Part shown: positions 1 through 64,000 of the stretch, one piece after another
Layout of the letters: each line of letters starts with the position of its first letter
How positions within the stretch are numbered: the stretch's first letter is position 1
Source: Candidatus Pacearchaeota archaeon
GTDB taxonomy: Archaea; Nanobdellota; Nanobdellia; Pacearchaeales; GW2011-AR1
Direction of reading: 5' to 3'
Assembly: GCA_026395815.1 (NCBI GenBank)
Contig: JAPLXZ010000010.1
Location: forward strand, 70,659-134,658
Length of the DNA stretch: 64,000 nt
Notes under the pieces: model-generated
Seen by the model: the letters and a program-made list of their open reading frames with translations, nothing else
Told to the model about the DNA's origin: nothing
Databases searched by the model: none
Translations under genes and position numbers: made by a program

Positions 1-1
1 A

Positions 2-232
2 AATCTTGGCAAGTATGTAGATATAAAAAAAAGTCCAAGAACTAAAACATTTATTAATGAAGCAAAAGGAATTTTTTATTTATTTTCTTATCCTGAAAAT
101 ATAAAAGAATTTTTTTGGTCTTTAGAATTAATATTCGCAAGACTTTATATTTGGATAATTGTTTTTTTCGAGGTATATTTAAGGAAGAAATATCATAAGG
201 ATAATTGGGAAAGGGTAGAAAGTGCTAGGTAA
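2..232 (+). CDS. 3' end of a CDS that starts upstream of the window (76 codons, hydrophobic C-terminus); product unknown
   Basis: Frame 2 is open from nt 2 to TAA at 230-232. It is absent from the ORF track because there is no start codon in the window. Confidence 0.35.
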   Translation, partial: NLGKYVDIKKSPRTKTFINEAKGIFYLFSYPENIKEFFWSLELIFARLYIWIIVFFEVYLRKKYHKDNWERVESAR

Positions 233-302
233 TTTATGCTTTAATTTAAGATATAGAGTATAAATTAATAATCCTTTTAAACCAAACAAATCTTTTTCGT
301 TT

Positions 303-1304
303 ATGGAAGGAAAAAAAGAAAGGGCGATTGTAACTGGCGGAGCTGGTTTTATTGGCGGCCATCTTGTTGAATTTCTTCTAAAAAATAATTTTGAAGTTAA
401 GGTAGTTGACAATATGGTAAATGGTCAGAGGGAAAATATAGAAAGATTCAAGGGCAATCCAAATTATCATTTTCATTTAAAAGATATAAGCCAGGATTTG
501 GAAGAAGAATTATTCTCTGATGCAGATTATGTTTTTCATATAGCAGGATTAGCAGATATTATCCCTTCAATAGAAAATCCTATTTCATATTATAATACGA
601 ATGTTACAGGAACAGTAAATGTATTGGAAGCTGCAAAAAAATCAAAAAACTTAAAGAAATTTGTTTATGCTGCTTCTTCCAGCTGTTATGGCATTCCTGA
701 TATATTTCCTACTCCAGAAACAGCAGAAATAAGGCCAGAATATCCTTATGCCTTGACAAAACGTTTAGGAGAAGAATGTGTTCTTCATTGGAATAAGGCA
801 TATCATCTTCCTGCTGTTTCTCTTAGATTATTCAATGTTTATGGGCCAAGAGCAAGAAGTAATAAAACCTACGGAGCAGTATTCAAGGTATTCCTAACTC
901 AAAAATTAAACGATGCTCCATTAACAATTGTAGGAGATGGAACACAAAAGAGGGATTTTGTTTTTATAGATGATGTTGTAAGAGCAATATACTATGCTGC
1001 AATTTCTGATTTATCAGGAGAATGCATAAACATAGGAAAAGGCCAGCCAAGAAGCATCAATGAACTTGCCTCAATGATATCAAATAAGCATGTTCACATA
1101 CCAAAAAGGCCAGGAGAACCGGATGCAACTTGGGCCGATATAAACAAAGCAAAAAAACTTTTAGATTGGCAGCCAAAAACTTCTTTAGAAGAAGGTGTCC
1201 AGATTATGCTAAATGACATAGAATACTGGAAAGATGCTCCTGTATGGACACCAGAAAGCATTCAAAAAGAAACTAAATCCTGGTTTGATCATTTAAATCA
1301 TTAA
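303..1304 (+). CDS. NAD-dependent nucleotide-sugar epimerase/dehydratase (extended SDR)
   Basis: GGAGFIGGHL Rossmann motif at the N-terminus; catalytic YPYALTK (YxxxK); typical length. Confidence 0.85.
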   Translation: MEGKKERAIVTGGAGFIGGHLVEFLLKNNFEVKVVDNMVNGQRENIERFKGNPNYHFHLKDISQDLEEELFSDADYVFHIAGLADIIPSIENPISYYNTNVTGTVNVLEAAKKSKNLKKFVYAASSSCYGIPDIFPTPETAEIRPEYPYALTKRLGEECVLHWNKAYHLPAVSLRLFNVYGPRARSNKTYGAVFKVFLTQKLNDAPLTIVGDGTQKRDFVFIDDVVRAIYYAAISDLSGECINIGKGQPRSINELASMISNKHVHIPKRPGEPDATWADINKAKKLLDWQPKTSLEEGVQIMLNDIEYWKDAPVWTPESIQKETKSWFDHLNH

Positions 1305-1369
1305 AATGTCTATTTCTCTTTACATAAATACTTATAAATTAAATCTTTTTCCATCAACAATAGTTTAAA

Positions 1370-2449
1370 ATGGGGACGATAGATCGCTCTGAACATCTTG
1401 AAAATAGAAAAGAATATCTTTCTAAATTCAAAAAAAAATTTAGATTAGAACAATTATCTAATAATTTAGATTCTTTAAAGAATATCCAAGTGTTGTGTAT
1501 TGGAGATGCCGTTATCGATAGATATGTTTTTGTTAATCCTAAAGGAAGAGCCCTAAAAGACCCAATTCTTTCTACAAGATTTGAATCAGAAGAGAATTAT
1601 ACAGGGGGAGTTTTGGCTGTTGCAAATCATTTGAGTTCTTATGTAAATAGAATAGATCTTGTGACTCTTATTGGAGATAAGAATCCACAGACAGAATTTA
1701 TACGCCACTCATTATCAAAAAATGTTAAGCCAAAATTATTTGTAAAACCTAATTCCCCAACAACCCTCAAAATGAGATATTTAGATAGATACAGAGGAAA
1801 TAAATTATTTAAGGTAGAGGACATGAATGATGATCCTATTTCCCAAAGTCTTTCAAGCGAAATAATGGCCTATCTTTCTAAAGAACTGCCGAATTACGGT
1901 TTAGTTTTGCTTTTGGATTATGACCATGGATTTTTGAATGATGAAATAAGAAAATTAATACAAGAAAAATCTAAATCTCTTTCTCTCAACTGCCAGGTAA
2001 ATAGCGCTAACATGGGATATAGTTATGTTGACAGATATAAAAGAGCAGATTTTATTACTATGAATGATGCAGAGATAAGGCTTCCAATGAGAATGCAATT
2101 CGAAGACATTGAAAAAGTTATTGACAAATTTTATGAGAAATTAAAATATCCTAAATTCTTGGTAACCACAGGAAAAATCGGATGCACTTTCTTTGATGAT
2201 GGGAAAAAGTATTCCTCTCCAACTTTAACAGACAAAGTTGTAGATACAGTAGGAGCAGGCGATTCTGTCTTTGCAATTACAAGTTTATTTGTTTATTCTG
2301 GATTTAATGATGAAAGAGTGCCTTTTATTGCAAATTGTGTAGGAGGCATTGATGCAAACATTTTGGGAAATAAGGAATTTGTTGACAGGCAAAAATTACT
2401 CACTTTTATTAAAAATCTTTATGATGGAGTAGGAAATGGAATGGGATGA
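1370..2449 (+). CDS. PfkB-family sugar kinase, RfaE domain I/HldA-like (candidate heptose-7-phosphate kinase)
   Basis: C-terminal VDTVGAGDSVFA ribokinase-family signature; overlaps the downstream gmhA-like gene. Confidence 0.65.
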   Translation: MGTIDRSEHLENRKEYLSKFKKKFRLEQLSNNLDSLKNIQVLCIGDAVIDRYVFVNPKGRALKDPILSTRFESEENYTGGVLAVANHLSSYVNRIDLVTLIGDKNPQTEFIRHSLSKNVKPKLFVKPNSPTTLKMRYLDRYRGNKLFKVEDMNDDPISQSLSSEIMAYLSKELPNYGLVLLLDYDHGFLNDEIRKLIQEKSKSLSLNCQVNSANMGYSYVDRYKRADFITMNDAEIRLPMRMQFEDIEKVIDKFYEKLKYPKFLVTTGKIGCTFFDDGKKYSSPTLTDKVVDTVGAGDSVFAITSLFVYSGFNDERVPFIANCVGGIDANILGNKEFVDRQKLLTFIKNLYDGVGNGMG

Positions 2450-2990
2450 TTATAAGAAAAGAATAAAAAATGCACTGGATATTTTTGTTTTTGATAAAGG
2501 TATTTTGGAAGTTTTAAAAAATTCTGCCAGGAAAAAACAAACTATTTTCGTAGCAGGCAATGGTGGAAGTGCAGCTACTGCGAATCATTACGCTTCTGAT
2601 TTTTCCAAAGGAGCAAATAAAAACTGGAAAAATAATCCATCCAGATTTCAAGCCATTCCTCTTTCTTCAAATATAGAGTATATGACTGCAATCGCGAATG
2701 ATTTGGCTTTCAAAGAAGTGTTTAAGCAACAGTTAGTCAATCTTGCTTCAAAAGATGACATTGCTATTTTTATATCTGCTTCAGGAAACAGTCCTAATAT
2801 TGTAACAGCAGCAGAATATGCAAAAAAACTCGAGATGATTGTTATCGGAATTACTGGATTTGAAGGAGGAAAATTAAAAGAAATAGCAGATTATTCTGCA
2901 CATATCAAATCTCCTTCTTATGAAGTTTCAGAGGACATTCATAGCATATTCGGCCATTTTTTAACTGCTTATTTAAGAGAAAACAGTTAA
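2436..2990 (+). CDS. gmhA: SIS-domain phosphoheptose isomerase
   Basis: GNGGSAATANHYASDF motif and ~184 aa length typical of GmhA. Confidence 0.8.
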   Translation: MEWDDYKKRIKNALDIFVFDKGILEVLKNSARKKQTIFVAGNGGSAATANHYASDFSKGANKNWKNNPSRFQAIPLSSNIEYMTAIANDLAFKEVFKQQLVNLASKDDIAIFISASGNSPNIVTAAEYAKKLEMIVIGITGFEGGKLKEIADYSAHIKSPSYEVSEDIHSIFGHFLTAYLRENS

Positions 2991-3008
2991 ATTAGGATTA
3001 GTAATTTT

Positions 3009-4097
3009 CTATCCGATAGCAAGATACATTTTTATTGTCCTTACAGATTGTTCATATCTCTCATTTTCTTTGGAATCTATATACAATGCTTTTAAATTTG
3101 ATGCTAATCCTGCATCTTCATCTCTGTCTCCAAAAACTATTATCTTGCTGAAATCAGAAATATTTTCTCCAAATTTTTTTAAGCCATCCAATACCATTGC
3201 GTCTCCTGGCTTTCTTTTGGTTGTATCTTTTATGAAATCAGGATTGAATTGAATCTTTTCTTTTTTATAATCTGCAAATTTTTTATCAACATCAGGGCAA
3301 TATTGCCAATCATCTATCTTAATTCCTTTTTGCAGCAGAAGCCCATTTATGTAACTATTTATCTCTTCAACTCTGTTACAGCTAAAATAATTTCTAGCAA
3401 CTCCTGCTTGATTGCTTACAACTATCTTTCTTGTTTTGTATTTTGTTTGAAGAAAAGAAATAAGATTGATAAAATTATCTTTTAGTTTAACTTTGCTTTT
3501 CCAATTCTCTTCTTTTCCAAGCCAATTCTCTTCTTCTATAAGTGTCCCATCTCTGTCAATGCAAAGAAGAATCTTTTCTATATCTACTTTATTTTTTATA
3601 TAGTCTATAATTTCTGTTGTTCCTAATTTTGGATCATGAGTATACATCATCTTTCCTCCTAAATCTTCAATTGTTTGGCGCTCTGCATTTATTCCAGGAG
3701 TATTTTTGTTTATGAAATCAGGCCCTTTGATATAAAAAGAAGGTTTAAGCTGTTTAATTGTTTCAATGCCGGACTTATAATTTGAGATGATTACATAGTC
3801 CACATTTTTTAGATTGGCTACCATATATGCTCTTAATACATCTGAAAAAATTGGTCTTCCAGAACCTTTTCTTGAACTTACAAACTGGTCAGATGTAATG
3901 GAAACAAACAAAAAATCGCATAATCCTTTAGCAGATTCAAAATGTTTTATTTGACCAGGATGAAGCAAATCAAAACCGCCATGGCATAAACCAACTTTCT
4001 TTCCGTCTTCTTTTAATTTTGAAATCAAAGCAGAAGCTTGTTCTAAACTAACAATATTCTTAGCAGTATAAACTTCAATGTTGTTTACTGGAAGCAT
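3009..4097 (-). CDS. Fusion: cytidylyltransferase-fold heptose-1-phosphate nucleotidyltransferase (RfaE domain II/HldC-like) + HAD-IIIA heptose-1,7-bisphosphate phosphatase (GmhB-like)
   Basis: N-terminal half has GLCHGGFDLLHPGQIKHF (HxGH class). C-terminal half has CIDRDGT, SNQAGVARN, KRKPGDAM and FGDRDEDAG HAD motifs. Confidence 0.7.
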   Translation of the reverse strand: MLPVNNIEVYTAKNIVSLEQASALISKLKEDGKKVGLCHGGFDLLHPGQIKHFESAKGLCDFLFVSITSDQFVSSRKGSGRPIFSDVLRAYMVANLKNVDYVIISNYKSGIETIKQLKPSFYIKGPDFINKNTPGINAERQTIEDLGGKMMYTHDPKLGTTEIIDYIKNKVDIEKILLCIDRDGTLIEEENWLGKEENWKSKVKLKDNFINLISFLQTKYKTRKIVVSNQAGVARNYFSCNRVEEINSYINGLLLQKGIKIDDWQYCPDVDKKFADYKKEKIQFNPDFIKDTTKRKPGDAMVLDGLKKFGENISDFSKIIVFGDRDEDAGLASNLKALYIDSKENERYEQSVRTIKMYLAIG

Positions 4098-4182
4098 GAA
4101 TAATTCTCGCGTTGTTTATTTTATAAATATTATGGAGGTTTACTAACAAAACTAATAAAAACCCCTTATTCTAAGATTATTC

Positions 4183-5859
4183 GTGGAAGAGGATATTGAA
4201 AAGAGAAAGTCAAATATAGCGAATAATCTCAAGAAGAAACTTTTTTCTTGGGTTAAAGATAATTATGATATTGTATTTATCTTAGTCTTGATAGCCGCGT
4301 TTATAATACGATTTTGGATTTTTACAAAGACTATAAATCAACCATTATGGTGGGATGAAGCAACTTACCTTGCTACTGCAAAAAGATGGGGACTTGGATT
4401 GAATATCACTGATGTTTGGTATTACAGAAGAGCATTTTTTTGGCCAGCTTTTTGTGCCCTATTTTTTAAATCAGGATTAGGAGAAACCGGAATAAGGCTT
4501 TCTGAAGTAGTTTTTTCAACAGGGATCATAGCAGTGTCTTATTTTTTAATAAGAGACATGTTTGATAAAAAATCAGCTTTGTTAGCGAGTTTAGGATTAA
4601 CCTTCTCCTGGGTTTTCTTATTTTTTACTGGTAGACCTATGACTGAAATACCATCCGCTTTCTTTCTTTTACTAGCTCTGTTTTTCTTTTGGAAAGGATA
4701 TGTCTTAGATAAAGGAAAAAAATTCTTTTGTTTTTTTGCAATATCATATGCAATAGCTGTCTTAATTCGTTTTCAGCACATGATGTTTGCCATTCCAATT
4801 ATTTTATTTATTTTTGCTAGGGAAAGAATGAAAATGTTCAAAAATAAGAAACTTTGGATAAGTGTTGGCATTTTTCTTCTTTGCCTGATTCCTTTCTTTA
4901 TATTATATTCAATGCATTATGGATTCTTTTTAACAGATATCCTTAAGCATTACTTTGGAATGGGAGATCTCAATGGAGCAGTTTCTGTAGCAGCAGACAA
5001 GGGTTTTCTTGATTCCTTCAGTTTTTTCTTAGATTCTCCCTATCTATTGACAGGAAAATCTCCCGGAGTAACAGGCATAGACAAAATCTTGATTGTTCTT
5101 TCTTTAATTATCGGTTCCCTTTACTTTTTCATGAACTTGTTTCTTGGAATTGACAAGGTTTTCAAAGATGAAAAAATCCAAAAAATATTTTTTGTTTTTG
5201 TATGGATAGTTATTCCTCTTATCATCTTAAGTCGTATAAGCGGACTTGTAGAACAAAGATATGTAATGCCTATTCTCCCATTTTTATTCTTAATGATCTC
5301 TACCTTTTTTATAAAAATAGAAGAGATGGCAAATAAATTCCTAAAGTTAAAGAAAAATCTTGCGTTTATTTTGCTTTTTTTGCTTCTAATAGTGCTTCTT
5401 ATTCCTAATCTTACATGGGGAAGAGATCTTATAGACAACAAACTAACATCCTATTCAGAGATACAAAAAGCAGGTTTATGGATAAAAGAAAATTCAAACC
5501 CAGGGGATATCATTATCACTTCTTCATATCCTCAAATTTCTTATTATTCAGAGAGGTCAATAACGACATTTACATCAAAAGGAAATCCAGAAGAAAAAAT
5601 TGAGATGACCCAAGAGGAATTCAAGCAATTTGTAGAATCAGAAAAGCCAAGATATATCATACTTTATGCTTATCAACCACATCCAGATTGGGTTCCTTCT
5701 TATCTCCAAAACGAAAGTGGCAAATGGATTCCAGTTAAGGTTTATCCATCACAAGAACAACCTGTATTGATTATATATGAATTGAAAGATTTTATACCTG
5801 AATTAAATAATAGTCCTTCAATCTCACAGAATCAAACCTCTCAGAATAAAACTAATTAA
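4183..5859 (+). CDS. GT-C fold membrane glycosyltransferase (ArnT/PMT, GT39/83-like)
   Basis: Many TM segments; WWDEATY acidic motif in the first loop; soluble C-terminal domain; GTG start. Confidence 0.6.
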   Translation: MEEDIEKRKSNIANNLKKKLFSWVKDNYDIVFILVLIAAFIIRFWIFTKTINQPLWWDEATYLATAKRWGLGLNITDVWYYRRAFFWPAFCALFFKSGLGETGIRLSEVVFSTGIIAVSYFLIRDMFDKKSALLASLGLTFSWVFLFFTGRPMTEIPSAFFLLLALFFFWKGYVLDKGKKFFCFFAISYAIAVLIRFQHMMFAIPIILFIFARERMKMFKNKKLWISVGIFLLCLIPFFILYSMHYGFFLTDILKHYFGMGDLNGAVSVAADKGFLDSFSFFLDSPYLLTGKSPGVTGIDKILIVLSLIIGSLYFFMNLFLGIDKVFKDEKIQKIFFVFVWIVIPLIILSRISGLVEQRYVMPILPFLFLMISTFFIKIEEMANKFLKLKKNLAFILLFLLLIVLLIPNLTWGRDLIDNKLTSYSEIQKAGLWIKENSNPGDIIITSSYPQISYYSERSITTFTSKGNPEEKIEMTQEEFKQFVESEKPRYIILYAYQPHPDWVPSYLQNESGKWIPVKVYPSQEQPVLIIYELKDFIPELNNSPSISQNQTSQNKTN

Positions 5860-6404
5860 TAATAAGCATTCTTATATTTTAAGAAATAGCTTATTGTAAG
5901 AAAATTTAATTTTTTTACTGGAATAAAATTTTTATCAAGAATATCTTTTATTTTTTTATAAGCAGTTATATGATCAACTGCTCTTTCCCTCTTCCCAAGT
6001 AGCTTCCTTCCTTTTCTTGAAATCCAATTTTCAGTTGGAACACATACAATCAATTCAAAATTTCCCATTCTCTTGAAATTTTTAATAATATCTAATAATT
6101 CATCTTGAGGAATATGTTCGAACACATCAATAGCAAAAATTTTATTTGGCAACATTTTTCTATAATCTCTTATCTCAGTTTGTTTGGGATTTATATCATA
6201 TCCAGCAATATGATGCTTTGGAATTATTCTTTTAAGCCACTTGTCTCCACAGCCAAAATCTAAGATGATATCACTTTCTTTTAAATTTGCAAAGCGAATT
6301 ATTTGATTAAACTTCAACCTAAAAAAATATTTAACTATCAGATTTGTGGACATAGTCGTGTCTTTATTGCTGCTTTCTTTCATATTCTTGCCTTCCCATC
6401 CCAA
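5856..6404 (-). CDS. Class I SAM-dependent methyltransferase
   Basis: ILDFGCGDKW motif I; acidic IDVFEH motif. Confidence 0.6.
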   Translation of the reverse strand: MGWEGKNMKESSNKDTTMSTNLIVKYFFRLKFNQIIRFANLKESDIILDFGCGDKWLKRIIPKHHIAGYDINPKQTEIRDYRKMLPNKIFAIDVFEHIPQDELLDIIKNFKRMGNFELIVCVPTENWISRKGRKLLGKRERAVDHITAYKKIKDILDKNFIPVKKLNFLTISYFLKYKNAYY

Positions 6405-7594
6405 ATTTTTGGAATTTTAATCTTCATTGCCTTAAGGATTGTCGGAGCGATGTCATATAATTTCATATAGTTAAGTTTTTTGTTATTTATATCGAATCCA
6501 TTCATAATAAAAACTCCAGATAGCTCCAGAGATTTCTTGGTATATCCATGCATAGACTTTACTATTGCAGTATCTCTAAAAAAATCAGGATAAATTTGTT
6601 CTCCTGGTTTTACACAGGCAAGCAGATCTCCAACAAATTCTCTTTTGTAGGGTATGAATAATTTTTTTTCTATATTCTTTTCATCATAAATTAAGTATCC
6701 TTCTTTTTTGAGTTCTTTTTTTAGCTTTAGTTTTGTAGAATTGTCAGGATTATTAAGCCAGATTTGAACGCTTGTTGAACCTAAGAAGTATTCACAATCA
6801 TACTCTTTTAAGATAGGCAAAATGTTTTTTGTTTTCTTGACCTTTACACCTCCATGATCAGAAAAAACAATCAAATTCAAACCAGCATTTTTTTCAGCAA
6901 TTTCTCTTATTTTATCGTCTATAATTTTTATGTAATCCAATGATTTTTTGCTGTGCAACCCATATTTATGTTCTATAGAATCCAGTTTCCAAACATGCAA
7001 ATAAACAGTATCATATTTTTTTAATAATCTTTCTGCTTTATCTAACTCTTTTAAATCTCCTTTTTTAAAATAAAACCAAGTTTTTTTATTGTCGGATATT
7101 ACAGGAAATTCCATTCCAACATAAGAAATACCATTTTTTCTAAGAACATCAAATAATGTTGGAACAGGAAGCGGATTATGTTCAAAATGCATCTTATCCA
7201 CACTAACTTCAAAGTTTTTTAGGATGTCTAAAGGAATCTTGTTTGATTTTAAAAAGCGGGTTTTTCCTTGCATCAACCGGATAAGATTAATATACCTATC
7301 AACAATAAATCGGTTTATCTCTTCTGCATTTAAAGCTTCAAACATTCTTAAAAGAGGTTTTATATATTTAATTTTTGAAAAGGTTCCTTTTGGATTTAGA
7401 TAATACCATGCCCATACATTATGTTTCAAAGGCAAGCAGCCAGAAAGCATACTATATTCAATATGATATCCTGCAGGAATTGTTGTAAGTTCTCCATAAA
7501 CCCCCCTTTTAGCTAGTCCATATATAAATGGGCAATTCTTTTCCTTTAAATCACTAAAACTAAATGCATCTATAAACAAAATCAAAGTTTTCAT
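6380..7594 (-). CDS. Alkaline-phosphatase superfamily enzyme (nucleotide pyrophosphatase/phosphodiesterase-like)
   Basis: N-terminal LILFIDAFS metal-site-like segment and FSDHGG motif. Confidence 0.5.
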   Translation of the reverse strand: MKTLILFIDAFSFSDLKEKNCPFIYGLAKRGVYGELTTIPAGYHIEYSMLSGCLPLKHNVWAWYYLNPKGTFSKIKYIKPLLRMFEALNAEEINRFIVDRYINLIRLMQGKTRFLKSNKIPLDILKNFEVSVDKMHFEHNPLPVPTLFDVLRKNGISYVGMEFPVISDNKKTWFYFKKGDLKELDKAERLLKKYDTVYLHVWKLDSIEHKYGLHSKKSLDYIKIIDDKIREIAEKNAGLNLIVFSDHGGVKVKKTKNILPILKEYDCEYFLGSTSVQIWLNNPDNSTKLKLKKELKKEGYLIYDEKNIEKKLFIPYKREFVGDLLACVKPGEQIYPDFFRDTAIVKSMHGYTKKSLELSGVFIMNGFDINNKKLNYMKLYDIAPTILKAMKIKIPKIWDGKARI

Positions 7595-7599
7595 AATCC

Positions 7600-8595
7600 T
7601 TATAATAACCTCCTAGCCTTGTACCATTCGACTGTTTCTTTTATGCCCTCTTCCAAAGGAATTAATCTTTTATATTTCAATTTCTTTTTTGCTTTGCTTA
7701 TATCTATAACATTATCCTTGCTCATCCATTCTGCAGTTCCAGAGTTAAATGGCGCTTTTTTCTTAAAAATTAAAAAAACTTTTTCTATGATTAATCCACT
7801 AGCCTTAACACTCCATACAGGAATAGAAATGGGAAATAATTTTTTGTTTTCAGCTTCTGCAATTTTCCCAAAAACTTCTTTTATTGTATAAGTTTCACCG
7901 TCGCTGATATTGTAACTTTCAAGATTTTTTCCGTATTTATCTGCAAGCAAAATTCCGTTTACAAGATTTTTTACATAACAGAATTCCAATTTTGCCTGGC
8001 CTTTTTTTAACAAAGGAAAAAAACCAGTATCTATCAATTTGAATAATCTAAGAAACTGAGAATCTCTTGGTCCAAAAACCATTGGAGGTCTTACAACAAT
8101 CAATTTAATTTTATTTTTTTTGCAGAAATCTATTGCCAATTCTTCTCCTTGTTTTTTGCTTTCTCCATAATAACTTACAGGAAGTTTAGAAGAATTTTCT
8201 GTTAAAGAATTTCTATCTCTAGAAAATCCGAAAACAGACATGCTGGATACATGAATTATCTTTTTTATTTTCTGTTTTTTGCATGCCTCCAAAAGATTTC
8301 TTGTCCCATATAAATTGACATCAAAATATTTTTGTTTAGGTATGTTCATAGGCCTTGAAATTGCAGCAAGATGAAAAACTTTGTTTGTTCCTTTTAATGC
8401 TTTTATCAGAGAGGTTTTGTCCAACAAATCTCCTTCTACAATTTCTATTTTGTTTCTAATTTCTTTTGAGAAATCGTGGATATATCCAATTTCATTTAAA
8501 TTTCTGACTAAAACTCTAACCTTTTCTTTTCTTTTTGTAAGTTCTTCAGCTAAATGACTTCCGATAAAACCGCTGGCCCCTGTTATTAATATCAT
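7600..8595 (-). CDS. NAD-dependent epimerase/dehydratase (SDR)
   Basis: ILITGASGFIGSHL motif; YGESKKQ (YxxxK). Confidence 0.8.
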   Translation of the reverse strand: MILITGASGFIGSHLAEELTKRKEKVRVLVRNLNEIGYIHDFSKEIRNKIEIVEGDLLDKTSLIKALKGTNKVFHLAAISRPMNIPKQKYFDVNLYGTRNLLEACKKQKIKKIIHVSSMSVFGFSRDRNSLTENSSKLPVSYYGESKKQGEELAIDFCKKNKIKLIVVRPPMVFGPRDSQFLRLFKLIDTGFFPLLKKGQAKLEFCYVKNLVNGILLADKYGKNLESYNISDGETYTIKEVFGKIAEAENKKLFPISIPVWSVKASGLIIEKVFLIFKKKAPFNSGTAEWMSKDNVIDISKAKKKLKYKRLIPLEEGIKETVEWYKARRLL

Positions 8596-8596
8596 T

Positions 8597-9733
8597 TTAT
8601 ACCAACTTTTGTAGATAATATATTGAATATAATTTAAGTATCCTTTCTCTTAAAGGCTCTGTTTTTTTTGTTAATTTTCTCAAATATTTTTTCGCTTCTT
8701 CTTTTTCATTAAAAGAATACAAAAGTAAAGAAATTGCTATAATCAGTCCAGAATCTCTCCATCTTAATAAGCTTCTAAGCAAAGTTTCCTTTTTTTTGAG
8801 ACCAGCAATAAAAAATCTTATATTCAGATAATATTGGCCAAAAAAAAGATACTCACTATTTAAGTAATCATTAAAATATCGATAAGGGAGTCTTTTATAA
8901 ACAATTCTGCAGATTTCCTTCCAATTTTCAGATTTTATTTTCAAATGTTCTCTAATTATTTTTTTAAGAGTCCATTCAACCCATTTTTTTGATTCTTCAA
9001 ATAACTTATCTGTTTCTTTTGTCTCATATCCATGATATAGCTTTGCTTTTGTAGCCAGGCTAACAAGTCTTTTTAATTCTTCAGGAACATTCAATGATTT
9101 GAATATTTTTTCTCTATCTTGATATCTTGAAACATATTTCCCTTCAAAAATCAATAATGCTGAACACAAGTCAGTAAGTCCTTTAACAGCATAAATTGAC
9201 TTTATCTCCTTTGAGTTTCCTTCTGCAATAGAAAAATGATCTATCTTATTGAATAGCAATCTTATTGCATCGGATTTTGAAATCTTAATTTCTGGAATTT
9301 TATCTAAAATTTTCTCGTTGCTATAAATTACTAAACTTGTCTTTAAATCAAATGTTCTTTGAGTCGGATAAAGTTTCTTTAGTTTTCTAAGTTCTATAAA
9401 ATGCAAATCAACATGAAAAAATTGATTAATATCATAGTTTCCATTAAACTTTTCAACTATTTCTAAACCCCCCCGATTAATAGCCCCCGCACATCTTTCT
9501 TCCAATTCTTTGATAGTGTTCTCCCCTGTTTTCCTTTTGGTTATAACGTATAAATCATAATCATTTAAAGGAACGATTTTTCCTCTAATTTTCTTAAAAC
9601 TACCTCCACCATGCCCAAATCCTCCAAAGAGAATTATTGCTTCAGGTTTAATTTCATTAAGAATAACTTTCTTTATAATTTCAATATCTTTTTCAATCTT
9701 TTTATCTGCTTCTTTGGAAACAGTATATTTCAT
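8597..9733 (-). CDS. Hypothetical protein with a possible Pol-beta-type nucleotidyltransferase N-domain
   Basis: FGGFGHGGGS...NDYDLYV resembles the GS...DxD NTase signature; the rest is helical. Confidence 0.3.
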   Translation of the reverse strand: MKYTVSKEADKKIEKDIEIIKKVILNEIKPEAIILFGGFGHGGGSFKKIRGKIVPLNDYDLYVITKRKTGENTIKELEERCAGAINRGGLEIVEKFNGNYDINQFFHVDLHFIELRKLKKLYPTQRTFDLKTSLVIYSNEKILDKIPEIKISKSDAIRLLFNKIDHFSIAEGNSKEIKSIYAVKGLTDLCSALLIFEGKYVSRYQDREKIFKSLNVPEELKRLVSLATKAKLYHGYETKETDKLFEESKKWVEWTLKKIIREHLKIKSENWKEICRIVYKRLPYRYFNDYLNSEYLFFGQYYLNIRFFIAGLKKKETLLRSLLRWRDSGLIIAISLLLYSFNEKEEAKKYLRKLTKKTEPLRERILKLYSIYYLQKLV

Positions 9734-9818
9734 ATTAATTCCTAACTATACCCTATTAAAAAGATTTCTGTTGATTTATCATAATTATCTTTATAAATAG
9801 TTCTTTGCAGATACTTTC

Positions 9819-10517
9819 ATGAACGGGTTATCTCTAATAATTCCCGCCCATAACTCTGGGAGAGTTATAGAAAATTCTTTATACAGATATTATGAGGCTT
9901 TCTCAAAGAAATTCAAATATTTTGAGATGATTGTTATTTGCAATGATTGTATTGACAATACTGTGAGTATATGTAAAAATCTTGAAAAAAAATTGCCGAT
10001 AAGAACAATTGAGATTCCTCAAAGAGGAAAAGGCTACGCTTTAATTCATGGATTTAATGAAGCAAGATTTGACATCATGGGATTTTTGGATGCTGATAAT
10101 CCATTTGATTTAAAAAAAATATCTGTTATGATAGATAGATTAGACAGAGTTCATATAGCAATTGTTTCAAAATATCTAAAAGGAAATAAAAAAAGACAAG
10201 AATCTATTTCGAGAAGATTAGTTTCTTTGGCAAGCAGCGTTGTTTCAAAGTTTTTTTTTAATCTCCCCTTTGCAGACACGCAAGCAGGAGCAAAATTTTT
10301 CAGAAAAGAAGTTTGGGATAAAATAAATAAGAATCAGAAAGAATTTATTTGCAAGGGTTTTGATTGGGATATAGAATTTTTATACAGAGTAAGAAAGAAC
10401 AGGTTTAGAGTATTAGAAATGTACATTTCTGTCGCATATGGCAAATTCAGCACTTTTAGATTGAAATATCTTCCAGGAATTTTAAAGAGACTTTTAAAAT
10501 TAAGGTTTTTAAGATGA
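9819..10517 (+). CDS. GT2 glycosyltransferase (dolichyl-phosphate hexose synthase-like)
   Basis: LSLIIPAHN start and LDADNP (DxD) motif. Confidence 0.7.
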   Translation: MNGLSLIIPAHNSGRVIENSLYRYYEAFSKKFKYFEMIVICNDCIDNTVSICKNLEKKLPIRTIEIPQRGKGYALIHGFNEARFDIMGFLDADNPFDLKKISVMIDRLDRVHIAIVSKYLKGNKKRQESISRRLVSLASSVVSKFFFNLPFADTQAGAKFFRKEVWDKINKNQKEFICKGFDWDIEFLYRVRKNRFRVLEMYISVAYGKFSTFRLKYLPGILKRLLKLRFLR

Positions 10518-10524
10518 AAATAAA

Positions 10525-11307
10525 ATGAAACAGGTATTATTAACTTTTGATATAGAAGAATTTGATTCTTTATTTGATTTTGATTATCCATCTGAAGAGG
10601 AAGATATATTCAAGATATCAAAAAATGGCTTGGATAAAATAGCAAAATTATTAGAAAAAAACGAAATAAAAGCCACTTTTTTTACAACAGCAAAATTTGC
10701 AAAAAAATATCCAAAATTAATCAGAGAAATAAGCAAGAAACATGAAATTGCTTGTCATGGTTATTCTCATTCAGATAATTATAAAAAAGATATTTCTAAG
10801 ATAGATTTAGCTAAAAAAGAGATAGAAAAAATAATAAAAAAGAATATTAATGGATTTAGAGCACCAAGATTTGAAATAAAAGATATCTCTTCTCTTTCAG
10901 ATATAGGATTTTCTTATGATTCTTCAATTCACCCCACATTTATCCCAGGAAGATATATGCATCTTTTCAAAAAAAGGAAAGTGCATAAGATAGGAGAAAT
11001 AATTGAAATTCCTTTATCTGTCTTCCCTTTAGTACGCCTTCCAATTTTTTGGCTTGCTTTTAAAAATCTACCTTTATTGTATTCTAAACTATTTGCTAAA
11101 ATAAATTTTTTGTCTTCAGATTATTTAATGTTAATCTTCCATTCATGGGAATTTGATAATTTAAGTAAAATAAAAATTCCAAAATATATGAAAAAGAAAA
11201 GCGGAGATGAATTTTTAAAGATGCTTGAAGAATATATAATATACCTGAAGAGTATTGGTTGCACTTTTTCTACAATTTCAGGTTATCTCCAAAAATCCTT
11301 AAGATGA
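10525..11307 (+). CDS. Polysaccharide deacetylase (CE4)-like
   Basis: TFDIEEFD and CHGYSH motifs. Confidence 0.55.
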   Translation: MKQVLLTFDIEEFDSLFDFDYPSEEEDIFKISKNGLDKIAKLLEKNEIKATFFTTAKFAKKYPKLIREISKKHEIACHGYSHSDNYKKDISKIDLAKKEIEKIIKKNINGFRAPRFEIKDISSLSDIGFSYDSSIHPTFIPGRYMHLFKKRKVHKIGEIIEIPLSVFPLVRLPIFWLAFKNLPLLYSKLFAKINFLSSDYLMLIFHSWEFDNLSKIKIPKYMKKKSGDEFLKMLEEYIIYLKSIGCTFSTISGYLQKSLR

Positions 11308-12737
11308 CCATATACTGCCTTTATTCCTCTCAAATTCAAAATGATTTCATCAAAACTTTTCATATTTTTAATCCTTTGAAATATATATTGCGGAGTTAAA
11401 AAAATAGTGTAAATTCTTCCACAAATGCTTGCGATTTCTTTTGCATCAGAGTCTTTTGTTTTTAAAACTGGCTCTCTCATATCGTATCTTTCATATTCAT
11501 CAAACGGAAAAAGGAATAAGTTATCTTTTTTTGCTTCTTTCCATAAAGGAGTTCCAGGATAAGGAATTAACACTGTCGCTTGAAGCAAATCTGCCTTTCC
11601 ACTCTGCATTAAATTCTTTGCTAATCTAAATGTTCTTAATGCATCCTCTTTATTTTCCCAAGGATATCCAACAATCATGGTTAAATGAACTGTTAAACCG
11701 GCTTTTTTTGCTATTCTACATCCATTCACAATGTCTTCAACTTTTATTCCTTTGTTCAACCTGTCAAGTGTTTCTTGATTTGCACTTTCTAATCCAAATT
11801 TCAGCAATCTAAATCCTGCTTTTTTCATCAGCATGTAATCTTCCTGATTTAATGCCCCAAAACGCATGTTGCAAGAATATCTTATTTTTTTGTTATATCC
11901 TCTTTTTATCAATCCTTCACACAAATCTTTCAGCCATTTTCCAACCATCAAGGTTCCAGAATCGTCGAAAATTTCTTTTGCATTATACTTTTCGATTAGC
12001 ATTCCTATTTCATCCAAAACATTTTCAACACTTCTAACCCTAAATCTGGGAAAGAGAGTAGGCCATGCACAAAATTTGCATTTTCCCCACCAGCAATCTC
12101 TTCCAGACATGATATAAAAATAAGGTTTTCTGCTTATATTGTATTCTTGTTGATATAATTTCCATCTTGTCAGTTCTCTGTCAATAAAAGGCAAGTCATC
12201 CAAATTATGTTTCAAATCAAATTTTTCAGAATGAATAATTTTTTTATTTTTTCTGTAATATATTCCATCAGGACATTTTTTCTTTTTTCCTGAAATCCAA
12301 TCACACAGTTCAGTTAAACTAAAGTCAAAGTCTCCTCCACAAGAAACAAAATCAACTTTAGAGTTTTTCATGCTTTCTATTGGAAATGAAGTAACATGAT
12401 CCCCCAAAAGAACAATCTTCATTTTTGGAAATTTTTCCTTAAGTTTATCAATAATCTTCCAATGCTGCTTTATTACAGGGGTTTTTGTTTCAAAAGCAAA
12501 CAAATCTGGTTTTTCTTTTTCAAATTTTTTAATAAATTCTTCCCAATCAATTCTTTCTGCAATTGCATCTATCCAAAAAACCTCATAATTTCTTTTTTTT
12601 AATAAAGTTGCAGCACTTCCTAAAACAACAGGAAACAAATAGCTAGGGTTAGAAAACCATTGAAATTGCCTGTTCTGACTTAGTAATGCTATTCCTTTTT
12701 CTGATTTTGTTGGAGGATAACCTATTGCAACTTTCAT
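11283..12737 (-). CDS. B12-binding-domain radical SAM enzyme
   Basis: N-terminal Rossmann-like B12-type domain followed by the Cys cluster DCWWGKCKFC. Confidence 0.7.
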   Translation of the reverse strand: MKVAIGYPPTKSEKGIALLSQNRQFQWFSNPSYLFPVVLGSAATLLKKRNYEVFWIDAIAERIDWEEFIKKFEKEKPDLFAFETKTPVIKQHWKIIDKLKEKFPKMKIVLLGDHVTSFPIESMKNSKVDFVSCGGDFDFSLTELCDWISGKKKKCPDGIYYRKNKKIIHSEKFDLKHNLDDLPFIDRELTRWKLYQQEYNISRKPYFYIMSGRDCWWGKCKFCAWPTLFPRFRVRSVENVLDEIGMLIEKYNAKEIFDDSGTLMVGKWLKDLCEGLIKRGYNKKIRYSCNMRFGALNQEDYMLMKKAGFRLLKFGLESANQETLDRLNKGIKVEDIVNGCRIAKKAGLTVHLTMIVGYPWENKEDALRTFRLAKNLMQSGKADLLQATVLIPYPGTPLWKEAKKDNLFLFPFDEYERYDMREPVLKTKDSDAKEIASICGRIYTIFLTPQYIFQRIKNMKSFDEIILNLRGIKAVYGHLKDFWR

Positions 12738-12794
12738 TGAATTATAAACTTTGAACCTTTTTAAAAGATTTTTATAGAAAAATATATACTTAAT

Positions 12795-13742
12795 TTATTT
12801 TTGTTTTATGGTTTTCTTTCCATTAATCAAAGAAAGGAAAAATCCTATTACTGCAGGAATTATGTTTCCAATAACTAACCCAATTATTGACATTGAGAAA
12901 ACCTTTGTAGCCTGTACTCCTAAAAGCCCGAAAAGGCTTATTGTTGTTAATTCCCTTGTTCCGAGCCCACTGATTGTTATTGGTATCTGCGCCACTAATG
13001 TTGCAATAGGCAATAACGCCAAGAAATAGAAAAAAGATACATTATTTATCTGAATAGAAAGTCCGATAAAAAACATCACTGAATATGCTACAACCCAATT
13101 TAGGAGATAAACAAAAAAGAACAGGAAGAGATATCTCTTTTTCGGCATGTCTTCATAAAAAGAATAAAAACCTCTTCTAGCCTTTTCTTTTAATTTTTTA
13201 GAGACTAGCCTGTGGAAAATCTTTAAGATTCTTTTACTTCTCTCTCTATCCATAAAAATAAACAAACACGCTAATAAAAAAACCAATCCAAGAATAGAGA
13301 AGTATAAATAATTAGCCGATAAAAATTTCAGGGATACAAAAGAAAATACAATAACCAAAAGAACCAGGGAGCAGACATCCAAAATCTTGTCTAAAACAAA
13401 ATTACTGATTCCTTTTCCTCTTTTATCATTTGAATATTTTTTTAAATATTCTGCTCTGATTATATTTCCGACTTTTGAGGGGGTTATAAATCCATAAAAA
13501 CCCCCTATCAAATTTATCCCAACAGCCTCAAAAAAAGGAACTTTTATTTTTTGATATCTTGCAACAACAAACCACTTCATTGTTTCAGCTAAAATACTTA
13601 TAATGCTAAAAAATACAGCAACCAACAAGAAAAAAACATTCACATTCGCAATTTCTTTTATTATCTTTAATACATCAAGTTTAATCAGAAGATATGCAAA
13701 TATTACAAGTCCGATTATAGGCAGATATTTTTTTATTTTCAT
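12795..13742 (-). CDS. Flippase-like / lysyl-PG synthase TM-domain family membrane protein
   Basis: 8 or more TM segments, ~315 aa, located in a glycan cluster. Confidence 0.45.
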   Translation of the reverse strand: MKIKKYLPIIGLVIFAYLLIKLDVLKIIKEIANVNVFFLLVAVFFSIISILAETMKWFVVARYQKIKVPFFEAVGINLIGGFYGFITPSKVGNIIRAEYLKKYSNDKRGKGISNFVLDKILDVCSLVLLVIVFSFVSLKFLSANYLYFSILGLVFLLACLFIFMDRERSKRILKIFHRLVSKKLKEKARRGFYSFYEDMPKKRYLFLFFFVYLLNWVVAYSVMFFIGLSIQINNVSFFYFLALLPIATLVAQIPITISGLGTRELTTISLFGLLGVQATKVFSMSIIGLVIGNIIPAVIGFFLSLINGKKTIKQK

Positions 13743-14737
13743 GGAAATATTCCTTTTCTAAATATTACAAATCCGGTAATTATTACAATAATTTGAAATA
13801 AATTTATTAAAAAAACTACTTCTTTTTCATAAACTTTCTTACTCGGTTTTATCTTTTTAAGAATATAAATCGCTAAATGTTCCAAACCATAAATTTTTTC
13901 ATAAGGCATTTCCAAACTTCCATCTTCTTTAACCTTAGCAAAACTTTCCTTTTTTAACCTTCCCCTTAACTTGAAAATAGTTTCTAATATATAAGGAATA
14001 AAAAAGAAAAGAGCTATTTTCTCAATATTCCCAAATATTGCCATTATTGCAACCATTGCTCCAATAGAATATGTAAGAACATCTCCTGGGAAGACCTTAG
14101 CAGGATATTTATTGAATATGTAAAAAGCAATAAGGCACGCAATCATAATGAATCCTATTATGCCCAACCAGCTTTTTCCTATCAAAAAAGTGATAGCAGA
14201 AAGAGCTGAAAGAATTATAATTCCTTGGCTTGTTTCCAAACCATTATATCCTGCCAAAAAATTAAAGGTCGCAGACGCCCCAATAATTCCTATAGGGATT
14301 AATAACAAAGGATACAAAAGTCCAATATTTAACCCCATAAGGTTTGATTCTCCCACGTTTATGACTACCAAAGGAAGAGAAGCAAATGCTAAAAGTACAA
14401 TTCGTATAGATTTTGTTAGTCCAATTTTCCAGCCTAAAACGTCGTCGATAAAACCAATAAAAGCGATTATTATTATTACGCTTACTATAGAAAGAATCTT
14501 TACTTGATTTTCAACAGAATCAAAATAGAAAGTTTCTATTGCTATGTAACTTAAAACAGCAAAAATAAAACCCATGATAACACACACTCCTCCTGCCTCA
14601 GATACTTCTTCTCCCTTTATTTTATTCATATCTTTTCCAGCTAATCCAACTCTCTTTGCTCTTTTTATCCATAAAGGTATAGAAAAAAAAGATACAAAAA
14701 ATCCTAGGAAAAATGGAAGAAATAATATCAATTTCAT
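13739..14737 (-). CDS. GT4-family polyprenyl-phosphate HexNAc-1-phosphate transferase (MraY/WecA/AglH-like)
   Basis: FIDDVLG and NFLAGYNGLE motifs; polytopic membrane protein. Confidence 0.75.
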   Translation of the reverse strand: MKLILFLPFFLGFFVSFFSIPLWIKRAKRVGLAGKDMNKIKGEEVSEAGGVCVIMGFIFAVLSYIAIETFYFDSVENQVKILSIVSVIIIIAFIGFIDDVLGWKIGLTKSIRIVLLAFASLPLVVINVGESNLMGLNIGLLYPLLLIPIGIIGASATFNFLAGYNGLETSQGIIILSALSAITFLIGKSWLGIIGFIMIACLIAFYIFNKYPAKVFPGDVLTYSIGAMVAIMAIFGNIEKIALFFFIPYILETIFKLRGRLKKESFAKVKEDGSLEMPYEKIYGLEHLAIYILKKIKPSKKVYEKEVVFLINLFQIIVIITGFVIFRKGIFP

Positions 14738-14742
14738 TTTAT

Positions 14743-17547
14743 TTACATATATTCGTTTGATTTAACCATTGCATATTCTACATTTGGATAATCCATCCTT
14801 AGATAATCTGGATTAAGTGTTATGTCAGAAGGGTAACTTATCTCCCATATCTTTATCGGTCCAGAAAAATCTTGATAGTAAACAAATTCTCCAAGTTCTG
14901 GTATTTGCTGTCTAAGACTCTTAACAAGTTCGCTGTTTTCTGAATGTGCTAACTGAAAATATTCGGTTTCTTGGCCAAATAGATACAATCTTGCCAATCT
15001 AGAGTTAACTACTCTTTCGCTAAGATAAAATGCAGCACCCTTATCCAATATTTTCAATTGCCCATTGCTATCCTGTTCAATCTTTGGAAATATGAATATT
15101 CCTACGTCTAAGCCAGAATCAAATTCATATAATTTGTTTCCAATATAAAGAACTTTCATTGGCCGCTGATATTGTTTTCCATTATAAACAAAAAAGACAA
15201 GTGGTTGCAGTATCTTTCCTTCACTTTGTTTTATTACAACAGCTGCAACAGCTGTTTTCTTCCTTGGCAATACAACTTGGTTTATGCTAGTGCTATTTTC
15301 AGTAGTTTCATTAATTATTACATCTTCATCAAGAGCAATTCCAATGGGATATACATATATTGTTTCATTATTTGTCTCTTGTGTCTGTTTTTCATCCATA
15401 AAAAAAGTAGAGATAAATGAAAATCTATCATAGTTTTCATCAGAACCAATACTTGAAAATGCACCATATTTTCCTATATCGCTTGAATCAATCAAAAGAT
15501 GTGTTGCATTGTGAGCATATAGAAATTCTAAGGCAGTTCTTTCATCAGTTCCTGTTAGAATATGCCTTCCCATTAGATGATTCCAATAACCAACAGCATT
15601 TCCACCATCAAGTATTGTCGCCCTTTCTCCAATAGATTGTACCCAATATCCATAATCCCACCAATGTGCAAAAACAGCAGTTTTATCAGTAAATTCCCTA
15701 ACCCAATTCATTGCGTTTTGCCATTGCCATTGATATGGTCCTGGACCGAAACTTCCAGCGATGCTCTTATCACTATTATAATATGTCCATAATGTAAAAC
15801 AAGAAGCAATTAAAATAAGTATTACAACAATTGCCAAGAATAACTTTTTAGTCTCTTCTTTTTCCTGAAGATATTTTTGAAAAGTTTTTACAATAAGAAA
15901 TGCTACTGCAATTGGGCTTACTGCTGCCAAAACCATTGTTAATCTAACTGCCCCTCTTGCAGCAACTATCATCATTGTTAAAATAATAAAATAGAGTATG
16001 TATGAAAAATCAAATTCTTTAAAGAAAGAAAATCTTCCACTTTTGTACTCTTTATAATAAAAATAAATAAAACAAAGAATGAAAAGTAATGTTCCTCCAA
16101 AATATACTATAAAGCTTAAAGTGTTGCTTCCATTTAATTGACTGCTTGAAGAATACTTGCTGAATATAAGTCCAGCTAAAAAGAGAGCATAACTTATAAT
16201 TAAGATTATTTTTTCTTTTTTCGTTAAAGACTTGACCATATAGCCAAATAAAAATATAGAACCAATAAAAAATAACCAAAAGAATAAAGGAATATTAAGT
16301 GCAATTGGTCCGAATTCGCTTCTCCATTCATTTATAAAATAAGGTTGTCTATTTTCTGCTACAGTTACACTGAATCTGCTTTGTACCATAGGATTAACTG
16401 TATGTGAAATAATATCCTTAAATATGTCTGGAACGAATGAAATTCCAATAGTTATAGAAGCTATTATTACTAAAAAGATTCCTGTGATTATAAAAGAAAT
16501 AACAGGTTCAGGAAGTTTGATTTTTATTTTTTCCTTAATTTTAAAAATATTTTTCTTGAATATCAAAAAATCTACTGCTAAGATAAAGAGAACCATAAAA
16601 GCTAATCCTGTAGATGCAGAATAAACTAAACTTAAATAACGATATCTTGCTGAAAAAGGCAGCATAATCATTAATGCTCCCACAATCCATGAAAGATAAA
16701 AAAGGGATTTTTTCTTATCGATTTTTCCAAGAAGAAAGGCAAATAAAACTGCTCCCCCAATTGCTAAGAAAACAAATATCACTCCTCCCCATGTTAATCC
16801 TAATAATCCTGTCATAATTCCTGCTAATACTCCATAAATAGTTCCCTTTACTAATTTTTCAGAACTATATGCTTCTAAAAATAAATAAAACGCAGCAAAC
16901 ATGAAGAAAAAAGCAGCAGATTCTTTTTCAGGGATTCCGGCAATTGTTCTAGGTAAAATTGAAGGAACCAGTACAAAGAATGCAGTAGCAACTAAAGCGA
17001 TTACATTTGCAACTAATTTGTTTTCTTTATAGAATAGCTTTCTTGCAAACAGAAAAAAAGCAATTCCTGCTAGAACAGACATTATTACAGGAAATATGAT
17101 TGCAGCATAAGTGACTGTAGCTTCCTTATTAAAGACGAATAAAAATTTGTAGAGCCACGCAATCATGTAGGATAAGGTCTTCATTTCTGCTGATGTATCT
17201 ATTGCGCTACATGATGCTCCAGAACAAAGGTCTATTAAAGGAACAGATCTCATAGCGTCTAAAGCAAAAAGCTTACCATATTCTGCAATATACTTTGCCC
17301 ATCTTAAAAATAAAAATGGATCTAAATCAGGACCAAGAGTCCAAGTGCCTGTAGAAACATCTTTTAGCAGTGGAATGTTTCTCGTTCTTATATAAGTATT
17401 AATAAAAAGTATAAAGGTTAAGATTCCATAATATATCCATTCTGTTCTTTTTTTCAGAAAGCCAATTAAATTTTTCTTTCTTGCTTCTATTTCGTCTTGA
17501 AGAACAAGACCTTTAGCCTCAATTTCTGATGTTATATTTTCTTCCAT
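14743..17547 (-). CDS. aglB: Archaeal oligosaccharyltransferase STT3/AglB
   Basis: WWDYGYW catalytic motif; 934 aa; 13-TM-type N-terminal region plus a soluble C-domain. Confidence 0.9.
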   Translation of the reverse strand: MEENITSEIEAKGLVLQDEIEARKKNLIGFLKKRTEWIYYGILTFILFINTYIRTRNIPLLKDVSTGTWTLGPDLDPFLFLRWAKYIAEYGKLFALDAMRSVPLIDLCSGASCSAIDTSAEMKTLSYMIAWLYKFLFVFNKEATVTYAAIIFPVIMSVLAGIAFFLFARKLFYKENKLVANVIALVATAFFVLVPSILPRTIAGIPEKESAAFFFMFAAFYLFLEAYSSEKLVKGTIYGVLAGIMTGLLGLTWGGVIFVFLAIGGAVLFAFLLGKIDKKKSLFYLSWIVGALMIMLPFSARYRYLSLVYSASTGLAFMVLFILAVDFLIFKKNIFKIKEKIKIKLPEPVISFIITGIFLVIIASITIGISFVPDIFKDIISHTVNPMVQSRFSVTVAENRQPYFINEWRSEFGPIALNIPLFFWLFFIGSIFLFGYMVKSLTKKEKIILIISYALFLAGLIFSKYSSSSQLNGSNTLSFIVYFGGTLLFILCFIYFYYKEYKSGRFSFFKEFDFSYILYFIILTMMIVAARGAVRLTMVLAAVSPIAVAFLIVKTFQKYLQEKEETKKLFLAIVVILILIASCFTLWTYYNSDKSIAGSFGPGPYQWQWQNAMNWVREFTDKTAVFAHWWDYGYWVQSIGERATILDGGNAVGYWNHLMGRHILTGTDERTALEFLYAHNATHLLIDSSDIGKYGAFSSIGSDENYDRFSFISTFFMDEKQTQETNNETIYVYPIGIALDEDVIINETTENSTSINQVVLPRKKTAVAAVVIKQSEGKILQPLVFFVYNGKQYQRPMKVLYIGNKLYEFDSGLDVGIFIFPKIEQDSNGQLKILDKGAAFYLSERVVNSRLARLYLFGQETEYFQLAHSENSELVKSLRQQIPELGEFVYYQDFSGPIKIWEISYPSDITLNPDYLRMDYPNVEYAMVKSNEYM

Positions 17548-17595
17548 TAGATTCCATAAAAGAGGGAAAAAATTCTATTTAAATATTTCTTTACT

Positions 17596-18456
17596 CTACT
17601 TGAATAAAAGAGGAGTGAAATATACCTCTATAAGCGCAGCTATCAATAAGACAATTAGTGCAATAAAAAGCAATAAAATCACATTTTCTATGATTCTTAA
17701 GAACTTTTTATCCTTAATTCCATGTCTTACTACTCCCACTCCAAAAATTCCTCCTGCTAAAGCAGTTATAAAATACGCGGCAATTTCTGGAAAACCATGA
17801 ATCATATAACGCAATAATCCAAAAGGAATATCACTAAGATTATATTTTGCGAATATACCAATTGCCGCAGCAATAACACTCGCATTCCAAGCCAAGATAA
17901 AAATTGCTCCTGCACCGAATATAAGAGAAAAGATAAGTGTGAATATCATGACATATACATTATTCTCTATTATCGAAAGTAATCTCGTTCCGTTACTCAT
18001 AGCACTTGTTGAAATTACTTTGCTTGTAAAGTCAAAATCTGTAATACAATTTTCTATGTCCCCAGGACTGTTTATATTACAATAGGTTCCGATTTGGGCA
18101 TTCAACAAGCCGGAATTTTGTAAAATTACATACCATAAGGAAAATGCAACAATGAATCCAAGAAAAAGCCACATAAAAGCAAAAATAGCATCGTTATGTA
18201 TTTTCCATACTCCTAAAAATCCGGTTATTTCTTCATCTTCTCTTTCTTCATTTTTTATTATATGGTACATAAATGGAAGAGAAAACATAACACAGAATGT
18301 AACAACAATCATCCCGGAAAATTTAGATAATATCTGATCTTTTGCAAAAAACCAGTGAACTAATAAAATAGAAAGTGATGCATAGACAAGTCCAATGAAA
18401 AACATCTTCCATGGTCCTTTTTCAGCTCTTTTTGGATTGATAATTGACTCTAACAT
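17596..18456 (-). CDS. SpoIIM/DUF95-like membrane protein
   Basis: HGFPEIAAYF motif; polytopic. Confidence 0.45.
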   Translation of the reverse strand: MLESIINPKRAEKGPWKMFFIGLVYASLSILLVHWFFAKDQILSKFSGMIVVTFCVMFSLPFMYHIIKNEEREDEEITGFLGVWKIHNDAIFAFMWLFLGFIVAFSLWYVILQNSGLLNAQIGTYCNINSPGDIENCITDFDFTSKVISTSAMSNGTRLLSIIENNVYVMIFTLIFSLIFGAGAIFILAWNASVIAAAIGIFAKYNLSDIPFGLLRYMIHGFPEIAAYFITALAGGIFGVGVVRHGIKDKKFLRIIENVILLLFIALIVLLIAALIEVYFTPLLFK

Positions 18457-18512
18457 CTATCATTAAAGAAAAAGAGATTTTTTAAACTTTCATCTTTTAT
18501 ATTTATTATAAT

Positions 18513-19331
18513 ATGGATAGAAAAAAGAGGTTCAATAAAATTGCAAAAGACATTAAAGAAGTTAAAATTCAAGGAGCAAGAACCATAGCAAAATCTGCTC
18601 TTTATGCTTATTCCCTAATTCCTTCTGAAATCTCAAAGAAGAAACTTTTATCTCTTCGCTCAACAGAGCCCATGCTTGAAAAAGTTTTATTTTTATCAGA
18701 TAAAAAATCTTATAAACAAATTTTGAGCCATTTTAATTTTGCCCAAGAAGAAATAAACAAATATGTTTTGAAATTAATAAAAAATAATGATGCAATTTTT
18801 ACTCATTGTCATTCTACAAATGTTATCAATGCATTACTATACGCAAAAAGAAAAGGAAAAAAGTTTGAAGTTTATAATACGGAAACCCGTCCATTGTTCC
18901 AAGGAAGAAAGACTGCAACCGAGCTAAGGAAAGAAGGAATAAAAGTTACAATGTTTGTTGATTCAGCATTAGAAGATGCTCTAACAGGGGAAGGAGAATT
19001 AAAAAAAGTCAATAAGGTTTTTCTTGGAGCAGATGCTCTTCTAAAAAAAGGAATTATAAACAAGATAGGAAGTGAATTGATTGCAAGAGTGGCAAAAGAT
19101 GAAAAGATTCCTGTTTATATCATAGCGGATTCCTGGAAATTTTCAAATAAAAAAATTCCAATAGAACAGAGAAAGCTTAACGAAGTTTGGAACAGAGTTC
19201 CTAAAGGCATAAGGATAAAAAATCCTGCATTTGAATTTATCAGAAGAAAGTATATAACAAGAATTATTTCTGAATTAGGCTTAATGAGATATAAGGAATT
19301 TGTTAAGAAAAGAAGAAAATTAAAGTATTGA
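18513..19331 (+). CDS. eIF-2B family protein (ribose-1,5-bisphosphate isomerase-like)
   Basis: FLGADALLKKGIINKIGS family signature. Confidence 0.65.
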   Translation: MDRKKRFNKIAKDIKEVKIQGARTIAKSALYAYSLIPSEISKKKLLSLRSTEPMLEKVLFLSDKKSYKQILSHFNFAQEEINKYVLKLIKNNDAIFTHCHSTNVINALLYAKRKGKKFEVYNTETRPLFQGRKTATELRKEGIKVTMFVDSALEDALTGEGELKKVNKVFLGADALLKKGIINKIGSELIARVAKDEKIPVYIIADSWKFSNKKIPIEQRKLNEVWNRVPKGIRIKNPAFEFIRRKYITRIISELGLMRYKEFVKKRRKLKY

Positions 19332-19388
19332 GATTAGATAATTCTATAGAATACAAAATCTTTTAAATAGATAATAGATGCTAAAAAC

Positions 19389-19697
19389 ATGGACCGTGAT
19401 TTAAAGAAAGCAAAAATAGAACTTTTAGAAAATATAGTTAAAAACACACATCATTTAATTGTTAGTACTGCTTTAACACCAGTTGCAGCCACATATACTT
19501 TTTTTGGAGTTTATTTTAATTCATTTGCTGACAATGAACGTGATGGCTATGCTGCAGATTGTATACATTTTTTTCTAACAAAAGACAGATTTGTTAATTT
19601 CTGGAAAAGAGGATTTAATAATATAACTAAAGTAATTGAAGAATATAGAGAAAATAAGTCAATAATCTTAGAACATGATAAAAGCAGATATACATAA
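19389..19697 (+). CDS. Hypothetical protein
   Basis: ORF only; overlaps the next gene by 23 nt. Confidence 0.3.
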   Translation: MDRDLKKAKIELLENIVKNTHHLIVSTALTPVAATYTFFGVYFNSFADNERDGYAADCIHFFLTKDRFVNFWKRGFNNITKVIEEYRENKSIILEHDKSRYT

Positions 19698-20457
19698 TCA
19701 TTTAGGAAGAAACAGAGCAAATCCCGGATTTGACGAAACTATAGATATTGCACATGCAAGGTTAGGAGATGGAGGACTTTTTGGAATAGCAAATTCAGAT
19801 GATTTCAGATATGAAAAATTTGTTGAACAAAAAGGTGGAGAATATAATAGAAATCATGTCTCAGGGGATATTGGAATTTATGTTCCAGAAAAGAAGATAT
19901 TTGCAGTTAAATGCCAAGAGATTTTTTCAAAACAAGGGGATATTCTTGCGATTGCAATGCCCCATGGAAAGAATGTAAAATCCAAAGACGCAAGAGATGC
20001 GATAAGAGAAGCAAGAGACTTAGGTGCATTCTTGGACGCAGTTCATCCGTTTTATATTGACGGAATTGGAAAATTTTTAGAACAAAATCCAGAACTTCTT
20101 CAGCTTTTTTCAACATGGGAAGTTTATAATGGCTCTGCTGTTTTTGTTCCAGGATTTACAATAGCATTTGCGAACAAAAAAGCAATGGAATTTTATTCTT
20201 CAAATTTATTAGAAAAATTAGGCATAGGAATGTCTTCTTCAACAGATGGCCATTCTGCAAAATCAATCGGAAAATGTTATACAGAACTTCCCGATATGCC
20301 ATTCACATCCAAAAAGTTCTGGAATTTGTCTTGGGATTTAGATGCTGCATTTAGAAGCGTGAAATTTTTGGATAAATTACACATGGAATCAAATTGGTTT
20401 GATGCGTATAAACATGTCAAAGAAATGGCTATGGTTAAAGCAGGATTAAGAAAATAA
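19675..20457 (+). CDS. PHP-like metal-dependent phosphoesterase (tentative)
   Basis: N-terminal DIHNH and C-terminal STDGH motifs. Confidence 0.4.
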   Translation: MIKADIHNHLGRNRANPGFDETIDIAHARLGDGGLFGIANSDDFRYEKFVEQKGGEYNRNHVSGDIGIYVPEKKIFAVKCQEIFSKQGDILAIAMPHGKNVKSKDARDAIREARDLGAFLDAVHPFYIDGIGKFLEQNPELLQLFSTWEVYNGSAVFVPGFTIAFANKKAMEFYSSNLLEKLGIGMSSSTDGHSAKSIGKCYTELPDMPFTSKKFWNLSWDLDAAFRSVKFLDKLHMESNWFDAYKHVKEMAMVKAGLRK

Positions 20458-20463
20458 CCTTAA

Positions 20464-20859
20464 TTAATCCCCCTCTTTTTCTTCTGCTTCTTTCATCATG
20501 TCTGTAAAATCTTCACCGATTTTTTCTAAATTATGTTCCAATTCTTTTTTTACATCTTCTAATTTTTCAATTTGTTCTTCTATGAGCTCTTTTGTTTCCG
20601 GAATTGTTTTTCTTACAAAATTTCCTCCTCCAACATCTACATTCAATTCTTCAGAAATTAACTTTGCTTTTATGAATATACCTCTTCCAATAGAAGCAAA
20701 AATTTCCTTATCTTTCCCATTAATAAGCTCATCTAATCCTATATCTAATGAATTTAGTTCAACTATTCCTCTTTCTACTGCTTCTATCTGTTGCTGGAGC
20801 TGTTGAATCTGTTGCTCAAACATACCGAGTTTCATTAAAAGTTCTTCTTTTTCTTCCAT
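20464..20859 (-). CDS. pfdA: Prefoldin alpha subunit
   Basis: Coiled coil, two beta-hairpin segments (IGRGIFIKA, VGGGNFVRK), coiled coil. Confidence 0.6.
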   Translation of the reverse strand: MEEKEELLMKLGMFEQQIQQLQQQIEAVERGIVELNSLDIGLDELINGKDKEIFASIGRGIFIKAKLISEELNVDVGGGNFVRKTIPETKELIEEQIEKLEDVKKELEHNLEKIGEDFTDMMKEAEEKEGD

Positions 20860-20920
20860 AGAAATAAATTATAATTTGTCTTTTTAAAATCTCTGTTTAA
20901 ACATAAATTCTCTATAACCC

Positions 20921-21181
20921 TTATGTTAAGAGTAATGTTAATTGTTTTCCAACTACCTTTCCTAATATTCTATTATTTTCCCTTAATTGCTCCCTTGTAA
21001 AATGTCTAAATGGGAAATTTTCTGTTGGATCACAGGTTGGACATTCCCAAGGTTCTAAACACTCTTCCATAGAATTATCTTGTAATATAACTGTCCCACA
21101 ATCTCTACATCTAAAATAATAAATTAAAGTCGCATCTTCTCCACCAAAGCAATATAAGTTATTCCTACTCATCTTAAACAA
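20921..21181 (-). CDS. Small zinc-ribbon protein
   Basis: CRDC...CPTC motif. Confidence 0.35.
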   Translation of the reverse strand: MFKMSRNNLYCFGGEDATLIYYFRCRDCGTVILQDNSMEECLEPWECPTCDPTENFPFRHFTREQLRENNRILGKVVGKQLTLLLT

Positions 21182-21728
21182 CCTTGAACATCTTTCTTAA
21201 AATACTGCTAAATAACATAGCAAAAATCAAATAAAACCAAAACCAATTTAAAAAACCAAAGAATTTTGGATTTCCTAATAAAACAAAGAAATCATTGAAC
21301 CATCTAAAGAACAAAATGAATGGAATTCCGGTAAATAAGATAGACCTGCTTGTTAATTTAAATGTTTTTGGTATAAATTCAAACTGCTTCTTTGATAACT
21401 CTGCTGTTTTTCCTGGATCATCTCTAAATTTTTTCATTTCTTCCTGTAACATCTTTTGCTGTTCTTTCAATTCTTTTAAAGCCCCTTGATCTGTTGCATA
21501 CTTTTGCAACAGGGTTGTTATTAAAGTTATTATGAAGATTATTATAATCATCCCAATTTCAATATTCCATTTCAGCAAAACACCGGCACTTGGATTTAAA
21601 ACAGCATGAACTGCATTTTTTATAAAAGGAATCTGATCCCAACAAGCAGCAATGACTACAGAAGCAATCATTACAAAGATTATAGGCATAAAACTACCGT
21701 CTTTTTTACCCATTTTATCATTAATCAA
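21174..21728 (-). CDS. DUF106/EMC3-like (archaeal YidC-like) membrane protein
   Basis: TM, charged coiled loop (KELKEQQKMLQEEMKKFRDDP), TMs; canonical position downstream of secY. Confidence 0.6.
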   Translation of the reverse strand: MINDKMGKKDGSFMPIIFVMIASVVIAACWDQIPFIKNAVHAVLNPSAGVLLKWNIEIGMIIIIFIITLITTLLQKYATDQGALKELKEQQKMLQEEMKKFRDDPGKTAELSKKQFEFIPKTFKLTSRSILFTGIPFILFFRWFNDFFVLLGNPKFFGFLNWFWFYLIFAMLFSSILRKMFKVV

Positions 21729-21743
21729 ATTTACTTTTTAAAC

Positions 21744-23183
21744 TTAAGTTTTCATAAATTTCCTTAATGCAGGATTCATATCTGTTTGATGTTGCTGAAC
21801 AATGTTCTGATAGAACTGAAAGAAAATCATTACAACAAGCAAGATAGCTGTTCCAGAGGTTAATGCTCCCATTAAGTTTGTTACTGAAGCCAAAAATCCA
21901 ATAGCAATTCCCCCCATAACAGTTAAAGGCATGATATACCTGTCTAAAATGCTTTCTAAAACTCTTTCATCCTGCCTAAATCCTGAAATTTGCAATCCTG
22001 AAGAAGATATCTTATTGGCTTGAGCCTTTGAATCCATTCCTGAAGTCTTAACCCAAAATACTGCGAATAAAGTTGAAAGAACTACATAAAACAAAATGTG
22101 AGTTAATCCCTGAAGTAAATACTTTAGCAAAAATCCCCCCCTTATTATTAATTCTAGAAGATTAGTTGAACCCATCCAGAATGCTAAACCAGAAATTGGC
22201 TGTCCATCAATAAAATGTCCTAAAAATCCAAAATAGGAAGCAAACTTTGCAATTCCTGCGCAAGTTCCTCCAACTATAAAGCAGGGAGCAGCAGCATTCT
22301 CTAAGATTCCTCCAAAGACTTGAAAGCTAACAACCAATGCAGCAGTTAAGATTACAGGAATGTTTGAAGCATAAAAGAAAGATAAAGGCCATTTTACATT
22401 ATAACCTCTTATTCTTCCCATTGACAATGGAACTTCTACTTTCAATGATTGTGCCCATACAATAACCAAGAAGATTATTACTGTAGCAATGATTGCACCT
22501 GCAGCAGATATTAATTCTGTAGGATATTTGTTAATTACTGCTTGTATCAAAACAAAGATTTTCCCAGGACATGCTGTTTTCCCAAAATCTAACAGACAAT
22601 TTCTTCCCTCTTGATTTACAAACTGAATTGCGCTAGTTATCAAATGCCATGAAGCACCAGCTGCAATAAACAAGCTTATTCCAGAACCGAATCCCCACTT
22701 GCTTGTTACTTCGTCCATATAATAAATTGCTATTCCTCCAAGTATTAATTGAAAGATAAGAAGCGGAGCAAGACCAGGAGATGCCTGCAATCCTTGCATT
22801 AAAACATAAATAAGTGCCTCAAAAATTATAAAGAAGAGAGTCAAGATTTTTTGAATTCCCTGAAAAAACTTTCTACCTTCAACACTCGTTGTGTCTATAT
22901 TAAGTATTCCACTTCCAGTAAGCAACTGCAAAATAACTGAAGCCATTACTATTGGTCCAATACCCAAAGAGATTATGCTTCCAAAGTCAGTCCCAAGAAT
23001 TATTGCTAAATATTTGAATCTTTCAAGAGCATTATTTGAAAGTCCGAAAAGCGGGATGTTTGCGAGAACAAAAAAAGAAACCAAGATTATCAAAGTCCAT
23101 TTTAATTTTACACTAAAACTTACTTTTTTCTCATCAGGACTTTTGACTTCTGGTATAAATTTGAATATGCCTCTTAAATCCAT
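21744..23183 (-). CDS. secY: Preprotein translocase SecY
   Basis: Family-typical sequence. Start set at MDLRGIFKF because the 16 extra track codons read through the leader element. Confidence 0.9.
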   Translation of the reverse strand: MDLRGIFKFIPEVKSPDEKKVSFSVKLKWTLIILVSFFVLANIPLFGLSNNALERFKYLAIILGTDFGSIISLGIGPIVMASVILQLLTGSGILNIDTTSVEGRKFFQGIQKILTLFFIIFEALIYVLMQGLQASPGLAPLLIFQLILGGIAIYYMDEVTSKWGFGSGISLFIAAGASWHLITSAIQFVNQEGRNCLLDFGKTACPGKIFVLIQAVINKYPTELISAAGAIIATVIIFLVIVWAQSLKVEVPLSMGRIRGYNVKWPLSFFYASNIPVILTAALVVSFQVFGGILENAAAPCFIVGGTCAGIAKFASYFGFLGHFIDGQPISGLAFWMGSTNLLELIIRGGFLLKYLLQGLTHILFYVVLSTLFAVFWVKTSGMDSKAQANKISSSGLQISGFRQDERVLESILDRYIMPLTVMGGIAIGFLASVTNLMGALTSGTAILLVVMIFFQFYQNIVQQHQTDMNPALRKFMKT

Positions 23184-23222
23184 TATGCAAAATCTCCTGT
23201 TTTGTATTTTGGTTGAATTTCC
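23181..23222 (-). repeat. 3' half of the conserved leader element, directly before secY
   Basis: Sense strand: GGAAATTCAACCAAAATACAAAACAGGAGATTTTGCATAATG. Confidence 0.6.
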
Positions 23223-23274
23223 TGTGCACAAGTTCCTCGTCTTGTGCAGTGGCTGACTTCCTGTCTGCTACGTT
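23223..23274 (-). other. GC-rich (~54%) spacer with two predicted hairpins
   Basis: 8-bp stem TGCACAAG/CTTGTGCA (23225-23232 with 23241-23248), plus GCAGAC/GTCAGC with one mismatch. Confidence 0.35.
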
Positions 23275-23331
23275 CTACCATTGTGCAAATCTCCTAAATT
23301 TGTATTTATGGCAAATTTCTCGTTTGCTCAT
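23275..23331 (-). repeat. Full leader-element copy with no gene attached (mini-ORF MSKREICHKYKFRRFAQW)
   Basis: Sense strand: ATGAGCAAACGAGAAATTTGCCATAAATACAAATTTAGGAGATTTGCACAATGGTAG. It starts at a TAAAATG junction with the rpl15 stop. Confidence 0.6.
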
Positions 23332-23332
23332 T

Positions 23333-23773
23333 TTATTTCACTAAAATTTCTCCACCCGCCTCTTTTACTTTTTCCATTGCAGATTTTGAAGCTTCTTTTG
23401 CTTTTATAATCAATTTTTCTTTTATTTCTCCATCACCAAGGATTTTATAATCCTCTAAATTAACTTCCCATTTATCCTCTTTCTTCTTCCCGTAGGTTTT
23501 AAGATTTTGTTCTATTGTTCCAAGATTTATTCTTTTCCTTTTATCTCTCTCTGTTCTTTTGCTAGTGATTCCTTGTTTTCCAAAATATTTATTGCCAAAC
23601 AATTTTATGACAAGGCTTTTTTTCTGGTCTGCTCTTTTTCCTGTTCCAGACATTCCTTTCCCACCATAATGTCCTTTCTTCTTGTGTTTTTTTCTCTCTC
23701 CCCATCCATGCGTTCCTCTACCTCTTCCTTGCATTCTGCTTGATTTTCTTCTTTTGTGTGTTTTGATTGCCAT
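23333..23773 (-). CDS. rpl15: Ribosomal protein uL15
   Basis: GRGRGTHGWG...GGKGMSGTGKR motif; operon position. Confidence 0.85.
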   Translation of the reverse strand: MAIKTHKRRKSSRMQGRGRGTHGWGERKKHKKKGHYGGKGMSGTGKRADQKKSLVIKLFGNKYFGKQGITSKRTERDKRKRINLGTIEQNLKTYGKKKEDKWEVNLEDYKILGDGEIKEKLIIKAKEASKSAMEKVKEAGGEILVK

Positions 23774-23774
23774 T

Positions 23775-24080
23775 TTATTTCACTATTATCCTTTTTAATT
23801 TGTTTATATCTAACTGTCCTTGATGAGCTGATGCATAACATTCGTCATATCTTTCATCCCACAAGTCTAATCTAACAAGTTCACACCTTAGATGATAATA
23901 ATCATAATAGATATCACTATCAACATAATTAGATTTTCCCTCTTTAATTTTTTTAGCTATCCTATCTATAGCGATTATTTTGTCTTTCACATCTCGATTA
24001 ACTAAGGTTCTATAATAATCTGGTTTCCCTTTCATTACTTTTGTAACTTCTTCTGCAACAACTTGAGCTATGGTTTTCAT
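23775..24080 (-). CDS. Hypothetical 101-aa protein inserted between rpl30 and rpl15
   Basis: ORF tightly packed (1-nt gap to rpl15); no family recognised. Confidence 0.5.
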   Translation of the reverse strand: MKTIAQVVAEEVTKVMKGKPDYYRTLVNRDVKDKIIAIDRIAKKIKEGKSNYVDSDIYYDYYHLRCELVRLDLWDERYDECYASAHQGQLDINKLKRIIVK

Positions 24081-24166
24081 AACATCCTCTCTATTAACTC
24101 ATTTATTTTCTCTTCCGATTTTTTGTTTACAAAATATCGCAAACTGAAATTAATTTTTTTCATCAT
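24077..24166 (-). other. 29-codon mini-ORF (MMKKINFSLRYFVNKKSEEKINELIERML) bridging rpl30 and the 101-aa ORF
   Basis: ATGA overlaps at both ends. Its C-terminus repeats the rpl30 C-terminus (TEINKLIERML). Confidence 0.45.
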
Positions 24167-24510
24167 AGCATTCTCTCAATTAATTTATTAATTTCAGTTT
24201 TATTATTTCCTAAAACTCCCTTCCCAATTCCAAAAGGTTTTTTGCTTTCAATTCCCTTTCTTGGTGGATGTAATCTAAAAAAGGTTTTTGATTTCTTTCC
24301 ACGAGCTTGAACTAATTTTTCATATGTTTCTTCGCTAATATCACCATATGCAACAAAATTCCTAACTTTTTCAATCATCCCTAATTGTTCTTTGCCTGGT
24401 TTTTCTGAAACAATACACGAATATTTCTTTTTTAATCTCAATCTTTCAAATGTTTCTTTTATCTCTTTTCTTAGCCCAACATTTCCTTTTATCCTTATTA
24501 CTGCTATCAT
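24163..24510 (-). CDS. rpl30: Ribosomal protein uL30
   Basis: MIAVIRIKGNVG start; ATGA overlap with the rps5 stop. Confidence 0.8.
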   Translation of the reverse strand: MIAVIRIKGNVGLRKEIKETFERLRLKKKYSCIVSEKPGKEQLGMIEKVRNFVAYGDISEETYEKLVQARGKKSKTFFRLHPPRKGIESKKPFGIGKGVLGNNKTEINKLIERML

Positions 24511-25277
24511 CTTTCTTTCTCCATATTTGTTTTTTCTAATGCATTGATACATGCTTTTACTAAATTTGATGTTGTTCTTCTGCTTCCAAAACTTTTGCTA
24601 TAAACATCTTTTATTCCTGCAAGTTTTAATACTTTTTTTAATTCATTTGCTACTACAAGGCCTGTTCCTTGTGGTGCAGGTGTCAAGATTATTTCTACGC
24701 TTCCTGCCTTTCCAATTACCTTGAATGGTATGCTGTGTGGTTCTGAACAAGCACAATCAAAACTTGAACACCCTCTTGTTACTTTCATGATATTCAATTT
24801 TGCTTTTCTTATTGCTTTGTCTCTTGCTGGAAGAGTTTCTTTTGCTTCTCCTGCTCCAATACCAACATGTCCGTCTTCATCGCCAATAACAGCAAGAGTA
24901 GAGAATGTTGGCACGTTTCCTTCTTTTGTTTTTCTTTGGGTTTGTTTCCATGCTCTTCTTTTTCCTCCACCAAACTTCCCTTTTGATTGTCCTATAGAAA
25001 TTAAATCAGATTTTACATTCAATAAAAAATCAACAATCTGTTGTTCCAATATTTTTCTTTTGCTTGTTAAAATATCATCAATATTCTTGATGTTTTTTTC
25101 CTTAACTTCTCTTCCGAGTTTTGTTTTTGGGATCCATGAAGCGAGTTCCTGTTTTCTGCTTTCTTCTTCTCTTCTCGTTTTTTCATCGATTATTTTCAAT
25201 TCTTTATCTATTTCTTTCTCTAAAAGTTCTTCGCTTATTATTTCTGGTTTTTCTTCATTAATTTTTTTCTCGGTCAT
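24507..25277 (-). CDS. rps5: Ribosomal protein uS5
   Basis: S5 dsRBD and C-domain sequence; K/E-rich N-terminus. Confidence 0.9.
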   Translation of the reverse strand: MTEKKINEEKPEIISEELLEKEIDKELKIIDEKTRREEESRKQELASWIPKTKLGREVKEKNIKNIDDILTSKRKILEQQIVDFLLNVKSDLISIGQSKGKFGGGKRRAWKQTQRKTKEGNVPTFSTLAVIGDEDGHVGIGAGEAKETLPARDKAIRKAKLNIMKVTRGCSSFDCACSEPHSIPFKVIGKAGSVEIILTPAPQGTGLVVANELKKVLKLAGIKDVYSKSFGSRRTTSNLVKACINALEKTNMEKER

Positions 25278-25279
25278 TT

Positions 25280-25774
25280 TTAGTTTTTTTCTATCTTCGA
25301 TTTAATTTCATTGAATTTTTGTGAAAAATCTTTTTTCATGTGTTTTCCACTTATCCTATCTTTATCTGGGAAACATTCTTCATCACATTTTATTTTTATT
25401 CCAGATTCTATAATTCCATTCAAAAAAGCATAAGCTCTATTTTTTCTTATTGCTCTAACCATACCAAAATCAGCAATAGGGGTTTTTAATTTGTTTTTGA
25501 TGATTTCTTTTCCTATAAGCAATCCAGTTAAATATGCTGCTGGAATTGACTTCAAACTTCCACTCATTTCATTAGGCCAACCGTATTTGATTAAAGCTTT
25601 TGAAGTCAATCCTATCTCGACTTTGTCTTGCGCTTCTTTGCTTGTTACATATTGTGCGAGGATATACTTGTTTGTTTTTCTGAAAATTACTCTTGGACAC
25701 TTGTTTTTTAACAATTTTATTCTCTTCAAATAATCTGTTTTTCCTTCCTTCCTTCTTCGCTTTAAAGTTTTCAT
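25280..25774 (-). CDS. rpl18: Ribosomal protein uL18
   Basis: Sequence and operon position. Confidence 0.85.
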   Translation of the reverse strand: MKTLKRRRKEGKTDYLKRIKLLKNKCPRVIFRKTNKYILAQYVTSKEAQDKVEIGLTSKALIKYGWPNEMSGSLKSIPAAYLTGLLIGKEIIKNKLKTPIADFGMVRAIRKNRAYAFLNGIIESGIKIKCDEECFPDKDRISGKHMKKDFSQKFNEIKSKIEKN

Positions 25775-26172
25775 TATTTATTTCCTCCAAAATATTCTTT
25801 TATATGGTTTTTATCCCTGAAGAATTTATTTTTTATTTTTTTTCTTACATCTTCCAATTCTTTTTTTGTCAACTTTCCCCTTACTTCTGCAACGTACTTT
25901 CTTAATTTTCTTGTTAAGATCATATAGTCTCTCTTACGCGTTTTTACTTTCTTTTTAATATTTCCAGTGCTTCTTTTTTTCTTCTTTTTGATATTTGTCT
26001 TCCTGCCTTTAATGTTCTTTATTGTTATTGCCCCATCTTTTTGCAAATCTCTAATATCCTGTTTTGTAATTGCTTCTTTTATTTCATCTAATCTAGAATT
26101 TGAGAAGGCAATTCTCTCTAACCCAACTCCAAAAGTTCTTGCAGCTAATAATTTTTTCTTTTTTAAATTCAT
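25774..26172 (-). CDS. rpl19e: Ribosomal protein eL19
   Basis: Start set at MNLKKKKLLAAR, downstream of GGAGG. Confidence 0.85.
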   Translation of the reverse strand: MNLKKKKLLAARTFGVGLERIAFSNSRLDEIKEAITKQDIRDLQKDGAITIKNIKGRKTNIKKKKKRSTGNIKKKVKTRKRDYMILTRKLRKYVAEVRGKLTKKELEDVRKKIKNKFFRDKNHIKEYFGGNK

Positions 26173-26222
26173 TATGTAAAACCTCCCGTTTTGTATTTGT
26201 GGCAAATTTCTTGTTTGCTCAT
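26170..26222 (-). repeat. Leader-element copy (reference copy); mini-ORF MSKQEICHKYKTGGFT
   Basis: Sense strand: ATGAGCAAACAAGAAATTTGCCACAAATACAAAACGGGAGGTTTTACATAATG. ATGA overlap with the rpl32e stop; TAATG overlap with the rpl19e start. Confidence 0.65.
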
Positions 26223-26599
26223 TTTTTCTTCTCCTTATCTTTTACTTCTTTTCTTTCATTTTTCTTTAGGAATTTTTCTGTATTAATGTTTGAAACATGA
26301 ATTCCCATCTCTTTTGCTTTTTTTATCAATTCAATTTTTTTTCTTTTTCCGATTTTTCCAATTATTATACTTTCCTTTGCTTTAACTTTTTCAAGTTCCT
26401 TTAAATTGCTGATTAGCATTATTTTTTTCTTATCTTCCTGTTTATACCCTATTCTTACTGACGCAGGATATCCTTTTTGTTTTTCTCTCATTTTATTATG
26501 CCTTCCTTTTGGTTTTCTCCAAACTTGTTTTTTCTTTCTTCCTTTCCCAAGCCGTGAATGCTTATCCCAGTTTCTTCTTAAGAATTTAATTTTTCCCAT
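26219..26599 (-). CDS. rpl32e: Ribosomal protein eL32
   Basis: Start set at MGKIKFLRRNW; KGRHNKMR motif. Confidence 0.85.
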   Translation of the reverse strand: MGKIKFLRRNWDKHSRLGKGRKKKQVWRKPKGRHNKMREKQKGYPASVRIGYKQEDKKKIMLISNLKELEKVKAKESIIIGKIGKRKKIELIKKAKEMGIHVSNINTEKFLKKNERKEVKDKEKKK

Positions 26600-26641
26600 T
26601 ATGCAAACCTCCCGGGTTGTATCCACAATTTCTGAGGACAT
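26597..26641 (-). repeat. Divergent leader-element copy before rpl32e
   Basis: Sense strand: ATGTCCTCAGAAATTGTGGATACAACCCGGGAGGTTTGCATAATG. Here the upstream ATG is in frame with rpl32e. Confidence 0.5.
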
Positions 26642-26663
26642 ATGAAAAATTTACTTTCCATAT

Positions 26664-27206
26664 TTACATTTCCTCCCCGCATTTGTTGGTTATGAATATG
26701 CCGTCTTGAAAAACTCTTCTGTCTCTTTTAGAAATTCTTGTAACATTCTCTAAATTAGCTGCAACCATCCCAGCTAATTCTTTGTTTATTGACCTTACTG
26801 TTATTATTTCTTTTTCAACTTCAACTTCAATTCCTTGAGGAAATTTTATTCTCCTTGGAACTTTTTCACCCAAAAAATTCTTTATTATTACTTCATTATT
26901 CTTAAGTTCGGCAGTTATAGGAAAATGGCTAAAACAAACTTTCAACTTATATTCGAATTTTTTTTGAACACCTTTAATCATATTTCTGATATGTGCAGCA
27001 ATTGTATTCATTATTCTTTTTTCTTTTTTAGTTGCTTTTTTGTTTCCTATTATTATTTGATTGTTTTTCTTTTCTGCGCTTAATTTTGAGAAATCAAATT
27101 TTCTTTCATTTATTCCATGTGTTCCACTGACTTTGACAAGATTTTCAATTAATTCAACTTCTACCCCATTTGGAATTTCAATTGTTTGGAATAATTCTTT
27201 TTTCAT
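26664..27206 (-). CDS. rpl6: Ribosomal protein uL6
   Basis: Sequence and operon position. Confidence 0.85.
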   Translation of the reverse strand: MKKELFQTIEIPNGVEVELIENLVKVSGTHGINERKFDFSKLSAEKKNNQIIIGNKKATKKEKRIMNTIAAHIRNMIKGVQKKFEYKLKVCFSHFPITAELKNNEVIIKNFLGEKVPRRIKFPQGIEVEVEKEIITVRSINKELAGMVAANLENVTRISKRDRRVFQDGIFITNKCGEEM

Positions 27207-27209
27207 AAT

Positions 27210-27590
27210 CTAGTAAAAATATGCTACCAAGCATCCTCCTGTTCCTTCTGTTAATGCCTCTTCATGAGTCATTAATCCCTTATTTGTTGAGATTATCATT
27301 GTTCCTATGTTTCTTGCTGGAAGATATCTTCTCTGATATTTTTCAATTTGCTCTTTTTTGACGGTGAATCTTGGTTTGATTGCCCTGCATTCAGACAACT
27401 TTCCAATGCCTACTTCTACGCTTTTCTTTTTGCTGTTGATTTTGTATTTCTTTATTGCTTCTTGTTGTTTCATTATTTTCAAAACCTCGATTAATAAATT
27501 TGAAATCTTTTTTATCTCTACATTTTCTTTTCCAGATTTTTTCGCATTCTTTATCATGTTTAGTGCATCAGCAACTGTATCTTGTGACAT
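27210..27590 (-). CDS. rps8: Ribosomal protein uS8
   Basis: Start set at MSQDTVADALN; TAAAATG junction with the rps14 stop. Confidence 0.85.
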   Translation of the reverse strand: MSQDTVADALNMIKNAKKSGKENVEIKKISNLLIEVLKIMKQQEAIKKYKINSKKKSVEVGIGKLSECRAIKPRFTVKKEQIEKYQRRYLPARNIGTMIISTNKGLMTHEEALTEGTGGCLVAYFY

Positions 27591-27591
27591 T

Positions 27592-27822
27592 TTATGAGTA
27601 TTTTTGAAAACCGATTTCTGTGGCAATTTCCCTGAAACAGTGTCGGCATAAATTTAATCCGTATGACTTTATATGTGCTCCAAATCTTCCGCATCGTTCA
27701 CATTTCTTTGCAGCAATCCCAATTTTTCTTTCCTTTGGCTTGTTATGTTTCAAAAATTTCTCCATAACTGCAGGTTTGTTCTTCAATTGTTTCAAAATTT
27801 TTTTCCAATCACTTGCTGTCAT
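27592..27822 (-). CDS. rps14: Ribosomal protein uS14 (zinc type)
   Basis: CERCGR...CRHCFRE motif. Confidence 0.8.
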   Translation of the reverse strand: MTASDWKKILKQLKNKPAVMEKFLKHNKPKERKIGIAAKKCERCGRFGAHIKSYGLNLCRHCFREIATEIGFQKYS

Positions 27823-27887
27823 TTAACAAACCTCCGTTTGGCGAATGAGTTAAAAATTTTCAGATTCAAAGGTAAGTTTTTTCTCAT
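27819..27887 (-). other. 22-codon mini-ORF (MRKNLPLNLKIFNSFAKRRFVK) between rpl5 and rps14
   Basis: Its own GGAG lies 6 nt upstream of its ATG. Its stop overlaps the rps14 start (ATGA). It contains a CAAAC-GGAG-GTTTG hairpin. Confidence 0.45.
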
Positions 27888-27897
27888 GTTTTTCTCC

Positions 27898-28401
27898 TTA
27901 TATAAATTTTGTTTGGAAGTTTTCTTCCATAAATTTAATTATTTCCTCTTTACTAATCCCTTGTCTTTCTGGAATTTTTCCTGTTTTTATTTTTCTTAAT
28001 TTTACCCTTCTTCCTGCTCTTTTGAATACAACAGTAACATCTAATCCCTTAATTCCAATATCTCTCTGATAGTCCATCCCAGGAATTTCAATGTATTCTT
28101 TAAGTCCAAATGAAAAATTATTCACACTTATTTGGTTCTTTTTTAGTTTATTGTCTATCGCGACTAACATTCTCTTTAATACTGCTGGAACATCTTTTCT
28201 TATTGTAGAAACAGCTCCAACTTCTAATTTTGGACGAACTCCAAATGCAGGGATTCTTTTGTGAGATTTTATCTTTGCTGGCTTTTTATTAGTCAATAAT
28301 TGAAGAAGTTTTACTCCTTTTTCTAATTCTTCTGCAGTTCCACCTACACTTAGCACAATCTTCTCCATTCTTATCTGTCTGTTCGGATTTTCGTTTTTCA
28401 T
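27898..28401 (-). CDS. rpl5: Ribosomal protein uL5
   Basis: Sequence and operon position. Confidence 0.9.
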   Translation of the reverse strand: MKNENPNRQIRMEKIVLSVGGTAEELEKGVKLLQLLTNKKPAKIKSHKRIPAFGVRPKLEVGAVSTIRKDVPAVLKRMLVAIDNKLKKNQISVNNFSFGLKEYIEIPGMDYQRDIGIKGLDVTVVFKRAGRRVKLRKIKTGKIPERQGISKEEIIKFMEENFQTKFI

Positions 28402-28403
28402 AT

Positions 28404-29054
28404 TTATTCAACCACCATTAATTGATTTATTAATATGTTAATTTCCCTATCTTCAATTTTTATTTCTGCTGTTTTATCCTTTAAATTTAATTTATTGATT
28501 ACTCCTTTTTTTCCAGAATGTTTTCCAGCAAAAACAATCACTTCAGCTTTTTCCTTTAATGGAAGACACTTTTCTATTTTTCCTTCCTTAAGATTAATCA
28601 AAACAGAATCATTTATATTACATTTAACTTCAGATAAAGAGTTTCTTCCATCACTTAAATTCAGTTGGATTTTCTTCCCCCTTAAACTTTTTTTATTGAT
28701 TATTTTTGATATTTTCTTTTCTGTCTCTGTTTTGTTTATCTCTTTAAGATAAAACTTTCCTTTTTCTGATAGTTCTAACCTATAACATTTATTTAGGGGG
28801 ATAACATTTATCGTATCGAATAATAAAACATTGTTCTTTTCATCTTTTATCTTTCTCTCATTTACTAAAACCTGTCTCAAATGAATTATCTTTTTTGCCT
28901 CTTTCCTTGTTTGTGCTAATTTGAGCAGATCTCTTAAAATAATTAATACTGGAATTCCCTTATTAATATTAAAATTAGGCTTGACTACATAAGTTGAGCC
29001 CTTTCTTTTTATTGGCCAATTTCTCGGAACTTCCTGTCTCATTAAATGACTCAT
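28404..29054 (-). CDS. rps4e: Ribosomal protein eS4
   Basis: Sequence and operon position. Confidence 0.85.
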   Translation of the reverse strand: MSHLMRQEVPRNWPIKRKGSTYVVKPNFNINKGIPVLIILRDLLKLAQTRKEAKKIIHLRQVLVNERKIKDEKNNVLLFDTINVIPLNKCYRLELSEKGKFYLKEINKTETEKKISKIINKKSLRGKKIQLNLSDGRNSLSEVKCNINDSVLINLKEGKIEKCLPLKEKAEVIVFAGKHSGKKGVINKLNLKDKTAEIKIEDREINILINQLMVVE

Positions 29055-29464
29055 TTTTTATCCTCCTTGTCTTCTTTTTTCTTTTTTTCTTTGCTAATTT
29101 CTTTTATTCTTTTTTTGTCTTCTGTATTCAAATCAATAATCTGTAAATTTGAAGGATGCATTTTCACATTTGCTTTTGAACCATCTTGCTTTTTAACTTG
29201 TACTCCCTCAATTATCACTTTTGAATTTTTTACATCAACTTCAATGATTTTTCCTTGTTTTTTCTTAAATTTTCCTTTCATTATTTTGACATTATCTCCT
29301 TTCCTTATCGGAACATTTCTTTTTCCATATTTTTTTCTAAGTTCCTTTGATAAATTAACGCTTAATAATTTCCTTTTTATATGTAATGGAGCATTCGCTG
29401 AATATTTTCTTTGTTTTCTTGGTTGTTTGCTTGCTTTCCAATGTGTTGAAAATTCTTTTTTCAT
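29051..29464 (-). CDS. rpl24: Ribosomal protein uL24
   Basis: KOW motif RKGDNVKIMKGKFKKKQGKI. Start set at MKKEFSTHWK, at a TAAAATG junction with rpl14. Confidence 0.85.
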   Translation of the reverse strand: MKKEFSTHWKASKQPRKQRKYSANAPLHIKRKLLSVNLSKELRKKYGKRNVPIRKGDNVKIMKGKFKKKQGKIIEVDVKNSKVIIEGVQVKKQDGSKANVKMHPSNLQIIDLNTEDKKRIKEISKEKKKKEDKEDKK

Positions 29465-29465
29465 T

Positions 29466-29867
29466 TTAATATACACTTGCAGCGATTTTAGCAACTGATG
29501 GCCATCGCTCCATAACCTCCCTTGCAACAACACCCTTAATCTGAGTTCCCTTAGGATTTCCTTTATCATCTTTTAAAAGGGCAACAGCATTATCTTCAAA
29601 TGCAACCATCTCTCCATTTAATCTTTTATAAGACTTTTTTTGTCTAATTACAATTGCATCAAAAACCTTGCCTTTCATTTCAGGGAGACCTTTTCTTACA
29701 CTTACTTTTACCCAGTCAGCAACTTTTGCATATCCTTGTCTTCCTTTCTTGGTTTTTCCATGCTTTATTGAAACGAGTTTTGTTACTTTTGCTCCGCTGT
29801 TATCTGCAGCAATCATAATTGCTCCGATATTCAATCCTCTTGTTACTCTAGCGCTTACTGGTTTCAT
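29466..29867 (-). CDS. rpl14: Ribosomal protein uL14
   Basis: Sequence and operon position. Confidence 0.9.
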   Translation of the reverse strand: MKPVSARVTRGLNIGAIMIAADNSGAKVTKLVSIKHGKTKKGRQGYAKVADWVKVSVRKGLPEMKGKVFDAIVIRQKKSYKRLNGEMVAFEDNAVALLKDDKGNPKGTQIKGVVAREVMERWPSVAKIAASVY

Positions 29868-29923
29868 TTAAAATTGTCTCCGTGTTTATTTTGAATGAAT
29901 GAAAATCTTTGATTTACTTTCAT
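29864..29923 (-). other. 19-codon mini-ORF (MKVNQRFSFIQNKHGDNFK) between rps17 and rpl14
   Basis: TAAAATG junction with the rps17 stop; ATGA overlap with the rpl14 start. Confidence 0.45.
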
Positions 29924-29924
29924 T

Positions 29925-30275
29925 TTATCTTTCTCCCGCCGATTTTATTTTTTTAATTACAACGAAATGAATTATCTTGCTCAATGGACGGCATTCCTGA
30001 ATCATTATTAAATCTCCTATTTGAATGTCATTTTCTATGCATATTGGAAGTCTTGCATGAATTTTTGTTCTTGATTTGGAATATCTTTCATATTTTTTGT
30101 TGTAAATCATCCTCTCAAATTCGATTACAATTCTTTTTGGAAATTTCTTAATGACTCTTCCTTCAAAGATTCTTCCTCTTGTTTTTAACCCACCATGAAT
30201 ATGACATCTCTTATCATTGCAAATAGTAGTGACTATTTCTTTTTCTTCTTTCGATTTTTTTTCTGTTTTTTTCAT
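29925..30275 (-). CDS. rps17: Ribosomal protein uS17
   Basis: CPIHGGLKTRGRIFEGRV-type core. Start placed at MKKTEKK; the longer track start at 30344 would overlap SUI1 by 44 nt. Confidence 0.75.
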   Translation of the reverse strand: MKKTEKKSKEEKEIVTTICNDKRCHIHGGLKTRGRIFEGRVIKKFPKRIVIEFERMIYNKKYERYSKSRTKIHARLPICIENDIQIGDLIMIQECRPLSKIIHFVVIKKIKSAGER

Positions 30276-30300
30276 TTTTTTTCTGTTTTTGTGTATGTCT

Positions 30301-30597
30301 TTAGTCAATCGCACCCGGTTCAAATCCAAGCTTGACAAGGACATCTTTTATCTTTTTCCTGTGATCTCCTTGGAGTTCTATTTCATTGTTTTTACTCGTT
30401 CCTCCACAAGCAAGCTCGTTTTTAAGAGCTGTTGCGATCTTCTTTATGTCAATTCCATCTCCAAGTCCGGTTACCAATGTGACCAGTTTCCCGTATCTTT
30501 TCTTTTCAGTGGTCACTTTTATACTCTGTGAACCTTTTGCGATTTTTTCACATACACATGCTTGCTCAGGCAAGCCACATTTTGGACATATTTCCAT
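30301..30597 (-). CDS. Translation initiation factor SUI1/aIF1
   Basis: N-terminal CPKC...CVC followed by a SUI1 fold (GKLVTLVTGL...ELQGDHRKKI). Confidence 0.8.
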   Translation of the reverse strand: MEICPKCGLPEQACVCEKIAKGSQSIKVTTEKKRYGKLVTLVTGLGDGIDIKKIATALKNELACGGTSKNNEIELQGDHRKKIKDVLVKLGFEPGAID

Positions 30598-30599
30598 TG

Positions 30600-30818
30600 T
30601 TACTTGTTCTTCTCAACTTCTTTAGAAGATTTATTTTCTTTAAAGTTATTGAGTGTGAGTATTCTAGCCATAGTCTTTTTTATTTCTTTTATCTTTGAAC
30701 TTCCTGATTTTGAAGCACTTACTTTTGCTTTGACCAATTCAAACTTTAATTCTTCAAATTTTTTATCTCTTTCACTTTTACTCATCCTTCTAATGTCTTT
30801 TGTTTTTAATATTGCCAT
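30600..30818 (-). CDS. rpl29: Ribosomal protein uL29
   Basis: Sequence and operon position. Confidence 0.8.
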   Translation of the reverse strand: MAILKTKDIRRMSKSERDKKFEELKFELVKAKVSASKSGSSKIKEIKKTMARILTLNNFKENKSSKEVEKNK

Positions 30819-30819
30819 T

Positions 30820-31509
30820 TTAATCCTTCTTCACCTTTTTTCTTTTCTTTGGTTTAATTTCTTCTTCTTTAATTTTTTCAAGTTCAACCACATTCATTTT
30901 TAATCTCGCTATGACCTCTTTGTCAATTATTACCTTATCTTTTAATATTGCATAAGGAGAAAGTATGCTCACTTTAACTCCAACTGTTCCTGGTTTTGTT
31001 TGTGCTACAGATTTTGCTCTGTCTACTACTTTTGCACTATCCCCGACTTTTTTTAAGTAACCCTGGGAAAATCTCCATGTCTTTGCTCTAGCACTTGGAA
31101 GCTTTCCACCTAACACAATTTCTGCTCCCAATGCACCGGCGTGCATGATTTTTTGAAGACTTTTATAAGCAATTACTTTAAATCTAAGTGGTCCCATTCT
31201 TTCTAGTCCTAAAGCAATTTCATCAGCGACGATTTGTGCATCAAACTCTGGTTGTTTTATTTCGTCTATATCTATTCTTGGATTTTCAAATTTGAATTTG
31301 CTTTTCAAAATATTTGTTAATTCTTCAATTTTCTCTCCTTTCTTTCCTATGATTAGTCCTGGCTTATTAGTCGATATAATTACTTTCTCCCCTATTGGTG
31401 TGTATTCTATTCTAACTCTGCTTATTTTTCCTTTTCCCAATATGCTTTTGATATATTCCTTAATCGCGAATTCATCTTTCTTTAATTTTACAATATTTCT
31501 TTCTTCCAT
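30820..31509 (-). CDS. rps3: Ribosomal protein uS3
   Basis: KH domain (GLIIGKKGEKI); operon position. Confidence 0.9.
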   Translation of the reverse strand: MEERNIVKLKKDEFAIKEYIKSILGKGKISRVRIEYTPIGEKVIISTNKPGLIIGKKGEKIEELTNILKSKFKFENPRIDIDEIKQPEFDAQIVADEIALGLERMGPLRFKVIAYKSLQKIMHAGALGAEIVLGGKLPSARAKTWRFSQGYLKKVGDSAKVVDRAKSVAQTKPGTVGVKVSILSPYAILKDKVIIDKEVIARLKMNVVELEKIKEEEIKPKKRKKVKKD

Positions 31510-31514
31510 CTTAT

Positions 31515-31730
31515 TTATTTAGTGTCCTCCCAATACTTACATTCATTTAACGCATTCTCCGTCCCAGATTCAATTCCTTTATAAGGTATGTTCAAGACTT
31601 CACATATAACATGTAATGCATTATTAATCCCTGAAAGGTAAGCAGAATGCATTATCATTAACTGATCTTCTTTTACAAGTTTTTCAAGACCTGTTCTTAT
31701 TCTATTAAATTGTTCATTATTAATTTCCAT
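31515..31730 (-). CDS. Hypothetical 71-aa protein inserted between rpl22 and rps3
   Basis: Tightly packed ORF (1-nt and 5-nt gaps); no family recognised. Confidence 0.45.
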   Translation of the reverse strand: MEINNEQFNRIRTGLEKLVKEDQLMIMHSAYLSGINNALHVICEVLNIPYKGIESGTENALNECKYWEDTK

Positions 31731-31731
31731 T

Positions 31732-32430
31732 TTATTTCTTCTTCTCCTTTTGAATTATTTTTCTCTCTTTTGCTTTAATTCGAACATGTGTCCTTTTTCT
31801 CCTTATGCTTCCAAATCTTCCATAAGGAAGAGATGCCCTGTTCGGAATTGCTTCAACAATTATAGGTTCATCTAATTCATTTACATTTGAATTTGCTTGC
31901 AAATTTTTTAATAATTTTATGAAATGTTGAACAGCATATATAGGATATCTGCCTGCCATTATTCCTTTTCCTTTCCTATGAGGAATTTCTCCTTTCATTG
32001 GAATTGCTTTTTTGAATTTCAAAACTTCTTCTAAATCAGCAATTGCCTTTGCAATTGTCTTTTTCTTAATGAATCTGCAGATTGCAACAGAATCTTTTGT
32101 TGAGATAGGAAGACTTATGCCATTTACAATTGCTTCATTTTTCTTGATTTTTGGTTTTGTTTTTTGTTTCTTCTCTTCCTTTACATCAGTTTTTTTGTTT
32201 TCTTCTTGTTTTTTCTCTTTGACTATAGATTCTTTCTTTTCTTCAACTTTTGTTTCTTCTTTTTTATCCTCAATTTTTTCTTCTGGTTTTTTTACTTCAG
32301 CTAGCTCTATTTTTTGCAATTGTTCGACTTTGGCAGATAAGTGGCTAACTTCCTGTTTGCCATCTGCTTTCCGCTGTTTCTGCATCGTTTTCATTGATTT
32401 CTGTTCTGGATTATAATTTTTTTCTGTCAT
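31732..32430 (-). CDS. rpl22: Ribosomal protein uL22 with a ~100-aa Lys/Glu-rich N-terminal extension
   Basis: The C-terminal ~135 aa are uL22-like (ISTKDSVAICRFIKKK...). Confidence 0.85.
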   Translation of the reverse strand: MTEKNYNPEQKSMKTMQKQRKADGKQEVSHLSAKVEQLQKIELAEVKKPEEKIEDKKEETKVEEKKESIVKEKKQEENKKTDVKEEKKQKTKPKIKKNEAIVNGISLPISTKDSVAICRFIKKKTIAKAIADLEEVLKFKKAIPMKGEIPHRKGKGIMAGRYPIYAVQHFIKLLKNLQANSNVNELDEPIIVEAIPNRASLPYGRFGSIRRKRTHVRIKAKERKIIQKEKKK

Positions 32431-32438
32431 TTTGTATT

Positions 32439-32840
32439 TTATTTTTTAGCCTGAGACCTTGTTCCTTTTGTTGAACCAATCCCAGCACTTCCATGTTTTA
32501 TCTTAGATCTCGTTGGTACAAACTCTCCTAGTCTATGTCCCAACATTTCTTTTAATATTTCTACAGGAACAAATGCATGTCCGCTATGAATTTGTATTTT
32601 CATTCCAATCATCTGAGGAACTATGACTAATGCTCTCTTGTGTGTTTTTATTGGCTTATTTTTTTCTGCTTTTCCTTTAGCTCTGCTTACAAAGTTCTCC
32701 ACGTTCTGGAATTGTCTGAGAACAGCTCTTCTCTGTCGTGATTTTAAATATTTTGCGAATTCTCTAACATCTAACGTTTTCAATTCATCGATTGTCTTTC
32801 CCCGGAAAGTAAATTGTTTTTTTGTTGTTTCTATTGCCAT
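32439..32840 (-). CDS. rps19: Ribosomal protein uS19
   Basis: Sequence and operon position. Confidence 0.9.
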   Translation of the reverse strand: MAIETTKKQFTFRGKTIDELKTLDVREFAKYLKSRQRRAVLRQFQNVENFVSRAKGKAEKNKPIKTHKRALVIVPQMIGMKIQIHSGHAFVPVEILKEMLGHRLGEFVPTRSKIKHGSAGIGSTKGTRSQAKK

Positions 32841-32887
32841 TACGAAAATTCTCCTGAATTTTTGTTTATGTAAAATTTATTTTTCAT
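32838..32887 (-). repeat. Leader-element copy; mini-ORF MKNKFYINKNSGEFS
   Basis: Sense strand: ATGAAAAATAAATTTTACATAAACAAAAATTCAGGAGAATTTTCGTAATG. TAAAATG junction after rpl2; TAATG overlap into rps19. Confidence 0.55.
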
Positions 32888-32888
32888 T

Positions 32889-33590
32889 TTATCTTTTCTT
32901 CCTTCCTGTTCTTCTTGGCCTTATTAATCCAACTCTTGCTCCAGGAGGAGCATTTCTCTTCGCTATTTTACTTTTGATTCTCTTTCCTCTACCACTTCCG
33001 AATGGATGGTCTATAACATTCATCTTGACAGCAGAGGTTCTTGGCCATAATCTATTTCTTGATTTTTTCATATGAAATTTTTTTCCTGCTTTGATTACAG
33101 GTTTATCCAATCTTCCTGCTCCTGCAATAACCCCAATAATCGCTCTGCAATTGGAATTAAACTTCCTTTCTTTTTTTGATGGAAGTAATAGGAATATATT
33201 CTCACCCACAATTTTGTTTACAACAGCATAGTTTCCACCAGTTCTTATGAAAACTCCCCCATCTCCTGGATTTGATTCAATATCATAAACTTGTGTTTTT
33301 AATGGAATGTCTTTTAATTTGAGTATATTCCCTGTTTTTGCTTCTTTTTCTTCAAAACTTATTTTTTGTCCTTCAATAATCCCCTTGCATGCAGGAATGT
33401 AAAAAATTCCCCTTTCATATTTTATTTTTGCTAAAGGTGCAGAATGCCCAGCAGAATTGAATAGTTTAATGACTGTTCCTTCTCCTTTAAGTTCTCTTGG
33501 ATATTTCAGTCTGAATCTGTATGCATTTCTTCTAACTCGGTAACTGAAACTTCCATGCCCTCTTGCCTGTTGAATTATTCGCTTTCCCAT
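32889..33590 (-). CDS. rpl2: Ribosomal protein uL2
   Basis: Sequence and operon position. Confidence 0.9.
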   Translation of the reverse strand: MGKRIIQQARGHGSFSYRVRRNAYRFRLKYPRELKGEGTVIKLFNSAGHSAPLAKIKYERGIFYIPACKGIIEGQKISFEEKEAKTGNILKLKDIPLKTQVYDIESNPGDGGVFIRTGGNYAVVNKIVGENIFLLLPSKKERKFNSNCRAIIGVIAGAGRLDKPVIKAGKKFHMKKSRNRLWPRTSAVKMNVIDHPFGSGRGKRIKSKIAKRNAPPGARVGLIRPRRTGRKKR

Positions 33591-33640
33591 TATGCAAAAT
33601 TTCCTAATTTTGTATCTTTGAAAAATTTCTTGTTTTTCAT
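33588..33640 (-). repeat. Leader-element copy; mini-ORF MKNKKFFKDTKLGNFA
   Basis: Sense strand: ATGAAAAACAAGAAATTTTTCAAAGATACAAAATTAGGAAATTTTGCATAATG. It starts 7 nt after the rpl23 stop and has a TAATG overlap into rpl2. Confidence 0.6.
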
Positions 33641-33647
33641 TTTTTAT

Positions 33648-33887
33648 TTAGATTAATCCTAATTTCGTTGCTACATCAATAGCAGGAAATTCTTTCTTTA
33701 ATTTAACATAAGCATATTTCTTATTTCCCTTAACCATTGTCCTAATGCCATCAGCTTTCACCTTGAATAAGTCTTCAATTTCTTTTTTTATTTCCTCTTT
33801 AGTCTTGTTTTTTTCAGTTTCAAATGTCAGAACATTTTGACTTTCTATTGCCATGACTGCTTTTTCTGTTACAATCGGTTTTATCAT
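33648..33887 (-). CDS. rpl23: Ribosomal protein uL23
   Basis: Sequence and operon position. Confidence 0.85.
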   Translation of the reverse strand: MIKPIVTEKAVMAIESQNVLTFETEKNKTKEEIKKEIEDLFKVKADGIRTMVKGNKKYAYVKLKKEFPAIDVATKLGLI

Positions 33888-34726
33888 TTTATCTTTTCTC
33901 CTAACTCTTTAGTTTGACTTTTAGACGAACCAGTAAACTTGCTTGCAAGTTCTCTAATTGCACTTTCAGTATACATTGTAAGTCTTCCAATACCACCTTT
34001 TGCTAAGTCAACTACTCCAATATTCTTAGCGTTTTTTACTTCTATTAAATTTGTCTTTAATTTTTCTTTGTTTCCTGTAACAAAAAGCATTCCCGCATTG
34101 CTTTTGTATTTTCTTCCTCTTAATTTTCCTTTCCCACTTCTTACGCTTTTTTTCTTTATTGCTACTTCAAATAAATCTGTTCCTAAAATATTTTTTAAAC
34201 TGCCGAGAAGCTCTTTTGTTTTCAATTTTACAATCTTTTCTTCCACAACTAAAGGCAGATTTCCAATCTTTTTGTCTTTTAATCTCTCGTATTTCCCACA
34301 AACTATTTTTTCATTTGCAGTAGCACTTAATGCTGACCTTAAAGCAGAAGTCATTTCTTTCTTATTTATTTTTTTAGTATTAATCATTGAAACAACTTTT
34401 GGAGGATGAGCTCTTCTTCCCCCGACAGCACTTGGAATTTCTGCTCCTGTCCAATTGAATTGGCTTCCTCTCCTTGACATTATCTTTCTTGGAACTCTTG
34501 ATATTCCTTTTCCCTGCATAGTTTTCCACACATGTCTTGTATGCTGTATTTTTCCACTTGCAGAATGTTGCTTTCCTGCTACAGGAGAAGGAGAGTACGG
34601 TTGTCTTGTTTTTTTTGCTTCCAAGACTTTTACCACTATATCTTCCCTTATTTTTTCAGAGAAAAAACTAGGCAAATTCAATTCCTTTCCTTTCTTTCCT
34701 GTTATGTCTAAAATATTTGTTTTCAT
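33884..34726 (-). CDS. rpl4: Ribosomal protein uL4
   Basis: Sequence and operon position. Confidence 0.85.
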   Translation of the reverse strand: MKTNILDITGKKGKELNLPSFFSEKIREDIVVKVLEAKKTRQPYSPSPVAGKQHSASGKIQHTRHVWKTMQGKGISRVPRKIMSRRGSQFNWTGAEIPSAVGGRRAHPPKVVSMINTKKINKKEMTSALRSALSATANEKIVCGKYERLKDKKIGNLPLVVEEKIVKLKTKELLGSLKNILGTDLFEVAIKKKSVRSGKGKLRGRKYKSNAGMLFVTGNKEKLKTNLIEVKNAKNIGVVDLAKGGIGRLTMYTESAIRELASKFTGSSKSQTKELGEKIK

Positions 34727-35667
34727 CTTAATTCAATAAGTTCAAAGTTTTTCTTTAATTGTTTTCTTGTTGTTCTTAACGGAGATGTGATCAACAATTG
34801 CCTTTTTGCTGGTCCTTGTACGCTTCCAGCAACAATAATATAATCTGTTTTTATATCCCCAAAATTTTTTATTCCTTTAAATTTGTCTTCGGCTTTTCCA
34901 AGTTCAATTAATTTATTATTACATATCGCTCTTGTAAACATTCCAAGCTGTCCTGCTTGCGCAGCAGTATATGCGACTCTTGCAGGATGCCAAGGTCCAA
35001 GGTTTCCTGGATTTCTTACTCCTTTCTCAGATTTATGAGATTTAAGAGTAATGTGGAATCTTTTTACAGGCCCCTGAAGTCCCTTTCCTTTTGTCAATCC
35101 ACGAAAATCAACAAGCTGATTTTTTTCAAAGACGTTTGATACTAAAATCTCTTTTTCCAGATTCTCCTTAACAAAATCAATCTTGTTTTCAAGACTCCCT
35201 GTAATTGCAATTTCGCTTAAATCAGGAGTCTTTTTTATATTTGTTTTTTTTGTTATTGAATAGCATATAACTCTAATATCGTCATAAACTTTTTCAACTT
35301 CGTCTATCTTCCTTGCATTTCCTTTTGGCAGTTTTACTTTTCTTTTTAATTCTTTTTCCAAATTTCCAGCCAAAACTTCTTTCATAACTTTTCCATCTTT
35401 GTAAAATCTAACAGAAAATATCTTCAGTGGAGGACATTCGAGGATTGTAACAGGCACAATAATCTTTTTTCCTTTAGTCATAGAATCAGGAGTCTCGTCT
35501 TTTACATAAGCAGAAGCCATTCCTGCTTTATACCCTATAATTCCTTTAAGTTTTTTTACAGAAGAATCTTTTATCGCATCCCAATTTACACTAGGCAAAA
35601 TCTTTTTGGCCCTTTTTCTTGGCCAAACTTGCAAACTTCCTTTCCTTGGTGCTTTTTTCGTAGGCAT
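34723..35667 (-). CDS. rpl3: Ribosomal protein uL3
   Basis: Sequence; first gene of the cluster. Confidence 0.9.
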   Translation of the reverse strand: MPTKKAPRKGSLQVWPRKRAKKILPSVNWDAIKDSSVKKLKGIIGYKAGMASAYVKDETPDSMTKGKKIIVPVTILECPPLKIFSVRFYKDGKVMKEVLAGNLEKELKRKVKLPKGNARKIDEVEKVYDDIRVICYSITKKTNIKKTPDLSEIAITGSLENKIDFVKENLEKEILVSNVFEKNQLVDFRGLTKGKGLQGPVKRFHITLKSHKSEKGVRNPGNLGPWHPARVAYTAAQAGQLGMFTRAICNNKLIELGKAEDKFKGIKNFGDIKTDYIIVAGSVQGPAKRQLLITSPLRTTRKQLKKNFELIELR

Positions 35668-35742
35668 TTCTTAATAGTGCGGATAACATTTTATCTTACC
35701 CTGGATAAAATATTGAGAAAACTGGGCTTTTTAAGGGTTTCT

Positions 35743-36447
35743 CTAAGCCTCAAACTCTTTTTCACTTCTTATTTCTTTTTCATCAATTACAGCTTTTCTG
35801 ATAATTTTTCCCTTCCTTTTTGCCATCTCCCTTATTTTTGCAAAATCTTCGTCTTTTTTTAGTTCTTTAGGGATTATAATTTCCTCGATTATAAAATCAT
35901 GACTTATATCCGCTTCTTTAAAGTCTGATTTTTCAAAGATAAAATCCTTCCCTATTTTTTCATCGTTTGTTATCAACTTGCAAAAATCAGGCTTTTGTTT
36001 ATCATCTTTGTTTTTCGGCTTAGCGGATTTCGGTGCTTTTGGTTTTATTTTCAAAACATTTTCCTTTCCGTTAAAGCTTAAGGCAAAGAATGCCCTTGGA
36101 AGTTTCTTAAGCAACTCAACGATTTCATTTCCAGACATTTCTTTTTCGATTATATATTGTTTAATGCCCATGAATTGCTTTTTTGACTTAAATTCCAACT
36201 CATTTCCTAAGTCAGATGTTGAGATTACTGCTCCTGTAACCCCCACTTTTTCATCTCCTATTTTTTCTGCAACAATTCTTACTAATTCATTAGCAAATTC
36301 TGCTGTTGTGAATATAGTAAATTTATTTCCGGACTTTTTTGCTCTGATTAAAGCCCTGCCTATAAATTCGCCCCTGCTAAATTTTTGAAATTGCAAGTGA
36401 ATATCTTCATCGATTTTGTCGTCAAACACTTTTTTTATAAAATTCAT
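35743..36447 (-). CDS. Hypothetical 234-aa protein upstream of rpl3
   Basis: ORF only; acidic/basic C-terminal half. Confidence 0.4.
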   Translation of the reverse strand: MNFIKKVFDDKIDEDIHLQFQKFSRGEFIGRALIRAKKSGNKFTIFTTAEFANELVRIVAEKIGDEKVGVTGAVISTSDLGNELEFKSKKQFMGIKQYIIEKEMSGNEIVELLKKLPRAFFALSFNGKENVLKIKPKAPKSAKPKNKDDKQKPDFCKLITNDEKIGKDFIFEKSDFKEADISHDFIIEEIIIPKELKKDEDFAKIREMAKRKGKIIRKAVIDEKEIRSEKEFEA

Positions 36448-36569
36448 AATAAATCCTTGTTTAATTTGGCTTATAAATTTTTTCCATGCAGATTCGTTCT
36501 AATTCTCTTGAACTTATAGAAGGCTTTTTAAATTTCGTCTATTTTATAATAGTAACATTTTGGACTAAT

Positions 36570-37610
36570 ATGGATGAAGTTTATTTTAGAAAGGTTTCGG
36601 CAACAGTAATTTTGGCAGTTCTTGTAGTTTTATCTTTCCTTTTGCTAAAGCCGATATTATTATCAATTATTGTAGGAATTATTTTATCTTTTATTTTTTC
36701 TCCTCTTTATACCTGGTTCTACAAAAAAACCAAACTAAAAAATCTTCCCGTTATAATAATCTGCCTTGTATTAATAACTTTGATAATTCTGCCCATTTGG
36801 TTTTTTACACCATTTCTTATAGACCAATCAATTAAACTTTATAGGGCTTCTCAAGAATTAGACATTATAACCCCCTTAAAAAACATCTTCCCCTCTTTAT
36901 TTGCTTCACAGGATTTCTCAGCAGAGGTAGGTTCTATAATTCAGTCATTCATAACGAAAACAACTAATTCATTAATGAATTATTTTTCCAATATTCTTCT
37001 TGAATTTCCAACTATAATTTTGCATATATTTGTTGTATTTTGTACTTTCTTTTTTGTGCTTAGAGACAAGGAAGAGATAATCGACTACATAAGGACCTTA
37101 TTGCCATTTTCAAAAGAGGTTGAAAAAAAGTTGTTTGAATCAACAAAAAACATAACCTATTCGGTTTTATACGGGCAAATAATCCTTGGGTCTATACAAG
37201 GAGTAGTCCTTGGAATAGGACTTTTCTTGTTTGGAGTTCCTAATGCTCTTCTTTTATCTGTTCTTGGTCTAATTGCAGGAATATTGCCTGTTATTGGCCC
37301 ATCGCTTATAGGTGTCCCTGTTGCTGTTTTTCTTCTGATAGGTGGAAATTATTTTTCTGCGTTTGGAATTATACTTTTTACAATAGCTTCTTCATGGTCA
37401 GATACTCTATTAAGACCAATATTTGTTTCTAAGAGAATAAAACTAAACACAGGAATTGTTCTTATAGGAATGATTGGAGGATTTTTGCTTTTTGGAGTGC
37501 TAGGATTTATACTCGGTCCACTTATCCTTGCTTATTTAATAATCATCATTGAAATTTACAGGAACAAAGATTCATCAGGAATTTTTTTGCAAGAACAACC
37601 CAATAAATAA
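36570..37610 (+). CDS. AI-2E/PerM family transporter
   Basis: 8-TM pattern. Start set at MDEVYFRK. Confidence 0.6.
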   Translation: MDEVYFRKVSATVILAVLVVLSFLLLKPILLSIIVGIILSFIFSPLYTWFYKKTKLKNLPVIIICLVLITLIILPIWFFTPFLIDQSIKLYRASQELDIITPLKNIFPSLFASQDFSAEVGSIIQSFITKTTNSLMNYFSNILLEFPTIILHIFVVFCTFFFVLRDKEEIIDYIRTLLPFSKEVEKKLFESTKNITYSVLYGQIILGSIQGVVLGIGLFLFGVPNALLLSVLGLIAGILPVIGPSLIGVPVAVFLLIGGNYFSAFGIILFTIASSWSDTLLRPIFVSKRIKLNTGIVLIGMIGGFLLFGVLGFILGPLILAYLIIIIEIYRNKDSSGIFLQEQPNK

Positions 37611-37661
37611 ATATAAAAAACAACTTTTCTAAGTATAAATATTAAATTAAAAGAAAGTGAT

Positions 37662-39149
37662 ATGGAATTAAAAGTAAAATTTATAAGATGGTCTGCAGGA
37701 TTTCCTGTTGCTATGCTGAATGAAGAAACAGCAGAATTAATGGGGATAAATGTTAAAGACAGAATTCTGGTAAAAACAATTTCAAAAAATCCGAGGAGTG
37801 TTGCTACAATTGTAGATACTGTAACAAATCTTGTAAAAGAAAAAGAAATAGGGATTACATCTGAATTAAAAGACAGACTCTCTTTAAAGGTCGGGCAAAT
37901 CGTGGATATAGACATTGCACCATCTCCAAAAAGTTTTATTTTTATAAAAAAGAAATTGAATGGGGGAATTCTAAACCAAAAAGAGATTAATGAGATAATA
38001 AAAGATATTACAAACAACTCATTGTCTGAAGTAGAAATTTCTTTTTTTATTTCTGCGATGTATAAAGAAGGAATGAACATTAAAGAAACAATTCATCTTA
38101 TCAATGCAATATTAAACACAGGAAGAAAATTAAATTTTAAGAATAGAATTGTAGCTGATAAACATTGTATTGGGGGGATTCCAGGAAACAGAACTACCCC
38201 TATTTTAGTGTCTATCTGTGCAGCAGCAGGATTAACTATGCCTAAATCCTCATCAAGAGCAATAACTACTGCAGCAGGAACTGCAGATGTTATAGAAACA
38301 CTCGCCCCCGTTGAATTTTCATTAAAAGACTTGTATAGGATTGTCAGAAAAACGAATGCGTGTTTAATCTGGGGCGGTTCATTGGAAATAGCTCCTGCAG
38401 ACGATAAGATAATCCAAGTTGAAAAATCTCTGAATATTGATCCGCAATCACAATTACTAGCTTCAATAATGTCTAAAAAATTAGCTTCTGGTGCAAAATA
38501 TATCTTGATTGATATTCCTTATGGCAAGACTGCAAAAGTAACAAAACCAAAAGCATTAGAATTAAAGAAAAAATTTGAGTATCTTGGAAAATACTTCAAG
38601 AAAAAATTAGAAGTTGTATTAACAGATGGGAGTCAGCCAATAGGAAATGGTATAGGTCCTGCCTTGGAAATGATTGATATAATAAAAGTTCTTAAAAATT
38701 CAGATGACCGTCCAGAAGATTTGGAGAAAAGAGCCCTATTATTAGCAGGAAAACTTTTGGAAATGACAGGAAAGGCAAAAAAAGGAAAAGGGATTGAAGT
38801 AGGGAGAGAAGTTTTATACTCTGGAAGAGCATTTGAAAAGTTTAAAAAAATAATAAAAGCCCAAGGAGGAAAAATAAAAAAGATAAAACCAGCAAAATTT
38901 AGAAAAGATGTTATAATGGACAAAAATGGGAGAATCATTGAAATAGACAATAAAAAAATCAATTTTTTAGCAAGAATTACTGGCTGTCCATCTGACAAAT
39001 ACTCCGGGCTTTATCTGCATGCGCATGTGGGAAATAAATTGAAAAAAGGAGCAAAACTGCTGACTATTTATTCAGAATCAAAATCACGTCTTAAAGAAGC
39101 AATTGATTTTTATAAAGATCAAAAACCTATTACAATTCACAACAACTAA
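37662..39149 (+). CDS. deoA: AMP phosphorylase / thymidine phosphorylase family protein
   Basis: ~495 aa with an extra N-domain, as in archaeal AMP phosphorylases; HCIGGIPGNRTT motif. Confidence 0.75.
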   Translation: MELKVKFIRWSAGFPVAMLNEETAELMGINVKDRILVKTISKNPRSVATIVDTVTNLVKEKEIGITSELKDRLSLKVGQIVDIDIAPSPKSFIFIKKKLNGGILNQKEINEIIKDITNNSLSEVEISFFISAMYKEGMNIKETIHLINAILNTGRKLNFKNRIVADKHCIGGIPGNRTTPILVSICAAAGLTMPKSSSRAITTAAGTADVIETLAPVEFSLKDLYRIVRKTNACLIWGGSLEIAPADDKIIQVEKSLNIDPQSQLLASIMSKKLASGAKYILIDIPYGKTAKVTKPKALELKKKFEYLGKYFKKKLEVVLTDGSQPIGNGIGPALEMIDIIKVLKNSDDRPEDLEKRALLLAGKLLEMTGKAKKGKGIEVGREVLYSGRAFEKFKKIIKAQGGKIKKIKPAKFRKDVIMDKNGRIIEIDNKKINFLARITGCPSDKYSGLYLHAHVGNKLKKGAKLLTIYSESKSRLKEAIDFYKDQKPITIHNN

Positions 39150-39164
39150 TTTTTTAAAGTTCTC

Positions 39165-39461
39165 TTGCCTCTTTTTTTTATGGAAGAATCAGTTCATAAA
39201 AAAAGTTTGTTTAATTTAGTAGAATATTTTAAAAAAAATCTGAAAAAAGGCTATCCTGTAGATACATTAAGGATAGCATTAATCAACCAAGGATATGTAA
39301 GGCAGATAATTGATAATGCTGCAAAAGAAGCAATCAAACAATTGGCTGATCAGGCTCCTATTTTAAAGGAAAAACCACAGATTGAGCATGAACTTATCAA
39401 TGAAAATGATAAGCCCATTGTTGTAAAAAGACCTTGGTGGAAAAGACTTCTTGGATTGTAA
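39165..39461 (+). CDS. Hypothetical protein
   Basis: ORF only; probable ATG start at MEESVHKK. Confidence 0.3.
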   Translation: MPLFFMEESVHKKSLFNLVEYFKKNLKKGYPVDTLRIALINQGYVRQIIDNAAKEAIKQLADQAPILKEKPQIEHELINENDKPIVVKRPWWKRLLGL

Positions 39462-39479
39462 AATAGAGACATAGTAACC

Positions 39480-39492
39480 TTTAAAATATATA
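39480..39492 (+). promoter_or_regulatory. Candidate TATA box for tRNA-Ser
   Basis: TTTAAAATATATA centred ~26 nt upstream of the tRNA 5' end. Confidence 0.4.
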
Positions 39493-39511
39493 GTTTAGTG
39501 TATATTTTATT

Positions 39512-39633
39512 GCCTCCGTCGCATAATGGTATTGCACCGGTCTTGAGTTAAAAAACGGCCTTGTTTGTCAAGGTTTTGTCAAACAAGAGAACCGGGCCTT
39601 TACGGCTTCCAGGTTCGATTCCTGGCGGGGGCG
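39512..39633 (+). tRNA. tRNA-Ser(UGA) with a ~42-nt intron (about 39548-39589) after position 37
   Basis: Acceptor GCCTCCG/CGGGGGC with G73. T-arm CCAGG-TTCGATT-CCTGG. Anticodon stem CCGGT/ACCGG with loop CT-TGA-G. 13-nt variable arm GCC-tttac-GGC. Confidence 0.8.
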
Positions 39634-39635
39634 TT
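39623..39635 (+). repeat. attL core (direct repeat TGGCGGGGGCGTT)
   Basis: Exact copy at 51869-51881. The adjacent 9-mer GTCGGATAA (39637-39645) is inverted relative to TTATCCGAC at 51853-51861. Confidence 0.6.
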
Positions 39636-39694
39636 CGTCGGATAAGGATACGCACTGTTCAGCCCTTAATAAGCTGAACAAGACAACCTTTTAG

Positions 39695-40867
39695 ATGAGC
39701 AAAGAAAACATACACAACTACGACCGACGACTTGAAAGAACTTTAATTAATCTTAAAAAATCAATTCTCTCTGAAGCAGATAAAGAATTATTAATTAAAT
39801 TTCATGATTCTATGTTTCTTCAAGGATTAAGTGTGTCTAAAATAGAACGATACCTCTATGACGCTTATAGATTTGGATTAATGTTAAATGCTGATTTGAA
39901 AAATGCAACTAAAGAGGACATTCAAAAACTTGTTATTGATATAGAAAAAAAAGATTGGACTCCCAGCTCCAAAAGCACATTTAAGCTTATGATTAGAAAA
40001 TTGTATAAGTTTGTTGAGGGAGTTGAAGAACAAGGAGTTTATCCCAACAAAGTTAAATGGATAAAAACCCATATAAGCAAAAGCAATGAAAAACTGCCTG
40101 AAGAACTATTAACTCCTGAAGAAGTTGTTTCTATAATTAGTTGTGCTGATAATTTTAGAGACAAGGCTTTTATTTCTACTCTTTATGAAACAGGTTGCAG
40201 AATAAGTGAACTTGCTTTAGTTAAAATTAAACAAATTCAATTTGATGTTTATGGAGCCAAAATAAATATTAGTGGAAAAACGGGAAGCAGAAGATTGAGA
40301 GTTGTTAGCTCTTCTCCTTTTTTGCAGGATTGGATTAATAATCATCCGTTTAACAAAGAAAATGATTGCCCTGTTTGGATTAGCAGGGAAAGTAAAAAAC
40401 CCTTGAGTTATGAACGTATAGCTTACATCATTAGAAAAGTCGCTAAAAAAGCAGGGATAAATAAAAGAGTTAATCCTCATAATTTTAGACATTCAAGAGC
40501 TACATATCTCGCTAACCATTTAACTGAAGCGCAATTAAAGGAATATTTTGGATGGACACAAAGTTCTGACATGAGTGCAGTTTATATTCATCTATCAATG
40601 AAAGAAACCGAAAATGCTTTATTGAAATTAAGCGGGATTAATGTAAATGAAGAAGAGCAAAAGCAAATCGTTAATCCTAAATGTCCTAGATGTAACACAA
40701 TAAATAAAATTACTAGTAGATTTTGTGATAATTGCGGTTTAATATTAGATGAGAAAATAGGAAAAGACACAATCAAAGCAGATTTAGACAGACAAAGAGC
40801 TGACGAGGTTATGAATAGATTAGCACAAAATCCTAAATTTATAGAATTACTTAATGAATTGAAATAA
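39695..40867 (+). CDS. Tyrosine recombinase/integrase with a C-terminal zinc ribbon
   Basis: HNFRHSRATYLA (HxxR), VYIHLS tyrosine, CPRC...CDNC. An 8-bp hairpin (39656-39680) lies just upstream. Confidence 0.85.
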   Translation: MSKENIHNYDRRLERTLINLKKSILSEADKELLIKFHDSMFLQGLSVSKIERYLYDAYRFGLMLNADLKNATKEDIQKLVIDIEKKDWTPSSKSTFKLMIRKLYKFVEGVEEQGVYPNKVKWIKTHISKSNEKLPEELLTPEEVVSIISCADNFRDKAFISTLYETGCRISELALVKIKQIQFDVYGAKINISGKTGSRRLRVVSSSPFLQDWINNHPFNKENDCPVWISRESKKPLSYERIAYIIRKVAKKAGINKRVNPHNFRHSRATYLANHLTEAQLKEYFGWTQSSDMSAVYIHLSMKETENALLKLSGINVNEEEQKQIVNPKCPRCNTINKITSRFCDNCGLILDEKIGKDTIKADLDRQRADEVMNRLAQNPKFIELLNELK

Positions 40868-40885
40868 TAATTTTAAACTTTTACT

Positions 40886-41782
40886 TTATTTTGGAAAGTA
40901 ATATTTAGAAGGTTTATCCAAGAGCTTTTCTTTGTTTTCTTTATCAAGTTTTTTAAAATATTCGGTTTCTTTCAAAAAATTAGTTATTTTGTCTTTATTT
41001 TTTTCACCAAATAATTCTGCTTTTGCTAACTTACCCCCATAATATTCCCAGATATTTTTATTATCTTTAAGTAAAGGGATAACTTTTGAAAATTCTTGTT
41101 CCAATTTTTCTTGAAAATATCCTTCATTAATAACCTGATTTAAAAACATACAAATTAGGAAAAACTTTTCTTTTTGTGTTAAGGTTATATCTTCATCAAT
41201 AATTTCAATAAATTTTTGCATTATCTCTTTCAAGTTTATCTTTTTTGAAATCAAGCAACCAATAAAACAATCGATATTACTATTGTCTAAAAAATCTGAA
41301 TCTGCACCAGAAGGGATTAAAAATGTAAACTCAAAAAAATAATTTATTCCATCAATAATGTTGTCCGTATTGGATACTATCTCTCTTCTGAGTATTTTAC
41401 TTTCGAATAGCAATTCTATAAATTCTTTAAATTCATTTGATACTTTAACATCCTTGTCAGAAAGGTAATCCCAATAAGGATTTAAATTTCCCCTTACTTT
41501 TAAAATTCTTTGGGCAGGTCTTTGTTTATATTCAGTATATATTCTCTCTTGCATTACATATTTTTTATTGATTAACTCTGTTATATATTTTTGTGCTATC
41601 TGTCTTTTGCACACATCCTGTTTTTCTAATTCAAAACTGGTATTCCATTCCAAAAATATCTTATTAAATATCCTCTTGCATGTGCTATACCTTACTTTTT
41701 CCCAATCCACCCTGTTCACTTTTTTATTTTTTTGAACATTGTCATTTTTTTCTATCGGTGAGATTAAAGCAATCTTTTTCAT
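40886..41782 (-). CDS. Hypothetical 298-aa protein (element backbone)
   Basis: ORF only. Confidence 0.4.
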   Translation of the reverse strand: MKKIALISPIEKNDNVQKNKKVNRVDWEKVRYSTCKRIFNKIFLEWNTSFELEKQDVCKRQIAQKYITELINKKYVMQERIYTEYKQRPAQRILKVRGNLNPYWDYLSDKDVKVSNEFKEFIELLFESKILRREIVSNTDNIIDGINYFFEFTFLIPSGADSDFLDNSNIDCFIGCLISKKINLKEIMQKFIEIIDEDITLTQKEKFFLICMFLNQVINEGYFQEKLEQEFSKVIPLLKDNKNIWEYYGGKLAKAELFGEKNKDKITNFLKETEYFKKLDKENKEKLLDKPSKYYFPK

Positions 41783-41909
41783 AGATTAATTATGGAAAAA
41801 GATGTTTATAACAATTTTGAACAAAATCCACCATGGGTAAAAATCATTTTATCAGAAGTAAACAAAAAAGAGGGGCAGAAAAAAAAGCAGACTCCTCAAG
41901 CAAATAACA

Positions 41910-42170
41910 ATGATAACTCTGTCAAGTGAATCCTCTGGGCTTTATACTCATCTAGCACTGAAATTAAAGCAGATAGAATCAGCAATAAAAAATAATTCAA
42001 AAAAAAGTTATATTCCTTTTCCGCTTATTTTTAGCAAAGGATTCGGAGCAACTGGAATTTCTAAAAACAAGATGTGGGAAGTTCTTTTTTTAATGAAAGA
42101 ATTTGGGCTTATTGAAGTTATCCCCTTTCATGGAATACGTTTAAAATTTGAGGTGAAAAATGAAAAGTAA
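41910..42170 (+). CDS. Hypothetical small protein, possible wHTH
   Basis: ORF only; overlaps the next gene. Confidence 0.35.
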   Translation: MITLSSESSGLYTHLALKLKQIESAIKNNSKKSYIPFPLIFSKGFGATGISKNKMWEVLFLMKEFGLIEVIPFHGIRLKFEVKNEK

Positions 42171-42939
42171 AGTTGGTAATATTTTTCGTAAGACCCCCTA
42201 TTCTGTATATATGTATATTTCAACACACCAAGATGGCTCTTTAACCTTCCAAACACAAATAGCGAGGGAGTTAAAGATGCCAATTTCCACCCTAAATTAT
42301 TGGATTACAAATTTTAAACAGGAGGGATTGATAGATAAACATCTTAAACTAACCAATAAAGGATTAAAATTATTCAAGTTTATGTGGGATACATATGACA
42401 AATCCAAATTAAGAACTCACAATATACAAGTTATTTTTCAAGTAGTAAAATGTCCTTCTTCTTTCCCTGATTGTTTTAGTAAAGAAATTTATCAACCTCT
42501 TTCTAATAAGAAGTATAAGGGAATAAAGACTATTCTAAATGGTTTTACTTGTATGTTTTATAGCCCCAAAAAGATAGTTTGTGTATTGCCCGATATTTAT
42601 GCTGATACTGACGAAGAAATCTCTTCTCAGATTCAATTAACAATTAACTTGCTTAGAAGTATTTTAGAAGATGAGTTTGCAGGGATTAAAATTGAGGATT
42701 ATACGTTAGCAAGAATACAGACGATACACATTGCTGTGCTTAATTCAATTAAAGCTAAGGCTTATCTCTTGAAGGGATTTACTGAAGAAAATAAAGAGTT
42801 CGCTATTGACAATTCCCATGGAAAATCAGAAATAGAATTAACTAACCCAGATAATGCACTAAGAGATATTATGGATTTATTAAAGCTAGACAAAGATGGG
42901 CGATTTAAATTATCTAAAGAAAAGATTAAAAGGTTCTAA
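42160..42939 (+). CDS. wHTH-domain protein (possible element replication/regulation protein)
   Basis: QIARELKMPISTLNYWITNFKQEGLI HTH segment. Confidence 0.4.
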   Translation: MKSKVGNIFRKTPYSVYMYISTHQDGSLTFQTQIARELKMPISTLNYWITNFKQEGLIDKHLKLTNKGLKLFKFMWDTYDKSKLRTHNIQVIFQVVKCPSSFPDCFSKEIYQPLSNKKYKGIKTILNGFTCMFYSPKKIVCVLPDIYADTDEEISSQIQLTINLLRSILEDEFAGIKIEDYTLARIQTIHIAVLNSIKAKAYLLKGFTEENKEFAIDNSHGKSEIELTNPDNALRDIMDLLKLDKDGRFKLSKEKIKRF

Positions 42940-42954
42940 GTCCTTTCTTTTTTT

Positions 42955-44037
42955 ATGGATAATCTTATAGCAATGTATCAAAATGGAAGAAGGATATTAT
43001 TTCAAAAAGTTGCAGATATTCCTGAAGCAATAGCTAAAGCCAAGGAATATTTTTCTAAACAAGGAAAGAAGATTGAAGATGAAACTAAAATTTTTTCAAT
43101 AAGAATGTATTTTATTGAGATTGATGATGAAGATAAGAAGAACTATAAGGTTTTAATCAATTCTGTTAATCCAGAAGGAAAGAAAATAAATCAGGACACT
43201 GCTGTTTGCTGGAAATTTGATGGGACATACAAAGGTATAACAATAAAAATTCAGACTTTTGATAAAAAAGATATTACTTATCACATTTGGGAAGTAATAG
43301 AATATTTGTTAAAAGAAGATAACACTAAAACCATCTCTAACTTAAAATTCAATTTAGATGTTAAGACAAAAAAGGGAGAAGATTATAATCAAAAACAAAA
43401 ATTAATTTTATTTTTTAGTAAAAAAGAAAATTGCGGGAAACTGTGGAAATATGAAGAAGCTAGAAAGGCTATGTCTAAAGCTGGTTTCGCGATGGTTGGA
43501 AGAGGCATAGAGGGAGAAAGACCCAGAGAATTTAGATATGATTTAGGTTACCCATTTATTACAAGTGAACAAAATAAAAATGTTCCTGATGGGTCTTTTA
43601 TGGTTGAGTTTCCCTTTCCAACAATGCCAAGAAACGAAAGAAGGAATGCTAATGTGAGTTTAGAAAAAGATGACTGGTCAGAATTACTAGAGATATTAAA
43701 AAAAGAACCAAAGAAACTTAGATGCTTTGAATGTGGTTTATTCGAAGGTGAGACTAATAAGATAGGACAAACAACAAAGTTTGAGAAAGGACATTTAGCA
43801 ACTCATTCTTCTGGAGGGGATGTTAGCAAAGGGAATATAACTGCAATATGTAAATATTGTAATTCTGAACAAAAAAATGTTTATAGCTGGGACAAAATTA
43901 CAGGGAAAAAAATTTATCACCTAGTCCCATTCTTAAAGAATAGAAATTATGAAGAGAAGTTAGAAGCATTAAAATATTTAATGAATCATCTTAAAAAAGA
44001 GGATGTGGATAAAATAGCAAAGGAGATATTAAAATAA
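42955..44037 (+). CDS. HNH endonuclease (candidate restriction enzyme)
   Basis: C-terminal CFECG...KGHLATHSSGG...GN...CKYCN HNH/zinc motif; 3' ends overlap the convergent methyltransferase gene. Confidence 0.65.
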   Translation: MDNLIAMYQNGRRILFQKVADIPEAIAKAKEYFSKQGKKIEDETKIFSIRMYFIEIDDEDKKNYKVLINSVNPEGKKINQDTAVCWKFDGTYKGITIKIQTFDKKDITYHIWEVIEYLLKEDNTKTISNLKFNLDVKTKKGEDYNQKQKLILFFSKKENCGKLWKYEEARKAMSKAGFAMVGRGIEGERPREFRYDLGYPFITSEQNKNVPDGSFMVEFPFPTMPRNERRNANVSLEKDDWSELLEILKKEPKKLRCFECGLFEGETNKIGQTTKFEKGHLATHSSGGDVSKGNITAICKYCNSEQKNVYSWDKITGKKIYHLVPFLKNRNYEEKLEALKYLMNHLKKEDVDKIAKEILK

Positions 44038-45033
44038 TTGATTTTTTATCTCTTCAGCTACTGCTTCAATCATAGGAATTGCTACTGAATTTCCTATCTG
44101 TCTATATCTTTCTCCGTTTGAGCTAATCTTTTTATAAGAATCTGGAAAACCCATAAGTCTAAAGCATTCATTTATTGTTAGCTTTCTAACTTTTCCGTTG
44201 TGATATATATGAAATCTCCCAGCTATTTCAGTAGAAGAGATTGTTGGATGTGTTCCATCTGAAGAATATATTCTGTTGCATTGTTTATGAACTCTGGATA
44301 AATGTTCGGTATTTGGTCTTGCACCTTTCTTTCTTATAGGCTTATTTCTATACCCAACAAAAATCATCCCTGTTTTTTGTTCTTTCCAAAGACTCTTATC
44401 CAAAATAGTATATTCTTCAGGAGATAAAAATTTCATCTCAGAATTTTCTTTTTCTAAAATATCTTTAATTTTAACATTAGGATTTTTTGGTTTAATCTTG
44501 CCAAAATCAAAAGGCTTATCTTTACTGGCGATTATTATTATTCTCTCTCTACTTTGTGCAACCCCATAATCTTTGGCATTTAAAACTTGATAAGTTACCT
44601 TGTATCCTAATTCTTCTAAATGTTTAATGATTATCTTTAAGGTTTGTCTACCATTATGATAGATAAGATTCTTTACATTTTCTAAAAAGAGTATTTTTGG
44701 TTTTTTCTCTTTAGCTATTCTTAATATATCAAAAAATAATGTTCCCCGCGTGTCATCAAATCCTTTTTGCTTTCCTGCTGCACTGAATGCTTGACAAGGA
44801 AAGCCACCCGCCAATATCTCATGGTCAGGGATAGTTTTCTCATCTATTTTTGTTATATCCCCTGCAGGTTTTTCTCCGAAATTTGCTTCATAGGTTTTTG
44901 CACATTCCTCATCCCATTCAGAACTAAAGACACAAGTAAATCCTTGTTTTTCCAATCCCCTTCTTATCCCTCCAATCCCTGCAAATAGGTCAATAAATCT
45001 TACCTCTTCCATATTTTTATTATCTTTTTCCAT
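44029..45033 (-). CDS. DNA (cytosine-5) methyltransferase
   Basis: Motifs FAGIGG, GGFPCQAFS, ENVKNL, QSRER, GNSVAIP. Confidence 0.9.
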   Translation of the reverse strand: MEKDNKNMEEVRFIDLFAGIGGIRRGLEKQGFTCVFSSEWDEECAKTYEANFGEKPAGDITKIDEKTIPDHEILAGGFPCQAFSAAGKQKGFDDTRGTLFFDILRIAKEKKPKILFLENVKNLIYHNGRQTLKIIIKHLEELGYKVTYQVLNAKDYGVAQSRERIIIIASKDKPFDFGKIKPKNPNVKIKDILEKENSEMKFLSPEEYTILDKSLWKEQKTGMIFVGYRNKPIRKKGARPNTEHLSRVHKQCNRIYSSDGTHPTISSTEIAGRFHIYHNGKVRKLTINECFRLMGFPDSYKKISSNGERYRQIGNSVAIPMIEAVAEEIKNQLF

Positions 45034-45043
45034 CTTTTAATTA

Positions 45044-45937
45044 TTATGCTTTTAATATTGATTGTGCTAAACTGCTTACAACTTTCGAAGATGAATCTTC
45101 ATGCAGATTTATCAAAGGGCTTCGCACTTTCGCATTTAGTTTTAGTTTAAATTCGTAATAGTTTCTCTTCGAATATCCGTTTTCTTCCCATGCTTTAATT
45201 CTGTCTGCTTCTCTTTCATAATCTCTTAAAATTTTATCTAATAAAACTAATTTTGGATTAAGCTCAAGACTACTAAGTAATATACTCTGCCAGTCTATAC
45301 CCCTCTCTCGGCATTCCTTATACAAAGCTATACCTTTTACTAAAGTTCTGAGACTCACTTCGCAAACATTTGCATATTTTTCTATTATGCTATATACTTG
45401 GGTCTTTTCTTCAATAGATATATCTTGATGAATTTCTGGGATAATCTCTCTCATCTTAGCTAGTATTTCCTCGTTTGTTGGTTGGAATTGAATAAATATT
45501 CCTCTATCCCGCAAGGCACTAATTTTTTCAGTAAGCTCATCAAATCTGTTACAAATAATAGCTACCCGAGATTTAGTTTCATATTTAGATGGAATATTAT
45601 TATTCTCTAATATTGGTGATGTGCTAAACCATGAGATTTCTTTGAACTCATCTGTATTGCATAACATCTTGAGGAGAGATAAGTTGTTATTATCTTGTAA
45701 CAAGGAGTCCACATCGTCTATTACAATCGGAAGGTCTTTATGCAGATAGGCTTCCATGTAGAGCCGTAGGGGAGTTGTATGGGCGAAAATCATTAGGCAT
45801 TCTTTCTCTTGCATTATTTCCCCTATAAGTCTGCTCTTGGCTAGTCCCGCCTTAGACTCAATTATAAGCAAATCTGCATTGCCATTTTTAAACATATTTA
45901 GGTAGAATCTAAGTTCGTTGTAAGTTTGAATTATCAT
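45044..45937 (-). CDS. P-loop ATPase-like protein with a degenerate Walker A
   Basis: ESKAGLAKS (Walker A-like), IVIDDVD (Walker B), AIICN (sensor-like). Confidence 0.5.
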   Translation of the reverse strand: MIIQTYNELRFYLNMFKNGNADLLIIESKAGLAKSRLIGEIMQEKECLMIFAHTTPLRLYMEAYLHKDLPIVIDDVDSLLQDNNNLSLLKMLCNTDEFKEISWFSTSPILENNNIPSKYETKSRVAIICNRFDELTEKISALRDRGIFIQFQPTNEEILAKMREIIPEIHQDISIEEKTQVYSIIEKYANVCEVSLRTLVKGIALYKECRERGIDWQSILLSSLELNPKLVLLDKILRDYEREADRIKAWEENGYSKRNYYEFKLKLNAKVRSPLINLHEDSSSKVVSSLAQSILKA

Positions 45938-46134
45938 AATAAATGTAGTTATAACTTGTTTATAAACATTTCGGTTACAAATAGGTAATTTGATTTCACG
46001 AGAAATCTTGTAAAAACCCCATAAGCCATCTTTTTAACGTGTATATAAAATATAAGGGGTTATGAACATGGCTGATTTGCTTAGATATTTTCTACTTCAG
46101 AAACATTTATAAAGTATAAGTAGTTATAACTAAT

Positions 46135-46293
46135 ATGGTTTACATTGCTATAAGGAAAATTAAGGGCATAAAGTATTATTATGTAGTTGAAAGTGCCAGA
46201 AATGACAAGGGTAAGCCTGTGCAGAGGATTATAGAATATATTGGCTCTGAGAAGAAGCTACTTGAAATGCTAAAGATTAAAACTAACAGCTAA
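46135..46293 (+). CDS. 52-aa ORF (MVYIAIRKIKGIKYYYVVESARNDKGKPVQRIIEYIGSEKKLLEMLKIKTNS)
   Basis: Not in the track because it is under 60 aa. The YYYxVES.R..GK..Q..I.YIG pattern resembles, from memory, N-termini of some IS/integrase-type proteins. Confidence 0.35.
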   Translation: MVYIAIRKIKGIKYYYVVESARNDKGKPVQRIIEYIGSEKKLLEMLKIKTNS

Positions 46294-46407
46294 TAAGTTT
46301 AGACTAAAAATCATGTTTTAATTATACTTTTGTTTGTGTTTTCTATATTTTAGTTTAAATTAAATTGATATTCGCCTATGTTTATGCTTTAGCATTTAAG
46401 ACACATC

Positions 46408-46620
46408 TTACTTCTTTTTAGCTCTCATTTTCTTTCTTATAAAAAATCCAACTCCGTAAATAAAGCAGAAAATAACAAAGCCAAGAAAATAGCTGGTGTA
46501 ATATCCGATAGTTATGCAGATTGAAGCAATAAGGCAGAAGATTAAGAACTTCCCTAAGATTCTTCCGCTTTCCTTAAATCCTTCATTATTACTTCCTAAT
46601 ATAATTGCTTCCTTTTTCAT
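46408..46620 (-). CDS. Small 2-TM membrane protein
   Basis: Hydrophobic ORF; ATGA-coupled to the upstream gene. Confidence 0.4.
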   Translation of the reverse strand: MKKEAIILGSNNEGFKESGRILGKFLIFCLIASICITIGYYTSYFLGFVIFCFIYGVGFFIRKKMRAKKK

Positions 46621-47357
46621 TTTGATGAAGTATTATCTTGCTCAAATAAATGTTTAAACCAATTTAGGATTCTTGTGATTAAATCCGCACTCACGCATTT
46701 TTCAGAAGCACAAACATTACTTTCGCATTCAAAACTGTTATCACAACTTTCTTCACTTTGCTTTTGGATAATCATTAATTTATTTTCAGAGCAATATTTC
46801 CCCTCTTTTCTGAATCCAAGAGATAAACAGCTATCATTGACATGACAGCCAGAACATAAATTTTGAGGTGGATTATTTATCTCTGAATCTGGGGAAGGAT
46901 TATTTATGCAATTAGAATTAGCTATCCCTTTCTCTAAATCCGTTAGTTCTGTTGAGCAACCATTTCCTATCCTTGAAGTGCAGTTATTTTCATCTATAAA
47001 AATAAAAGTAGGAACTCCAAAAACTCTATATTGTTTAGCCAAATCATCATTTTCTAAATCTGCAAAATCAGAATTTATATGTCTTACAACTTCTATACAT
47101 CCAGAATTTTGCTCAAATTCATTTATAGCATTGTAACTTGGATGGCTTGAAGCTGTTTCCCCAGCACAACAAGGTGCATTTTCCGAACAGAAATAGATTA
47201 GTTGTCCGCATTTTTGGGACACAGAAGCATTTGAAGAGCCACCTCCATTGATGGGACTAGAAGAATTTGCTTGAGTAGCAGGAATCAATATCAATACAAT
47301 CAAAAATACTATTAAAAAACTACGTAAGAAAGGTTTTTTCTTATCTATCTTAACCAT
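46617..47357 (-). CDS. Secreted Cys-rich protein, possibly with a thioredoxin-like fold
   Basis: N-terminal signal/TM segment, VFGVPTFIFID cis-Pro-type motif, many Cys. Confidence 0.4.
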   Translation of the reverse strand: MVKIDKKKPFLRSFLIVFLIVLILIPATQANSSSPINGGGSSNASVSQKCGQLIYFCSENAPCCAGETASSHPSYNAINEFEQNSGCIEVVRHINSDFADLENDDLAKQYRVFGVPTFIFIDENNCTSRIGNGCSTELTDLEKGIANSNCINNPSPDSEINNPPQNLCSGCHVNDSCLSLGFRKEGKYCSENKLMIIQKQSEESCDNSFECESNVCASEKCVSADLITRILNWFKHLFEQDNTSSK

Positions 47358-47441
47358 ACTTTTTTGAGCATTTAATATTTTTTAAATGTTTGTCTATCTA
47401 TTGTCAATCTTTCTAATAAATGTCTACTTGGTGTCTATCTT

Positions 47442-47723
47442 ATGGAGAACTCAAAATTCTGGAAAGATTACTCTTGGATAATCATGGGAAGTCAGAGAAA
47501 AGAAGTAATAAGATTATTGTCTGATAATCCCATAACTGCCGAAGAACTAAGAAAGAAGATAAACGAGAAAACCAATTTGAAGTTAAGTCTCAGGGAGATG
47601 TCAAGACATTTAACTTCCTTCGCAGAAAAAGGTTTTGTTAAATGTTTAAATTCAAATGCCCCTTACAATAGACTTTATCTAATCACGAACACAGGCAAAA
47701 AGATAAGAGGAAAATTAGTATAG
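47442..47723 (+). CDS. wHTH transcriptional regulator (ArsR-like)
   Basis: 93 aa; ITAEELRKKI...LSLREMSRHLTSFAEKGFV. Confidence 0.55.
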   Translation: MENSKFWKDYSWIIMGSQRKEVIRLLSDNPITAEELRKKINEKTNLKLSLREMSRHLTSFAEKGFVKCLNSNAPYNRLYLITNTGKKIRGKLV

Positions 47724-47783
47724 AAAATAATTTCTCTGAATACTTACAATAATCCTTTTATACTATGAAGATAATTCTAAATA

Positions 47784-48608
47784 ATGAATGAAGGGAAGAT
47801 TGTTAATTTAGAAGAAAAAGACAAAAAGGATTTAATTAAGGAGTTCAATAAGAGAGGTTATCTTTTAGAAGACAAAATGATAAGTATTCTTTCCCGTAGG
47901 TTATCTACTTTTAATAATCTTTATAAAAATCCGATAGGTATTGAATATGGAAGAAGAAACAATGGTGAAAGAATTGAAATTGATGCTATTGTTGAAATTG
48001 GAGATAAAACTTTTGTGTTAGATGCAAAAAGAACAGAATATGATTGGATTTTTTCATCCTCTATTGAAAGACCAAATAATGCAATTAATGTAGTCTATAT
48101 TCATCCTAAGGAAGGCTATGTTTCACAGCCAATGATTATAGACTCAAGTTTAGGTTTCCTTAACGTGGTTTATCATGATTTTGCGATTAAGTTTGGTGAA
48201 AATAAATTGATAAGAGGGAGAGGAGAGAAAATTTCTTTGCCAGAAGTTAACAGACCAATACATGATGCAATCAGACAGATTCTAAAGGAATCTAAAGCAG
48301 TTTTATTGGAGGGAAGTAAGTATATGTCGGCAGGAAAATTTCTTATTCCAATTATAGTAACTAATGCGAGATTACTCTATCTCGACTTTAAGGATAGTCA
48401 AATTGATGAACAAGGAAACCTCACAGACTGGAACTCATTAAAGGAAGTTAAGGCAGTCGGATATAATTTTCATGAATCTTTTAGTTTTAACACAGAACAA
48501 GGTTTTCATTCCAGCAGACCAGAAAATATTGTAAAGACTGCCTTTATAGTTAATATAAACCACCTAAAAGAAACTATTGAATATCTATCTGGATTACATA
48601 TAATATGA
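47784..48608 (+). CDS. PD-(D/E)xK-fold nuclease candidate (possible restriction endonuclease)
   Basis: IEIDAIVEIGDKTFVLDAKR fits D...(D/E)xK spacing; lies directly upstream of vsr-dcm. Confidence 0.5.
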   Translation: MNEGKIVNLEEKDKKDLIKEFNKRGYLLEDKMISILSRRLSTFNNLYKNPIGIEYGRRNNGERIEIDAIVEIGDKTFVLDAKRTEYDWIFSSSIERPNNAINVVYIHPKEGYVSQPMIIDSSLGFLNVVYHDFAIKFGENKLIRGRGEKISLPEVNRPIHDAIRQILKESKAVLLEGSKYMSAGKFLIPIIVTNARLLYLDFKDSQIDEQGNLTDWNSLKEVKAVGYNFHESFSFNTEQGFHSSRPENIVKTAFIVNINHLKETIEYLSGLHII

Positions 48609-48640
48609 AGAAATAAAAATAATGATTCTTTAATCTCTCT

Positions 48641-49012
48641 ATGGTAGATAGATGCACAAAGGAGCAACGAAGTTATAACATGTCCTGTATTAAATGCAGG
48701 GATACAAAGCCAGAGTTAAGATTAAGGCAATTTTTTGAAAAGAAGGGATTTCTATATCAGTCAGATAAGTATGGAAAACCCGATTTTATCAATAAGAAGA
48801 AAAAGATTGTGATATTTATTGACGGCTGTTTCTGGCATAAATGTCCTGAACATTTCAGATGCCCCGAATCAAATAAAGAATACTGGCTTCCAAAATTAAG
48901 AAAAAATGTTTTGAGAGATAAAGAAGTGACATTAAATTATAAAAATTCTGGATGGAAGGTTATCAGAATCTGGGAGCATGAATTAAGAAATCCTATTCCG
49001 GAAAATTTTTAA
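48641..49012 (+). CDS. vsr: Very-short-patch repair endonuclease
   Basis: RSYNMS...DTKPE...GKPDF...IFIDGCFWHKCPEH. Confidence 0.9.
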   Translation: MVDRCTKEQRSYNMSCIKCRDTKPELRLRQFFEKKGFLYQSDKYGKPDFINKKKKIVIFIDGCFWHKCPEHFRCPESNKEYWLPKLRKNVLRDKEVTLNYKNSGWKVIRIWEHELRNPIPENF

Positions 49013-49034
49013 ATCATTATGCTTTGTTAATAAG

Positions 49035-50084
49035 ATGAAAAGGGGTGTTGTTGCTGTTGACTTATTTTGCGGTGCAGGTGGATTAACAAGAGGTTTACTT
49101 GATTCTGGGATAAACGTTATAAAAGGTTATGATTTTGATGAAAAGGCTTCTGAAACTTATGAAAGAAATAATAAATATTCAAAATTTTTTTCTGCTGATG
49201 TTTCTGAGATTAATGGAAAAGAATTATTACGGGGGCTTGACAGGAAAAAGAATTTCTTCCTTCTTGCGGGTTGCGCTCCCTGTCAGCCATTTTCTTTGAT
49301 AAATCAGTCTGAGAAAGAAGGAGATGGCAGAAAGAATCTTTTATTATCTTTTGGGAGATTGATAAAAGAGACAAATCCTGATTTTATCTTTATGGAAAAT
49401 GTTCCCGGGCTTTTGAATGGAAGAGGAAGGAAAATTTTTGGAAAATTTTTGGAAACATTAAAAGAAAAGAAATATCTTTATGATTATAAAATTCTGAATG
49501 TAATGAACTATGGAGTCCCGCAAAGAAGGAGAAGACTTGTTCTTATTGCGTCCAAATATTCTCAGGTAAAAATTCCTGATTCCACACATGATGATTCAGA
49601 AGACAAAAACCCAATTATAAAACTTAGAGAAATTTTAAAAAAATATCCCAATCTGAAAGCTGGAGAAAAGGATTCTTCTTTCCCAAATCATGAATCTAGG
49701 GGGATGAGTGACCTAAACATAAAAAGATTAGAAATAATAAAACATAATGGTGGTTCAAGAGCTGAACTGCCTAAAAACCTTGTTTTGAAATGTCATTTAA
49801 ATCACAAGGGACATGGGGATGTTTATGGAAGAATGTCTTTTGATGATGTGTCGCCCACATTGACCTGCAAATGCACAAGCATCTCAAACGGTAGATTTGG
49901 ACACCCCACTCAAAACAGGGCTATTTCTGTCAGAGAGGCGGCGGCAATTCAGACTTTCCCCGATAATTATGTATTTTATGGAAATATGAGTGAAAATACG
50001 AAATGGGTGGGGAATGCTGTTCCAGTGAGATTTGCACAGGTCTTTGGCGATTATTTTATAAAGTTGAAGAATCAGCTTAATTAA
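49035..50084 (+). CDS. dcm: DNA (cytosine-5) methyltransferase
   Basis: Motifs FCGAGG, GCAPCQPFS, ENVPGL, QRRRR, GNAVPV. Confidence 0.9.
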   Translation: MKRGVVAVDLFCGAGGLTRGLLDSGINVIKGYDFDEKASETYERNNKYSKFFSADVSEINGKELLRGLDRKKNFFLLAGCAPCQPFSLINQSEKEGDGRKNLLLSFGRLIKETNPDFIFMENVPGLLNGRGRKIFGKFLETLKEKKYLYDYKILNVMNYGVPQRRRRLVLIASKYSQVKIPDSTHDDSEDKNPIIKLREILKKYPNLKAGEKDSSFPNHESRGMSDLNIKRLEIIKHNGGSRAELPKNLVLKCHLNHKGHGDVYGRMSFDDVSPTLTCKCTSISNGRFGHPTQNRAISVREAAAIQTFPDNYVFYGNMSENTKWVGNAVPVRFAQVFGDYFIKLKNQLN

Positions 50085-51679
50085 TGGCAGAAAACTCTCA
50101 AGAGTTTGTAATGAGCTTTGACCCTAAAACCATTGAACATTTGGGTATCAGGATGTATTCAGCTTTACCCCCAGTTATCACGGAATTAATAGCAAACTCT
50201 TATGATGCGGATGCTGAAACTGTATGTATAACCCTTTTAGATTCTAACGGGAAAAAAGAGATAATTGTTGAAGATGACGGGATTGGGATGACCTTTACTG
50301 AATTAAATGATAAATTTCTTAGAATCGGAAGAAATAGAAGAGATGAGGAAGGAATACAAAAGACTTCAAAAGAAAGAAAGATAATTGGTAAAAAGGGGAT
50401 AGGGAAGCTATCTTTTTTTGGTGTTGCACGTGAGGTGGAGATTAACACAAAAAAGAATGGTAAACAAAATTCATTCATTATGAATTGGGAAGATATAAAA
50501 AATTCTACTGAATCAGAATATAATCCTAAAACTATTTTTAAAGATAAAAAATATTCTGGGAATGAACAGGGAACAAAGATTATCTTAAAAGAATTAAAGA
50601 GAGAAAGTGTTTTTGATGCGGAAAGCCTTGCTGATAGCATCTCAAGAAATTTTATAGTGGATTCAAATTTTAAAATCATTATCAAGCACAATTCAGAAAA
50701 GCCGATAATCGTGGATAATGAAAGAAAATATAATGGATTAAAGAAACAGGTTGAGTGGGATATACCCGCAGATATTGATGTTTCTGATTTAGATTATGGA
50801 AATAAAGATAAAATAACTGGGCATCTGATTGCAACAGAACTTCCAGTTTCTCCAAAAACAAATATGAAAGGCATCACTCTTTTTTCAAGAAAGAAGCTTG
50901 TTAATGCTCCTGAGTATTTTTCGGATAGTACTTCAAGCCACATATTCTCTTATTTGACTGGATGGTTGGAAGTAGATTTTATTGATGATTTAGAGGAAGA
51001 TGTTATCTCTACAAATAGGCAATCTTTAAACTGGGATTATCCAGAAATGGCAAAACTCAGGGAATATCTTTCAAAATTAATAAGTAAAATTGAAAGAGAT
51101 TGGCGTATAAAACGTGAAAAAGTTAGAGGGGATAAACTATCCGAATCCACTGGAATAAATATCTCAGACTGGGTCAGTAAACTTCCTCAGGATGTAAAAG
51201 ATAATATTGAGCCTTTGATTAAAGATGTGTTAAAGAATTTTGAACCCACAGAAGAAACCCAAGAGGTTGATAACAAAATAATCAGGGCAATGCATTCTAT
51301 TGCTCCAGAATATACTTACTGGCATTACCGACATTTGCATCCGGAAGTGCAATCTGTTTCTAAAGATTACTATATTTCTAAGGATTATTATACTGCTCTT
51401 TTTGAATCAGCGAAAAAATATGTAAATGCAGTTAAGTCAAAATCTTTGTCTCCCCATATTGAGAGAGAATTATTAGAGAATGTTTTTTCCATTCGAGACC
51501 CAAAATTATCCGTAACGGATAAATTCAAAAAACCTGATGGCACAGATTTTACTCGGGATACATTATCGGGAATTACTGAAGGACATAGAATGTTAGCGAT
51601 TGCCTTGTGGACTGCTTTTAGATGCCCTATAGCTCACGATGAAGTATGTGATTTAAGGGATTCAGGACTATTTACCTAA
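50084..51679 (+). CDS. GHKL (MORC/MutL-like, HATPase_c_3-type) ATPase with a C-terminal TIGR02391-like domain, truncated by an in-frame TAA
   Basis: ELIANSYDADA (N box), EDDGIGM (G1), GKKGIGKLSFFG (G2), C-terminal FRCPIAHDE. The reading frame continues in frame to 51790. Confidence 0.75.
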   Translation: MAENSQEFVMSFDPKTIEHLGIRMYSALPPVITELIANSYDADAETVCITLLDSNGKKEIIVEDDGIGMTFTELNDKFLRIGRNRRDEEGIQKTSKERKIIGKKGIGKLSFFGVAREVEINTKKNGKQNSFIMNWEDIKNSTESEYNPKTIFKDKKYSGNEQGTKIILKELKRESVFDAESLADSISRNFIVDSNFKIIIKHNSEKPIIVDNERKYNGLKKQVEWDIPADIDVSDLDYGNKDKITGHLIATELPVSPKTNMKGITLFSRKKLVNAPEYFSDSTSSHIFSYLTGWLEVDFIDDLEEDVISTNRQSLNWDYPEMAKLREYLSKLISKIERDWRIKREKVRGDKLSESTGINISDWVSKLPQDVKDNIEPLIKDVLKNFEPTEETQEVDNKIIRAMHSIAPEYTYWHYRHLHPEVQSVSKDYYISKDYYTALFESAKKYVNAVKSKSLSPHIERELLENVFSIRDPKLSVTDKFKKPDGTDFTRDTLSGITEGHRMLAIALWTAFRCPIAHDEVCDLRDSGLFT

Positions 51680-51868
51680 AAAGATTGTCTAGATGCCCTA
51701 AGCATCCTTTCGCATCTTTTTAAAAGATTAGATGATTCTACATTAAAAGAAAAAACTGCAAATGATAATACTGAAACCACATCAACTTAGCAACTTTTAA
51801 AAACTCCTTCTCTTTAATATATAGATATATTCAATTAAATCACTGCGTTTCTTTATCCGACTTCCGCA

Positions 51869-51881
51869 TGGCGGGGGCGTT
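51869..51881 (+). repeat. attR core (direct repeat TGGCGGGGGCGTT)
   Basis: Exact 13-mer copy of the tRNA-Ser 3' end. Confidence 0.6.
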
Positions 51882-51898
51882 TATTCAATTTCTTAACT

Positions 51899-53827
51899 TT
51901 ACTCAAACGCCTTCAAAACTCTCTCATCAGGAGACAAAAGATAAACATGGTCTTCCTTGAATCTAAGTCCACGGTATATTCTTTGAAGCAATTCCCTCCT
52001 TGCTTTGTCCTTGTAAAAATCCCAGTAATACATTGGATTAGTTTTATTTAATATTTTCCAGAAAGGAGACTTTACGTCGGGATTAGGATACTTTGTGAAG
52101 ATTATGCTGTTACATTGGTCTCCAGGAAAGTCAATTCCCCTTGTGCATTTTGTAGTGAACAGCACTTCAATTTCCCTGTTCTTGAATTCTCTAACATCTT
52201 TTCCTGTCTTGTCACTCTGAATCTCTTTTAACGTTTCTCTGCTGATTGTATTTTTTAGATTGAATTTTTTCAATTCAATTTCATCAGGCAAGTCAAAAAA
52301 AGAATTTATATGAACTAATGTAGGTTTTTTAGCAATTTCAATGCATTTATCTAATGCTCTTAAATATCCTTCTCTTGTAATCTTCCCGCTTGCAAAATTT
52401 TCATATTTGCAGTCTTTTTCCAAACCAGTTTTTTTTATTTCAATGCTTCCTTGTTGTTCTGTTTCCGCTTCCAAGATTTTAAAATTTTCAATCCCAAATA
52501 TATTTCTAAGAATATTTTCAGAATGTATTGTTCCAGACATCATTATTATAACTTTGTTTTTATCCATCATCTCTTTCAGTCTTTTTGCAAGATTTGTAGT
52601 AACAACTTCAATAATTGTATTGTTCTCTTTTTTGCTGAAAGTAAGGTATGTCTCATCAAAAAATTCATCAAACATCCTTGCTGTTTCAGCAACATCAAAA
52701 AGATAACTTTCATCGTCAATATCATAAAGAAATTCCGGATTATCAAGGATTAATTTGAATAAATCATAAACTCCTGTTTCTTTCAGAGGAATTATTTCTT
52801 TTGAAAATACTGCATGCTGTATCCTCGCATCATTTTTAATCTCTTCAATAGTCTTGTTCATATTTCTTATAATAAATTCTGCATCTTCATAATCAGAAAA
52901 AATTTGGTTTAGGGAATTCTGCAGTCTTTCAAGATTTATTGTCCTTTGATTTGAAAAACTATCCAAAAATTCATCACATTCATCAATAATTTCTGCTTCT
53001 GTTTCAGGTTTCCTATTCATGCTTGATTCTAATTTATATTTTAATGAGTTAAAAACAAGAACATCAGAATCTATGAAAGAATTAAATTGCTCATAAAATT
53101 TGCATCCGGCTTTTCTCTGATAAAATACAAACTTAATTCCGTTCAGTCCGACATAACTTCTTTTTTTAGCATTTTCAAAATTCTTTCCACTCAATTCAAA
53201 TTTTTCAGGAAATACTGGACTCCAATAAGGGCATATAGGAGCAATAGAAGCTCTTTTTACATCCTTTATTGTCCTAAAATTTCGAGGGTTAAAACTTTTA
53301 TTTTGTTTAAGATACTCTTGTATCTTTTTGGAGTTTTTTTCTTTTATCTCTATTTTGCACGGGAGAGAAGGATTGTCTGCAGAAACATCTTTTCCAAAAT
53401 CCCCGTTTAATTTTTCTCTTTTTTTCTCAAATATGTCATTCAGCTTAAGATTAATTTCTTTTTTGAATATAGGAATTGCTTCTTTATTATCTTCAAGAAA
53501 TTTGCATTTATGATTATTTCTTCCTGTTATAACGCTTATCTTTAATCTTTCTCCATCTTTGCCGATTACATATTTTTTATTTTCATAGTCTTCTTTATAC
53601 TGGTTCTGAAGAGCTTTTCCAGGAACAACAATGCAAGTTTTCCCTATCTCTTTGGCTATATTCAACGCTATTGCAGATTTTCCTGTTCCACAGACTCCTC
53701 TTATGAAAATTATTTTATACCCTTCTTTTATAGAATTTAGTACTTCTTTTACAACATCTTCTTGTGTTTTTCCATTGGAAAATTTTAAAGGACTAAGAAA
53801 ATTTTTCTCTTGGTATAAACTCCACAT
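51899..53827 (-). CDS. XPD/DinG (Rad3)-family helicase
   Basis: GVCGTGKS Walker A, IIDECDEF box, TRGIDFPGDQCNSIIFTKYPNP C-terminal motif, Cys cluster in the N-terminal half. Confidence 0.7.
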   Translation of the reverse strand: MWSLYQEKNFLSPLKFSNGKTQEDVVKEVLNSIKEGYKIIFIRGVCGTGKSAIALNIAKEIGKTCIVVPGKALQNQYKEDYENKKYVIGKDGERLKISVITGRNNHKCKFLEDNKEAIPIFKKEINLKLNDIFEKKREKLNGDFGKDVSADNPSLPCKIEIKEKNSKKIQEYLKQNKSFNPRNFRTIKDVKRASIAPICPYWSPVFPEKFELSGKNFENAKKRSYVGLNGIKFVFYQRKAGCKFYEQFNSFIDSDVLVFNSLKYKLESSMNRKPETEAEIIDECDEFLDSFSNQRTINLERLQNSLNQIFSDYEDAEFIIRNMNKTIEEIKNDARIQHAVFSKEIIPLKETGVYDLFKLILDNPEFLYDIDDESYLFDVAETARMFDEFFDETYLTFSKKENNTIIEVVTTNLAKRLKEMMDKNKVIIMMSGTIHSENILRNIFGIENFKILEAETEQQGSIEIKKTGLEKDCKYENFASGKITREGYLRALDKCIEIAKKPTLVHINSFFDLPDEIELKKFNLKNTISRETLKEIQSDKTGKDVREFKNREIEVLFTTKCTRGIDFPGDQCNSIIFTKYPNPDVKSPFWKILNKTNPMYYWDFYKDKARRELLQRIYRGLRFKEDHVYLLSPDERVLKAFE

Positions 53828-53918
53828 CTTTTTTTGTCTCCAGAATAATAACTTGTTAAAAATTAGTTATAAATCTTATTGCAATAGAACTACATGATAA
53901 TTCTAGTTGTAGAAAAAT

Positions 53919-54152
53919 TTAATCAACCCACTTAACGCCTTTGTATTCGTACTTTGTAGCAATTAAAATTACATCAACAAGCCACCAAATTCCTAATCCG
54001 CCAAATGTAACCAACTTTAATATTCCTGTTCCTATTTTTCCCATCAGATATCTGTCAACTCCAAGGCTTCCAAATACAACTGACATTATCAAACACAAGA
54101 CCCAGTTGACTTTTCTTACCTTTATTGCTCTCTTTTTTCCTCTTTTTGTCAT
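53919..54152 (-). CDS. TM2-domain protein
   Basis: GSLGVDRYLMGKIGTGILKLVTFGGLGIWWLVD. Confidence 0.7.
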   Translation of the reverse strand: MTKRGKKRAIKVRKVNWVLCLIMSVVFGSLGVDRYLMGKIGTGILKLVTFGGLGIWWLVDVILIATKYEYKGVKWVD

Positions 54153-54248
54153 GATAGTATATATCTTTTTGGCTTTTAAACATTTCCTGTTCCGACTAGA
54201 AAAAGTTTGGGACTCGTGCTTATTTTATTTGATGTTAAAAATAAAAGT

Positions 54249-54533
54249 TTATCCAAATAAAGCACTGAGTCCTTCTGCTGCAGCTTCTTTCTTCTCTTCA
54301 GCTACATGTGCTGGCTTCTTCTCTTCTTTCTTTTCAGCTGCAGGCGCTGCTGCAACTAAACTCGCACTTTCCAATTCTTTAGCTATGTCTATTCCTTTCA
54401 AGCTGGCAACAAGAGACTTAATCTGTGACTCGTCTGTTTTTCCTCCAGCAGCTGCAACAACACTTTTCAAATTACTTTCATTAATTTCTTTTCCAAGTTT
54501 ATGCAACAAAAGTGCTGCGTATACGTTTTCCAT
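54249..54533 (-). CDS. rpl12: Ribosomal stalk protein P1 (aL12)
   Basis: [11 protein letters not shown]...[16 protein letters not shown]. Confidence 0.9.
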
Positions 54534-54535
54534 TT

Positions 54536-55411
54536 TTAATTTACCTCTCCAGAATTTACTTCAGGAGTATTAGGAGTGCTTTGAGCATTCATTAATTTCT
54601 CAATTGCCATTTCATGTCTGCCTGCTTTTTGAATCATAAATTTAATCGTATCTCCACAAATATAACCAATTTCTACTGCAAATGGCAATGCTTTTCCAAA
54701 AGCAGTCTTTAATTCTTTTAATGTTTCTTCTCTGTCAATCTTAATGTCCGAATATAATTTTTTCTCATTTGAATCATAACCAACTAAAGGTATAAATCCT
54801 ACTGAAAAAGGTCTTATATCTAATTTGTTCATAATATCTGCAACTGCAGAAGAAATTTTTTCTCCTTTTTTTGCTACAACTTTTGATTCTTTGATACTAA
54901 TCTTTCCCTTATCTATCTGTATCTGAATTCCAACTGCTCCCAATTCACTGATTGCTGGACCTGGAACTAAATCTGTAGGACCTGCAGGAATTTCAATATC
55001 ATCAGGAGCTTCTTGTCCTGCTTTTGCTTTTGCAGGACTCTTGTTTTTTATTAGCTCAGCGGAAAGCTCAAAGCAATCCATATCTGAAAATAAAATAGCG
55101 ACGCTGTCCTGGATTTTTTCCTTAAGTTTTTTTACAATTTCTTCTCCAGAATTGTCCAATGCCCTAAAGATTAAGTTTTTCTTAGGAACCTTTACTATAG
55201 CTTTTCCTCTTAATTTTTTTGCTATCTCCTGAAACTGTGAAGCAGGAATATTCTTTATTGACGTAACTAAAATAGTCCTTTTTTTCTTGATTAAATCAAA
55301 AAGTTCCTTTACTGTTTCTTTCTTTACGTTGGACACGTGTGTACGATGTAGTCCTGATTTCTTTTCAGAGACTTTTTCAGATACATGTGTTTTTTTGGTT
55401 TCTTTTGTCAT
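54536..55411 (-). CDS. rpl10: Ribosomal protein uL10 (P0)
   Basis: Sequence; lies between rpl1 and P1. Confidence 0.85.
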
Positions 55412-55412
55412 T

Positions 55413-56042
55413 TTATCTTATTCTTATCTTTTGAGGTTTAGTCATTGTGAATTTTATTTCAATATTTTTTATGTTTTCTTTTCCTTTTGTGAATGCCTTC
55501 AATAAAGCATTATAAACAGTCATTATATTCTCAATAAGCTCCTCATTTTTCATGCTGCTTCTTCCAATAGAAATTTTTATGCTTGGCTCTTTTGTTCTTA
55601 TCTTAATACTATCATTGATTTTGGTTTTCAATTCTTTTATCGCTTTATCATCAACATTCATCAAGATTCCTAATTGAGGAGAAGGCATCTTGCCCGTAGG
55701 TCCTAAAACTCTTCCAAATGTGCTTGCAACTAAAGGCATTAAACTTGCTTGTGCTATGAAGAAATCATAATTTCTTGCCAATTTTTTTAATTCTTTTTTG
55801 TCTGAATATTTTTTGAACTCTGTTTTTGTGATTGTTTCAACATTTTCATTTTTTATTTCCAAAAAAGCGCATATCTTTTTTTCTTTAATTTTATGAGGAA
55901 CAGAAACAAATAAGTTTACCTGATTTTTTTTGATGTCAAATTTTTGCAGATTTATAATTAAGTCTAATGACTGATCAAACTTCCTTTCTTTTTCCTTCCT
56001 AAGTTCATTTAAGGCTGTTCCTAATTGTTCTTTTAGTTCCAT
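55413..56042 (-). CDS. rpl1: Ribosomal protein uL1
   Basis: Sequence; first gene of rpl1-rpl10-P1. Confidence 0.85.
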   Translation of the reverse strand: MELKEQLGTALNELRKEKERKFDQSLDLIINLQKFDIKKNQVNLFVSVPHKIKEKKICAFLEIKNENVETITKTEFKKYSDKKELKKLARNYDFFIAQASLMPLVASTFGRVLGPTGKMPSPQLGILMNVDDKAIKELKTKINDSIKIRTKEPSIKISIGRSSMKNEELIENIMTVYNALLKAFTKGKENIKNIEIKFTMTKPQKIRIR

Positions 56043-56062
56043 GTTAACTTATTTCCTACCTC

Positions 56063-56108
56063 CCACTTTATACGCTAACACTATAGAATCTATGTGCTAA
56101 CGAAGTGG
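56063..56108 (-). promoter_or_regulatory. Long imperfect hairpin in the rpl1 5' leader (candidate autoregulatory site)
   Basis: Sense strand: CCACTT-CGTTAGCAC-ATAG-att-CTAT-a-GTGTTAGCG-tata-AAGTGG, then GGAGG and ATG. Two pairs are G-U only on the minus-sense RNA. Confidence 0.45.
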
Positions 56109-56202
56109 TTCTATCGGTAAAATCTTGAGATATTTACGATTTATAAACTTAACTAAAGCAATCACAATAATTCTTATAAATAAACCCCCTTTATCTTTTC
56201 TT

Positions 56203-56553
56203 ATGGAATTAATTGCATTATTATCTTCTGGAAAAGGAACATGGGCGCAGGTTTCTGGCTTGATAAAATATGGAGAATGGGATAAAATAATTTTATTGGG
56301 AGATGATTTTGCAAAACAATTTATAACTGAAAAGCCATTTGAATTTATAAGAATTGATTTGAATAAAAAATTAAAAGATTTGAAAGAAGAATTTCAGCAG
56401 AGATTAAAAGGAAAAATAAACGGAACAGAGGTTGCATTATCTATTGCCTCTGGAGATGGAAAAGAGCATATGGCTCTTATTTCTGCTTTAATTAATCTTC
56501 CTGTGGGAATAAGATTCGCTGCCCTAACAAAAGACGGAGTTATTGATTTGTAA
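56203..56553 (+). CDS. Hypothetical 116-aa protein
   Basis: ATG at MELIALLSSGKG, preceded by TTTATAAA-type boxes. The track start at 56125 is a TTG. Confidence 0.4.
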   Translation: MELIALLSSGKGTWAQVSGLIKYGEWDKIILLGDDFAKQFITEKPFEFIRIDLNKKLKDLKEEFQQRLKGKINGTEVALSIASGDGKEHMALISALINLPVGIRFAALTKDGVIDL

Positions 56554-56554
56554 A

Positions 56555-56657
56555 ATGAGCAAACAAGAAATTTGCCACAAATAAAAAACGGGAGGTTTTG
56601 CATAATGAGCAAACAAGAAATTTGCCACAAATACAAAATAGGAGATTTTGTAAAATG
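56555..56657 (+). repeat. Two tandem leader-element copies
   Basis: The 50-nt unit ATGAGCAAACAAGAAATTTGCCACAAATA... starts at 56555 and again at 56605. Mini-ORFs are MSKQEICHK and MSKQEICHKYKIGDFVK. Confidence 0.7.
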
Positions 56658-56858
56658 ACAGAAGTTAAATATAAAGATTTTTGCAAAGAAAGTGGATGTA
56701 GATTATATGGACTTTTAACAAAAGTAAATTCATTTGAAAATCCTTCCCCCCTAGTAATAGTTCAAAAAGAAGTTATTGAAAGAAGATGTAAAGAAAATTG
56801 CGAGCATACAGCACATGAACTCTATGAATGGTTAAAATCAAGAAGAACTATTGATTAA
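56655..56858 (+). CDS. 67-aa Cys/His-rich protein (MTEVKYKDFCKESGCRLYG...CKENCEHTAHE...)
   Basis: The start overlaps the mini-ORF stop (ATGA). The longer track N-terminus reads through the leader element. Confidence 0.5.
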   Translation: MTEVKYKDFCKESGCRLYGLLTKVNSFENPSPLVIVQKEVIERRCKENCEHTAHELYEWLKSRRTID

Positions 56859-57844
56859 ACTTCATTAGGTTTTATCTTCATATCTTCCTTGCTCGTGCCA
56901 AGAAGCACAACCCTGCTTTCTTTTTTCTCATCAAGCACTTTATATTCAGGAAGAAATTTTAATAGCTTATTTGAAAAATCAACAATATCTTCGTGATAGG
57001 GCATCTTGTTGTAGGCAATTCTTTGATTTGCAAATCCAACACACATAAATGCTTTCACTTCAACAAACATTGGATTTGCTTTGATTATTAATTTCGCATA
57101 ATTTTCTAAATCTGTCATGTTCATGTCAAGAATGAGGTTCATTCTGAAAACTGTTCTGGTTTTTCCTTTTAGTTTTGCCATGATTTCTAAACTTTTGTTT
57201 AGTCTTTCCCATGCATCTTTTTTTGAGCTCCTGTGAACTTTATTGTAAATTTCTTTATTAGGAGCATTTACAGAGATGTATAACTGCGTTGGAAGCTGTT
57301 TCTTTTTTTCCAACTCACTAATCTTGTTTGGATATAGCCCATTTGTAACAAGAAAACTTGTTTTTCCTCTTTTTCTTAATTCTTCAATAAGCCCTCCAAC
57401 ATATTTGTATGTCATTGGCTCGCCAGAAAGAGAGATAGCAAATTGCATTGGCTCCTGCGCTTCTTTGAATTTCTTCATATTTGCTTTGCTTAGTTGTTTT
57501 TTCTTTGAATTTTTGTCAACCTTAAATCCGCTTAATAATATTTTCTGAGCATTTATGCACCCATCAATAATATCTTTTGGAGAATCAACTTTCCCTTTAA
57601 GCTCGTTGTCTATTGTAAGTTCAATTGCTCTCCAGCAATGCAGGCATCTATTAGGACACCACATTACAGCAGGAGACATCTGGCAGCATAAATGCGACTT
57701 TATTCCGTAAAATTGTTCTTTATAGCAAACTCCCTCGTCTCTAAGGGACTTCTTTGTCCACATGCACACTTGCACAGCAGAATGCTTTCCAACTATAGAG
57801 TAATGCTGCCTTTTCAAAACCTTTTTTACATTTTCTGGAATCAT
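56855..57844 (-). CDS. taw1: tRNA 4-demethylwyosine synthase (Taw1/TYW1 radical SAM)
   Basis: CPNRCLHCWR cluster and a family-typical N-terminus. Confidence 0.8.
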   Translation of the reverse strand: MIPENVKKVLKRQHYSIVGKHSAVQVCMWTKKSLRDEGVCYKEQFYGIKSHLCCQMSPAVMWCPNRCLHCWRAIELTIDNELKGKVDSPKDIIDGCINAQKILLSGFKVDKNSKKKQLSKANMKKFKEAQEPMQFAISLSGEPMTYKYVGGLIEELRKRGKTSFLVTNGLYPNKISELEKKKQLPTQLYISVNAPNKEIYNKVHRSSKKDAWERLNKSLEIMAKLKGKTRTVFRMNLILDMNMTDLENYAKLIIKANPMFVEVKAFMCVGFANQRIAYNKMPYHEDIVDFSNKLLKFLPEYKVLDEKKESRVVLLGTSKEDMKIKPNEV

Positions 57845-57885
57845 GAAAACAACAGCAGAAAAAAGAATTTAAACCTTTCTTGTAA

Positions 57886-59316
57886 CTATTTAACAAACAT
57901 GTTAATTGCCCAAAAAATCATGATAACAGCTAATAAAAGAAGGAATAGGTATGTCATGAATGAAAACACTTTCTTTGCCACAGATTCTCTTTTTGTTATT
58001 CCAAGTACAGCCAAATAGAAAAATCTCCCACCATCAAAAATTCCAACAGGCAGCATATTTACTAATGCCACACTAAAGCAGATTAATACAAGCCACCAAA
58101 GCAAATCGTAGATGAATTCTCCAGCAGCAAATATTGGTTTGTAATATATATTAGGATTCTTAAATGAAGTAAAAAACCCGATTATCTTGTAGATAACGCT
58201 GCCTTCTTCTCTATTCATAAAACCAACTCCAAGATAAGGCAAGGTTTCATTGTTAGGATTTTTTCCAAGAATTACTTCATAAACTTTTTCCTGTTCGTTT
58301 GAAATTGTTGTGACTGTTATTTTACTTCCAGGAAAGTATTTTAACAATTCTTCTCCCATTTTTTCCCTGCTTTTTACACTTATCCCATTAACCTTTATGA
58401 TTGTATTTTCCAATTGAGCTTTTATTGCAGGAGCGTCATCATATAAGAAAACATATTTTTCACTATTTCCTTGTTGCTCTAAGAAGCTTTTTGTTGCTAA
58501 GTATGTTAAATCGCCTGTTTTAACCTCATTAATTCCTGTTTCATTAAGCAAGCTCAAAACAGAACTGTATGATGGATTTTCTAAAGCAAAGTTATTCACA
58601 GAAGTTATCGCAGATATTCCGACTATTGAATAGGTATATGTGTCGAAAATTGTTCCTGAAGGAGCAAATACAAGAGAAAAGAAAGCAAACAAAACCAAGA
58701 AAGACAAGATTCCTGTTAGGACATTTGCAAAAGTTCCTGAAGAAAGAACAACCATTTGAGGCAGGATTTTCTTTTTAACCATCCTCTTTTCGTCTAATTC
58801 AACAAAAGCAGCCAAAAAAATCGGTAAGAAAAACGGGAAAAATCCAAATCCTGTGCTTTTTACTTTAATCTTCTTATGTACAGCAAAAATACCGTGTGCA
58901 AACTCATGGAATATAGCAACTACTGCGATAATTATTATCCAATATGTAAAATAAAAAGGAGGTAGAAAACTTAATTTGAATAATTGAGGTAAATATGGGA
59001 GAAGAGGCATTATAGGAGGAACTTTAACCATACGTATTATCTCTGCCTGAAAAATATACATCCAAACAATTCTTCCAAAAAGATAAACCATGGTTCCCAT
59101 CAAAATAAATCCCAAGGCGATTGAGATGTATCCTAAAACATCCAATGTCTTTTTGTATTTCTTTCCAACATAATTTATCAGTTTAATTCCTAATCTAGTC
59201 TTGTAAAGAAAAAGAAGTTTTTCCCTCTTCAAATTTTTTCTTTTTAAATAAAGGAAAACTGATGTAAAAACTAAGAAAATTCCCAATAAAACCAAATCAT
59301 ACACCATAAAATTCAT
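57886..59316 (-). CDS. Site-2 protease (M50) with a PDZ-like insert
   Basis: HEFAHG and NMLPVGIFDGGRF motifs. Confidence 0.75.
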   Translation of the reverse strand: MNFMVYDLVLLGIFLVFTSVFLYLKRKNLKREKLLFLYKTRLGIKLINYVGKKYKKTLDVLGYISIALGFILMGTMVYLFGRIVWMYIFQAEIIRMVKVPPIMPLLPYLPQLFKLSFLPPFYFTYWIIIIAVVAIFHEFAHGIFAVHKKIKVKSTGFGFFPFFLPIFLAAFVELDEKRMVKKKILPQMVVLSSGTFANVLTGILSFLVLFAFFSLVFAPSGTIFDTYTYSIVGISAITSVNNFALENPSYSSVLSLLNETGINEVKTGDLTYLATKSFLEQQGNSEKYVFLYDDAPAIKAQLENTIIKVNGISVKSREKMGEELLKYFPGSKITVTTISNEQEKVYEVILGKNPNNETLPYLGVGFMNREEGSVIYKIIGFFTSFKNPNIYYKPIFAAGEFIYDLLWWLVLICFSVALVNMLPVGIFDGGRFFYLAVLGITKRESVAKKVFSFMTYLFLLLLAVIMIFWAINMFVK

Positions 59317-59491
59317 ATTATCACCATTATTTTTTTCTTAAAGGCCTAAAAGCATTCCTCTTGCATTTTCTGCATCTAACTTTTCCCTTTAAAATTTTTT
59401 GAGGATCAGACTTAATTTTAGTCTTACAATTTCTGCAAACGAAAACATTCTTGTATAGTCTGTTTGATGCTTCGATTATCTTTGCCATTTT

Positions 59492-59878
59492 TTACACTTT
59501 TCTTTTGATTATTTTTTCTCCTTCAACATCCCAATATTCAACATTTGAATTTACTTCAATTTCTTGCTTAACTTCTTCAGGACAATTAACTTCCAATGTT
59601 TCAAAACTCTCCAAATCCATAATGCTAATCTTTTCTCCTATTGAAAGAACCTGCCCCTTTCTTTTGTTTACTATTGGGACTTCTATTCTTTCATGCCCCG
59701 GGACAACAAAAACTTTTTTTTGTCCAGAGATTATTCCAGCAGCTTCAACTCTTGCTTTGCTGTGTCCGTGCTTTCCTGTTTTGCTTATATCAATTTTTTT
59801 TACAGTGCAGGATTCTCCTTCGAAAATTATGTTAGTACCCACCTTCATTTCAGTAGCATTAATTATCTTTAAGACCAT
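59492..59878 (-). CDS. Translation initiation factor 5A
   Basis: SKTGKHGHSKA hypusine loop. Start set at MVLKIINATEM. Confidence 0.85.
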   Translation of the reverse strand: MVLKIINATEMKVGTNIIFEGESCTVKKIDISKTGKHGHSKARVEAAGIISGQKKVFVVPGHERIEVPIVNKRKGQVLSIGEKISIMDLESFETLEVNCPEEVKQEIEVNSNVEYWDVEGEKIIKRKV

Positions 59879-59999
59879 TATGCAAAACTCCTGTTTTGTA
59901 TTTGTGCTGAAAACTTCCTGTTTTCTGTCATTATGCAAAATCTCCTAAATTTTGTATCCGCAACAAAGTGAAGACATTGAAAAATTTCCTGTTTTTCAT
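59876..59999 (-). repeat. Two tandem leader-element copies before aIF5A
   Basis: Mini-ORFs MKNRKFFNVFTLLRIQNLGDFA (59931-59999) and MTENRKFSAQIQNRSFA (59878-59931), each ending in TAATG. Confidence 0.65.
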
Positions 60000-60023
60000 A
60001 TATACTAAACCAAAAAAAATAGA

Positions 60024-60031
60024 TTTATAAA
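60024..60031. promoter_or_regulatory. Palindromic TATA box TTTATAAA shared by divergent units
   Basis: Centre lies ~26 nt from the FKBP ATG (60053) and ~28 nt from the first mini-ORF ATG (59999). Confidence 0.4.
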
Positions 60032-60052
60032 CATTTTCTATTAGAGATTAGG

Positions 60053-60718
60053 ATGGCATTAAAAGAAAAAGATTTTATTGAAATAGAATTTACAGGAAAA
60101 ATAAAAGATGGGGAAGTTTTTGATTCAAATATCAAGAAAGATTTGGAAAAATTAGATAAAACTGCCAAACCAAAACCATTTATTTTTTGTTTGGGAAAGG
60201 GAATGTTTTTGAAAGGAATAGATGATTTTTTGATTGGAAAAGAAATTGGAAAATACAAGATAGAACTCACCCCAGAAAAAGCCTTTGGCCCAAGAATTAA
60301 GGAGTTTGTTCAGATGATTCCTATAAAAATTTTTAAGACTCAGAATTTAGCTCCTGTTCCAGGGTCAGTTTTCAATTTCGATGGAAGGTTAGCAAAAATA
60401 ATTACTGTTTCTGGAGGAAGAGTAATAGTTGATTTTAACAACCCCCTAGCAGGAAAAACTGTCGTGTATGAAATTAATGTTCTAAGAAAAGTAGAAGACT
60501 TAAATGAAAAAATAAAAGCATTTATCTCTTTTTTATTTAAAAAGGAATTAAAATTCTCTGTAACAGACAAGAAGATAATAATTGAAGCAGAAAAAGAAAG
60601 CGCTAAATTTATTGAGGTTTTTGAAGAGAAATTCAAGGAAATGTTTAATCTTGGATTAGAAGTTAAGGAAATCAAGGAAAGCAAAGAACTCAATAAAAAT
60701 CCTAAAACACCACAATAA
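60053..60718 (+). CDS. FKBP-type peptidyl-prolyl isomerase
   Basis: DGEVFDSN...LGKGMFLKGIDDFLIGK motifs. Confidence 0.75.
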   Translation: MALKEKDFIEIEFTGKIKDGEVFDSNIKKDLEKLDKTAKPKPFIFCLGKGMFLKGIDDFLIGKEIGKYKIELTPEKAFGPRIKEFVQMIPIKIFKTQNLAPVPGSVFNFDGRLAKIITVSGGRVIVDFNNPLAGKTVVYEINVLRKVEDLNEKIKAFISFLFKKELKFSVTDKKIIIEAEKESAKFIEVFEEKFKEMFNLGLEVKEIKESKELNKNPKTPQ

Positions 60719-60749
60719 TTTTTATAAACAGACATAACCTTTTTTTAAC

Positions 60750-61856
60750 ATGGCAGAGATTTATAAAAAGGGGAGTTCAGCAATTCTTTCAGATATCACT
60801 CCAGAAATCAAAGAAATTGATAGGGAACTTGAAGAATTAATAAAGAAACAATCAGCAAAAATTAAAGTTATTGGTGTTGGCGGAGCAGGAGGAAACTCCT
60901 TAAGCAGAATGAAGGAAATTGGGATAAGAGGTGGAGAACTAATTGCGGTTAATACAGATGCTCAAGATTTATTATATGCAAACGCAGATCAAAAAATTCT
61001 TATTGGAAGGGAATTAACTCAAGGGCTTGGAGCAGGAAGCAATCCTAAAATAGGAGAACAAGCAGCAAGAGAATCTGAATCAGAAATCAAGAAAAAAATA
61101 GCCAATAGTGATATGGTATTCATAACTTGCGGAATGGGAGGAGGAACAGGAACAGGAGCCGCACCATTTATTGCGGCATTATCAAAGAAACAAGGTTCAT
61201 TAACTATTGGTGTTGTCACATTGCCGTTTACTATCGAAGGAAAGAAAAGAATAGAAAACGCAATGGACGGATTAGACAGGATGCAGTCTGTTGTAGATAC
61301 TCTTATTGTAATTCCAAACGACAAGCTTCTTGAACTTGCTCCTGAATTGCCATTGCACACCGCATTTAAGATAGCAGACGAAATCTTGACAAATGCTGTT
61401 AAAGGAATAACATAATTAGTAACAACAACAGGCTTGGTAAATCTTGATTTTGCAGACATTAAAGCAGTAATGATTGATGGAGGAGTTTCATTAATTGGAA
61501 TGGGCGAGTCTGATACAGGACAAAGGGCTGTTGAGTCTGTAGAAAAAGCAATTCAAAATCCTCTTTTGGACGTTGATATCTCTGGAGCAACAGGAGCCTT
61601 AGTCAATATAGTCGGTGGTCCTGATATGAGTTTAGAAGAATGCAAAAGGATTATAGAAACTGTTGGAAACAGATTAAGCAAGGAAGCGAAATTAATTTGG
61701 GGGGCACAGATTTCAGACGATATGGAGAAGTCAATCAGAGTTTTGTTGATAGTAACAGGAGTAAAAAGCTCCCAAATAATGGGACAGGGTGACAGCTTAG
61801 AAAAGATAAAACATAAGGAAATTGAAGAAGAATTAGGAATTGAGTTCTTTGAATAG
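60750..61856 (+). pseudogene. ftsZ: ftsZ interrupted by a single in-frame TAA (61413-61415)
   Basis: GVGGAGGN and [12 protein letters not shown] motifs lie upstream. LVTTTGLVNLDFADIKAVM continues in the same frame after the stop. Confidence 0.8.
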
Positions 61857-61905
61857 ATTATTGGGACATATAAATTCTTAAAAAGTTTACCATAAATAAA
61901 ATAAG

Positions 61906-62166
61906 ATGGTAAATAGAAAATTAAAAGATAAATATGAAAATGAAGTAACAGAAAGATTTTATATTTATTGTCCGATGATTTTTAAAGATACAGATGCAAG
62001 GTTAATTTATGTTATACCTCAGGAAGATAGAAGTATTATAATGGAAAATGATTATGGAAGACTTCATTTAAATAAGCCCAAATCATTTTCATTTGCAAGA
62101 AAATTAATTCCATTAGATAATCCTGGAGGAGTTATCAGATTTGCTCTCTCTAAACTTGAAAAATAA
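61906..62166 (+). CDS. Hypothetical 86-aa protein
   Basis: ORF only. Confidence 0.35.
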   Translation: MVNRKLKDKYENEVTERFYIYCPMIFKDTDARLIYVIPQEDRSIIMENDYGRLHLNKPKSFSFARKLIPLDNPGGVIRFALSKLEK

Positions 62167-62167
62167 A

Positions 62168-62410
62168 ATGGAAAAAGAAGATTTTTATAAAAAATTAAGT
62201 AATTATCCGGTAGGTTCTTTATTAAATCTGCAGTGGGATAGGGGAAATGGAACTCTTGAAAGACTGGTTAGATTTATTGGGTTTAAAGACGATTCTCCTT
62301 TATTATATTTTGATGGTGGAAGTCTTTTAGATATTGATAAGATTGGCGGTTATTCATCAATAATCTCTATTCAAAAAGAATGCCCCCATAAAGCATGTGT
62401 CTACTCATAA
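62168..62410 (+). CDS. Hypothetical 80-aa protein
   Basis: Start at MEKEDFYKK, at a TAAAATG junction with the previous ORF. Confidence 0.35.
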   Translation: MEKEDFYKKLSNYPVGSLLNLQWDRGNGTLERLVRFIGFKDDSPLLYFDGGSLLDIDKIGGYSSIISIQKECPHKACVYS

Positions 62411-62441
62411 ATCTTAAAAACCCCTGTTTTCTGTTTATTGT

Positions 62442-62624
62442 ATGGCAAAGGTATTTCATTCATTAGGTTCTTTTTTTGCAAAATGCAAAAGAGTCTGGCA
62501 GGTTTTGAAAAAGCCGAGCAAAGAAGAATTTGTAAAGATAGCAAAGGTTTCTGCAGTTGGAATTATGCTTTTAGGATTGCTTGGATTTATTATTTCTATA
62601 ATTATGAAATTGTTCAACGGATAA
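62442..62624 (+). CDS. secE: Protein translocase SecE/Sec61-gamma
   Basis: 60 aa; KPSKEEF motif plus a single C-terminal TM; lies upstream of spt5. Confidence 0.75.
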   Translation: MAKVFHSLGSFFAKCKRVWQVLKKPSKEEFVKIAKVSAVGIMLLGLLGFIISIIMKLFNG

Positions 62625-62654
62625 ATTTATAAATAATTTTTCTATAAATTCTCG

Positions 62655-63062
62655 GTGGCAAAAATAAGAACAACTAGTTATGATTTAACATGTTACGCTG
62701 GAGAATATGAAGATCTAATTAAAGCATTAAGTGAAATAGCTATCTCCCATGGAACAGAGGATAAATGGCAGTATTTTTTAATGCCTAAAGGAAAAATTAA
62801 GATTTCTCTTCTTGATAATAGATACGGGAGAAATACAAGAGGAGAATTAGAAGGAAGAGTTAGAATGGCAATCCAGAGAACGACTTTCAAAGAGCCAAGA
62901 TATGTTAGAAGAATTCTCAAAAGATTGGAAGGAGAATCGAATGCTGATGGAAGTTTTACTGAAAACGGAATAATTCAATTGCACCTTAAGGAAAATCATG
63001 AAGAATATAAGGAAGACCAAGAAAGATACAGAAAAAGAGAGTTTAACAATGAAAGAAAGTGA
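62655..63062 (+). CDS. Hypothetical 135-aa protein between secE and spt5
   Basis: GTG-start ORF; no family recognised. Confidence 0.35.
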   Translation: MAKIRTTSYDLTCYAGEYEDLIKALSEIAISHGTEDKWQYFLMPKGKIKISLLDNRYGRNTRGELEGRVRMAIQRTTFKEPRYVRRILKRLEGESNADGSFTENGIIQLHLKENHEEYKEDQERYRKREFNNERK

Positions 63063-63155
63063 TATTGCAAAAATTTATAAACCTCTCCTTTTAACTAATT
63101 ATATCTTTCTAAGATATTAAGTCTTAGACGGAGCTAAATAACTAAATAAACAAAA

Positions 63156-63608
63156 ATGATTTTCATAATAAAAGTAACAACGAATAAAGAAGAAAGAGTC
63201 GTTGATATGATATCTGAAAGAGCAGAGAAAAAACATCTGAATGTTTTTTCAGTTTTGCGTCCTCACGGCTTGAGAGGATATATTCTAATGGAAGCAGAAG
63301 ATAGAGAATCTGCAGAAGAAGCTGCATTTGACTTGCCTTATGTCAAGGGGATTATAGGAAAGACAATAAATTACGAGGAAATAAAAAACATGATTGAGCC
63401 TTCTGCAACAACAATTTCAATAAAAGAAGGAGACATCGTTGAATTGATAGCAGAACCATTCAAAAAAGAAAAGGCAAAAGTTTTAAGAATAGACAAACAG
63501 AAAGAAGAAGTTGTAGTGAGCTTGCTTGGGGCAGTTGTCCCATTGCCAGTTACAGTTAAATTGGATAATGTTAAAGTTATAAGACGTGAGGAAGAAGAAA
63601 ATCAATAA
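63156..63608 (+). CDS. spt5: Transcription elongation factor Spt5 (NusG)
   Basis: NGN domain plus KOW (GDIVELIAEPFKKEKAKVLRID). Confidence 0.85.
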   Translation: MIFIIKVTTNKEERVVDMISERAEKKHLNVFSVLRPHGLRGYILMEAEDRESAEEAAFDLPYVKGIIGKTINYEEIKNMIEPSATTISIKEGDIVELIAEPFKKEKAKVLRIDKQKEEVVVSLLGAVVPLPVTVKLDNVKVIRREEEENQ

Positions 63609-63609
63609 A

Positions 63610-63813
63610 ATGGAAATGAGTTTTTTTGTCAAACAAGAGAAATTGGATGAAACTAAAAAAGTAATAAGGAGTTTAAACTCCCTTAGATTTATGGGTAATC
63701 CTTCACCAGTTGGAAAAGAAGTTTATATTTCAATCTCAGGAGAAGTTAATGAGATGAATCAGTTTAGTAAATATTTATCTACAATTAGGAGTGGAAAAGA
63801 AAATGCAAATTAA
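63610..63813 (+). CDS. Hypothetical 67-aa protein between spt5 and rpl11
   Basis: Start at a TAAAATG junction with the spt5 stop; overlaps the rpl11 start by 11 nt. Confidence 0.35.
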   Translation: MEMSFFVKQEKLDETKKVIRSLNSLRFMGNPSPVGKEVYISISGEVNEMNQFSKYLSTIRSGKENAN

Positions 63814-64000
63814 ATTATTAGTTGAAGGCGGAAGCATGAAACCAGGGCCAGCACTAAGCCAAAAATTAGGTCCATTAGGCATAAATCTGAATCAAGTAAT
63901 AACAAAAGTAAACGAAGCGACAAAATCTTTTGATGGGCTAAAGGTTCCGGTTGAATTAAATGTAGATGCGTCTACAAGAGAGTTTGATGTGAAAGTCTTT
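63803..64000 (+). CDS. rpl11: Ribosomal protein uL11 (5' part; runs off the window)
   Basis: MQIKLLVEGGSMKPGPALSQKLGPLGINL. Confidence 0.85.
   Translation, partial: MQIKLLVEGGSMKPGPALSQKLGPLGINLNQVITKVNEATKSFDGLKVPVELNVDASTREFDVKVF

Follow-up and report, generated by a model that had tools for sequence, protein, structure and literature searches.

The long spacers of the rpl3–secY ribosomal-protein cluster of Candidatus Pacearchaeota archaeon are probably insertion-type cassettes that resemble mycobacterial MIRUs and synthetic bicistronic designs and that would preserve termination–reinitiation between the genes they separate. We give this reading, in which translation, the reinitiation mechanism and mobility are all inferred, a probability of about 75%. 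The cassettes form a dispersed family of ∼48- to 70-nt repeats, longer where nested modules are present, that are located immediately 5' of a start codon and read 5'-ATGA…GGAG…TA-3' up to the gene ATG. The 5' ATGA supplies the cassette's own start codon and, where the stop of the upstream gene had overlapped the original ATG, would also give that gene a TGA stop again. The open frame spans ∼15 to 22 codons, the SD (GGAG) stands 6 to 9 nt before the end, mostly within the loop that a short A/U stem closes, and the 3' end follows one of two designs, either TA, giving TAATG with the gene ATG, or AA before a gene that starts with ATGA.

Mini-ORFs in the ribosomal-protein cluster

The cluster lies on the minus strand of the window, by which we mean the whole 64-kb stretch of DNA analyzed. 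With gene starts corrected by homology before measurement, exactly eight of its spacers exceed 40 nt (Table 1), and the remaining junctions range from -4 to +8 nt, the sole exception being sui1-rps17 at 25 nt. Stop/start-coupled mini-ORFs bridge all eight long spacers. The initial annotation had found them in seven, and all of the peptides and junctions that it cited were reproduced from the sequence, but two of its details were wrong. The spacer it regarded as the exception, rpl6-rpl32e, contains the mini-ORF MESKFFICPQKLWIQPGRFA, and the rpl15 copy said to lack a partner gene is overlapped at its TAG by a second mini-ORF, MVERSRQEVSHCTRRGTCAQEIQPKYKTGDFA, which leads onto secY. Correcting both details strengthens the observation. 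The rpl32e ATG that terminates the first of these relays is preceded by GGGAGG, and the protein read from it matches positions 2 to 108 of the 108-position Pfam L32e profile. ORF29, between rpl30 and orf101, represents a further cassette type (MKKINF.L) that is found in genome L006 too.

Table 1. Cassettes of the window, with the lengths of the cluster spacers that they occupy and the features of their ends
Site	Spacer (nt)	Position	Strand	Mini-ORF	Ends and SD
rpl23-rpl2, family B	57	33590..33640	-	MKNKKFFKDTKLGNFA	ATG 7 nt past rpl23 stop; TAA overlaps rpl2 ATG as TAATG; SD-like GGAA at -13
rpl2-rps19	48	32840..32887	-	MKNKFYINKNSGEFS	5' TAAAATG; 3' TAATG; GGAG is loop of AAAATTC/GAATTTT
rps17-rpl14, family A	57	29864..29923	-	MKVNQRFSFIQNKHGDNFK	5' TAAAATG; 3' ATGA overlap with rpl14
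rpl5-rps14	75	27819..27887	-	MRKNLPLNLKIFNSFAKRRFVK	own GGAG upstream; ATGA overlap with rps14
rpl6-rpl32e	64	26599..26661	-	MESKFFICPQKLWIQPGRFA (20 codons)	ATG 2 nt past rpl6 stop; TAATG on rpl32e ATG 26599
rpl32e-rpl19e, family C	46	26172..26222	-	MSKQEICHKYKTGGFT	5' ATGA; 3' TAATG; GGGAG in AAAAC/GTTTT loop
rpl30-orf101	82	24077..24166	-	ORF29, MMKKINFSLRYFVNKKSEEKINELIERML	ATGA overlap at either end
rpl15-secY unit 1, family C	149 (whole spacer)	23275..23331	-	MSKREICHKYKFRRFAQW	5' TAAAATG; TAG overlaps ATG of unit 2 by 7 nt
rpl15-secY unit 2		23183..23281	-	MVERSRQEVSHCTRRGTCAQEIQPKYKTGDFA	TAATG-coupled to secY ATG 23183
56.6 kb, tandem unit 1, family C, decayed		56555..56604	+		after 116-142-aa ORF (TAAAATG); premature TAA after 9 codons (MSKQEICHK)
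56.6 kb, tandem unit 2, family C		56605..56658	+	MSKQEICHKYKIGDFVK	ATGA overlap with start of 67-aa gene (56655)
Upstream of aIF5A, unit 1		59931..59999	-	MKNRKFFNVFTLLRIQNLGDFA	TAATG leads onto unit 2
Upstream of aIF5A, unit 2, family D		59878..59931	-	MTENRKFSAQIQNRSFA	TAATG-coupled to aIF5A ATG 59878

Copies outside the cluster

The spacer ORFs had been described as a relay within the ribosomal-protein operon; the geometry stands, but their membership in a dispersed repeat, with copies also outside the cluster and just past promoters, had been missed, as had their variable presence among near-identical strains. Four further copies lie in the window, two at 56.6 kb and two ahead of aIF5A. 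In the aIF5A copy a 1-nt loss beside the SD is compensated upstream, and the ATG of MKNRKFFNVFTLLRIQNLGDFA follows the start of TTTATAAA (60031..60024) by 32 nt, in a leaderless-start position. The other same-strand spacers of the window longer than 30 nt carry TATA boxes of the TTTAAAAA type ∼28 to 29 nt from the ATG, and the relay is absent from them with one exception.

Family C was searched for in metagenomes with its 5' 22-mer as the query, so the 3' half was not preselected. Of the 104 copies, ∼78 lead onto diverse genes through an intact TAATG relay. A long ORF precedes 52 of the 104 (37 of these by ATGA overlap), another cassette precedes ∼18, and in ∼12 the cassette ATG follows a TATA box at a distance of ∼28 nt; in relatives lacking the cassette, the same secY promoter directly abuts the secY ATG. 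Copies of nonstandard length are in frame and open in 17 of 29 cases versus an expected one-third or so, and ∼18% of unique copies are frameshifted, mostly through a 1-nt loss (GGAGTTTTG).

These contexts bear on whether the cassettes might be internal promoter modules, with the A-rich tract (AAATACAAAA or CAAAATAAA) acting as a TATA-like element for leaderless mRNAs and the mini-ORF being incidental. The tract lies ∼20 to 28 nt upstream of the gene ATG, roughly the distance of genuine TATA boxes in this genome, but genuine boxes are T-first (TTTAAAAA or TTTATAAA) and cassettes do not contain them, and the SD would fall upstream of the proposed TSS. A second promoter would moreover be redundant because cassettes are already found ∼28 nt downstream of genuine boxes, and the conserved ATG, open frame, in-frame indels, and stop/start overlap would go unexplained. 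We regard a promoter function as improbable.

Chance expectation and related genomes

To gauge chance, the interior of each spacer was shuffled and the recurrence of the relay counted. Full shuffles gave P = 0.004 to 0.10 per spacer, except for rpl32e-rpl19e (P = 0.41), whose frame is already determined by its length and fixed ends; since cassette copies are paralogous, these probabilities are not simply multiplied.

We then surveyed 80 related Pacearchaeota/Woesearchaeota clusters with 1423 junctions, in which gene starts were set automatically from tblastn and misplaced starts explain some of the spacers (rps4e-rpl5, rpl18-rps5). Spacer lengths are trimodal, with a tight class, a peak at 40 to 60 nt, and another at 250 to 330 nt; the tight classes -4, -1, and +1 alone account for 716 junctions. 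Relays exceed the shuffled expectation 4- to 12-fold in spacers of 40 to 130 nt (18 versus 4.4 at 40 to 49 nt, 25 versus 2.9 at 50 to 59 nt, 20 versus 2.4 at 60 to 79 nt, and 14 versus 1.2 at 80 to 130 nt). At least one relay mini-ORF occurs in 43 of the 80 clusters, at varying junctions, and nhmmer recovered 59 copies of family A and families B/C/D, every one oriented like its flanking genes and nearly all intact.

That the mini-ORFs arose by chance in AT-rich spacers, or that they reflect misassigned gene starts, could be argued from the ∼0.24 to 0.42 of shuffles in which a 15-codon frame stays open in three spacers when ends and length are fixed. Against this stand the full shuffles with their one exception, the enrichment recurring across 80 independent genomes, the grouping of copies into sequence families, and the agreement of independent assemblies. 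We rejected this reading, whose probability is negligible, on the basis of the shuffle test, the 80-genome enrichment, and family membership.

Turnover between strains

At the sites that hold cassettes in the window, junctions are tight in most relatives, and cassette positions are thus not conserved. Clean indels of 63 and 48 nt separate strains that are 97 to 99% identical, and the relay is kept in all of them. The 63-nt block at rpl5-rps14 is missing from L081 and L089 (98.7% identical), leaving a 12-nt spacer, and ATGA borders the filled site on both sides; this difference fits a gain or a deletion between the ATGA repeats equally well, and mobility is suggested by the patterns of presence, absence, and identity. 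Within unit 2 at rpl15-secY, an in-frame module of 48 nt is missing from L117 and L169, and in the same two strains unit 1 runs by a clean TAATG onto unit 2, where the window has a TAA-to-CAA change. In L117 a 39-codon cassette replaces orf101 and ORF29 stays open despite 6 mismatches across the 82-nt spacer, with coupling intact at every junction from rpl30 to secY. The rpl6-rpl32e ORF also remains open in L081/L089 in spite of 3 SNPs, while the rps17-rpl14 cassette does not differ in L081 and L082. The comparison of orthologous spacers proposed in the initial annotation finds strain indels in multiples of 3, and the ATG/stop overlaps are kept in near-identical strains despite substitutions, although most relatives have no long spacer at those junctions.

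Cassettes diverge by 3.4% between strains (12 of 350 nt) versus ∼1.2% for neighboring genes. A 57-nt cassette is 100% identical in L005 and L007, at different junctions, whereas their ribosomal-protein genes are 75 to 82% identical. Given this rapid gain, loss, and rearrangement, together with near-identity between distant genomes, the cassettes behave like insertion or duplication elements that their relay design makes tolerable. We found no transposase, clear terminal inverted repeats, or defined target duplication beyond ATG(A) for them. Because conservation of position is lacking, presence differs from strain to strain, and copies occur outside the cluster, the relay looks like the property that makes insertion tolerable, as in MIRUs, and not like a means of regulation that arose for this operon.

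Peptide and RNA structure

Entropies at codon positions 1/2/3 are 0.81/0.60/0.69 and 0.54/0.55/0.71 in the two main families, with no excess variability at the third position. This absence of codon periodicity indicates that the peptide itself is not conserved, as had been proposed, and changes between strains are mostly nonsynonymous with the frame still open. It is therefore very improbable that the 15- to 22-residue products act as micropeptides, or their nascent chains as regulatory leaders through arrest or attenuation. Family motifs (KFSFIQ, QEICHKYK) and hydrophobic positions kept in family A would favor such a role, but frameshifts are compensated so that the stop survives and not the residues, internal modules of 18 to 66 nt are tolerated, and no alternative terminator/antiterminator fold was found (z-scores of +0.8 to -2.0).

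The hairpin previously suggested around the SD is present but weak (-3.4 kcal/mol at 37 °C, mean z of ∼-0.7). The longest SD-flanking stem averages 5.47 bp in cassettes versus 4.23 bp with flanks shuffled and 2.94 bp at ordinary tight junctions, and 43 of 64 cassettes, versus 31 of 150 controls, have the SD inside a loop. The loop-closing position shows C-G 57, U-A 73, U·G 32, and C-A 14 times, counts that come from paralogous copies and are not independent events. RNAalifold found no consensus structure for the cassettes.

Proposed coupling

The ribosome would reach the mini-ORF after reading the upstream gene or an upstream cassette or, in promoter-proximal copies, by leaderless initiation. 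While translating it, the ribosome would melt the small hairpin and terminate atop the following start codon, for which the SD is correctly spaced, and would then reinitiate, so that an insertion would keep the tight stop/start coupling of the operon. A spacing of ∼20 nt nearly abolishes termination–reinitiation in Haloferax volcanii and Escherichia coli (PMC10666635), and an untranslated 50-nt spacer should thus uncouple the genes. That translating the spacer matters, and not the peptide, draws comparative support from peptide variability and in-frame indels; ribosome occupancy is what one would predict from it. Frameshifted copies and the premature TAA in unit 1 at 56.6 kb argue that a strict relay is not indispensable. 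The SD may permit fresh initiation, or a stop a few nucleotides beyond the ATG may be enough.

Comparison with known systems

Rickettsia palindromic elements and enterobacterial RU/MITE repeats, as known generally and from PMC2759123, are also small and survive in expressed regions through an open frame. They lie inside protein-coding genes, join the protein, and have inverted repeats, whereas the cassettes are separate cistrons between genes without clear terminal inverted repeats.

Gene pairs coupled by termination–reinitiation (2019, PMC6728339; 2023, PMC10666635) share the geometry seen at both ends of the mini-ORFs, -4 (ATGA), -1 (TAATG), and +1 (TAAAATG). Those pairs are ordinary genes, whereas the cassettes are noncoding-like repeats that provide an intermediate cistron over 46 to 149 nt, a distance at which, according to the experiments in these papers, coupling would otherwise be lost. 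The same geometry also dominates the uninterrupted junctions of related clusters.

A synthetic bicistronic design, or two-cistron coupler, was reportedly described by Mutalik et al. in 2013. As its principle is set out in section 11 of PMC12548453 and in PMC5995908, it shares with the cassettes a leader cistron (∼16 codons) with a second SD in its 3' end and a TAATG stop/start overlap, and its aim of bringing in the ribosome and unfolding the initiation region is that of our reading of the cassettes. The latter are natural, repeated, and evolving, with a putative function, and their leader would be started by upstream coupling or leaderless initiation, whereas the synthetic leader has its own strong SD. 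The cassettes may serve as a portable translation-initiation region. A rival proposal is that the host selects them for better or standardized initiation of particular, highly expressed genes, as a natural bicistronic design that frees initiation from dependence on local mRNA structure, and does not just tolerate them as insertions. The match to the synthetic architecture of leader ORF, embedded SD, and TAATG end (as outlined in section 11 of PMC12548453), the hairpin loop displaying the SD, and the many translation genes among the targets (ribosomal proteins, secY, aIF5A) speak for it. We nevertheless consider it unlikely, as the closest species-level relatives have tight junctions at the window sites, presence differs among near-identical strains, cassettes outpace neighboring genes in evolution, decayed copies persist, and many targets are unrelated genes.

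Insertion-type cassettes have their closest parallel in MIRUs, of which they are apparently the archaeal counterpart, likened by layout and not by sequence; we found no description of archaeal elements of this type in the literature. As described by Supply et al. (1997) and summarized in section 11 of PMC12548453 and in PMC3184786, MIRUs are dispersed intercistronic repeats of 40 to 100 bp oriented like the genes beside them, with a small ORF whose ends overlap the stop codon of one neighbor and the start codon of the other. Start codons are also their insertion sites, tandem arrays occur, and a filled site differs from an empty one by a clean insertion together with a direct repeat of four nucleotides, which is ATGA in the cassettes. 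The same logic, a relay that keeps coupling, is attributed to MIRUs in section 11 of PMC12548453 and in PMC3184786. The cassettes differ in their host, a Pacearchaeota/Woesearchaeota-type DPANN archaeon of ∼30% GC instead of an actinobacterium, in having several sequence families and two 3' designs (their own TAA in TAATG, or the TGA borrowed from an ATGA gene), and in presenting the SD in a small hairpin loop. Some take the place of a leaderless start directly after archaeal TATA boxes, nested in-frame modules occur in cassettes, and the ribosomal-protein operon is very rich in them, with 9 mini-ORF units in 12 kb.

Mini-ORFs bridge every long spacer of the ribosomal protein cluster

In this archaeal window (∼30% GC), the ORF listing places the starts of several genes too far upstream, at whichever start codon first follows a stop, and we therefore re-set the starts of rps17, rpl24, rps8, rpl32e, rpl19e, rpl30, and secY by homology and Shine-Dalgarno (SD) position. 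From the ATG at 26599, for example, rpl32e matches positions 2 to 108 of the 108-position Pfam L32e profile. With these starts, junctions in the rpl3...secY supercluster are mostly -4, -1, or +1 to +8 nt, and exactly eight spacers exceed 40 nt. The initial annotation had described coupled mini-ORFs in seven of the eight, six of them with a stop that overlaps the downstream start; by a relay we mean a mini-ORF that starts on or near the upstream stop and stops on the downstream start (ATGA, TAATG, or TAAAATG). All the mini-ORFs it quoted are present as described, and the coupled geometry extends to the full eight. The rpl6-rpl32e spacer, previously taken as the exception, is bridged by MESKFFICPQKLWIQPGRFA, which begins 2 nt past the stop of rpl6 and meets the rpl32e start in TAATG. 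Likewise, the rpl15 mini-ORF is not partnerless; it shares a 7-nt overlap, at the ATG, with a second mini-ORF of 32 codons, itself TAATG-coupled to secY. We count 13 mini-ORF units in the 64 kb, 9 of them in the ribosomal protein cluster, which also holds two doubly coupled ORFans, orf71 and orf101, neither with a Pfam match. The operon begins with rpl3, which may possess a genuine 5' leader in which a short ORF lies out of frame, in contrast to the leaderless genes found in other parts of the window.

Features of the window and related loci (positions refer to the window unless another locus, L-numbered, is named)
Feature	Position (strand)	Description
rpl3...secY supercluster	35667 down to 21744 (-)	
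Region before rpl3	35668-35742 (-)	75 nt; CCCTTAAAAAGCC ∼45 nt from the first ATG and ∼67 nt from the rpl3 ATG
orf71	31515-31730 (-)	ORFan coupled at both ends
orf101	23775-24080 (-)	ORFan coupled at both ends
CATACACA motif, sui1-rps17 spacer (∼20-80 nt)	30276-30300 (-)	Also in L011, L041, L048, L059, L066, L018, and others
Gene of ∼200-220 aa between rpl4 and rpl23		Not in the window; in L002, L004, L010, L015, L017, L021, L039, L048, L049, L052, L063, L066, L068, L077
Family A cassettes		ATGAAAGCAAATCAAAGATTTTCATTCATTC…GGAGGTTATTTTAAATGA; terminated by the TGA within the ATGA start of a gene
Family B, C, and D cassettes		…AAATTT…ATACAAAA..GGAGRTTTTGCATAATG; own TAA supplied
Minor cassette types		Several; ORF29, between rpl30 and orf101, is of the MKKINF.L type
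Tandem pair	56547-56658	Outside the ribosomal protein cluster, before a 67-aa gene
Two cassette units		In the window, between a TTTATAAA box and aIF5A
Nested modules	23223-23270 (-); L002 8989-9061	Also in L010, L014, L067 (family A) and in metagenome copies L090, L104, L125, L131, L167
TATA-box spacers without cassette (examples)	21714-21743, 12738-12794, 19332-19388, 60719-60749, 62411-62441	
Coupled ORF outside the cassette families	1306-1368 (+)	MSISLYINTYKLNLFPSTIV, 20 codons; TAAAATG at both ends; bridges a 65-nt spacer
tRNA match	39512-39633 (+)	122 nt long
Additional ORF between rps8 and rpl6	L081 2722-2943	73 aa; in L081 and L089
Composite cassette	L117 454-573	39 codons; replaces orf101

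Relays exceed chance across related clusters

When the interiors of the window spacers were shuffled, a relay arose with a P of 0.004 to 0.10 per spacer, values that cannot be multiplied because the copies are paralogous. The one exception was rpl32e-rpl19e (P = 0.41), where the frame is dictated beforehand by the length and the fixed ends. As a stronger, comparative test, species-representative genomes were scanned with L14, giving 80 Pacearchaeota/Woesearchaeota-type clusters whose gene models were rebuilt by tblastn. Over their 1423 junctions the spacer lengths are trimodal, with a tight group (716 in the -4, -1, and +1 classes alone), a peak at 40 to 60 nt, and a broad one at 250 to 330 nt. 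Mini-ORFs bridge 77 of 152 spacers of 40 to 130 nt, and 190 of 250 longer spacers with inserted ORFs are bridged as well.

Relays observed and expected from shuffling, by spacer length in the 80 clusters
Spacer length (nt)	Observed	Shuffle-expected
40-49	18	4.4
50-59	25	2.9
60-79	20	2.4
80-130	14	1.2
131-400	137	1.2 (bridging by larger inserted ORFs)
401-1000	53	0 (bridging by larger inserted ORFs)

Unbridged spacers are mostly found at four junctions. Those of rpl15-secY hold a leaderless promoter, while at rps4e-rpl5 and rpl18-rps5 the starts are misplaced owing to N-terminal extensions. The sui1-rps17 spacer contains a conserved CATACACA motif and is bridged by a mini-ORF in 0 of 16 cases. 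At least one relay cassette, by which we mean a repeat of ∼48 to 70 nt lying just 5' of a gene start and holding the mini-ORF, SD, and overlapping stop/start, occurs in 43 of the 80 clusters, with a maximum of 6 per cluster. The junctions that carry a cassette in the window are mostly tight in relatives, whose own cassettes occupy other junctions.

Larger insertions are also common, with at least one inserted ORF of >40 aa, at varying junctions, in the ribosomal protein cluster of 51 of the 80 relatives. Many have a gene between rpl4 and rpl23 with an N-terminal IVLDIETSG…GIWQIGA motif, which we take to resemble that of DEDD-type exonucleases. The idea that cassettes act as integron-like landing sites for such ORFs was rejected, given that a cassette adjoins just 8 of 191 long insertions.

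The mini-ORF spacers are copies of a few repeat families

By nucleotide sequence, the mini-ORF spacers group into families A to D and minor types. Profile searches of the window and the 80 loci recovered 59 copies, every one oriented as its flanking genes and almost all with relay geometry. Tandem arrays occur at aIF5A, at rpl15-secY, in two related loci (L020 and L034), and in the pair outside the ribosomal protein cluster, for which TRF gives a period of 50 nt and 2.2 copies. Between strains we observed indels of 48-nt modules and cassette replacement; a simple change of unit number at one locus was not seen.

Some cassettes contain nested in-frame modules of 18 to 66 nt, several of which are small palindromes (AACC…GGTT, GCGAT…ATCGC, CAGACAGGAAGTCAGCC). 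The same modules turn up in different cassettes, and they may represent a second layer of mini-insertions.

Frame and end points are conserved, the peptide is not

Column variability in the cassettes has no third-position excess, and substitutions between strains are mostly non-synonymous, in agreement with the earlier statement that the peptides are not conserved. The aIF5A unit has lost 1 nt after GGAG and compensates for it further upstream, which preserves the stop and not the residues. Internal modules of 18 to 66 nt, several of which form small hairpins, are accommodated without a frameshift. By these comparisons, what is conserved is the frame and its end points. Selection on the peptide was rejected for the absence of codon periodicity, which together with the weak folds and the lack of an Rfam match also argues against an attenuation or arrest leader peptide.

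Each mini-ORF contains GGAG or GGAGG 6 to 9 nt before the downstream ATG and ends in TAATG or ATGA. Rfam searches of the ribosomal protein cluster at E ≤ 1 returned nothing but one chance-level match, RNAalifold predicted zero pairs for the 3' halves of 40 cassettes aligned with MAFFT, and whole-spacer folds had no excess stability over shuffles (z of +0.8 to -2.0). As RNAalifold had given no pairs, we assessed the SD hairpin by flank-shuffle and contingency tests. A small stem on either side of the SD is nonetheless a consistent feature. The longest such stem averaged 5.47 bp, versus 4.23 bp with shuffled flanks and 2.94 bp at ordinary junctions; the mean MFE of cassettes was -3.4 versus -2.4 kcal/mol, and 43 of 64 cassettes had the SD in a loop, versus 31 of 150 controls. 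Stems vary by copy (CAAAAC/GTTTTG, ATTCAC/GTGAAT, GAAATAA/TTATTTC, CAAG/CTTG, CAAAC/GTTTG). The loop-closing position is pairable in 162 of 176 cases, paralogues counted (C-G, 57; U-A, 73; U·G, 32), versus 14 with C-A, and the tolerance of U·G hints that pairing acts at the RNA level. We regard the SD hairpin as real but weak. Over the whole window, a tRNA alone reached the Rfam gathering score, and because its match spans 122 nt, it probably marks an intron-containing tRNA gene.

Cassettes turn over between strains and sit at start-codon positions

The window was compared with strains sharing 97 to 99% identity. In two of them, from independent assemblies (L081, ENA; L089, JGI), the rpl5-rps14 spacer is shorter by 63 nt, with 12 nt left (TAAGGAGAAAAAAATATGACAGC), and there is an additional ORF between rps8 and rpl6. 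The window insertion has ATGA on its two sides, and the difference would be compatible with both a gain in the window and a loss in these strains. In two others (L117 and L169), the second rpl15-secY unit lacks a 48-nt in-frame module, and a clean TAATG stands where the window reads CAATG…TAG. From rpl30 to secY, each junction of L117 is ATGA, TAATG, or TAAAATG, including those of a composite cassette in place of orf101. Indels between related strains thus come in multiples of 3 with the relay kept, as the initial annotation had proposed to check. It had also asked whether coupling persists while sequence drifts: the strains keep the relay, and cassette positions are not conserved in relatives.

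Cassettes diverge between strains at 12 of 350 positions (3.4%), compared to ∼1.2% for neighbouring genes. At the same time, two relatives (L005 and L007) whose ribosomal protein genes are 75 to 82% identical share a 57-nt cassette that is 100% identical and lies at different junctions. Because local drift is fast and cassettes are near-identical across distant genomes, spread from active copies appears to fit better than purifying selection at each site. By inspection, the family alignments contain no convincing terminal inverted repeats, and the cassettes show just an A/U stem that encloses the SD and, as a direct repeat, ATGA. A target duplication longer than ATG(A) was set aside: some family A copies open with 6 to 12 nt similar to the 5' end of the downstream gene, but this does not hold throughout. 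A viral vector was rejected, as two pattern scans of viral contigs returned no cassette copies.

In the window, same-strand spacers of >30 nt without a cassette have TTTAAAAA or TTTATAAA TATA boxes and, with the single exception of 1306-1368, no mini-ORF. Because these boxes begin ∼28 to 29 nt before the ATG, promoter-proximal genes of this organism are implied to be translated from leaderless mRNAs. Cassettes, unlike these spacers, have neither box; they carry an A-rich tract at a similar distance. The ORF at the exceptional spacer could be chance or an unrelated coupler.

We then scanned metagenome contigs with the 5' 22-mer of family C only, so that the 3' half was not preselected. The 104 copies recovered, on 97 stretches, include at least 5 on one 652-kb contig, and in ∼78 copies the mini-ORF is TAATG-coupled to an ORF downstream. 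Among the targets are rpl19e, secY, rpl18, rpl23, rpl5, aIF5A, and many unrelated genes. The cassette ATG follows a long ORF in 52 copies (with an ATGA overlap in 37), another cassette in ∼18 (mixed tandem arrays), and a TATA box ∼28 nt upstream in ∼12. The same secY promoter, AATCTTTAAAAACTAATTT…, abuts the secY ATG in cassette-free loci (L002, L012, and others) and the cassette ATG in L105, L106, and L124; the cassette would therefore sit exactly where the former start codon was. Of the unique copies whose length is non-standard, 17 stay open in frame and 12 do not keep the frame, an enrichment over the one third expected. Broken copies nonetheless persist, with ∼18% of unique family C copies frameshifted.

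A candidate class of archaeal insertion cassettes

The closest known system appears to be the MIRU of mycobacteria. As described in section 11 of PMC12548453 and in PMC3184786, MIRUs are co-oriented intercistronic elements of 40 to 100 bp whose ORF overlaps the stop and start of the neighbours, with insertion at start codons, -4 coupling, and tetranucleotide direct repeats at filled sites. The archaeal cassettes are similarly short and multicopy, lie between co-oriented genes in the orientation of these genes, and have empty and filled sites with a short direct repeat (ATGA); their ORF overlaps or abuts the neighbouring stop and start, except in the ∼18% of family C copies that are frameshifted. 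They differ in their archaeal host, ∼30% GC, two 3'-end designs, SD hairpin, compatibility with leaderless initiation, and density in the ribosomal protein operon. The relation, judged on host and base composition, would be one of analogy and not homology. In function, the cassettes resemble a naturally occurring counterpart of the synthetic bicistronic design (BCD): both have a short leader ORF that harbours the downstream SD within its 3'-terminal part and whose stop overlaps the next start. In the literature searched, no earlier account of comparable elements turned up for DPANN or any other archaea, which is no proof of absence.

In Haloferax volcanii and Escherichia coli, termination-reinitiation collapses when ∼20 nt separate stop and start (PMC10666635), and an untranslated spacer of 46 to 149 nt should therefore uncouple the ribosomal protein genes. 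The mechanism we propose, from sequence and comparison, is that the cassette ATGA would supply a new start codon and, if required, give the upstream gene back its TGA stop; the mini-ORF frame would take the ribosome across the spacer; and the cassette end would place termination on the next ATG, with the SD 6 to 9 nt before it. In copies that follow a promoter, the leaderless position would fall to the cassette ATG. Such a hand-over module (ATGA start/stop, open frame, SD in a hairpin loop, and overlapping stop) would suit a coupled gene or a leaderless promoter alike.

The suggestion that translation of the spacer matters rather than its peptide is partly supported, in that frame and ends are kept; an operon-specific regulator is not the favoured reading. 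We estimate at roughly three in four the probability that these spacers are instead a family of MIRU-like, BCD-like insertion cassettes. It is about an even bet that they are mobile mini-elements of an archaeal class not described so far, one that targets start codons, carries a self-sufficient hand-over module, and spreads between genomes.

If the insertion-cassette reading is right, it would point to strong selection for tight stop/start coupling in DPANN archaea, a group not open to genetics in culture, and inserts between ribosomal protein genes would survive only when ribosomes are passed on. The mobile-element reading would provide natural evidence that termination-reinitiation dominates the translation of internal genes in these uncultured archaea. 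The MIRU principle, a repeat hidden in operons by translational transparency, would extend from actinobacteria to archaea with a leaderless-compatible version added, and mobile cassettes together with a stream of coupled ORFans would make DPANN ribosomal protein operons insertion hotspots. The cassettes could also serve as compact natural coupler parts for archaeal expression systems.

There are consequences for annotation and assembly as well. Gene callers mis-extend starts (such as those of rpl32e, rpl19e, and secY) through cassettes, and the repeats would break short-read contigs. Exact-protein look-ups gave no match for rpl2 and rpl19e, and for aIF5A and rpl15 they gave contigs ending within or beside cassettes, as breaks at repeats during assembly would produce, although this is uninformative. 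Among short-read contigs of the same organism from other samples, two (L084 and L085) begin 26 nt before aIF5A and a third (L083) ends in the rpl15-secY spacer.

Follow-up and report, generated by a model that had tools for sequence, protein, structure and literature searches.

Start-codon-locked mini-ORFs, dispersed in Pacearchaeota and related archaea, as candidate relays for translating ribosomes

The 64,000-nt stretch of a Pacearchaeota genome analysed here (the window) carries a repeat whose unit is a mini-ORF of about 50 bases, 15–32 codons, ending on the start codon of the next gene. Copies of this unit are alike in anatomy, conserve an open reading frame, form two hairpins that covary, lie locked to start codons, and are present or absent among close relatives. 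The preliminary description had called the repeat a leader element; no untranslated leader, each unit is an ATG-to-stop mini-ORF with its stop overlapping the next ATG. We consider it rather probable that the unit is a dispersed translated spacer, or mini-cistron, that relays ribosomes from one gene to the next by termination and reinitiation.

That the repeat is real, strand-specific and placed at gene starts, as first described, was confirmed by consensus matches and by a profile. A 53-nt consensus matches 26170-26222 (minus strand) and 56555-56607 (plus strand) with one mismatch each, where chance would supply 0 matches. An nhmmer profile made from eight copies regains all eight and adds two, one proximal to secY (23181-23225, E=3e-8) and one before rpl32e (26597-26656, E=5e-4), for a total of 10 copies; beyond these, nothing in the whole window scores better than E=0.06. 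Rfam covariance models match no copy at gathering thresholds, and a permissive search (E<=5) of 23100-33700 and 56400-60100 yields no match either. Membership in any Rfam family—ribosomal-protein leader, riboswitch or other cis-regulatory RNA—is rejected on these grounds, and the earlier opinion that the repeat belongs to no described family stands as regards Rfam. The earlier coordinates of the copies all hold, with one end adjusted: the unit before rpl32e reaches 26661 rather than 26641. The units and related features are listed here, with translations given up to the stop codon.

33590..33640, minus strand: family-1 unit before rpl2; mini-ORF MKNKKFFKDTKLGNFA
32840..32887, minus strand: family-1 unit before rps19; mini-ORF MKNKFYINKNSGEFS
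26172..26222, minus strand: family-1 unit before rpl19e; mini-ORF MSKQEICHKYKTGGFT
26599..26661, minus strand: family-1 unit, long variant, before rpl32e; mini-ORF MESKFFICPQKLWIQPGRFA
23275..23331, minus strand: distal of two tandem units before secY; mini-ORF MSKREICHKYKFRRFAQW
23183..23281, minus strand: proximal unit before secY; mini-ORF MVERSRQEVSHCTRRGTCAQEIQPKYKTGDFA; extra 48-nt 5' module
59931..59999, minus strand: distal of two tandem units before aIF5A; mini-ORF MKNRKFFNVFTLLRIQNLGDFA
59878..59931, minus strand: proximal unit before aIF5A; mini-ORF MTENRKFSAQIQNRSFA; TAATG overlap at each end
56555..56607, plus strand: first of two tandem units before a 67-aa Cys-rich ORF; frame broken by TAC>TAA (MSKQEICHK, then stop)
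56605..56658, plus strand: second tandem unit before the 67-aa Cys-rich ORF; mini-ORF MSKQEICHKYKIGDFVK
27819..27887, minus strand: family-2 mini-cistron before rps14; MRKNLPLNLKIFNSFAKRRFVK; GGAGG motif, ATGA overlap
29864..29923, minus strand: family-2 mini-cistron before rpl14; MKVNQRFSFIQNKHGDNFK; ATGA overlap
24077..24166, minus strand: unrelated 29-codon ORF, rpl30 to a 101-aa ORF; MMKKINFSLRYFVNKKSEEKINELIERML; ATGA overlaps at both ends

All of the window units start with ATG. The rpl2 unit (MKNKKFFKDTKLGNFA) begins 7 nt past the rpl23 stop; at its other end, TAA overlaps the rpl2 ATG (33588-33590). The rps19 unit begins 1 nt past the rpl2 stop (TAA-A-ATG), the rpl32e unit just past the rpl6 stop, and both end as TAATG on the starts of the genes they precede. 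The ATGA of the rpl19e unit itself provides the TGA stop of rpl32e, while its TAA overlaps the rpl19e ATG. The copy at 23275-23331, previously called an orphan, opens a tandem pair ahead of secY, where L100/L045 (our designations, here and below) have an orthologous copy. It begins 1 nt past the rpl15 stop; its TAATG is mutated to CAATGGTAG, and its stop therefore falls just beyond the next ATG. The proximal unit ends as TAATG on the secY start (23181-23183). At aIF5A, a TTTATAAA box starts 31-32 nt upstream of the mini-ORF ATG of the distal unit, which is leaderless-type geometry, and at the 67-aa Cys-rich ORF the TGA of the second unit overlaps the ATG, an overlap of the ATGA type. The copies before rps14 and rpl14, described before as degenerate, are indeed related, but as members of a second, related family (family 2); the 5' stem of the rpl14 unit, ATGAAA/TTTCAT, takes in the start codon. 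The 24077..24166 ORF, related to neither family, occupies the entire 82-nt gap between rpl30 and the 101-aa ORF. With this ORF counted, all of the long spacers of this operon are probably translated.

What is conserved in the repeat is its nucleotide sequence and its open frame, not its peptide. A family-wide set of 119 copies at 99 loci was assembled from MAGs of Pacearchaeota, Woesearchaeota and Nanoarchaeota; the copies were partly gathered with a fixed 3' pattern, which makes the outer 3' stem and TTTGCATAATG look more conserved than they are. An intact, ATG-initiated ORF with a stop that overlaps the next ATG is present in 100 of the 119. The overlap is TAATG in 115 copies and ATGA in one; in family 2 it is ATGA. 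Across 14 codons the mini-ORF frame is open in 101 of 110 unique copies, and the two other frames reach 65 and 75. The ATG-to-ATG distance is 2 mod 3 in 45 of 47 full-length profile hits, which fall into nine length classes between 44 and 74 nt. The invariant ATACAAAA occurs in all three codon phases (41/26/22). By length mod 3, open frame and three-phase core, then, the reading frame is kept irrespective of the peptide, as in a bicistronic design, and the mini-ORFs are probably translated. In 19 of the 119 copies the frame is broken, as in the first Cys-rich-ORF unit of the window and in the rpl2 copy of strain L182, which has ATT for its mini-ORF start; either some genes tolerate loss of the relay, therefore, or these copies are decaying.

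The position of the mini-ORF ATG was classified for 98 copies. In 53 it is placed on the stop codon of a long preceding ORF (17 ATGA overlaps, 19 TAA-A-ATG), in 20 a TATA box starts at about -29 of it, with an upstream SD in one of the 20, and 11 lie behind another copy. TATA boxes with the same geometry are common to ordinary genes of the window. Inside the mini-ORF, 9-10 nt upstream of the main ATG and in or at the loop of the 3' hairpin, where it was first noticed, is GGAG (or GGAGG). This is the putative SD for the gene that follows, carried within the 3' end of the mini-ORF; as in archaea generally, it would pair with the 3' end of the 16S rRNA. Nine genes of the window have a strong GGAG at 13-14 nt spacing, and six of these bear a mini-cistron. 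The repeat is not simply the generic context of an SD, a suspicion raised at the outset: about seven of the 82 genes in the window, and 14 of 82 related ribosomal-protein loci, carry the unit.

Compensatory change in the hairpins, proposed from inspection by eye, has survived quantification. The 5' stems GCAAA/TTTGC, GAAAAA/TTTTTC and GAAAAC/GTTTTC are present, as are the 3' stems AAAAC/GTTTT, CAAAATT/AATTTTG, AAAATTC/GAATTTT and CAAAAC/GTTTTG; in the rpl2 unit the two are TGAAAAA/TTTTTCA and CAAAATT/AATTTTG. RNAalifold and pair counts were applied to 18 distinct copies of one subfamily, with 500 shuffles for comparison. In these 18, 97.2% of cells pair, versus 86.0 +/- 1.4 in shuffles (0/500), both-sided changes occur at five of ten pairs (0/500 again), and slid registers all score below the true one. 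When registers are fixed by sequence anchors, 38 of 45 positions of the 5' stem pair (permutation maximum 35), and the innermost 3' pair is T:A in 50 copies and C:G in 43, versus C:A in 11 and T:G in one. Thermodynamically, the hairpins are weak: family-1 units of 50-56 nt fold with an MFE of -4.5 to -8.6 kcal/mol, and the stability of the hairpins at 37 C is marginal. Thermodynamic stability was dropped as evidence of structure, being uninformative at folding z-scores of merely +0.3 to -2.5 across all 12 units. A leader-peptide attenuator of the trpL or ermCL type was rejected as well: the peptide is not conserved, the two small hairpins are independent, and no alternative pairing is predicted.

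In the explanation we prefer, the ATG of the mini-ORF would take the place of the gene's own start, either on or 1 nt past the upstream stop or where a leaderless promoter starts transcription. Ribosomes beginning there would translate 15–30 codons across two weak hairpins, encounter the GGAG Shine-Dalgarno motif displayed by the 3' hairpin, terminate at the stop that overlaps the ATG of the gene (TAATG or ATGA), and reinitiate on that ATG. Reinitiation we infer to be the mechanism, in a genome that would otherwise depend on leaderless and coupled starts; expression of the gene might thereby rise, fall or simply be kept as it was. The repeat would spread as copies to further start codons, multiply by tandem duplication and drop out again as an exact unit, because only insertions that preserve the relay are tolerated there, or perhaps even favoured. 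A bolder form of the idea, possible but tentative, is that we are dealing with a new genetic element, a self-propagating, start-codon-locked 'translated spacer', the tandem copy number of which would be a heritable dial on housekeeping translation in DPANN archaea. Such an element might enter gene starts, invisibly to expression or with some tuning of it, because it brings along an ATG at the position of the old start, a frame that stays open, a hairpin with the SD, and an overlap of stop and start.

The unit is not a fixed feature of the genes that follow it. Most relatives have empty junctions, and one junction differs even between near-identical strains. At the rpl23|rpl2 junction, the majority of 78 related species lack it, and their rpl2 ATG follows straight on the rpl23 stop; among five species that carry it, the copies are 84-98% identical, and identity of the rpl2 coding sequences is 65-77%. 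That a single ancestral insertion filled this junction is hard to reconcile with its carriers, which are scattered on the rpl2 tree, and seems the less likely as far as this single-protein NJ tree can show. Filled and empty sites of close relatives differ by exactly 47-50 nt, and two strains that are 99% identical differ by the presence or absence of one exact 50-nt unit. The rpl19e junction is empty in L100 and L103, the difference being exactly this 50-nt, ATGA-flanked insertion; the rps19 junction is empty in L146 and L100; and family-2 relatives are found at rps14 in L102, L103 and L147 while the site is empty in L100 and L101. Ribosomal-protein genes are frequent among downstream genes. 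The restriction to translation and secretion genes suggested by the window breaks down outside it, with gyrB, MCM, FEN1/XPG, a proteasome subunit, a CDC48-type AAA ATPase, an M16 peptidase and membrane proteins all among the genes served.

Some of these facts are what one would expect of a selfish, DNA-level mobile element, a miniature REP/BIME-like or IS200/IS605-derived PATE-like sequence with hairpin ends or a product of microhomology-mediated template switching, for which ORF, SD and overlap would be the price of tolerance and of no benefit to the host. Occurrence is patchy, with as many as seven copies in 20 kb at one of the 14 occupied species loci, tandem arrays run to at least six units, and carriers at the rpl2 junction are scattered. 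Near-identical copies stand before unrelated genes of one genome (the first Cys-rich-ORF unit and the rpl19e unit, 30 kb apart, are 51/53 identical), several copies within a genome have genome-specific variants in common, and the 99%-identical strains differ by an exact unit. The sequence is better conserved than the essential genes that flank it and yet dispensable in most lineages; it has two hairpins; and its ends are alike in inverted orientation (ATGAAAAA...TTTTGCAT), although only loosely so as inverted repeats go. But all of about 117 copies are in sense orientation and end on an ATG, with 0 in antisense or away from starts, and the sense strand has G:T wobble pairs. Target duplication is inconsistent beyond ATG/ATGA; rpl22 alone has 9-11 nt, which match that gene's own head. 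Viral contigs are without copies. Pfam scans of some 70 ORFs of the window disclose no transposase of any hairpin-using type, no Y1_Tnp/RAYT domain and no related IS; the hairpins are there, and covary, with no Y1 (HUH) transposase among the window's ORFs. The one tyrosine integrase sits in an unrelated, tRNA-linked island. We judge it unlikely, all told, that the unit is primarily such an element.

Nor are we persuaded that the unit is a cis-regulatory RNA, bound by a protein or small molecule, that coordinates housekeeping translation in the manner of an archaeal ribosomal-protein leader or a 5'TOP-like regulon signal, the ORF being secondary. Two covarying hairpins, together with conserved single-stranded ATACAAAA and GCATAATG, would suit it, as would nucleotide conservation above that of neighbouring genes and enrichment ahead of genes for ribosomal proteins, RNA polymerase and aminoacyl-tRNA synthetases. 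The stems, however, are AU-rich, 4-8 bp long and barely stable, and no conserved internal loop or junction offers a binding pocket. A purely structural role leaves the conservation of frame and of length mod 3 unexplained, Rfam has no match, the downstream genes are heterogeneous, and the element is missing from equivalent genes of most relatives and of the sister strain; we regard this reading as quite improbable. That the mini-ORFs encode functional small peptides, as a family of micro-proteins or as regulatory nascent peptides, strikes us as scarcely credible. The ORFs are maintained, and many start M-K-N-K-F-F or M-T-E-N-K-F and end G-D-F-A, but the core occurs in three codon phases and so yields DTKSGDFA, IQNRSFA or KYKTGGFA, subfamilies related in DNA are frame-shifted with respect to one another (MSKQEIC vs MKNKKFF), and the likeness at the C-terminus is set by the SD and spacer sequence.

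Taken as a translated spacer, the unit combines known ideas in a new way; individual genes coupled through a tiny upstream ORF are known, and synthetic biology has exploited the principle. Short ORFs at integron attI sites (ORF-11 and similar) boost the translation of cassette genes that have no initiation region of their own, and they too bring ribosomes to a downstream start from a tiny upstream ORF; unlike the unit here, the attI ORF is a single fixed site per integron, not dispersed and without conserved hairpins. REP/BIME sequences, the PATEs of IS200/IS605, and MITEs are likewise tens of nucleotides long, hairpin-bearing, multi-copy, often tandem, and present or absent by strain. These are untranslated intergenic DNA, found in either orientation and dependent on RAYT/TnpA or a parent IS, whereas our unit is always sense, start-codon-locked and in frame, with no such enzyme among the ORFs of the window. 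Rickettsia palindromic elements are selfish-looking palindromic repeats that survive in translated sequence, as here, by keeping frame, but they insert inside protein-coding genes and join the protein; the unit is a separate mini-cistron ahead of the gene.

Engineers use bicistronic designs to secure dependable translation, and the unit looks like a natural version that is spread by copying. Close in design are synthetic leaderless bicistronic constructs, which need both translation of the fore-cistron and an SD, and in which, similarly, the fore-cistron begins at the transcript's first AUG, has the SD in its 3' end, and overlaps the next cistron by TAATG (PMC10367133). The unit described here differs in being natural, archaeal, dispersed and multi-copy, with tandem arrays and strain polymorphism; it occurs within operons, too, coupled to an upstream stop, and it has two conserved, covarying hairpins. 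In the leaderless-dominated archaeon H. volcanii, de novo initiation is not driven by SD motifs; these come into use where a stop overlaps a start, and coupling at such overlaps is strict (Huber et al. 2019, PMC6728339). Overlapping archaeal gene pairs of this kind resemble our units in their 1-nt TAATG or 4-nt ATGA overlaps behind an intragenic SD and in their leaderless first genes (PMC6728339), except that a normal protein gene stands upstream in those pairs, rather than a 15-30-codon repeat, without conserved peptide, inserted between genes that abut in relatives. In mycobacteria, unannotated leaderless short ORFs head polycistronic transcripts (bioRxiv 10.1101/834739; PMC4633059). These too lie ahead of an annotated gene and have the 5' AUG of a leaderless transcript for their start, but they are gene-specific attenuators (Cys-rich ones, for example), not a family of repeats in which an SD hairpin is embedded and the stop overlaps the next start.

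A full-text search of the literature returned no dispersed, multi-copy cassette family of this kind that is gained and lost as exact start-codon units. To our knowledge, no conserved, dispersed family of coupling cassettes has been described before. If the relay is real, organisms that depend on leaderless starts or reinitiation could add sequence between coupled genes with expression unbroken, and the units would be natural, evolution-tested bicistronic parts for archaeal engineering. They would also represent a class of unannotated mini-ORFs to be flagged in the annotation of DPANN, the tiny-genome archaea. The repeats break short-read assemblies: Logan contigs for aIF5A, rpl18 and rpl15 stop inside them, L180 and L181 within the proximal repeat of aIF5A. 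At strain level, look-ups were without result for rpl19e, the Cys-rich ORF, rpl5 and the N-terminal product of ftsZ.

Two other origins were also set aside. A viral source was discarded on 0 matches in viral contigs, and simple tandem duplication of a native junction on the mismatch, at rpl22, between the 3' half of the unit and the sequence upstream of the junction. As a separate observation, the first 9-11 nt of the MTE-type unit are the same as the head of rpl22, and the head of family 2 is the same as that of rpl14.

Read on its sense strand, every unit of the repeat in the window is a miniature open reading frame: it starts with ATG, continues as an open frame, and closes with a stop codon that shares bases with the ATG of whatever follows, be it a gene or a further unit. 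Stop and start overlap as TAATG in the main family of units (family 1), and as ATGA in family 2 and in cys-b, the second of two tandem units before a 67-aa Cys-rich ORF. This architecture, which spans 15–32 codons in the window, was overlooked in the preliminary description, whose coordinates and sequences are as described at every site. The units precede the following genes:

rpl2: mini-ORF MKNKKFFKDTKLGNFA
rps19: mini-ORF MKNKFYINKNSGEFS
rpl19e: mini-ORF MSKQEICHKYKTGGFT
rpl32e: mini-ORF MESKFFICPQKLWIQPGRFA
secY: two tandem units
aIF5A: two tandem units
67-aa Cys-rich ORF: two units, with a premature TAA in the first

The repeat is real. A 53-nt consensus matches, with one mismatch each, the copies before two unrelated genes that lie 30 kb from each other on opposite strands; by chance, 0 such matches are expected. 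A nhmmer profile built from eight copies also recovers the secY-proximal and rpl32e copies and, beyond the named copies, finds nothing in the window better than E=0.06. The element had been recognized as no described family, and Rfam indeed returns nothing, either with gathering thresholds or with E ≤ 5.

The window is ~31% G+C, and an archaeal ribosomal-protein cluster runs along its minus strand from ~35.7 kb, where three ORFs precede rpl23, as far as secY at 21.7 kb (Pfam: L23, L2, S19, L22, S17, L14, S4e, S14, L6, L32e, L19e, L18, S5, L30, L15-type and SecY). The rps14 and rpl14 copies, previously called degenerate, do share the architecture, but they form a separate second sequence family (ATGAAAGCAAATCAAAGATTTTCAyTCATTC...GGAGG...ATGA), found again in other species at rps14, rpl14, rpl6 and rpl5. 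Inside the coupled ribosomal-protein run just one other long spacer remains, the 82 nt that separate rpl30 from a 101-aa ORF; an unrelated 29-codon ORF, overlapping its neighbour as ATGA on either side, takes up all of it. Because the units and this ORF fill the spacers, all those longer than ~40 nt in the coupled run are probably translated end to end. Further upstream, a 75-nt gap between 314-aa and 234-aa ORFs (34723–36447) lacks mini-cistron architecture and resembles a promoter region.

Scanning one genome from each species for the 3' half of the unit (ATACAAAA-N1-5-GGA-N2-4-TTTGCATAATG) found 99 loci, almost all in Pacearchaeota/Woesearchaeota/Nanoarchaeota MAGs, the DPANN groups that also supply the nearest public relatives of the window (L2 identity up to 83%); nhmmer found 109 copies in these loci. 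With the window included, the ORF is intact in 100 of 119 copies, from its own ATG to a stop on the following ATG. Over the last 14 codons ahead of the overlap, 101 of 110 unique copies keep the mini-ORF frame open; for the other two frames the counts are 65 and 75. Of 47 full-length profile hits, taken irrespective of whether the ORF is intact, 45 have an ATG-to-ATG distance of 2 mod 3, and nine length classes occur: 44, 47, 50, 53, 56, 65, 68, 71 and 74 nt. The invariant ATACAAAA is used in all three codon phases (41, 26 and 22 copies), giving ...DTKSGDFA, ...IQNRSFA and ...KYKTGGFA. Together with the open-frame counts, this indicates that nucleotides and an open frame are conserved, not a peptide.

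Where do the mini-ORFs begin? For 53 of 98 copies, on the stop codon of a long ORF upstream; 17 of these are ATGA overlaps, in which the element gives the upstream gene its TGA, as at rpl32e|rpl19e, and 19 are TAA-A-ATG junctions. Eleven copies directly follow another copy. A TATA-like box starts 26–38 nt upstream, mostly at about –29, in 20 copies, only one of which also has a Shine–Dalgarno (SD)-like motif ahead of the mini-ORF. In the window, ordinary genes likewise carry TTTATAAA at –29 without SD, and given established archaeal promoter spacing this arrangement is the signature of leaderless transcripts. By these contexts—upstream stop or TATA-box geometry—the mini-ORF ATG sits exactly where a gene normally starts. 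A strong GGAG at 13–14 nt is the spacing of nine genes, six of which bear mini-cistrons.

The two hairpins of the unit are weak, with minimum free energies of –4.5 to –8.6 kcal/mol in 50–56-nt family-1 units, and z-scores of +0.3 to –2.5 when all 12 units are folded. Their stems do change in a compensatory way, as had been proposed. In the 5' stem of the MTE subfamily, where the register is fixed independently of pairing by sequence anchors (ATGACW...AGCAC), 38 of 45 positions at depths 3–5 pair, against 27.7 on average and 35 at most in 10,000 permutations, and AT, CG, GC and TA pairs are all present. In the 3' hairpin, 50 copies have T:A and 43 have C:G as the pair adjoining the fixed arms (CAAAA/TTTTG), versus 11 with C:A and one with T:G. 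For 18 distinct sequences RNAalifold predicts exactly these two helices. Pair counting on them finds 97.2% of cells paired (shuffles: 86.0 ± 1.4), changes on both sides in five pairs, and a covariation score of 0.264 (shuffles: 0.072), each value reached in 0 of 500 shuffles; every slid register is worse. The copies behind all of these figures share descent, and their outer 3' arm was preset by the search pattern. The 5' loop (CAGGAAA or CAAGAAA) resembles a decayed SD, and some genomes have tandem runs of single 27-nt hairpin units, so the two-hairpin unit may be a duplicated SD hairpin.

The units come and go. An L2 orthologue is present in 78 species, and in the majority of them rpl23 ends right against the rpl2 ATG (...GGATTAATGTAAA|ATGGGAAAA...); only the window and five other species, scattered over the L2 tree, have a family-1 unit there, and a few have different mini-ORFs. 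Loci L116, L123, L126, L159 and L164, from other species, hold unrelated short ORFs or strong hairpins at this junction (e.g. GTTTCTTTTTT/AAAAAAAGAAAC), with TAATG again in L164. This order may use translated spacers more widely than the two families show. The rpl23|rpl2 copy is 84–98% identical between species, the rpl2 coding sequences there 65–77%. Only 14 of 82 ribosomal-protein loci have any family-1 copy; GW2011_AR19 has seven within 20 kb. The rpl19e and rps19 junctions, filled in the window, are empty in L100, L103 and L146, which are among its closest relatives; filled and empty versions differ by exactly 50 or 47 nt, with ATGA or AATG on the flanks. Before rpl22, an ENA contig that matches the window at 99% identity across 3.6 kb has an exact 50-nt unit (mini-ORF MTELKFSTNKNSGKFS*, TAATG), where the window and two Logan contigs have just the 8-nt native spacer; the insertion is flanked by a 9-nt repeat, ATGACAGAA, that is also the head of rpl22. 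The first 9–11 nt of MTE-type units (ATGACAGAAAA) equal the first codons of rpl22 (L012/L146, L103, L182), and the first 8–10 nt of family 2 (ATGAAAGCAA) those of rpl14 (L131, L144, L147). Mini-ORF heads may derive from gene heads, or units may insert via this microhomology. In the 99%-identical strain contig L182, the rpl2 mini-ORF (347–405; window 33591–33647) begins with ATT, not ATG, and its SD is AGGAG, against AGGAA in the window; sister strains may differ in how the relay set out below decays or is compensated. In L042, a head-to-tail array of 50-nt units (3677–4033), each MSKHEICHKYKTGGFA*, stands before a leucyl-tRNA synthetase gene; it has at least six units, a lower bound since a run of N breaks it. 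Several short-read contigs stop within the repeat.

Most likely, the element is a ribosome relay. Ribosomes would reach the mini-ORF ATG as they do a gene, at a leaderless 5' end or by reinitiation after an upstream stop, read through the unit, melting its hairpins, terminate at the overlapping stop, and reinitiate at the gene's ATG with the aid of the SD 9–10 nt upstream. That the mini-ORFs are translated we infer from their frames. The relay fits the experimental picture in Haloferax volcanii, a leaderless-dominated archaeon in which SD motifs do not support de novo initiation but often accompany stop/start overlaps, sites of strict coupling (PMC6728339). It also matches, part for part, a synthetic 'leaderless bicistronic design' that requires both fore-cistron translation and an SD (PMC10367133). 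If internal starts in these organisms need reinitiation, a sequence that enters a junction of coupled genes has to be read in frame all the way from the previous start to the new one; this would account for the frame constraint whether the element benefits its host or is merely tolerated.

A selfish hairpin element acting at the DNA level would account for the patchiness, the near-identity within a genome and the strain polymorphism, and a new type of mobile element is a substantial minority reading. No mobilizing enzyme was found within the window, however, target duplication is not consistent, and antisense or non-start copies number zero. A regulatory RNA that binds a protein or ligand is weakened by the tiny, unstable stems, by the frame constraint, and by the element's dispensability in sister lineages; a functional peptide is contradicted by the three reading phases of the conserved core. 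Upstream ORFs, SDs and stop/start overlaps are known as separate parts. What appears to be new is the package: conserved, dispersed, tandem-prone, start-codon-locked and probably translated mini-cistrons in DPANN archaea, a family found neither in Rfam nor in full-text literature searches.

The genes behind the element include many ribosomal proteins, RNA-polymerase subunits and tRNA synthetases. The initial impression that only translation and secretion genes carry it is incorrect, since gyrB, MCM, FEN1/XPG, a proteasome subunit, a CDC48-type AAA ATPase, an M16 peptidase and membrane proteins are also among them; they are probably better summed up as mostly highly expressed housekeeping genes.

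Elsewhere in the window, 39695–~53800, downstream of a tRNA, looks like an integrated island:

39512–39633 (+): tRNA, 122 nt, presumably with an intron of ~50 nt given this length (Rfam, 42 bits against a 29-bit threshold; ARAGORN reports no tRNA across the whole window)
39695–40867: tyrosine integrase, directly after the tRNA
44029–45033 (–): C5 cytosine methyltransferase
48641–49012: Vsr mismatch endonuclease
49035–50084 (+): C5 cytosine methyltransferase
50084–51679: GHKL-type ATPase with Ymh domain
51899–53827: helicase

Several further island ORFs have no Pfam match, and the island contains no copies of the repeat. Beyond it, ftsZ (60750–61856, +) is broken by a single in-frame TAA at 61413–61415 (…NAVKGIT*LVTTTGLVNLDFADIK…), between the GTPase and C-terminal domains; no other contig of the collection has the same 221-aa product, and the TAA may reflect an assembly error or a nonsense allele, or be a site of read-through. 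Within the ribosomal-protein cluster, two ORFs without Pfam match, of 101 aa (23775–24080, –, between rpl30 and rpl15) and 71 aa (31515–31730, –, between rpl22 and rps3), show tight coupling to the genes on either side; both are likewise called in strain-level contigs L182, L183 and L188.

What the first reader, a model, noticed from the sequence alone, without database searches (positions are those of the whole stretch)
47784..51790. Four-gene block on the integrated element: PD-(D/E)xK nuclease, Vsr, Dcm and a MORC-like GHKL ATPase fused to a TIGR02391-like domain
These are same-strand, tightly spaced genes (33-, 22- and 0-nt gaps; the dcm stop overlaps the ATPase ATG). The genes are: a 274-aa protein with a D...DAK nuclease-type motif, a clear Vsr, a clear C5-methyltransferase, and a 531-aa GHKL ATPase with N, G1 and G2 boxes. 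The ATPase C-terminus resembles the rare TIGR02391 (Hypoth_Ymh) domain. Comparative-genomics work on MutL/MORC homologues in R-M contexts has noted Dcm/Vsr-linked GHKL ATPases, and these clusters usually include extra partners (Z1, AIPR, helicases). I recall this from memory and did not check it. This version is minimal, archaeal, has a different effector-domain fusion and rides a tRNA-integrated element. I cannot place it in a named, experimentally characterised system. It could be a methylation-dependent or ATP-driven restriction or abortive-infection module.
Basis: partly seen in the sequence, partly recalled or inferred. Interest (0 to 1): 0.7.

Follow-up and report, generated by a model that had tools for sequence, protein, structure and literature searches.

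The report
NmeAI-type Dcm/Vsr/GHKL-HEPN restriction-like module
This is an archaeal copy of a widespread, already catalogued but never biochemically tested restriction-modification-like cassette (cytosine methylase, Vsr repair nuclease and a GHKL ATPase fused to a HEPN domain); its ATPase gene carries a stop codon here, and the upstream 274-aa gene is not part of the conserved cassette.

Summary
The 274-aa protein has only a sequence motif in favour of a nuclease.

The conserved unit is not a four-gene system. In 80 genomes from very different bacteria and archaea, a Dcm gene lies directly upstream of the GHKL-Ymh gene in 71. Vsr is present in 29. A homologue of the 274-aa protein is present in none, and its few relatives sit alone in unrelated contexts.

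The cassette is homologous to the Neisseria NmeAI system (M.NmeAI, CCGG; putative R.NmeAIP; Vsr). Its architecture is already in the literature. Orlowski and Bujnicki (2008) listed GHKL + Hypoth_Ymh as a putative restriction enzyme subfamily. Anantharaman et al. (2013) described paraMORC fused to a Ymh-type HEPN domain and proposed a PrrC-like RNase role.

The first ~390 residues also match the BbrUII/HgiDII restriction enzymes, which carry a Shedu-like nuclease motif where this protein has HEPN.

The window's allele has a single G-to-T change (GAA to TAA at 51677) that removes the last conserved HEPN helix. An otherwise identical public contig is intact.

The block lies at the right end of a 12.2-kb tRNA-integrated element.

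Verdict: a new member of a known, experimentally uncharacterised kind. Interest is modest.

The parts
50084..51790 (+). GHKL (paraMORC) ATPase + S5-like middle domain + helical linker + C-terminal Ymh/TIGR02391 HEPN domain. This is the NmeAI-type 'R' gene. A TAA at 51677-51679 cuts the product to 531 aa; the intact allele is 568 aa.
   Evidence: PF13589 4e-24 and PF09509 3.9e-8. NF050001 BbrUII/HgiDII, 1.9e-74, over residues 8-390. PADLOC REase_II, about 1e-34. Intact allele P0001: TIGR02391 47 bits against a cutoff of 39.45. AF2 model with Foldseek matches to Hsp90/HtpG N+M domains, E about 1e-13. R513 is conserved in 65/65 and H518 in 64/65 homologues. The only difference from contig L089 is at 51677.
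49035..50084 (+). C5 cytosine DNA methyltransferase (Dcm). It is the obligate partner of the GHKL-HEPN gene, and its stop overlaps the ATPase start.
   Evidence: PF00145 1.4e-61. TIGR00675 165.9 bits. PADLOC MTase_II 1.3e-89. A Dcm lies directly upstream on the same strand in 71 of 80 loci.
48641..49012 (+). Vsr very-short-patch repair endonuclease. It is a facultative accessory of the cassette.
   Evidence: PF03852 1.8e-21. TIGR00632 129.5 bits against a cutoff of 97.85, full length. Present in 29 of 80 related loci, at variable positions.
47784..48608 (+). 274-aa protein with a PD-(D/E)xK-like motif (E62, R63, E65, D67 ... D80-A-K82-R83). It is probably co-transcribed here but is not part of the conserved cassette.
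   Evidence: The family has only 13 proteins. The motif is invariant. No family, PDB or fold match. Homologues sit alone in unrelated contexts. Absent from all 80 cassette loci.
51677..51679 (+). Premature TAA. It is GAA (Glu) in an otherwise identical public contig. It removes 37 residues, including the last conserved HEPN helix.
   Evidence: The lost residues D534 (62/65) and R548 (63/65) are conserved. A helix is predicted at 532-550.
39623..39635 (+). Left attachment core: the 3' end of the tRNA at 39512-39633. An inverted arm follows at 39637-39657, then the integrase gene at 39695-40867.
51869..51881 (+). Right attachment core: an exact 13-bp copy of the tRNA 3' end, preceded by the inverted arm at 51832-51852. 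It marks the right end of the 12.2-kb element, just after the ATPase gene.
   Evidence: Two matches in the window, 0 expected by chance. The arms match at 18 of 21 positions.

Best explanation
Genes 48641-51790 are a Vsr-Dcm-R cassette of the NmeAI type. It is cargo at the right end of a 12.2-kb tRNA-integrated element in an archaeon.

The self-sufficient core is the translationally coupled pair: Dcm plus a paraMORC GHKL ATPase fused to a Ymh-family HEPN domain.

Proposed mechanism (inferred, not shown):
1. Dcm marks the host's own DNA with 5-methylcytosine.
2. Vsr, where present, repairs the T:G mismatches that arise when 5mC deaminates.
3. The GHKL + S5 module works as an ATP-driven dimeric clamp. 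It responds to unmethylated incoming or replicating DNA, or to loss of Dcm activity.
4. That response switches on the C-terminal effector.
5. In the sister BbrUII/HgiDII proteins the effector carries a Shedu-like PD-(D/E)xK nuclease motif, and the named enzymes of that family cut DNA. Here it is a HEPN domain with the Rx4H motif, so the likely output is RNA cleavage leading to growth arrest or abortive infection, not site-specific DNA cutting.

In this window the R gene carries a GAA-to-TAA nonsense change that removes the last HEPN helix. The effector is therefore probably dead, while Dcm and Vsr look intact.

The upstream 274-aa gene is a rare, lineage-specific neighbour and possibly a nuclease. 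It is not a component of the system.
For: Identity of the cassette:
- Domain hits.
- 37.8% identity over 96% of the protein to the decayed dcm-R-vsr locus of Neisseria gonorrhoeae.
- The literature describes R.NmeAIP as GHKL + Hypoth_Ymh (PMC2441816) and NmeAI as an M + R + Vsr system (PMC3787668).

The core is a pair:
- Dcm lies immediately upstream on the same strand in 71 of 80 loci across many phyla. Vsr is present in 29 of 80. No other gene is conserved.
- R and M divergence is correlated: Spearman 0.56, median identities 46% and 48%.

The domains look active:
- ATP-binding residues are invariant in 65 of 65 homologues. HEPN R513 is conserved in 65/65 and H518 in 64/65.
- Ymh is classed as a HEPN family with a conserved catalytic motif, and its paraMORC fusions in R-M neighbourhoods were proposed as PrrC/RloC analogues (PMC3710099).

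Effector swap:
- The same N-terminal ~390 residues match BbrUII/HgiDII (1.9e-74).
- Loci L074, L075, L078 and L079 match residues 10-385 at 46-48% identity. In L074 and L079 the C-terminus instead reads RIDF...IIELKRP, and L074 gives a weak SduA_C hit.
- A GHKL + DUF4263 protein, VcSduA, is a validated defence protein that needs both its ATPase and its nuclease (PMC12137116).

The R gene appears costly or dispensable:
- It is nonsense-mutated here, frameshifted in N. gonorrhoeae and interrupted by an IS element in a meningococcus (PMC3787668).

Defence context:
- The pairs sit among type I, type III and HaeII R-M genes.
Against: - No member of this family has been tested biochemically, as far as I could find. 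REBASE-derived resources, including PADLOC REase_II, treat the protein as a DNA restriction enzyme.
- The HEPN fold of the C-terminal domain rests on the Pfam/TIGRFAM match, the Rx4H motif, the predicted helices and the 2013 classification. I did not run a fold search on that domain alone, and the motif lies in a low-confidence loop of the model.
- How unmethylated DNA would be recognised is unknown. No DNA-reading domain was identified.
- R is about as conserved as M. That fits a protein that does not read sequence but does not prove it.
- The nonsense codon could be an assembly error. It is one base in one assembly.
Confidence: 0.6

Rival explanations
1. The protein is a conventional ATP-assisted Type II restriction endonuclease, as REBASE labels R.NmeAIP. 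It binds the unmethylated Dcm target (CCGG in Neisseria) and cuts DNA, with the catalytic site in the Ymh domain or in the unassigned middle region.
For: - PADLOC REase_II models match at about 1e-34.
- NCBIfam BbrUII/HgiDII restriction enzyme matches at 1.9e-74 over residues 8-390.
- Gene order and translational coupling with a Dcm are typical of R-M systems.
- The literature lists it as a putative restriction enzyme subfamily (PMC2441816).
- The middle region holds invariant acidic and polar residues: D298, D301, D306, T310, R312.
Against: - No known DNase fold or motif was detected.
- The C-terminal domain belongs to the HEPN superfamily. By the 2013 analysis most HEPN domains are RNases (PMC3710099).
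- The match to real restriction enzymes stops exactly where their nuclease domain begins: profile positions 1-405 of 659.
- The score is far below the family cutoff (251 against 550 bits).
- The 'P' in NmeAIP means putative.
- The conserved middle residues lie in the Hsp90-like middle domain and may simply be the ATP sensor loop.
Confidence: 0.25
2. One reading: a novel four-gene system in which the 274-aa PD-(D/E)xK protein is the DNA-cutting partner of the GHKL ATPase, much as MutH or Vsr work with MutL. It might even compensate for the truncated effector.
For: - Same strand, with only a 32-nt gap to vsr.
- The D...(D/E)xK-type motif is invariant in its family.
- GHKL ATPases often work with separate nucleases (PMC2292703).
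- A small wHTH gene lies just upstream.
Against: - No homologue of the 274-aa gene lies in any of 80 cassette loci.
- The closest cassette, L001 (72% R identity), has a type III Mod/Res pair upstream instead.
- The 274-aa relatives sit alone, next to housekeeping or small unknown genes.
- The nuclease fold is unconfirmed: Foldseek E is 0.07 or worse, and hhalign against the HgiDII C-terminus gives 0.3% probability.
Confidence: 0.07
3. The GHKL protein is a dedicated MutL-like helper for very-short-patch repair. It would stimulate Vsr at T:G mismatches in lineages that lack MutL, and would not be a defence or toxin component.
For: - The module is a MutL-type GHKL + S5 module.
- E. coli MutL stimulates Vsr (cited in PMC2292703).
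- Vsr is adjacent here and in 29 of 80 loci.
Against: - Vsr is absent from 51 of 80 loci, whereas Dcm is nearly always present.
- A conserved HEPN catalytic motif has no role in such a function.
- The gene is repeatedly inactivated while Dcm or Vsr persist.
- It is embedded in defence islands.
Confidence: 0.05

Closest known systems
NmeAI restriction-modification system of Neisseria meningitidis (M.NmeAI, CCGG; R.NmeAIP, putative; V.NmeAIP)
   Same: - The same three genes: m5C methylase, GHKL + Hypoth_Ymh 'R' protein, and Vsr.
- The R proteins are homologous: 37.8% identity over 96% to the N. gonorrhoeae copy.
- The R gene is prone to inactivation.
   Different: - Gene order is V-M-R here and M-R-V in Neisseria.
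- The host is an archaeon, and the cassette rides an integrase/tRNA element.
- The methylase specificity here is unknown. This Dcm is only 33-43% identical to most partner Dcms.
- The R allele is nonsense-mutated.
paraMORC-Ymh(HEPN) proteins described by Anantharaman et al. 2013 (PMC3710099), building on the paraMORCs of Iyer et al. 2008 (PMC2292703)
   Same: Exactly this domain architecture, in R-M neighbourhoods. It was predicted to be a latent RNase analogous to PrrC/RloC.
   Different: That description is computational only. The survey here adds that the tight partner is specifically a Dcm (71 of 80 loci directly upstream) and that no separate restriction enzyme is needed in the locus.
BbrUII/HgiDII family restriction enzymes (NCBIfam NF050001; GTCGAC) and GHKL-type Shedu VcSduA (paraMORC3)
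   Same: - The N-terminal ~390-400 residues (GHKL + middle domain) are homologous: 1.9e-74, and 46-48% identity to L074-L079.
- A Dcm lies directly upstream in the BbrUII/HgiDII-like loci.
   Different: - Their C-terminus carries a PD-(D/E)xK motif (RIDF...ELKRP) with a weak SduA_C hit. Here it is a HEPN domain.
- The score is below the family cutoff (251 against 550 bits).
- VcSduA is described without a linked methylase.
PrrC / RloC anticodon nucleases linked to type I R-M loci
   Same: An NTPase fused to a C-terminal HEPN-type RNase, encoded within R-M gene neighbourhoods. Some cassette loci lie inside type I R-M loci (L029, L021, L028, L077).
   Different: The ATPase is GHKL, not ABC. The constant partner is a Dcm, not a type I enzyme. 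The resemblance is functional only, with no homology outside HEPN.

Membership tests
NmeAI-type cassette (Dcm + GHKL/Hypoth_Ymh 'R' protein, with or without Vsr) | N-terminal GHKL ATPase with intact N, G1 and G2 boxes | tested here: met
   PF13589 4e-24. E34, N38, D41, D64, G66, G68, G102, G105 and G107 are invariant in 65/65 homologues.
NmeAI-type cassette (Dcm + GHKL/Hypoth_Ymh 'R' protein, with or without Vsr) | C-terminal Hypoth_Ymh / TIGR02391 domain | tested here: met
   Window allele: PF09509 33.6 bits against a cutoff of 25, profile positions 1-97 of 119. Intact allele P0001: full-length PF09509 match, and TIGR02391 47 bits against a cutoff of 39.45. The window allele is truncated and falls below the TIGR02391 cutoff (35 bits).
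NmeAI-type cassette (Dcm + GHKL/Hypoth_Ymh 'R' protein, with or without Vsr) | m5C methyltransferase gene adjacent on the same strand | tested here: met
   The same arrangement occurs in 71 of 80 related loci.
NmeAI-type cassette (Dcm + GHKL/Hypoth_Ymh 'R' protein, with or without Vsr) | Sequence homology of the R protein to the Neisseria gene | tested here: met
   tblastn: 37.8% identity, 96% coverage, 5e-103 to N. gonorrhoeae. The ORFs there are dcm fragments, GHKL and Ymh fragments, and vsr.
NmeAI-type cassette (Dcm + GHKL/Hypoth_Ymh 'R' protein, with or without Vsr) | CCGG specificity and restriction activity | not testable with these tools
   This needs methylome data and biochemistry. 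Restriction activity is only putative even for NmeAI.
BbrUII/HgiDII family restriction enzyme (NF050001) | Whole-protein score at or above the curated cutoff (550 bits) | tested here: not met
   251 bits, and only profile positions 1-405 of 659.
BbrUII/HgiDII family restriction enzyme (NF050001) | C-terminal PD-(D/E)xK (Shedu/DUF4263-like) nuclease domain | tested here: not met
   It is replaced by the Ymh domain. The motif is seen in L074 and L079, and L074 gives a weak SduA_C hit.
HEPN superfamily (C-terminal domain) | Conserved Rx4-6H motif | tested here: met
   The sequence is FRCPIAHDE. R513 is conserved in 65/65 and H518 in 64/65 homologues.
HEPN superfamily (C-terminal domain) | All-alpha helical bundle fold | tested here: inconclusive
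   The AF2 model is helical over residues 420-550. No fold search on the isolated domain was possible. The classification rests on PMC3710099 and on weak PADLOC Aga_HEPN and PD-Lambda-3_B hits.
HEPN superfamily (C-terminal domain) | RNase activity | not testable with these tools
   Needs biochemistry.
MORC sensu stricto | The MORC-specific motif and clade membership (as opposed to paraMORC) | tested here: inconclusive
   The literature places the Ymh fusions among paraMORCs (PMC3710099). The best structural and sequence matches here are Hsp90, HtpG and TRAP1, not MORC. No phylogeny was made.
PD-(D/E)xK nuclease superfamily (274-aa protein) | Catalytic D...(D/E)xK motif on a beta-hairpin | tested here: met
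   D67 and K82 are invariant, position 80 is always D or E, and E62, R63, E65 and R83 are also invariant. Strands are predicted at 69-72 and 75-82.
PD-(D/E)xK nuclease superfamily (274-aa protein) | Recognisable restriction-endonuclease-like fold or profile match | tested here: not met
   No Pfam, NCBIfam, PADLOC or PHROGs hit. No PDB sequence hit. Foldseek against PDB gives E of 0.07 or worse, and against BFVD 0.13 or worse. hhalign against the HgiDII C-terminus gives 0.3% probability.

The most novel reading that the evidence does not exclude
The widespread Dcm + paraMORC-HEPN pair may not be a DNA-cutting restriction system at all. It may be a methylation-gated abortive-infection or addiction module. 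A conserved GHKL clamp would sense unmethylated DNA, or failure of its partner methylase, and fire an RNase. The BbrUII/HgiDII and GHKL-Shedu enzymes would then be the same sensor carrying a DNase effector instead. That would make this a natural effector swap on one sensor chassis, present in archaea, CPR bacteria and pathogens such as Neisseria.
Probability: 0.4. Interest if true: 0.6.

Novelty: new member of a known kind. Interest (0 to 1): 0.3.

Why it matters
On its own, this locus adds an archaeal, element-borne and apparently inactivated copy to a family that REBASE and two comparative-genomics papers already describe.

The family is the more interesting object:
- It is large and spans both prokaryotic domains.
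- It is almost always welded to a Dcm.
- It carries an RNase-type domain where a restriction nuclease is expected.
- It shares its sensor half with proven restriction enzymes (HgiDII, BbrUII) and with a proven Shedu defence protein.
- I found no experimental work on it.

A test of whether it cuts RNA or DNA would settle a question left open since 2008. That question is what the non-nuclease C-termini of GHKL 'restriction enzymes' do. The answer would show whether the 'Type II REase' label on thousands of genome annotations is correct.

Tried and rejected
- **Profile searches on the 274-aa protein** (Pfam, NCBIfam, PADLOC, PHROGs): no hit.
- **PDB sequence search with the 274-aa family profile:** no hit.
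- **AF2 model of the 274-aa protein against PDB and BFVD:** nothing significant. A scatter of sub-threshold hits to nucleases (McrC, OkrAI, NERD, exonuclease V) is suggestive only.
- **Gene-fission idea.** I tested whether the 274-aa protein is the HgiDII-type nuclease domain split off as a separate gene. hhalign gave 0.3% probability and aligned only the 20-residue motif, so I rejected it.
- **Shared element genes.** I looked for genes shared between this element and the contigs carrying 274-aa homologues. None were found.
- **'R more conserved than M'.** This holds for the window's own Dcm (33-43% identity against 40-60% for R). It does not hold family-wide, where the medians are 46% and 48%, so I dropped it as a general claim.
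- **ARAGORN** found no tRNA. Rfam found the intron-containing tRNA.
- **The repeat finder** with a minimum length of 18 missed the 13-bp att core. A k-mer script found it.
- **Literature search for TIGR02391:** zero papers.
- **Searches for experimental work on GHKL + HEPN or Dcm defence systems:** none found.
- **Not attempted:** inferring the methylase target from motif avoidance. 64 kb at 31% GC is too little sequence.

Full report
**1. The observation**

- 47784-48608, 274 aa
- 48641-49012, 123 aa
- 49035-50084, 349 aa
- 50084-51679, 531 aa

All are on the + strand. The gaps are 32 nt and 22 nt, and the dcm stop overlaps the ATPase start by 1 nt.

Profile searches confirm three of the four assignments.
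- Vsr: PF03852 at 1.8e-21, and TIGR00632 at 129.5 bits against a cutoff of 97.85.
- C5 methyltransferase: PF00145 at 1.4e-61.
- GHKL ATPase: PF13589 at 4e-24, with a C-terminal Hypoth_Ymh/TIGR02391 domain, PF09509 at 3.9e-8 over residues 416-521.

The reading frame continues past the TAA at 51677-51679 to 51790.

A 3,082-nt public contig (L089) is identical to window 48817-51898 except for one base. It has G where the window has T at 51677, so GAA (Glu) becomes TAA. The intact protein (P0001, 568 aa) matches the full Ymh profile and passes the TIGR02391 cutoff.

The window's product lacks 37 residues. These include a confidently predicted last helix (532-550) and conserved residues D534 and R548.

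The 274-aa protein matches nothing in Pfam, NCBIfam, PADLOC or PHROGs.

**2. The integrated element**

- Rfam finds an intron-containing tRNA at 39512-39633. ARAGORN missed it.
- A tyrosine integrase follows at 39695-40867 (phrog_1, 4.7e-34).
- The last 13 nt of the tRNA region, TGGCGGGGGCGTT, recur exactly at 51869-51881. That is 79 nt after the end of the extended ATPase frame and just before the convergent helicase gene. There are two matches in the window and none in 100 shuffles.
- Just inside each core lie inverted arms that match at 18 of 21 positions.

The host is archaeal. The evidence is the flanking P-stalk, L10 and L1 ribosomal genes, the tRNA intron (inferred from its 122-nt span), and the nearest relatives of the cassette, which come from uncultured archaea, Woesearchaeota and Nanoarchaeota.

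**3. What the conserved unit is**

The ATPase-Ymh protein belongs to a large family. There are 2,722 hits at E of 1e-5 or better, and the best 120 all have the same architecture and a length of about 550 aa.

I fetched 80 loci from species-representative genomes. They span CPR bacteria, Proteobacteria, Actinomycetota, Nitrospirales, Planctomycetota, Firmicutes, methanogens and DPANN archaea. I then searched their ORFs with the window's proteins.
- A Dcm lies immediately upstream on the same strand in 71 of 80 loci, usually overlapping or within a few bases. It is within four genes in 76 of 80.
- Vsr is present in 29 of 80, in variable positions: before dcm, after R, or between them.
- No other gene is conserved.
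- No locus contains a homologue of the 274-aa protein.

Many pairs are flanked by opposite-strand genes. Others sit among type I, type III or HaeII R-M genes.

R and M divergence is correlated (Spearman 0.56), with similar median identities of 46% and 48%. They travel as a unit.

The closest relative of the whole cassette, L001, is from an uncultured archaeon. Its R is 72% identical and its M 82% identical. It has the same V-M-R order, but a type III Mod/Res pair lies upstream instead of the 274-aa gene.

**4. The 274-aa protein**

Its family is tiny, with 13 proteins. On longer contigs its relatives lie alone, next to housekeeping genes (diphthamide synthase, a Tag glycosylase) or small unknown genes. 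None has a dcm, vsr or GHKL gene nearby, and none shares any other gene with this element.

The family conserves E62, R63, E65 and D67, then (D/E)80-x-K82-R83. These fall on predicted beta strands, which is the pattern of a PD-(D/E)xK nuclease.

There is no other support.
- The PDB sequence search found nothing.
- Foldseek against PDB and BFVD gave no significant match, with best E values of 0.07 and 0.13.
- hhalign against the HgiDII-type C-terminal domain aligned only the 20-residue motif, at 0.3% probability.

I treat it as a possible nuclease that is a neighbour of the cassette, not a part of it.

**5. Comparison with what is known**

Three strands of prior work cover this architecture.

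*REBASE-based classification.* Orlowski and Bujnicki (PMC2441816) listed five restriction enzyme subfamilies with an N-terminal GHKL domain. They stated that R.NmeAIP has a C-terminal Hypoth_Ymh domain, and that the C-terminus of R.HgiDII was unassigned.

[quoted passage not shown] M.NmeAI methylates CCGG (PMC4676702 and PMC7973814).

I confirmed the homology directly. N. gonorrhoeae chromosomes carry a locus with dcm fragments, GHKL and Ymh fragments, and vsr. It is 37.8% identical over 96% of P0001 and contains the motif FRNPVQHE.

*Comparative genomics.* Anantharaman et al. (PMC3710099) classified Ymh as a HEPN family with the catalytic motif conserved. They noted its fusion to paraMORC GHKL ATPases in R-M neighbourhoods and proposed an analogy to PrrC/RloC. 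Iyer et al. (PMC2292703) defined the paraMORCs and their links to Dcm, Vsr and nucleases.

PADLOC models call the protein REase_II, so standard tools would report a Type II R-M system.

I found no experimental study of the GHKL-Ymh proteins.

**6. Relation to BbrUII/HgiDII and Shedu**

Residues 8-390 match NCBIfam NF050001, the BbrUII/HgiDII family restriction enzyme, at 1.9e-74. The match covers only profile positions 1-405 of 659, and the score of 251 bits is far below the cutoff of 550.

Four of the fetched loci (L074, L075, L078, L079) encode 620-622-aa proteins that match residues 10-385 of the query at 46-48% identity, each with a Dcm directly upstream. L074 matches the NF050001 profile end to end at 329 bits, which is still below the 550-bit cutoff. 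I call these BbrUII/HgiDII-like on that basis.

In L074 and L079 the C-terminus reads ...RIDFVC...IIELKRP.... L074 also gives a weak SduA_C hit. That points to a Shedu-type PD-(D/E)xK nuclease domain.

This is the paraMORC3 architecture. A GHKL + DUF4263 member, VcSduA, was recently shown to defend against phages and to need both its ATPase and nuclease residues (PMC12137116).

The AF2 model of P0001 (pLDDT 79) matches the Hsp90, HtpG and TRAP1 N-terminal and middle domains over about 400 residues, at E of about 1e-13.

So there is one conserved ATP-driven GHKL + middle-domain chassis, next to a Dcm, carrying either a DNase or a HEPN domain.

**7. Mechanism**

Shown by sequence:
- The ATP-binding residues are intact and invariant, and the Rx4H motif is invariant or nearly so.
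- The pair is obligately coupled to Dcm.
- Vsr is facultative.
- The R gene is repeatedly inactivated: by a nonsense codon here, by frameshifts in the gonococcus, and by an IS insertion in a meningococcus (PMC3787668).

Inferred:
- Dcm marks self DNA.
- The GHKL clamp responds to unmethylated DNA or to failure of the methylase, and activates the C-terminal effector.
- Because that effector is a HEPN domain, the output is probably RNA cleavage with growth arrest or abortive infection. It could equally act as post-segregational killing that stabilises the element.
- Vsr only offsets the mutational cost of 5mC.

My confidence that the cassette is the NmeAI/paraMORC-Ymh type is about 0.9. My confidence in the RNase-effector mechanism is about 0.45. 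The main rival, a true DNA-cutting Type II enzyme, gets about 0.25.

In this window the truncated allele is probably non-functional, leaving a methylase and Vsr. This is a common end state for R-M cassettes.

**8. Verdict**

This is a new, archaeal, element-borne member of a kind that is already catalogued but has never been characterised experimentally. It is not a new four-gene system.

The interest lies in the family rather than in this locus.

Noticed in passing
window 42955-45033: A second R-M-like pair lies on the same element. A 360-aa protein with a weak HNH motif (42955-44037, +) is convergent with a second C5 methyltransferase (44029-45033, -; PF00145 5.2e-102), and the two overlap by 9 nt.
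   Followed up: partly
window 39512-39633: Rfam finds a tRNA spanning 122 nt (42 bits), presumably with an intron. ARAGORN in bacterial mode reports no tRNA anywhere in the window.
   Followed up: partly
window 47442-47723: A 93-aa winged-helix protein (weak HTH_20, FUR and Csa3 hits) lies 60 nt upstream of the 274-aa gene on the same strand. It may be a local regulator, in the way C-proteins control R-M systems.
   Followed up: no
window 45044-45937 (-): A 297-aa protein matches PHROG 1250 (unknown function, 4.1e-20). This is the only phage-family hit among the element's unknown genes.
   Followed up: no
window 46408-47357 (-): A cysteine-rich 246-aa protein with an N-terminal hydrophobic segment is followed by a 70-aa membrane protein. 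Both lie on the element, with no family assignment attempted beyond ORF reading.
   Followed up: no
L051, L053-L057, L064, L070, L076 (gene two positions upstream of R; three positions in L051): In nine bacterial loci a second, ~780-795-aa protein lies directly upstream of the dcm-R pair on the same strand. The one member I checked (L054) has a weak GHKL hit (HATPase_c_3, 6e-4). This looks like a three-gene subtype of the cassette.
   Followed up: partly
L029 7688-12971; also L021, L028, L077, L046: In several genomes the dcm-R pair lies next to putative type I R-M genes. In L029 it is flanked by an HsdS gene and an M78 peptidase (Pfam), and a ~970-1,040-aa HsdR-like gene lies nearby in these loci (assigned by eye only). 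The arrangement recalls prrC inside the EcoprrI locus.
   Followed up: partly
L003, L032, L042: One Vsr gene lies between two m5C systems. The order is a second Dcm, then a ~355-368-aa gene of one cluster whose L032 member is a HaeII restriction endonuclease (PF09554, 1.1e-130), then vsr, then the dcm-GHKL/Ymh pair.
   Followed up: partly
L074 and L079, C-terminal ~180 aa of the 620-622-aa proteins: The C-terminal domain of HgiDII-like enzymes was 'unassigned to any fold' in the 2008 classification. It shows a clear RIDF...IIELKRP motif, and L074 gives a weak SduA_C (Shedu) hit. HgiDII and BbrUII may therefore be paraMORC3/Shedu-type nucleases coupled to a Dcm.
   Followed up: partly
L093 (NZ_CP119142.1, 1548357-1557964): A 2.17-Mb Neisseria gonorrhoeae record is labelled as a plasmid in PLSDB. 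It carries the NmeAI-type locus with both dcm and the GHKL-Ymh gene broken by frameshifts, while vsr is intact.
   Followed up: partly
L090 2218-3332: In the contig of the 82%-identical relative P0002, the gene downstream of R is a nucleotidyltransferase followed by a HEPN protein. This is a classic MNT-HEPN toxin-antitoxin pair sitting next to the cassette.
   Followed up: no
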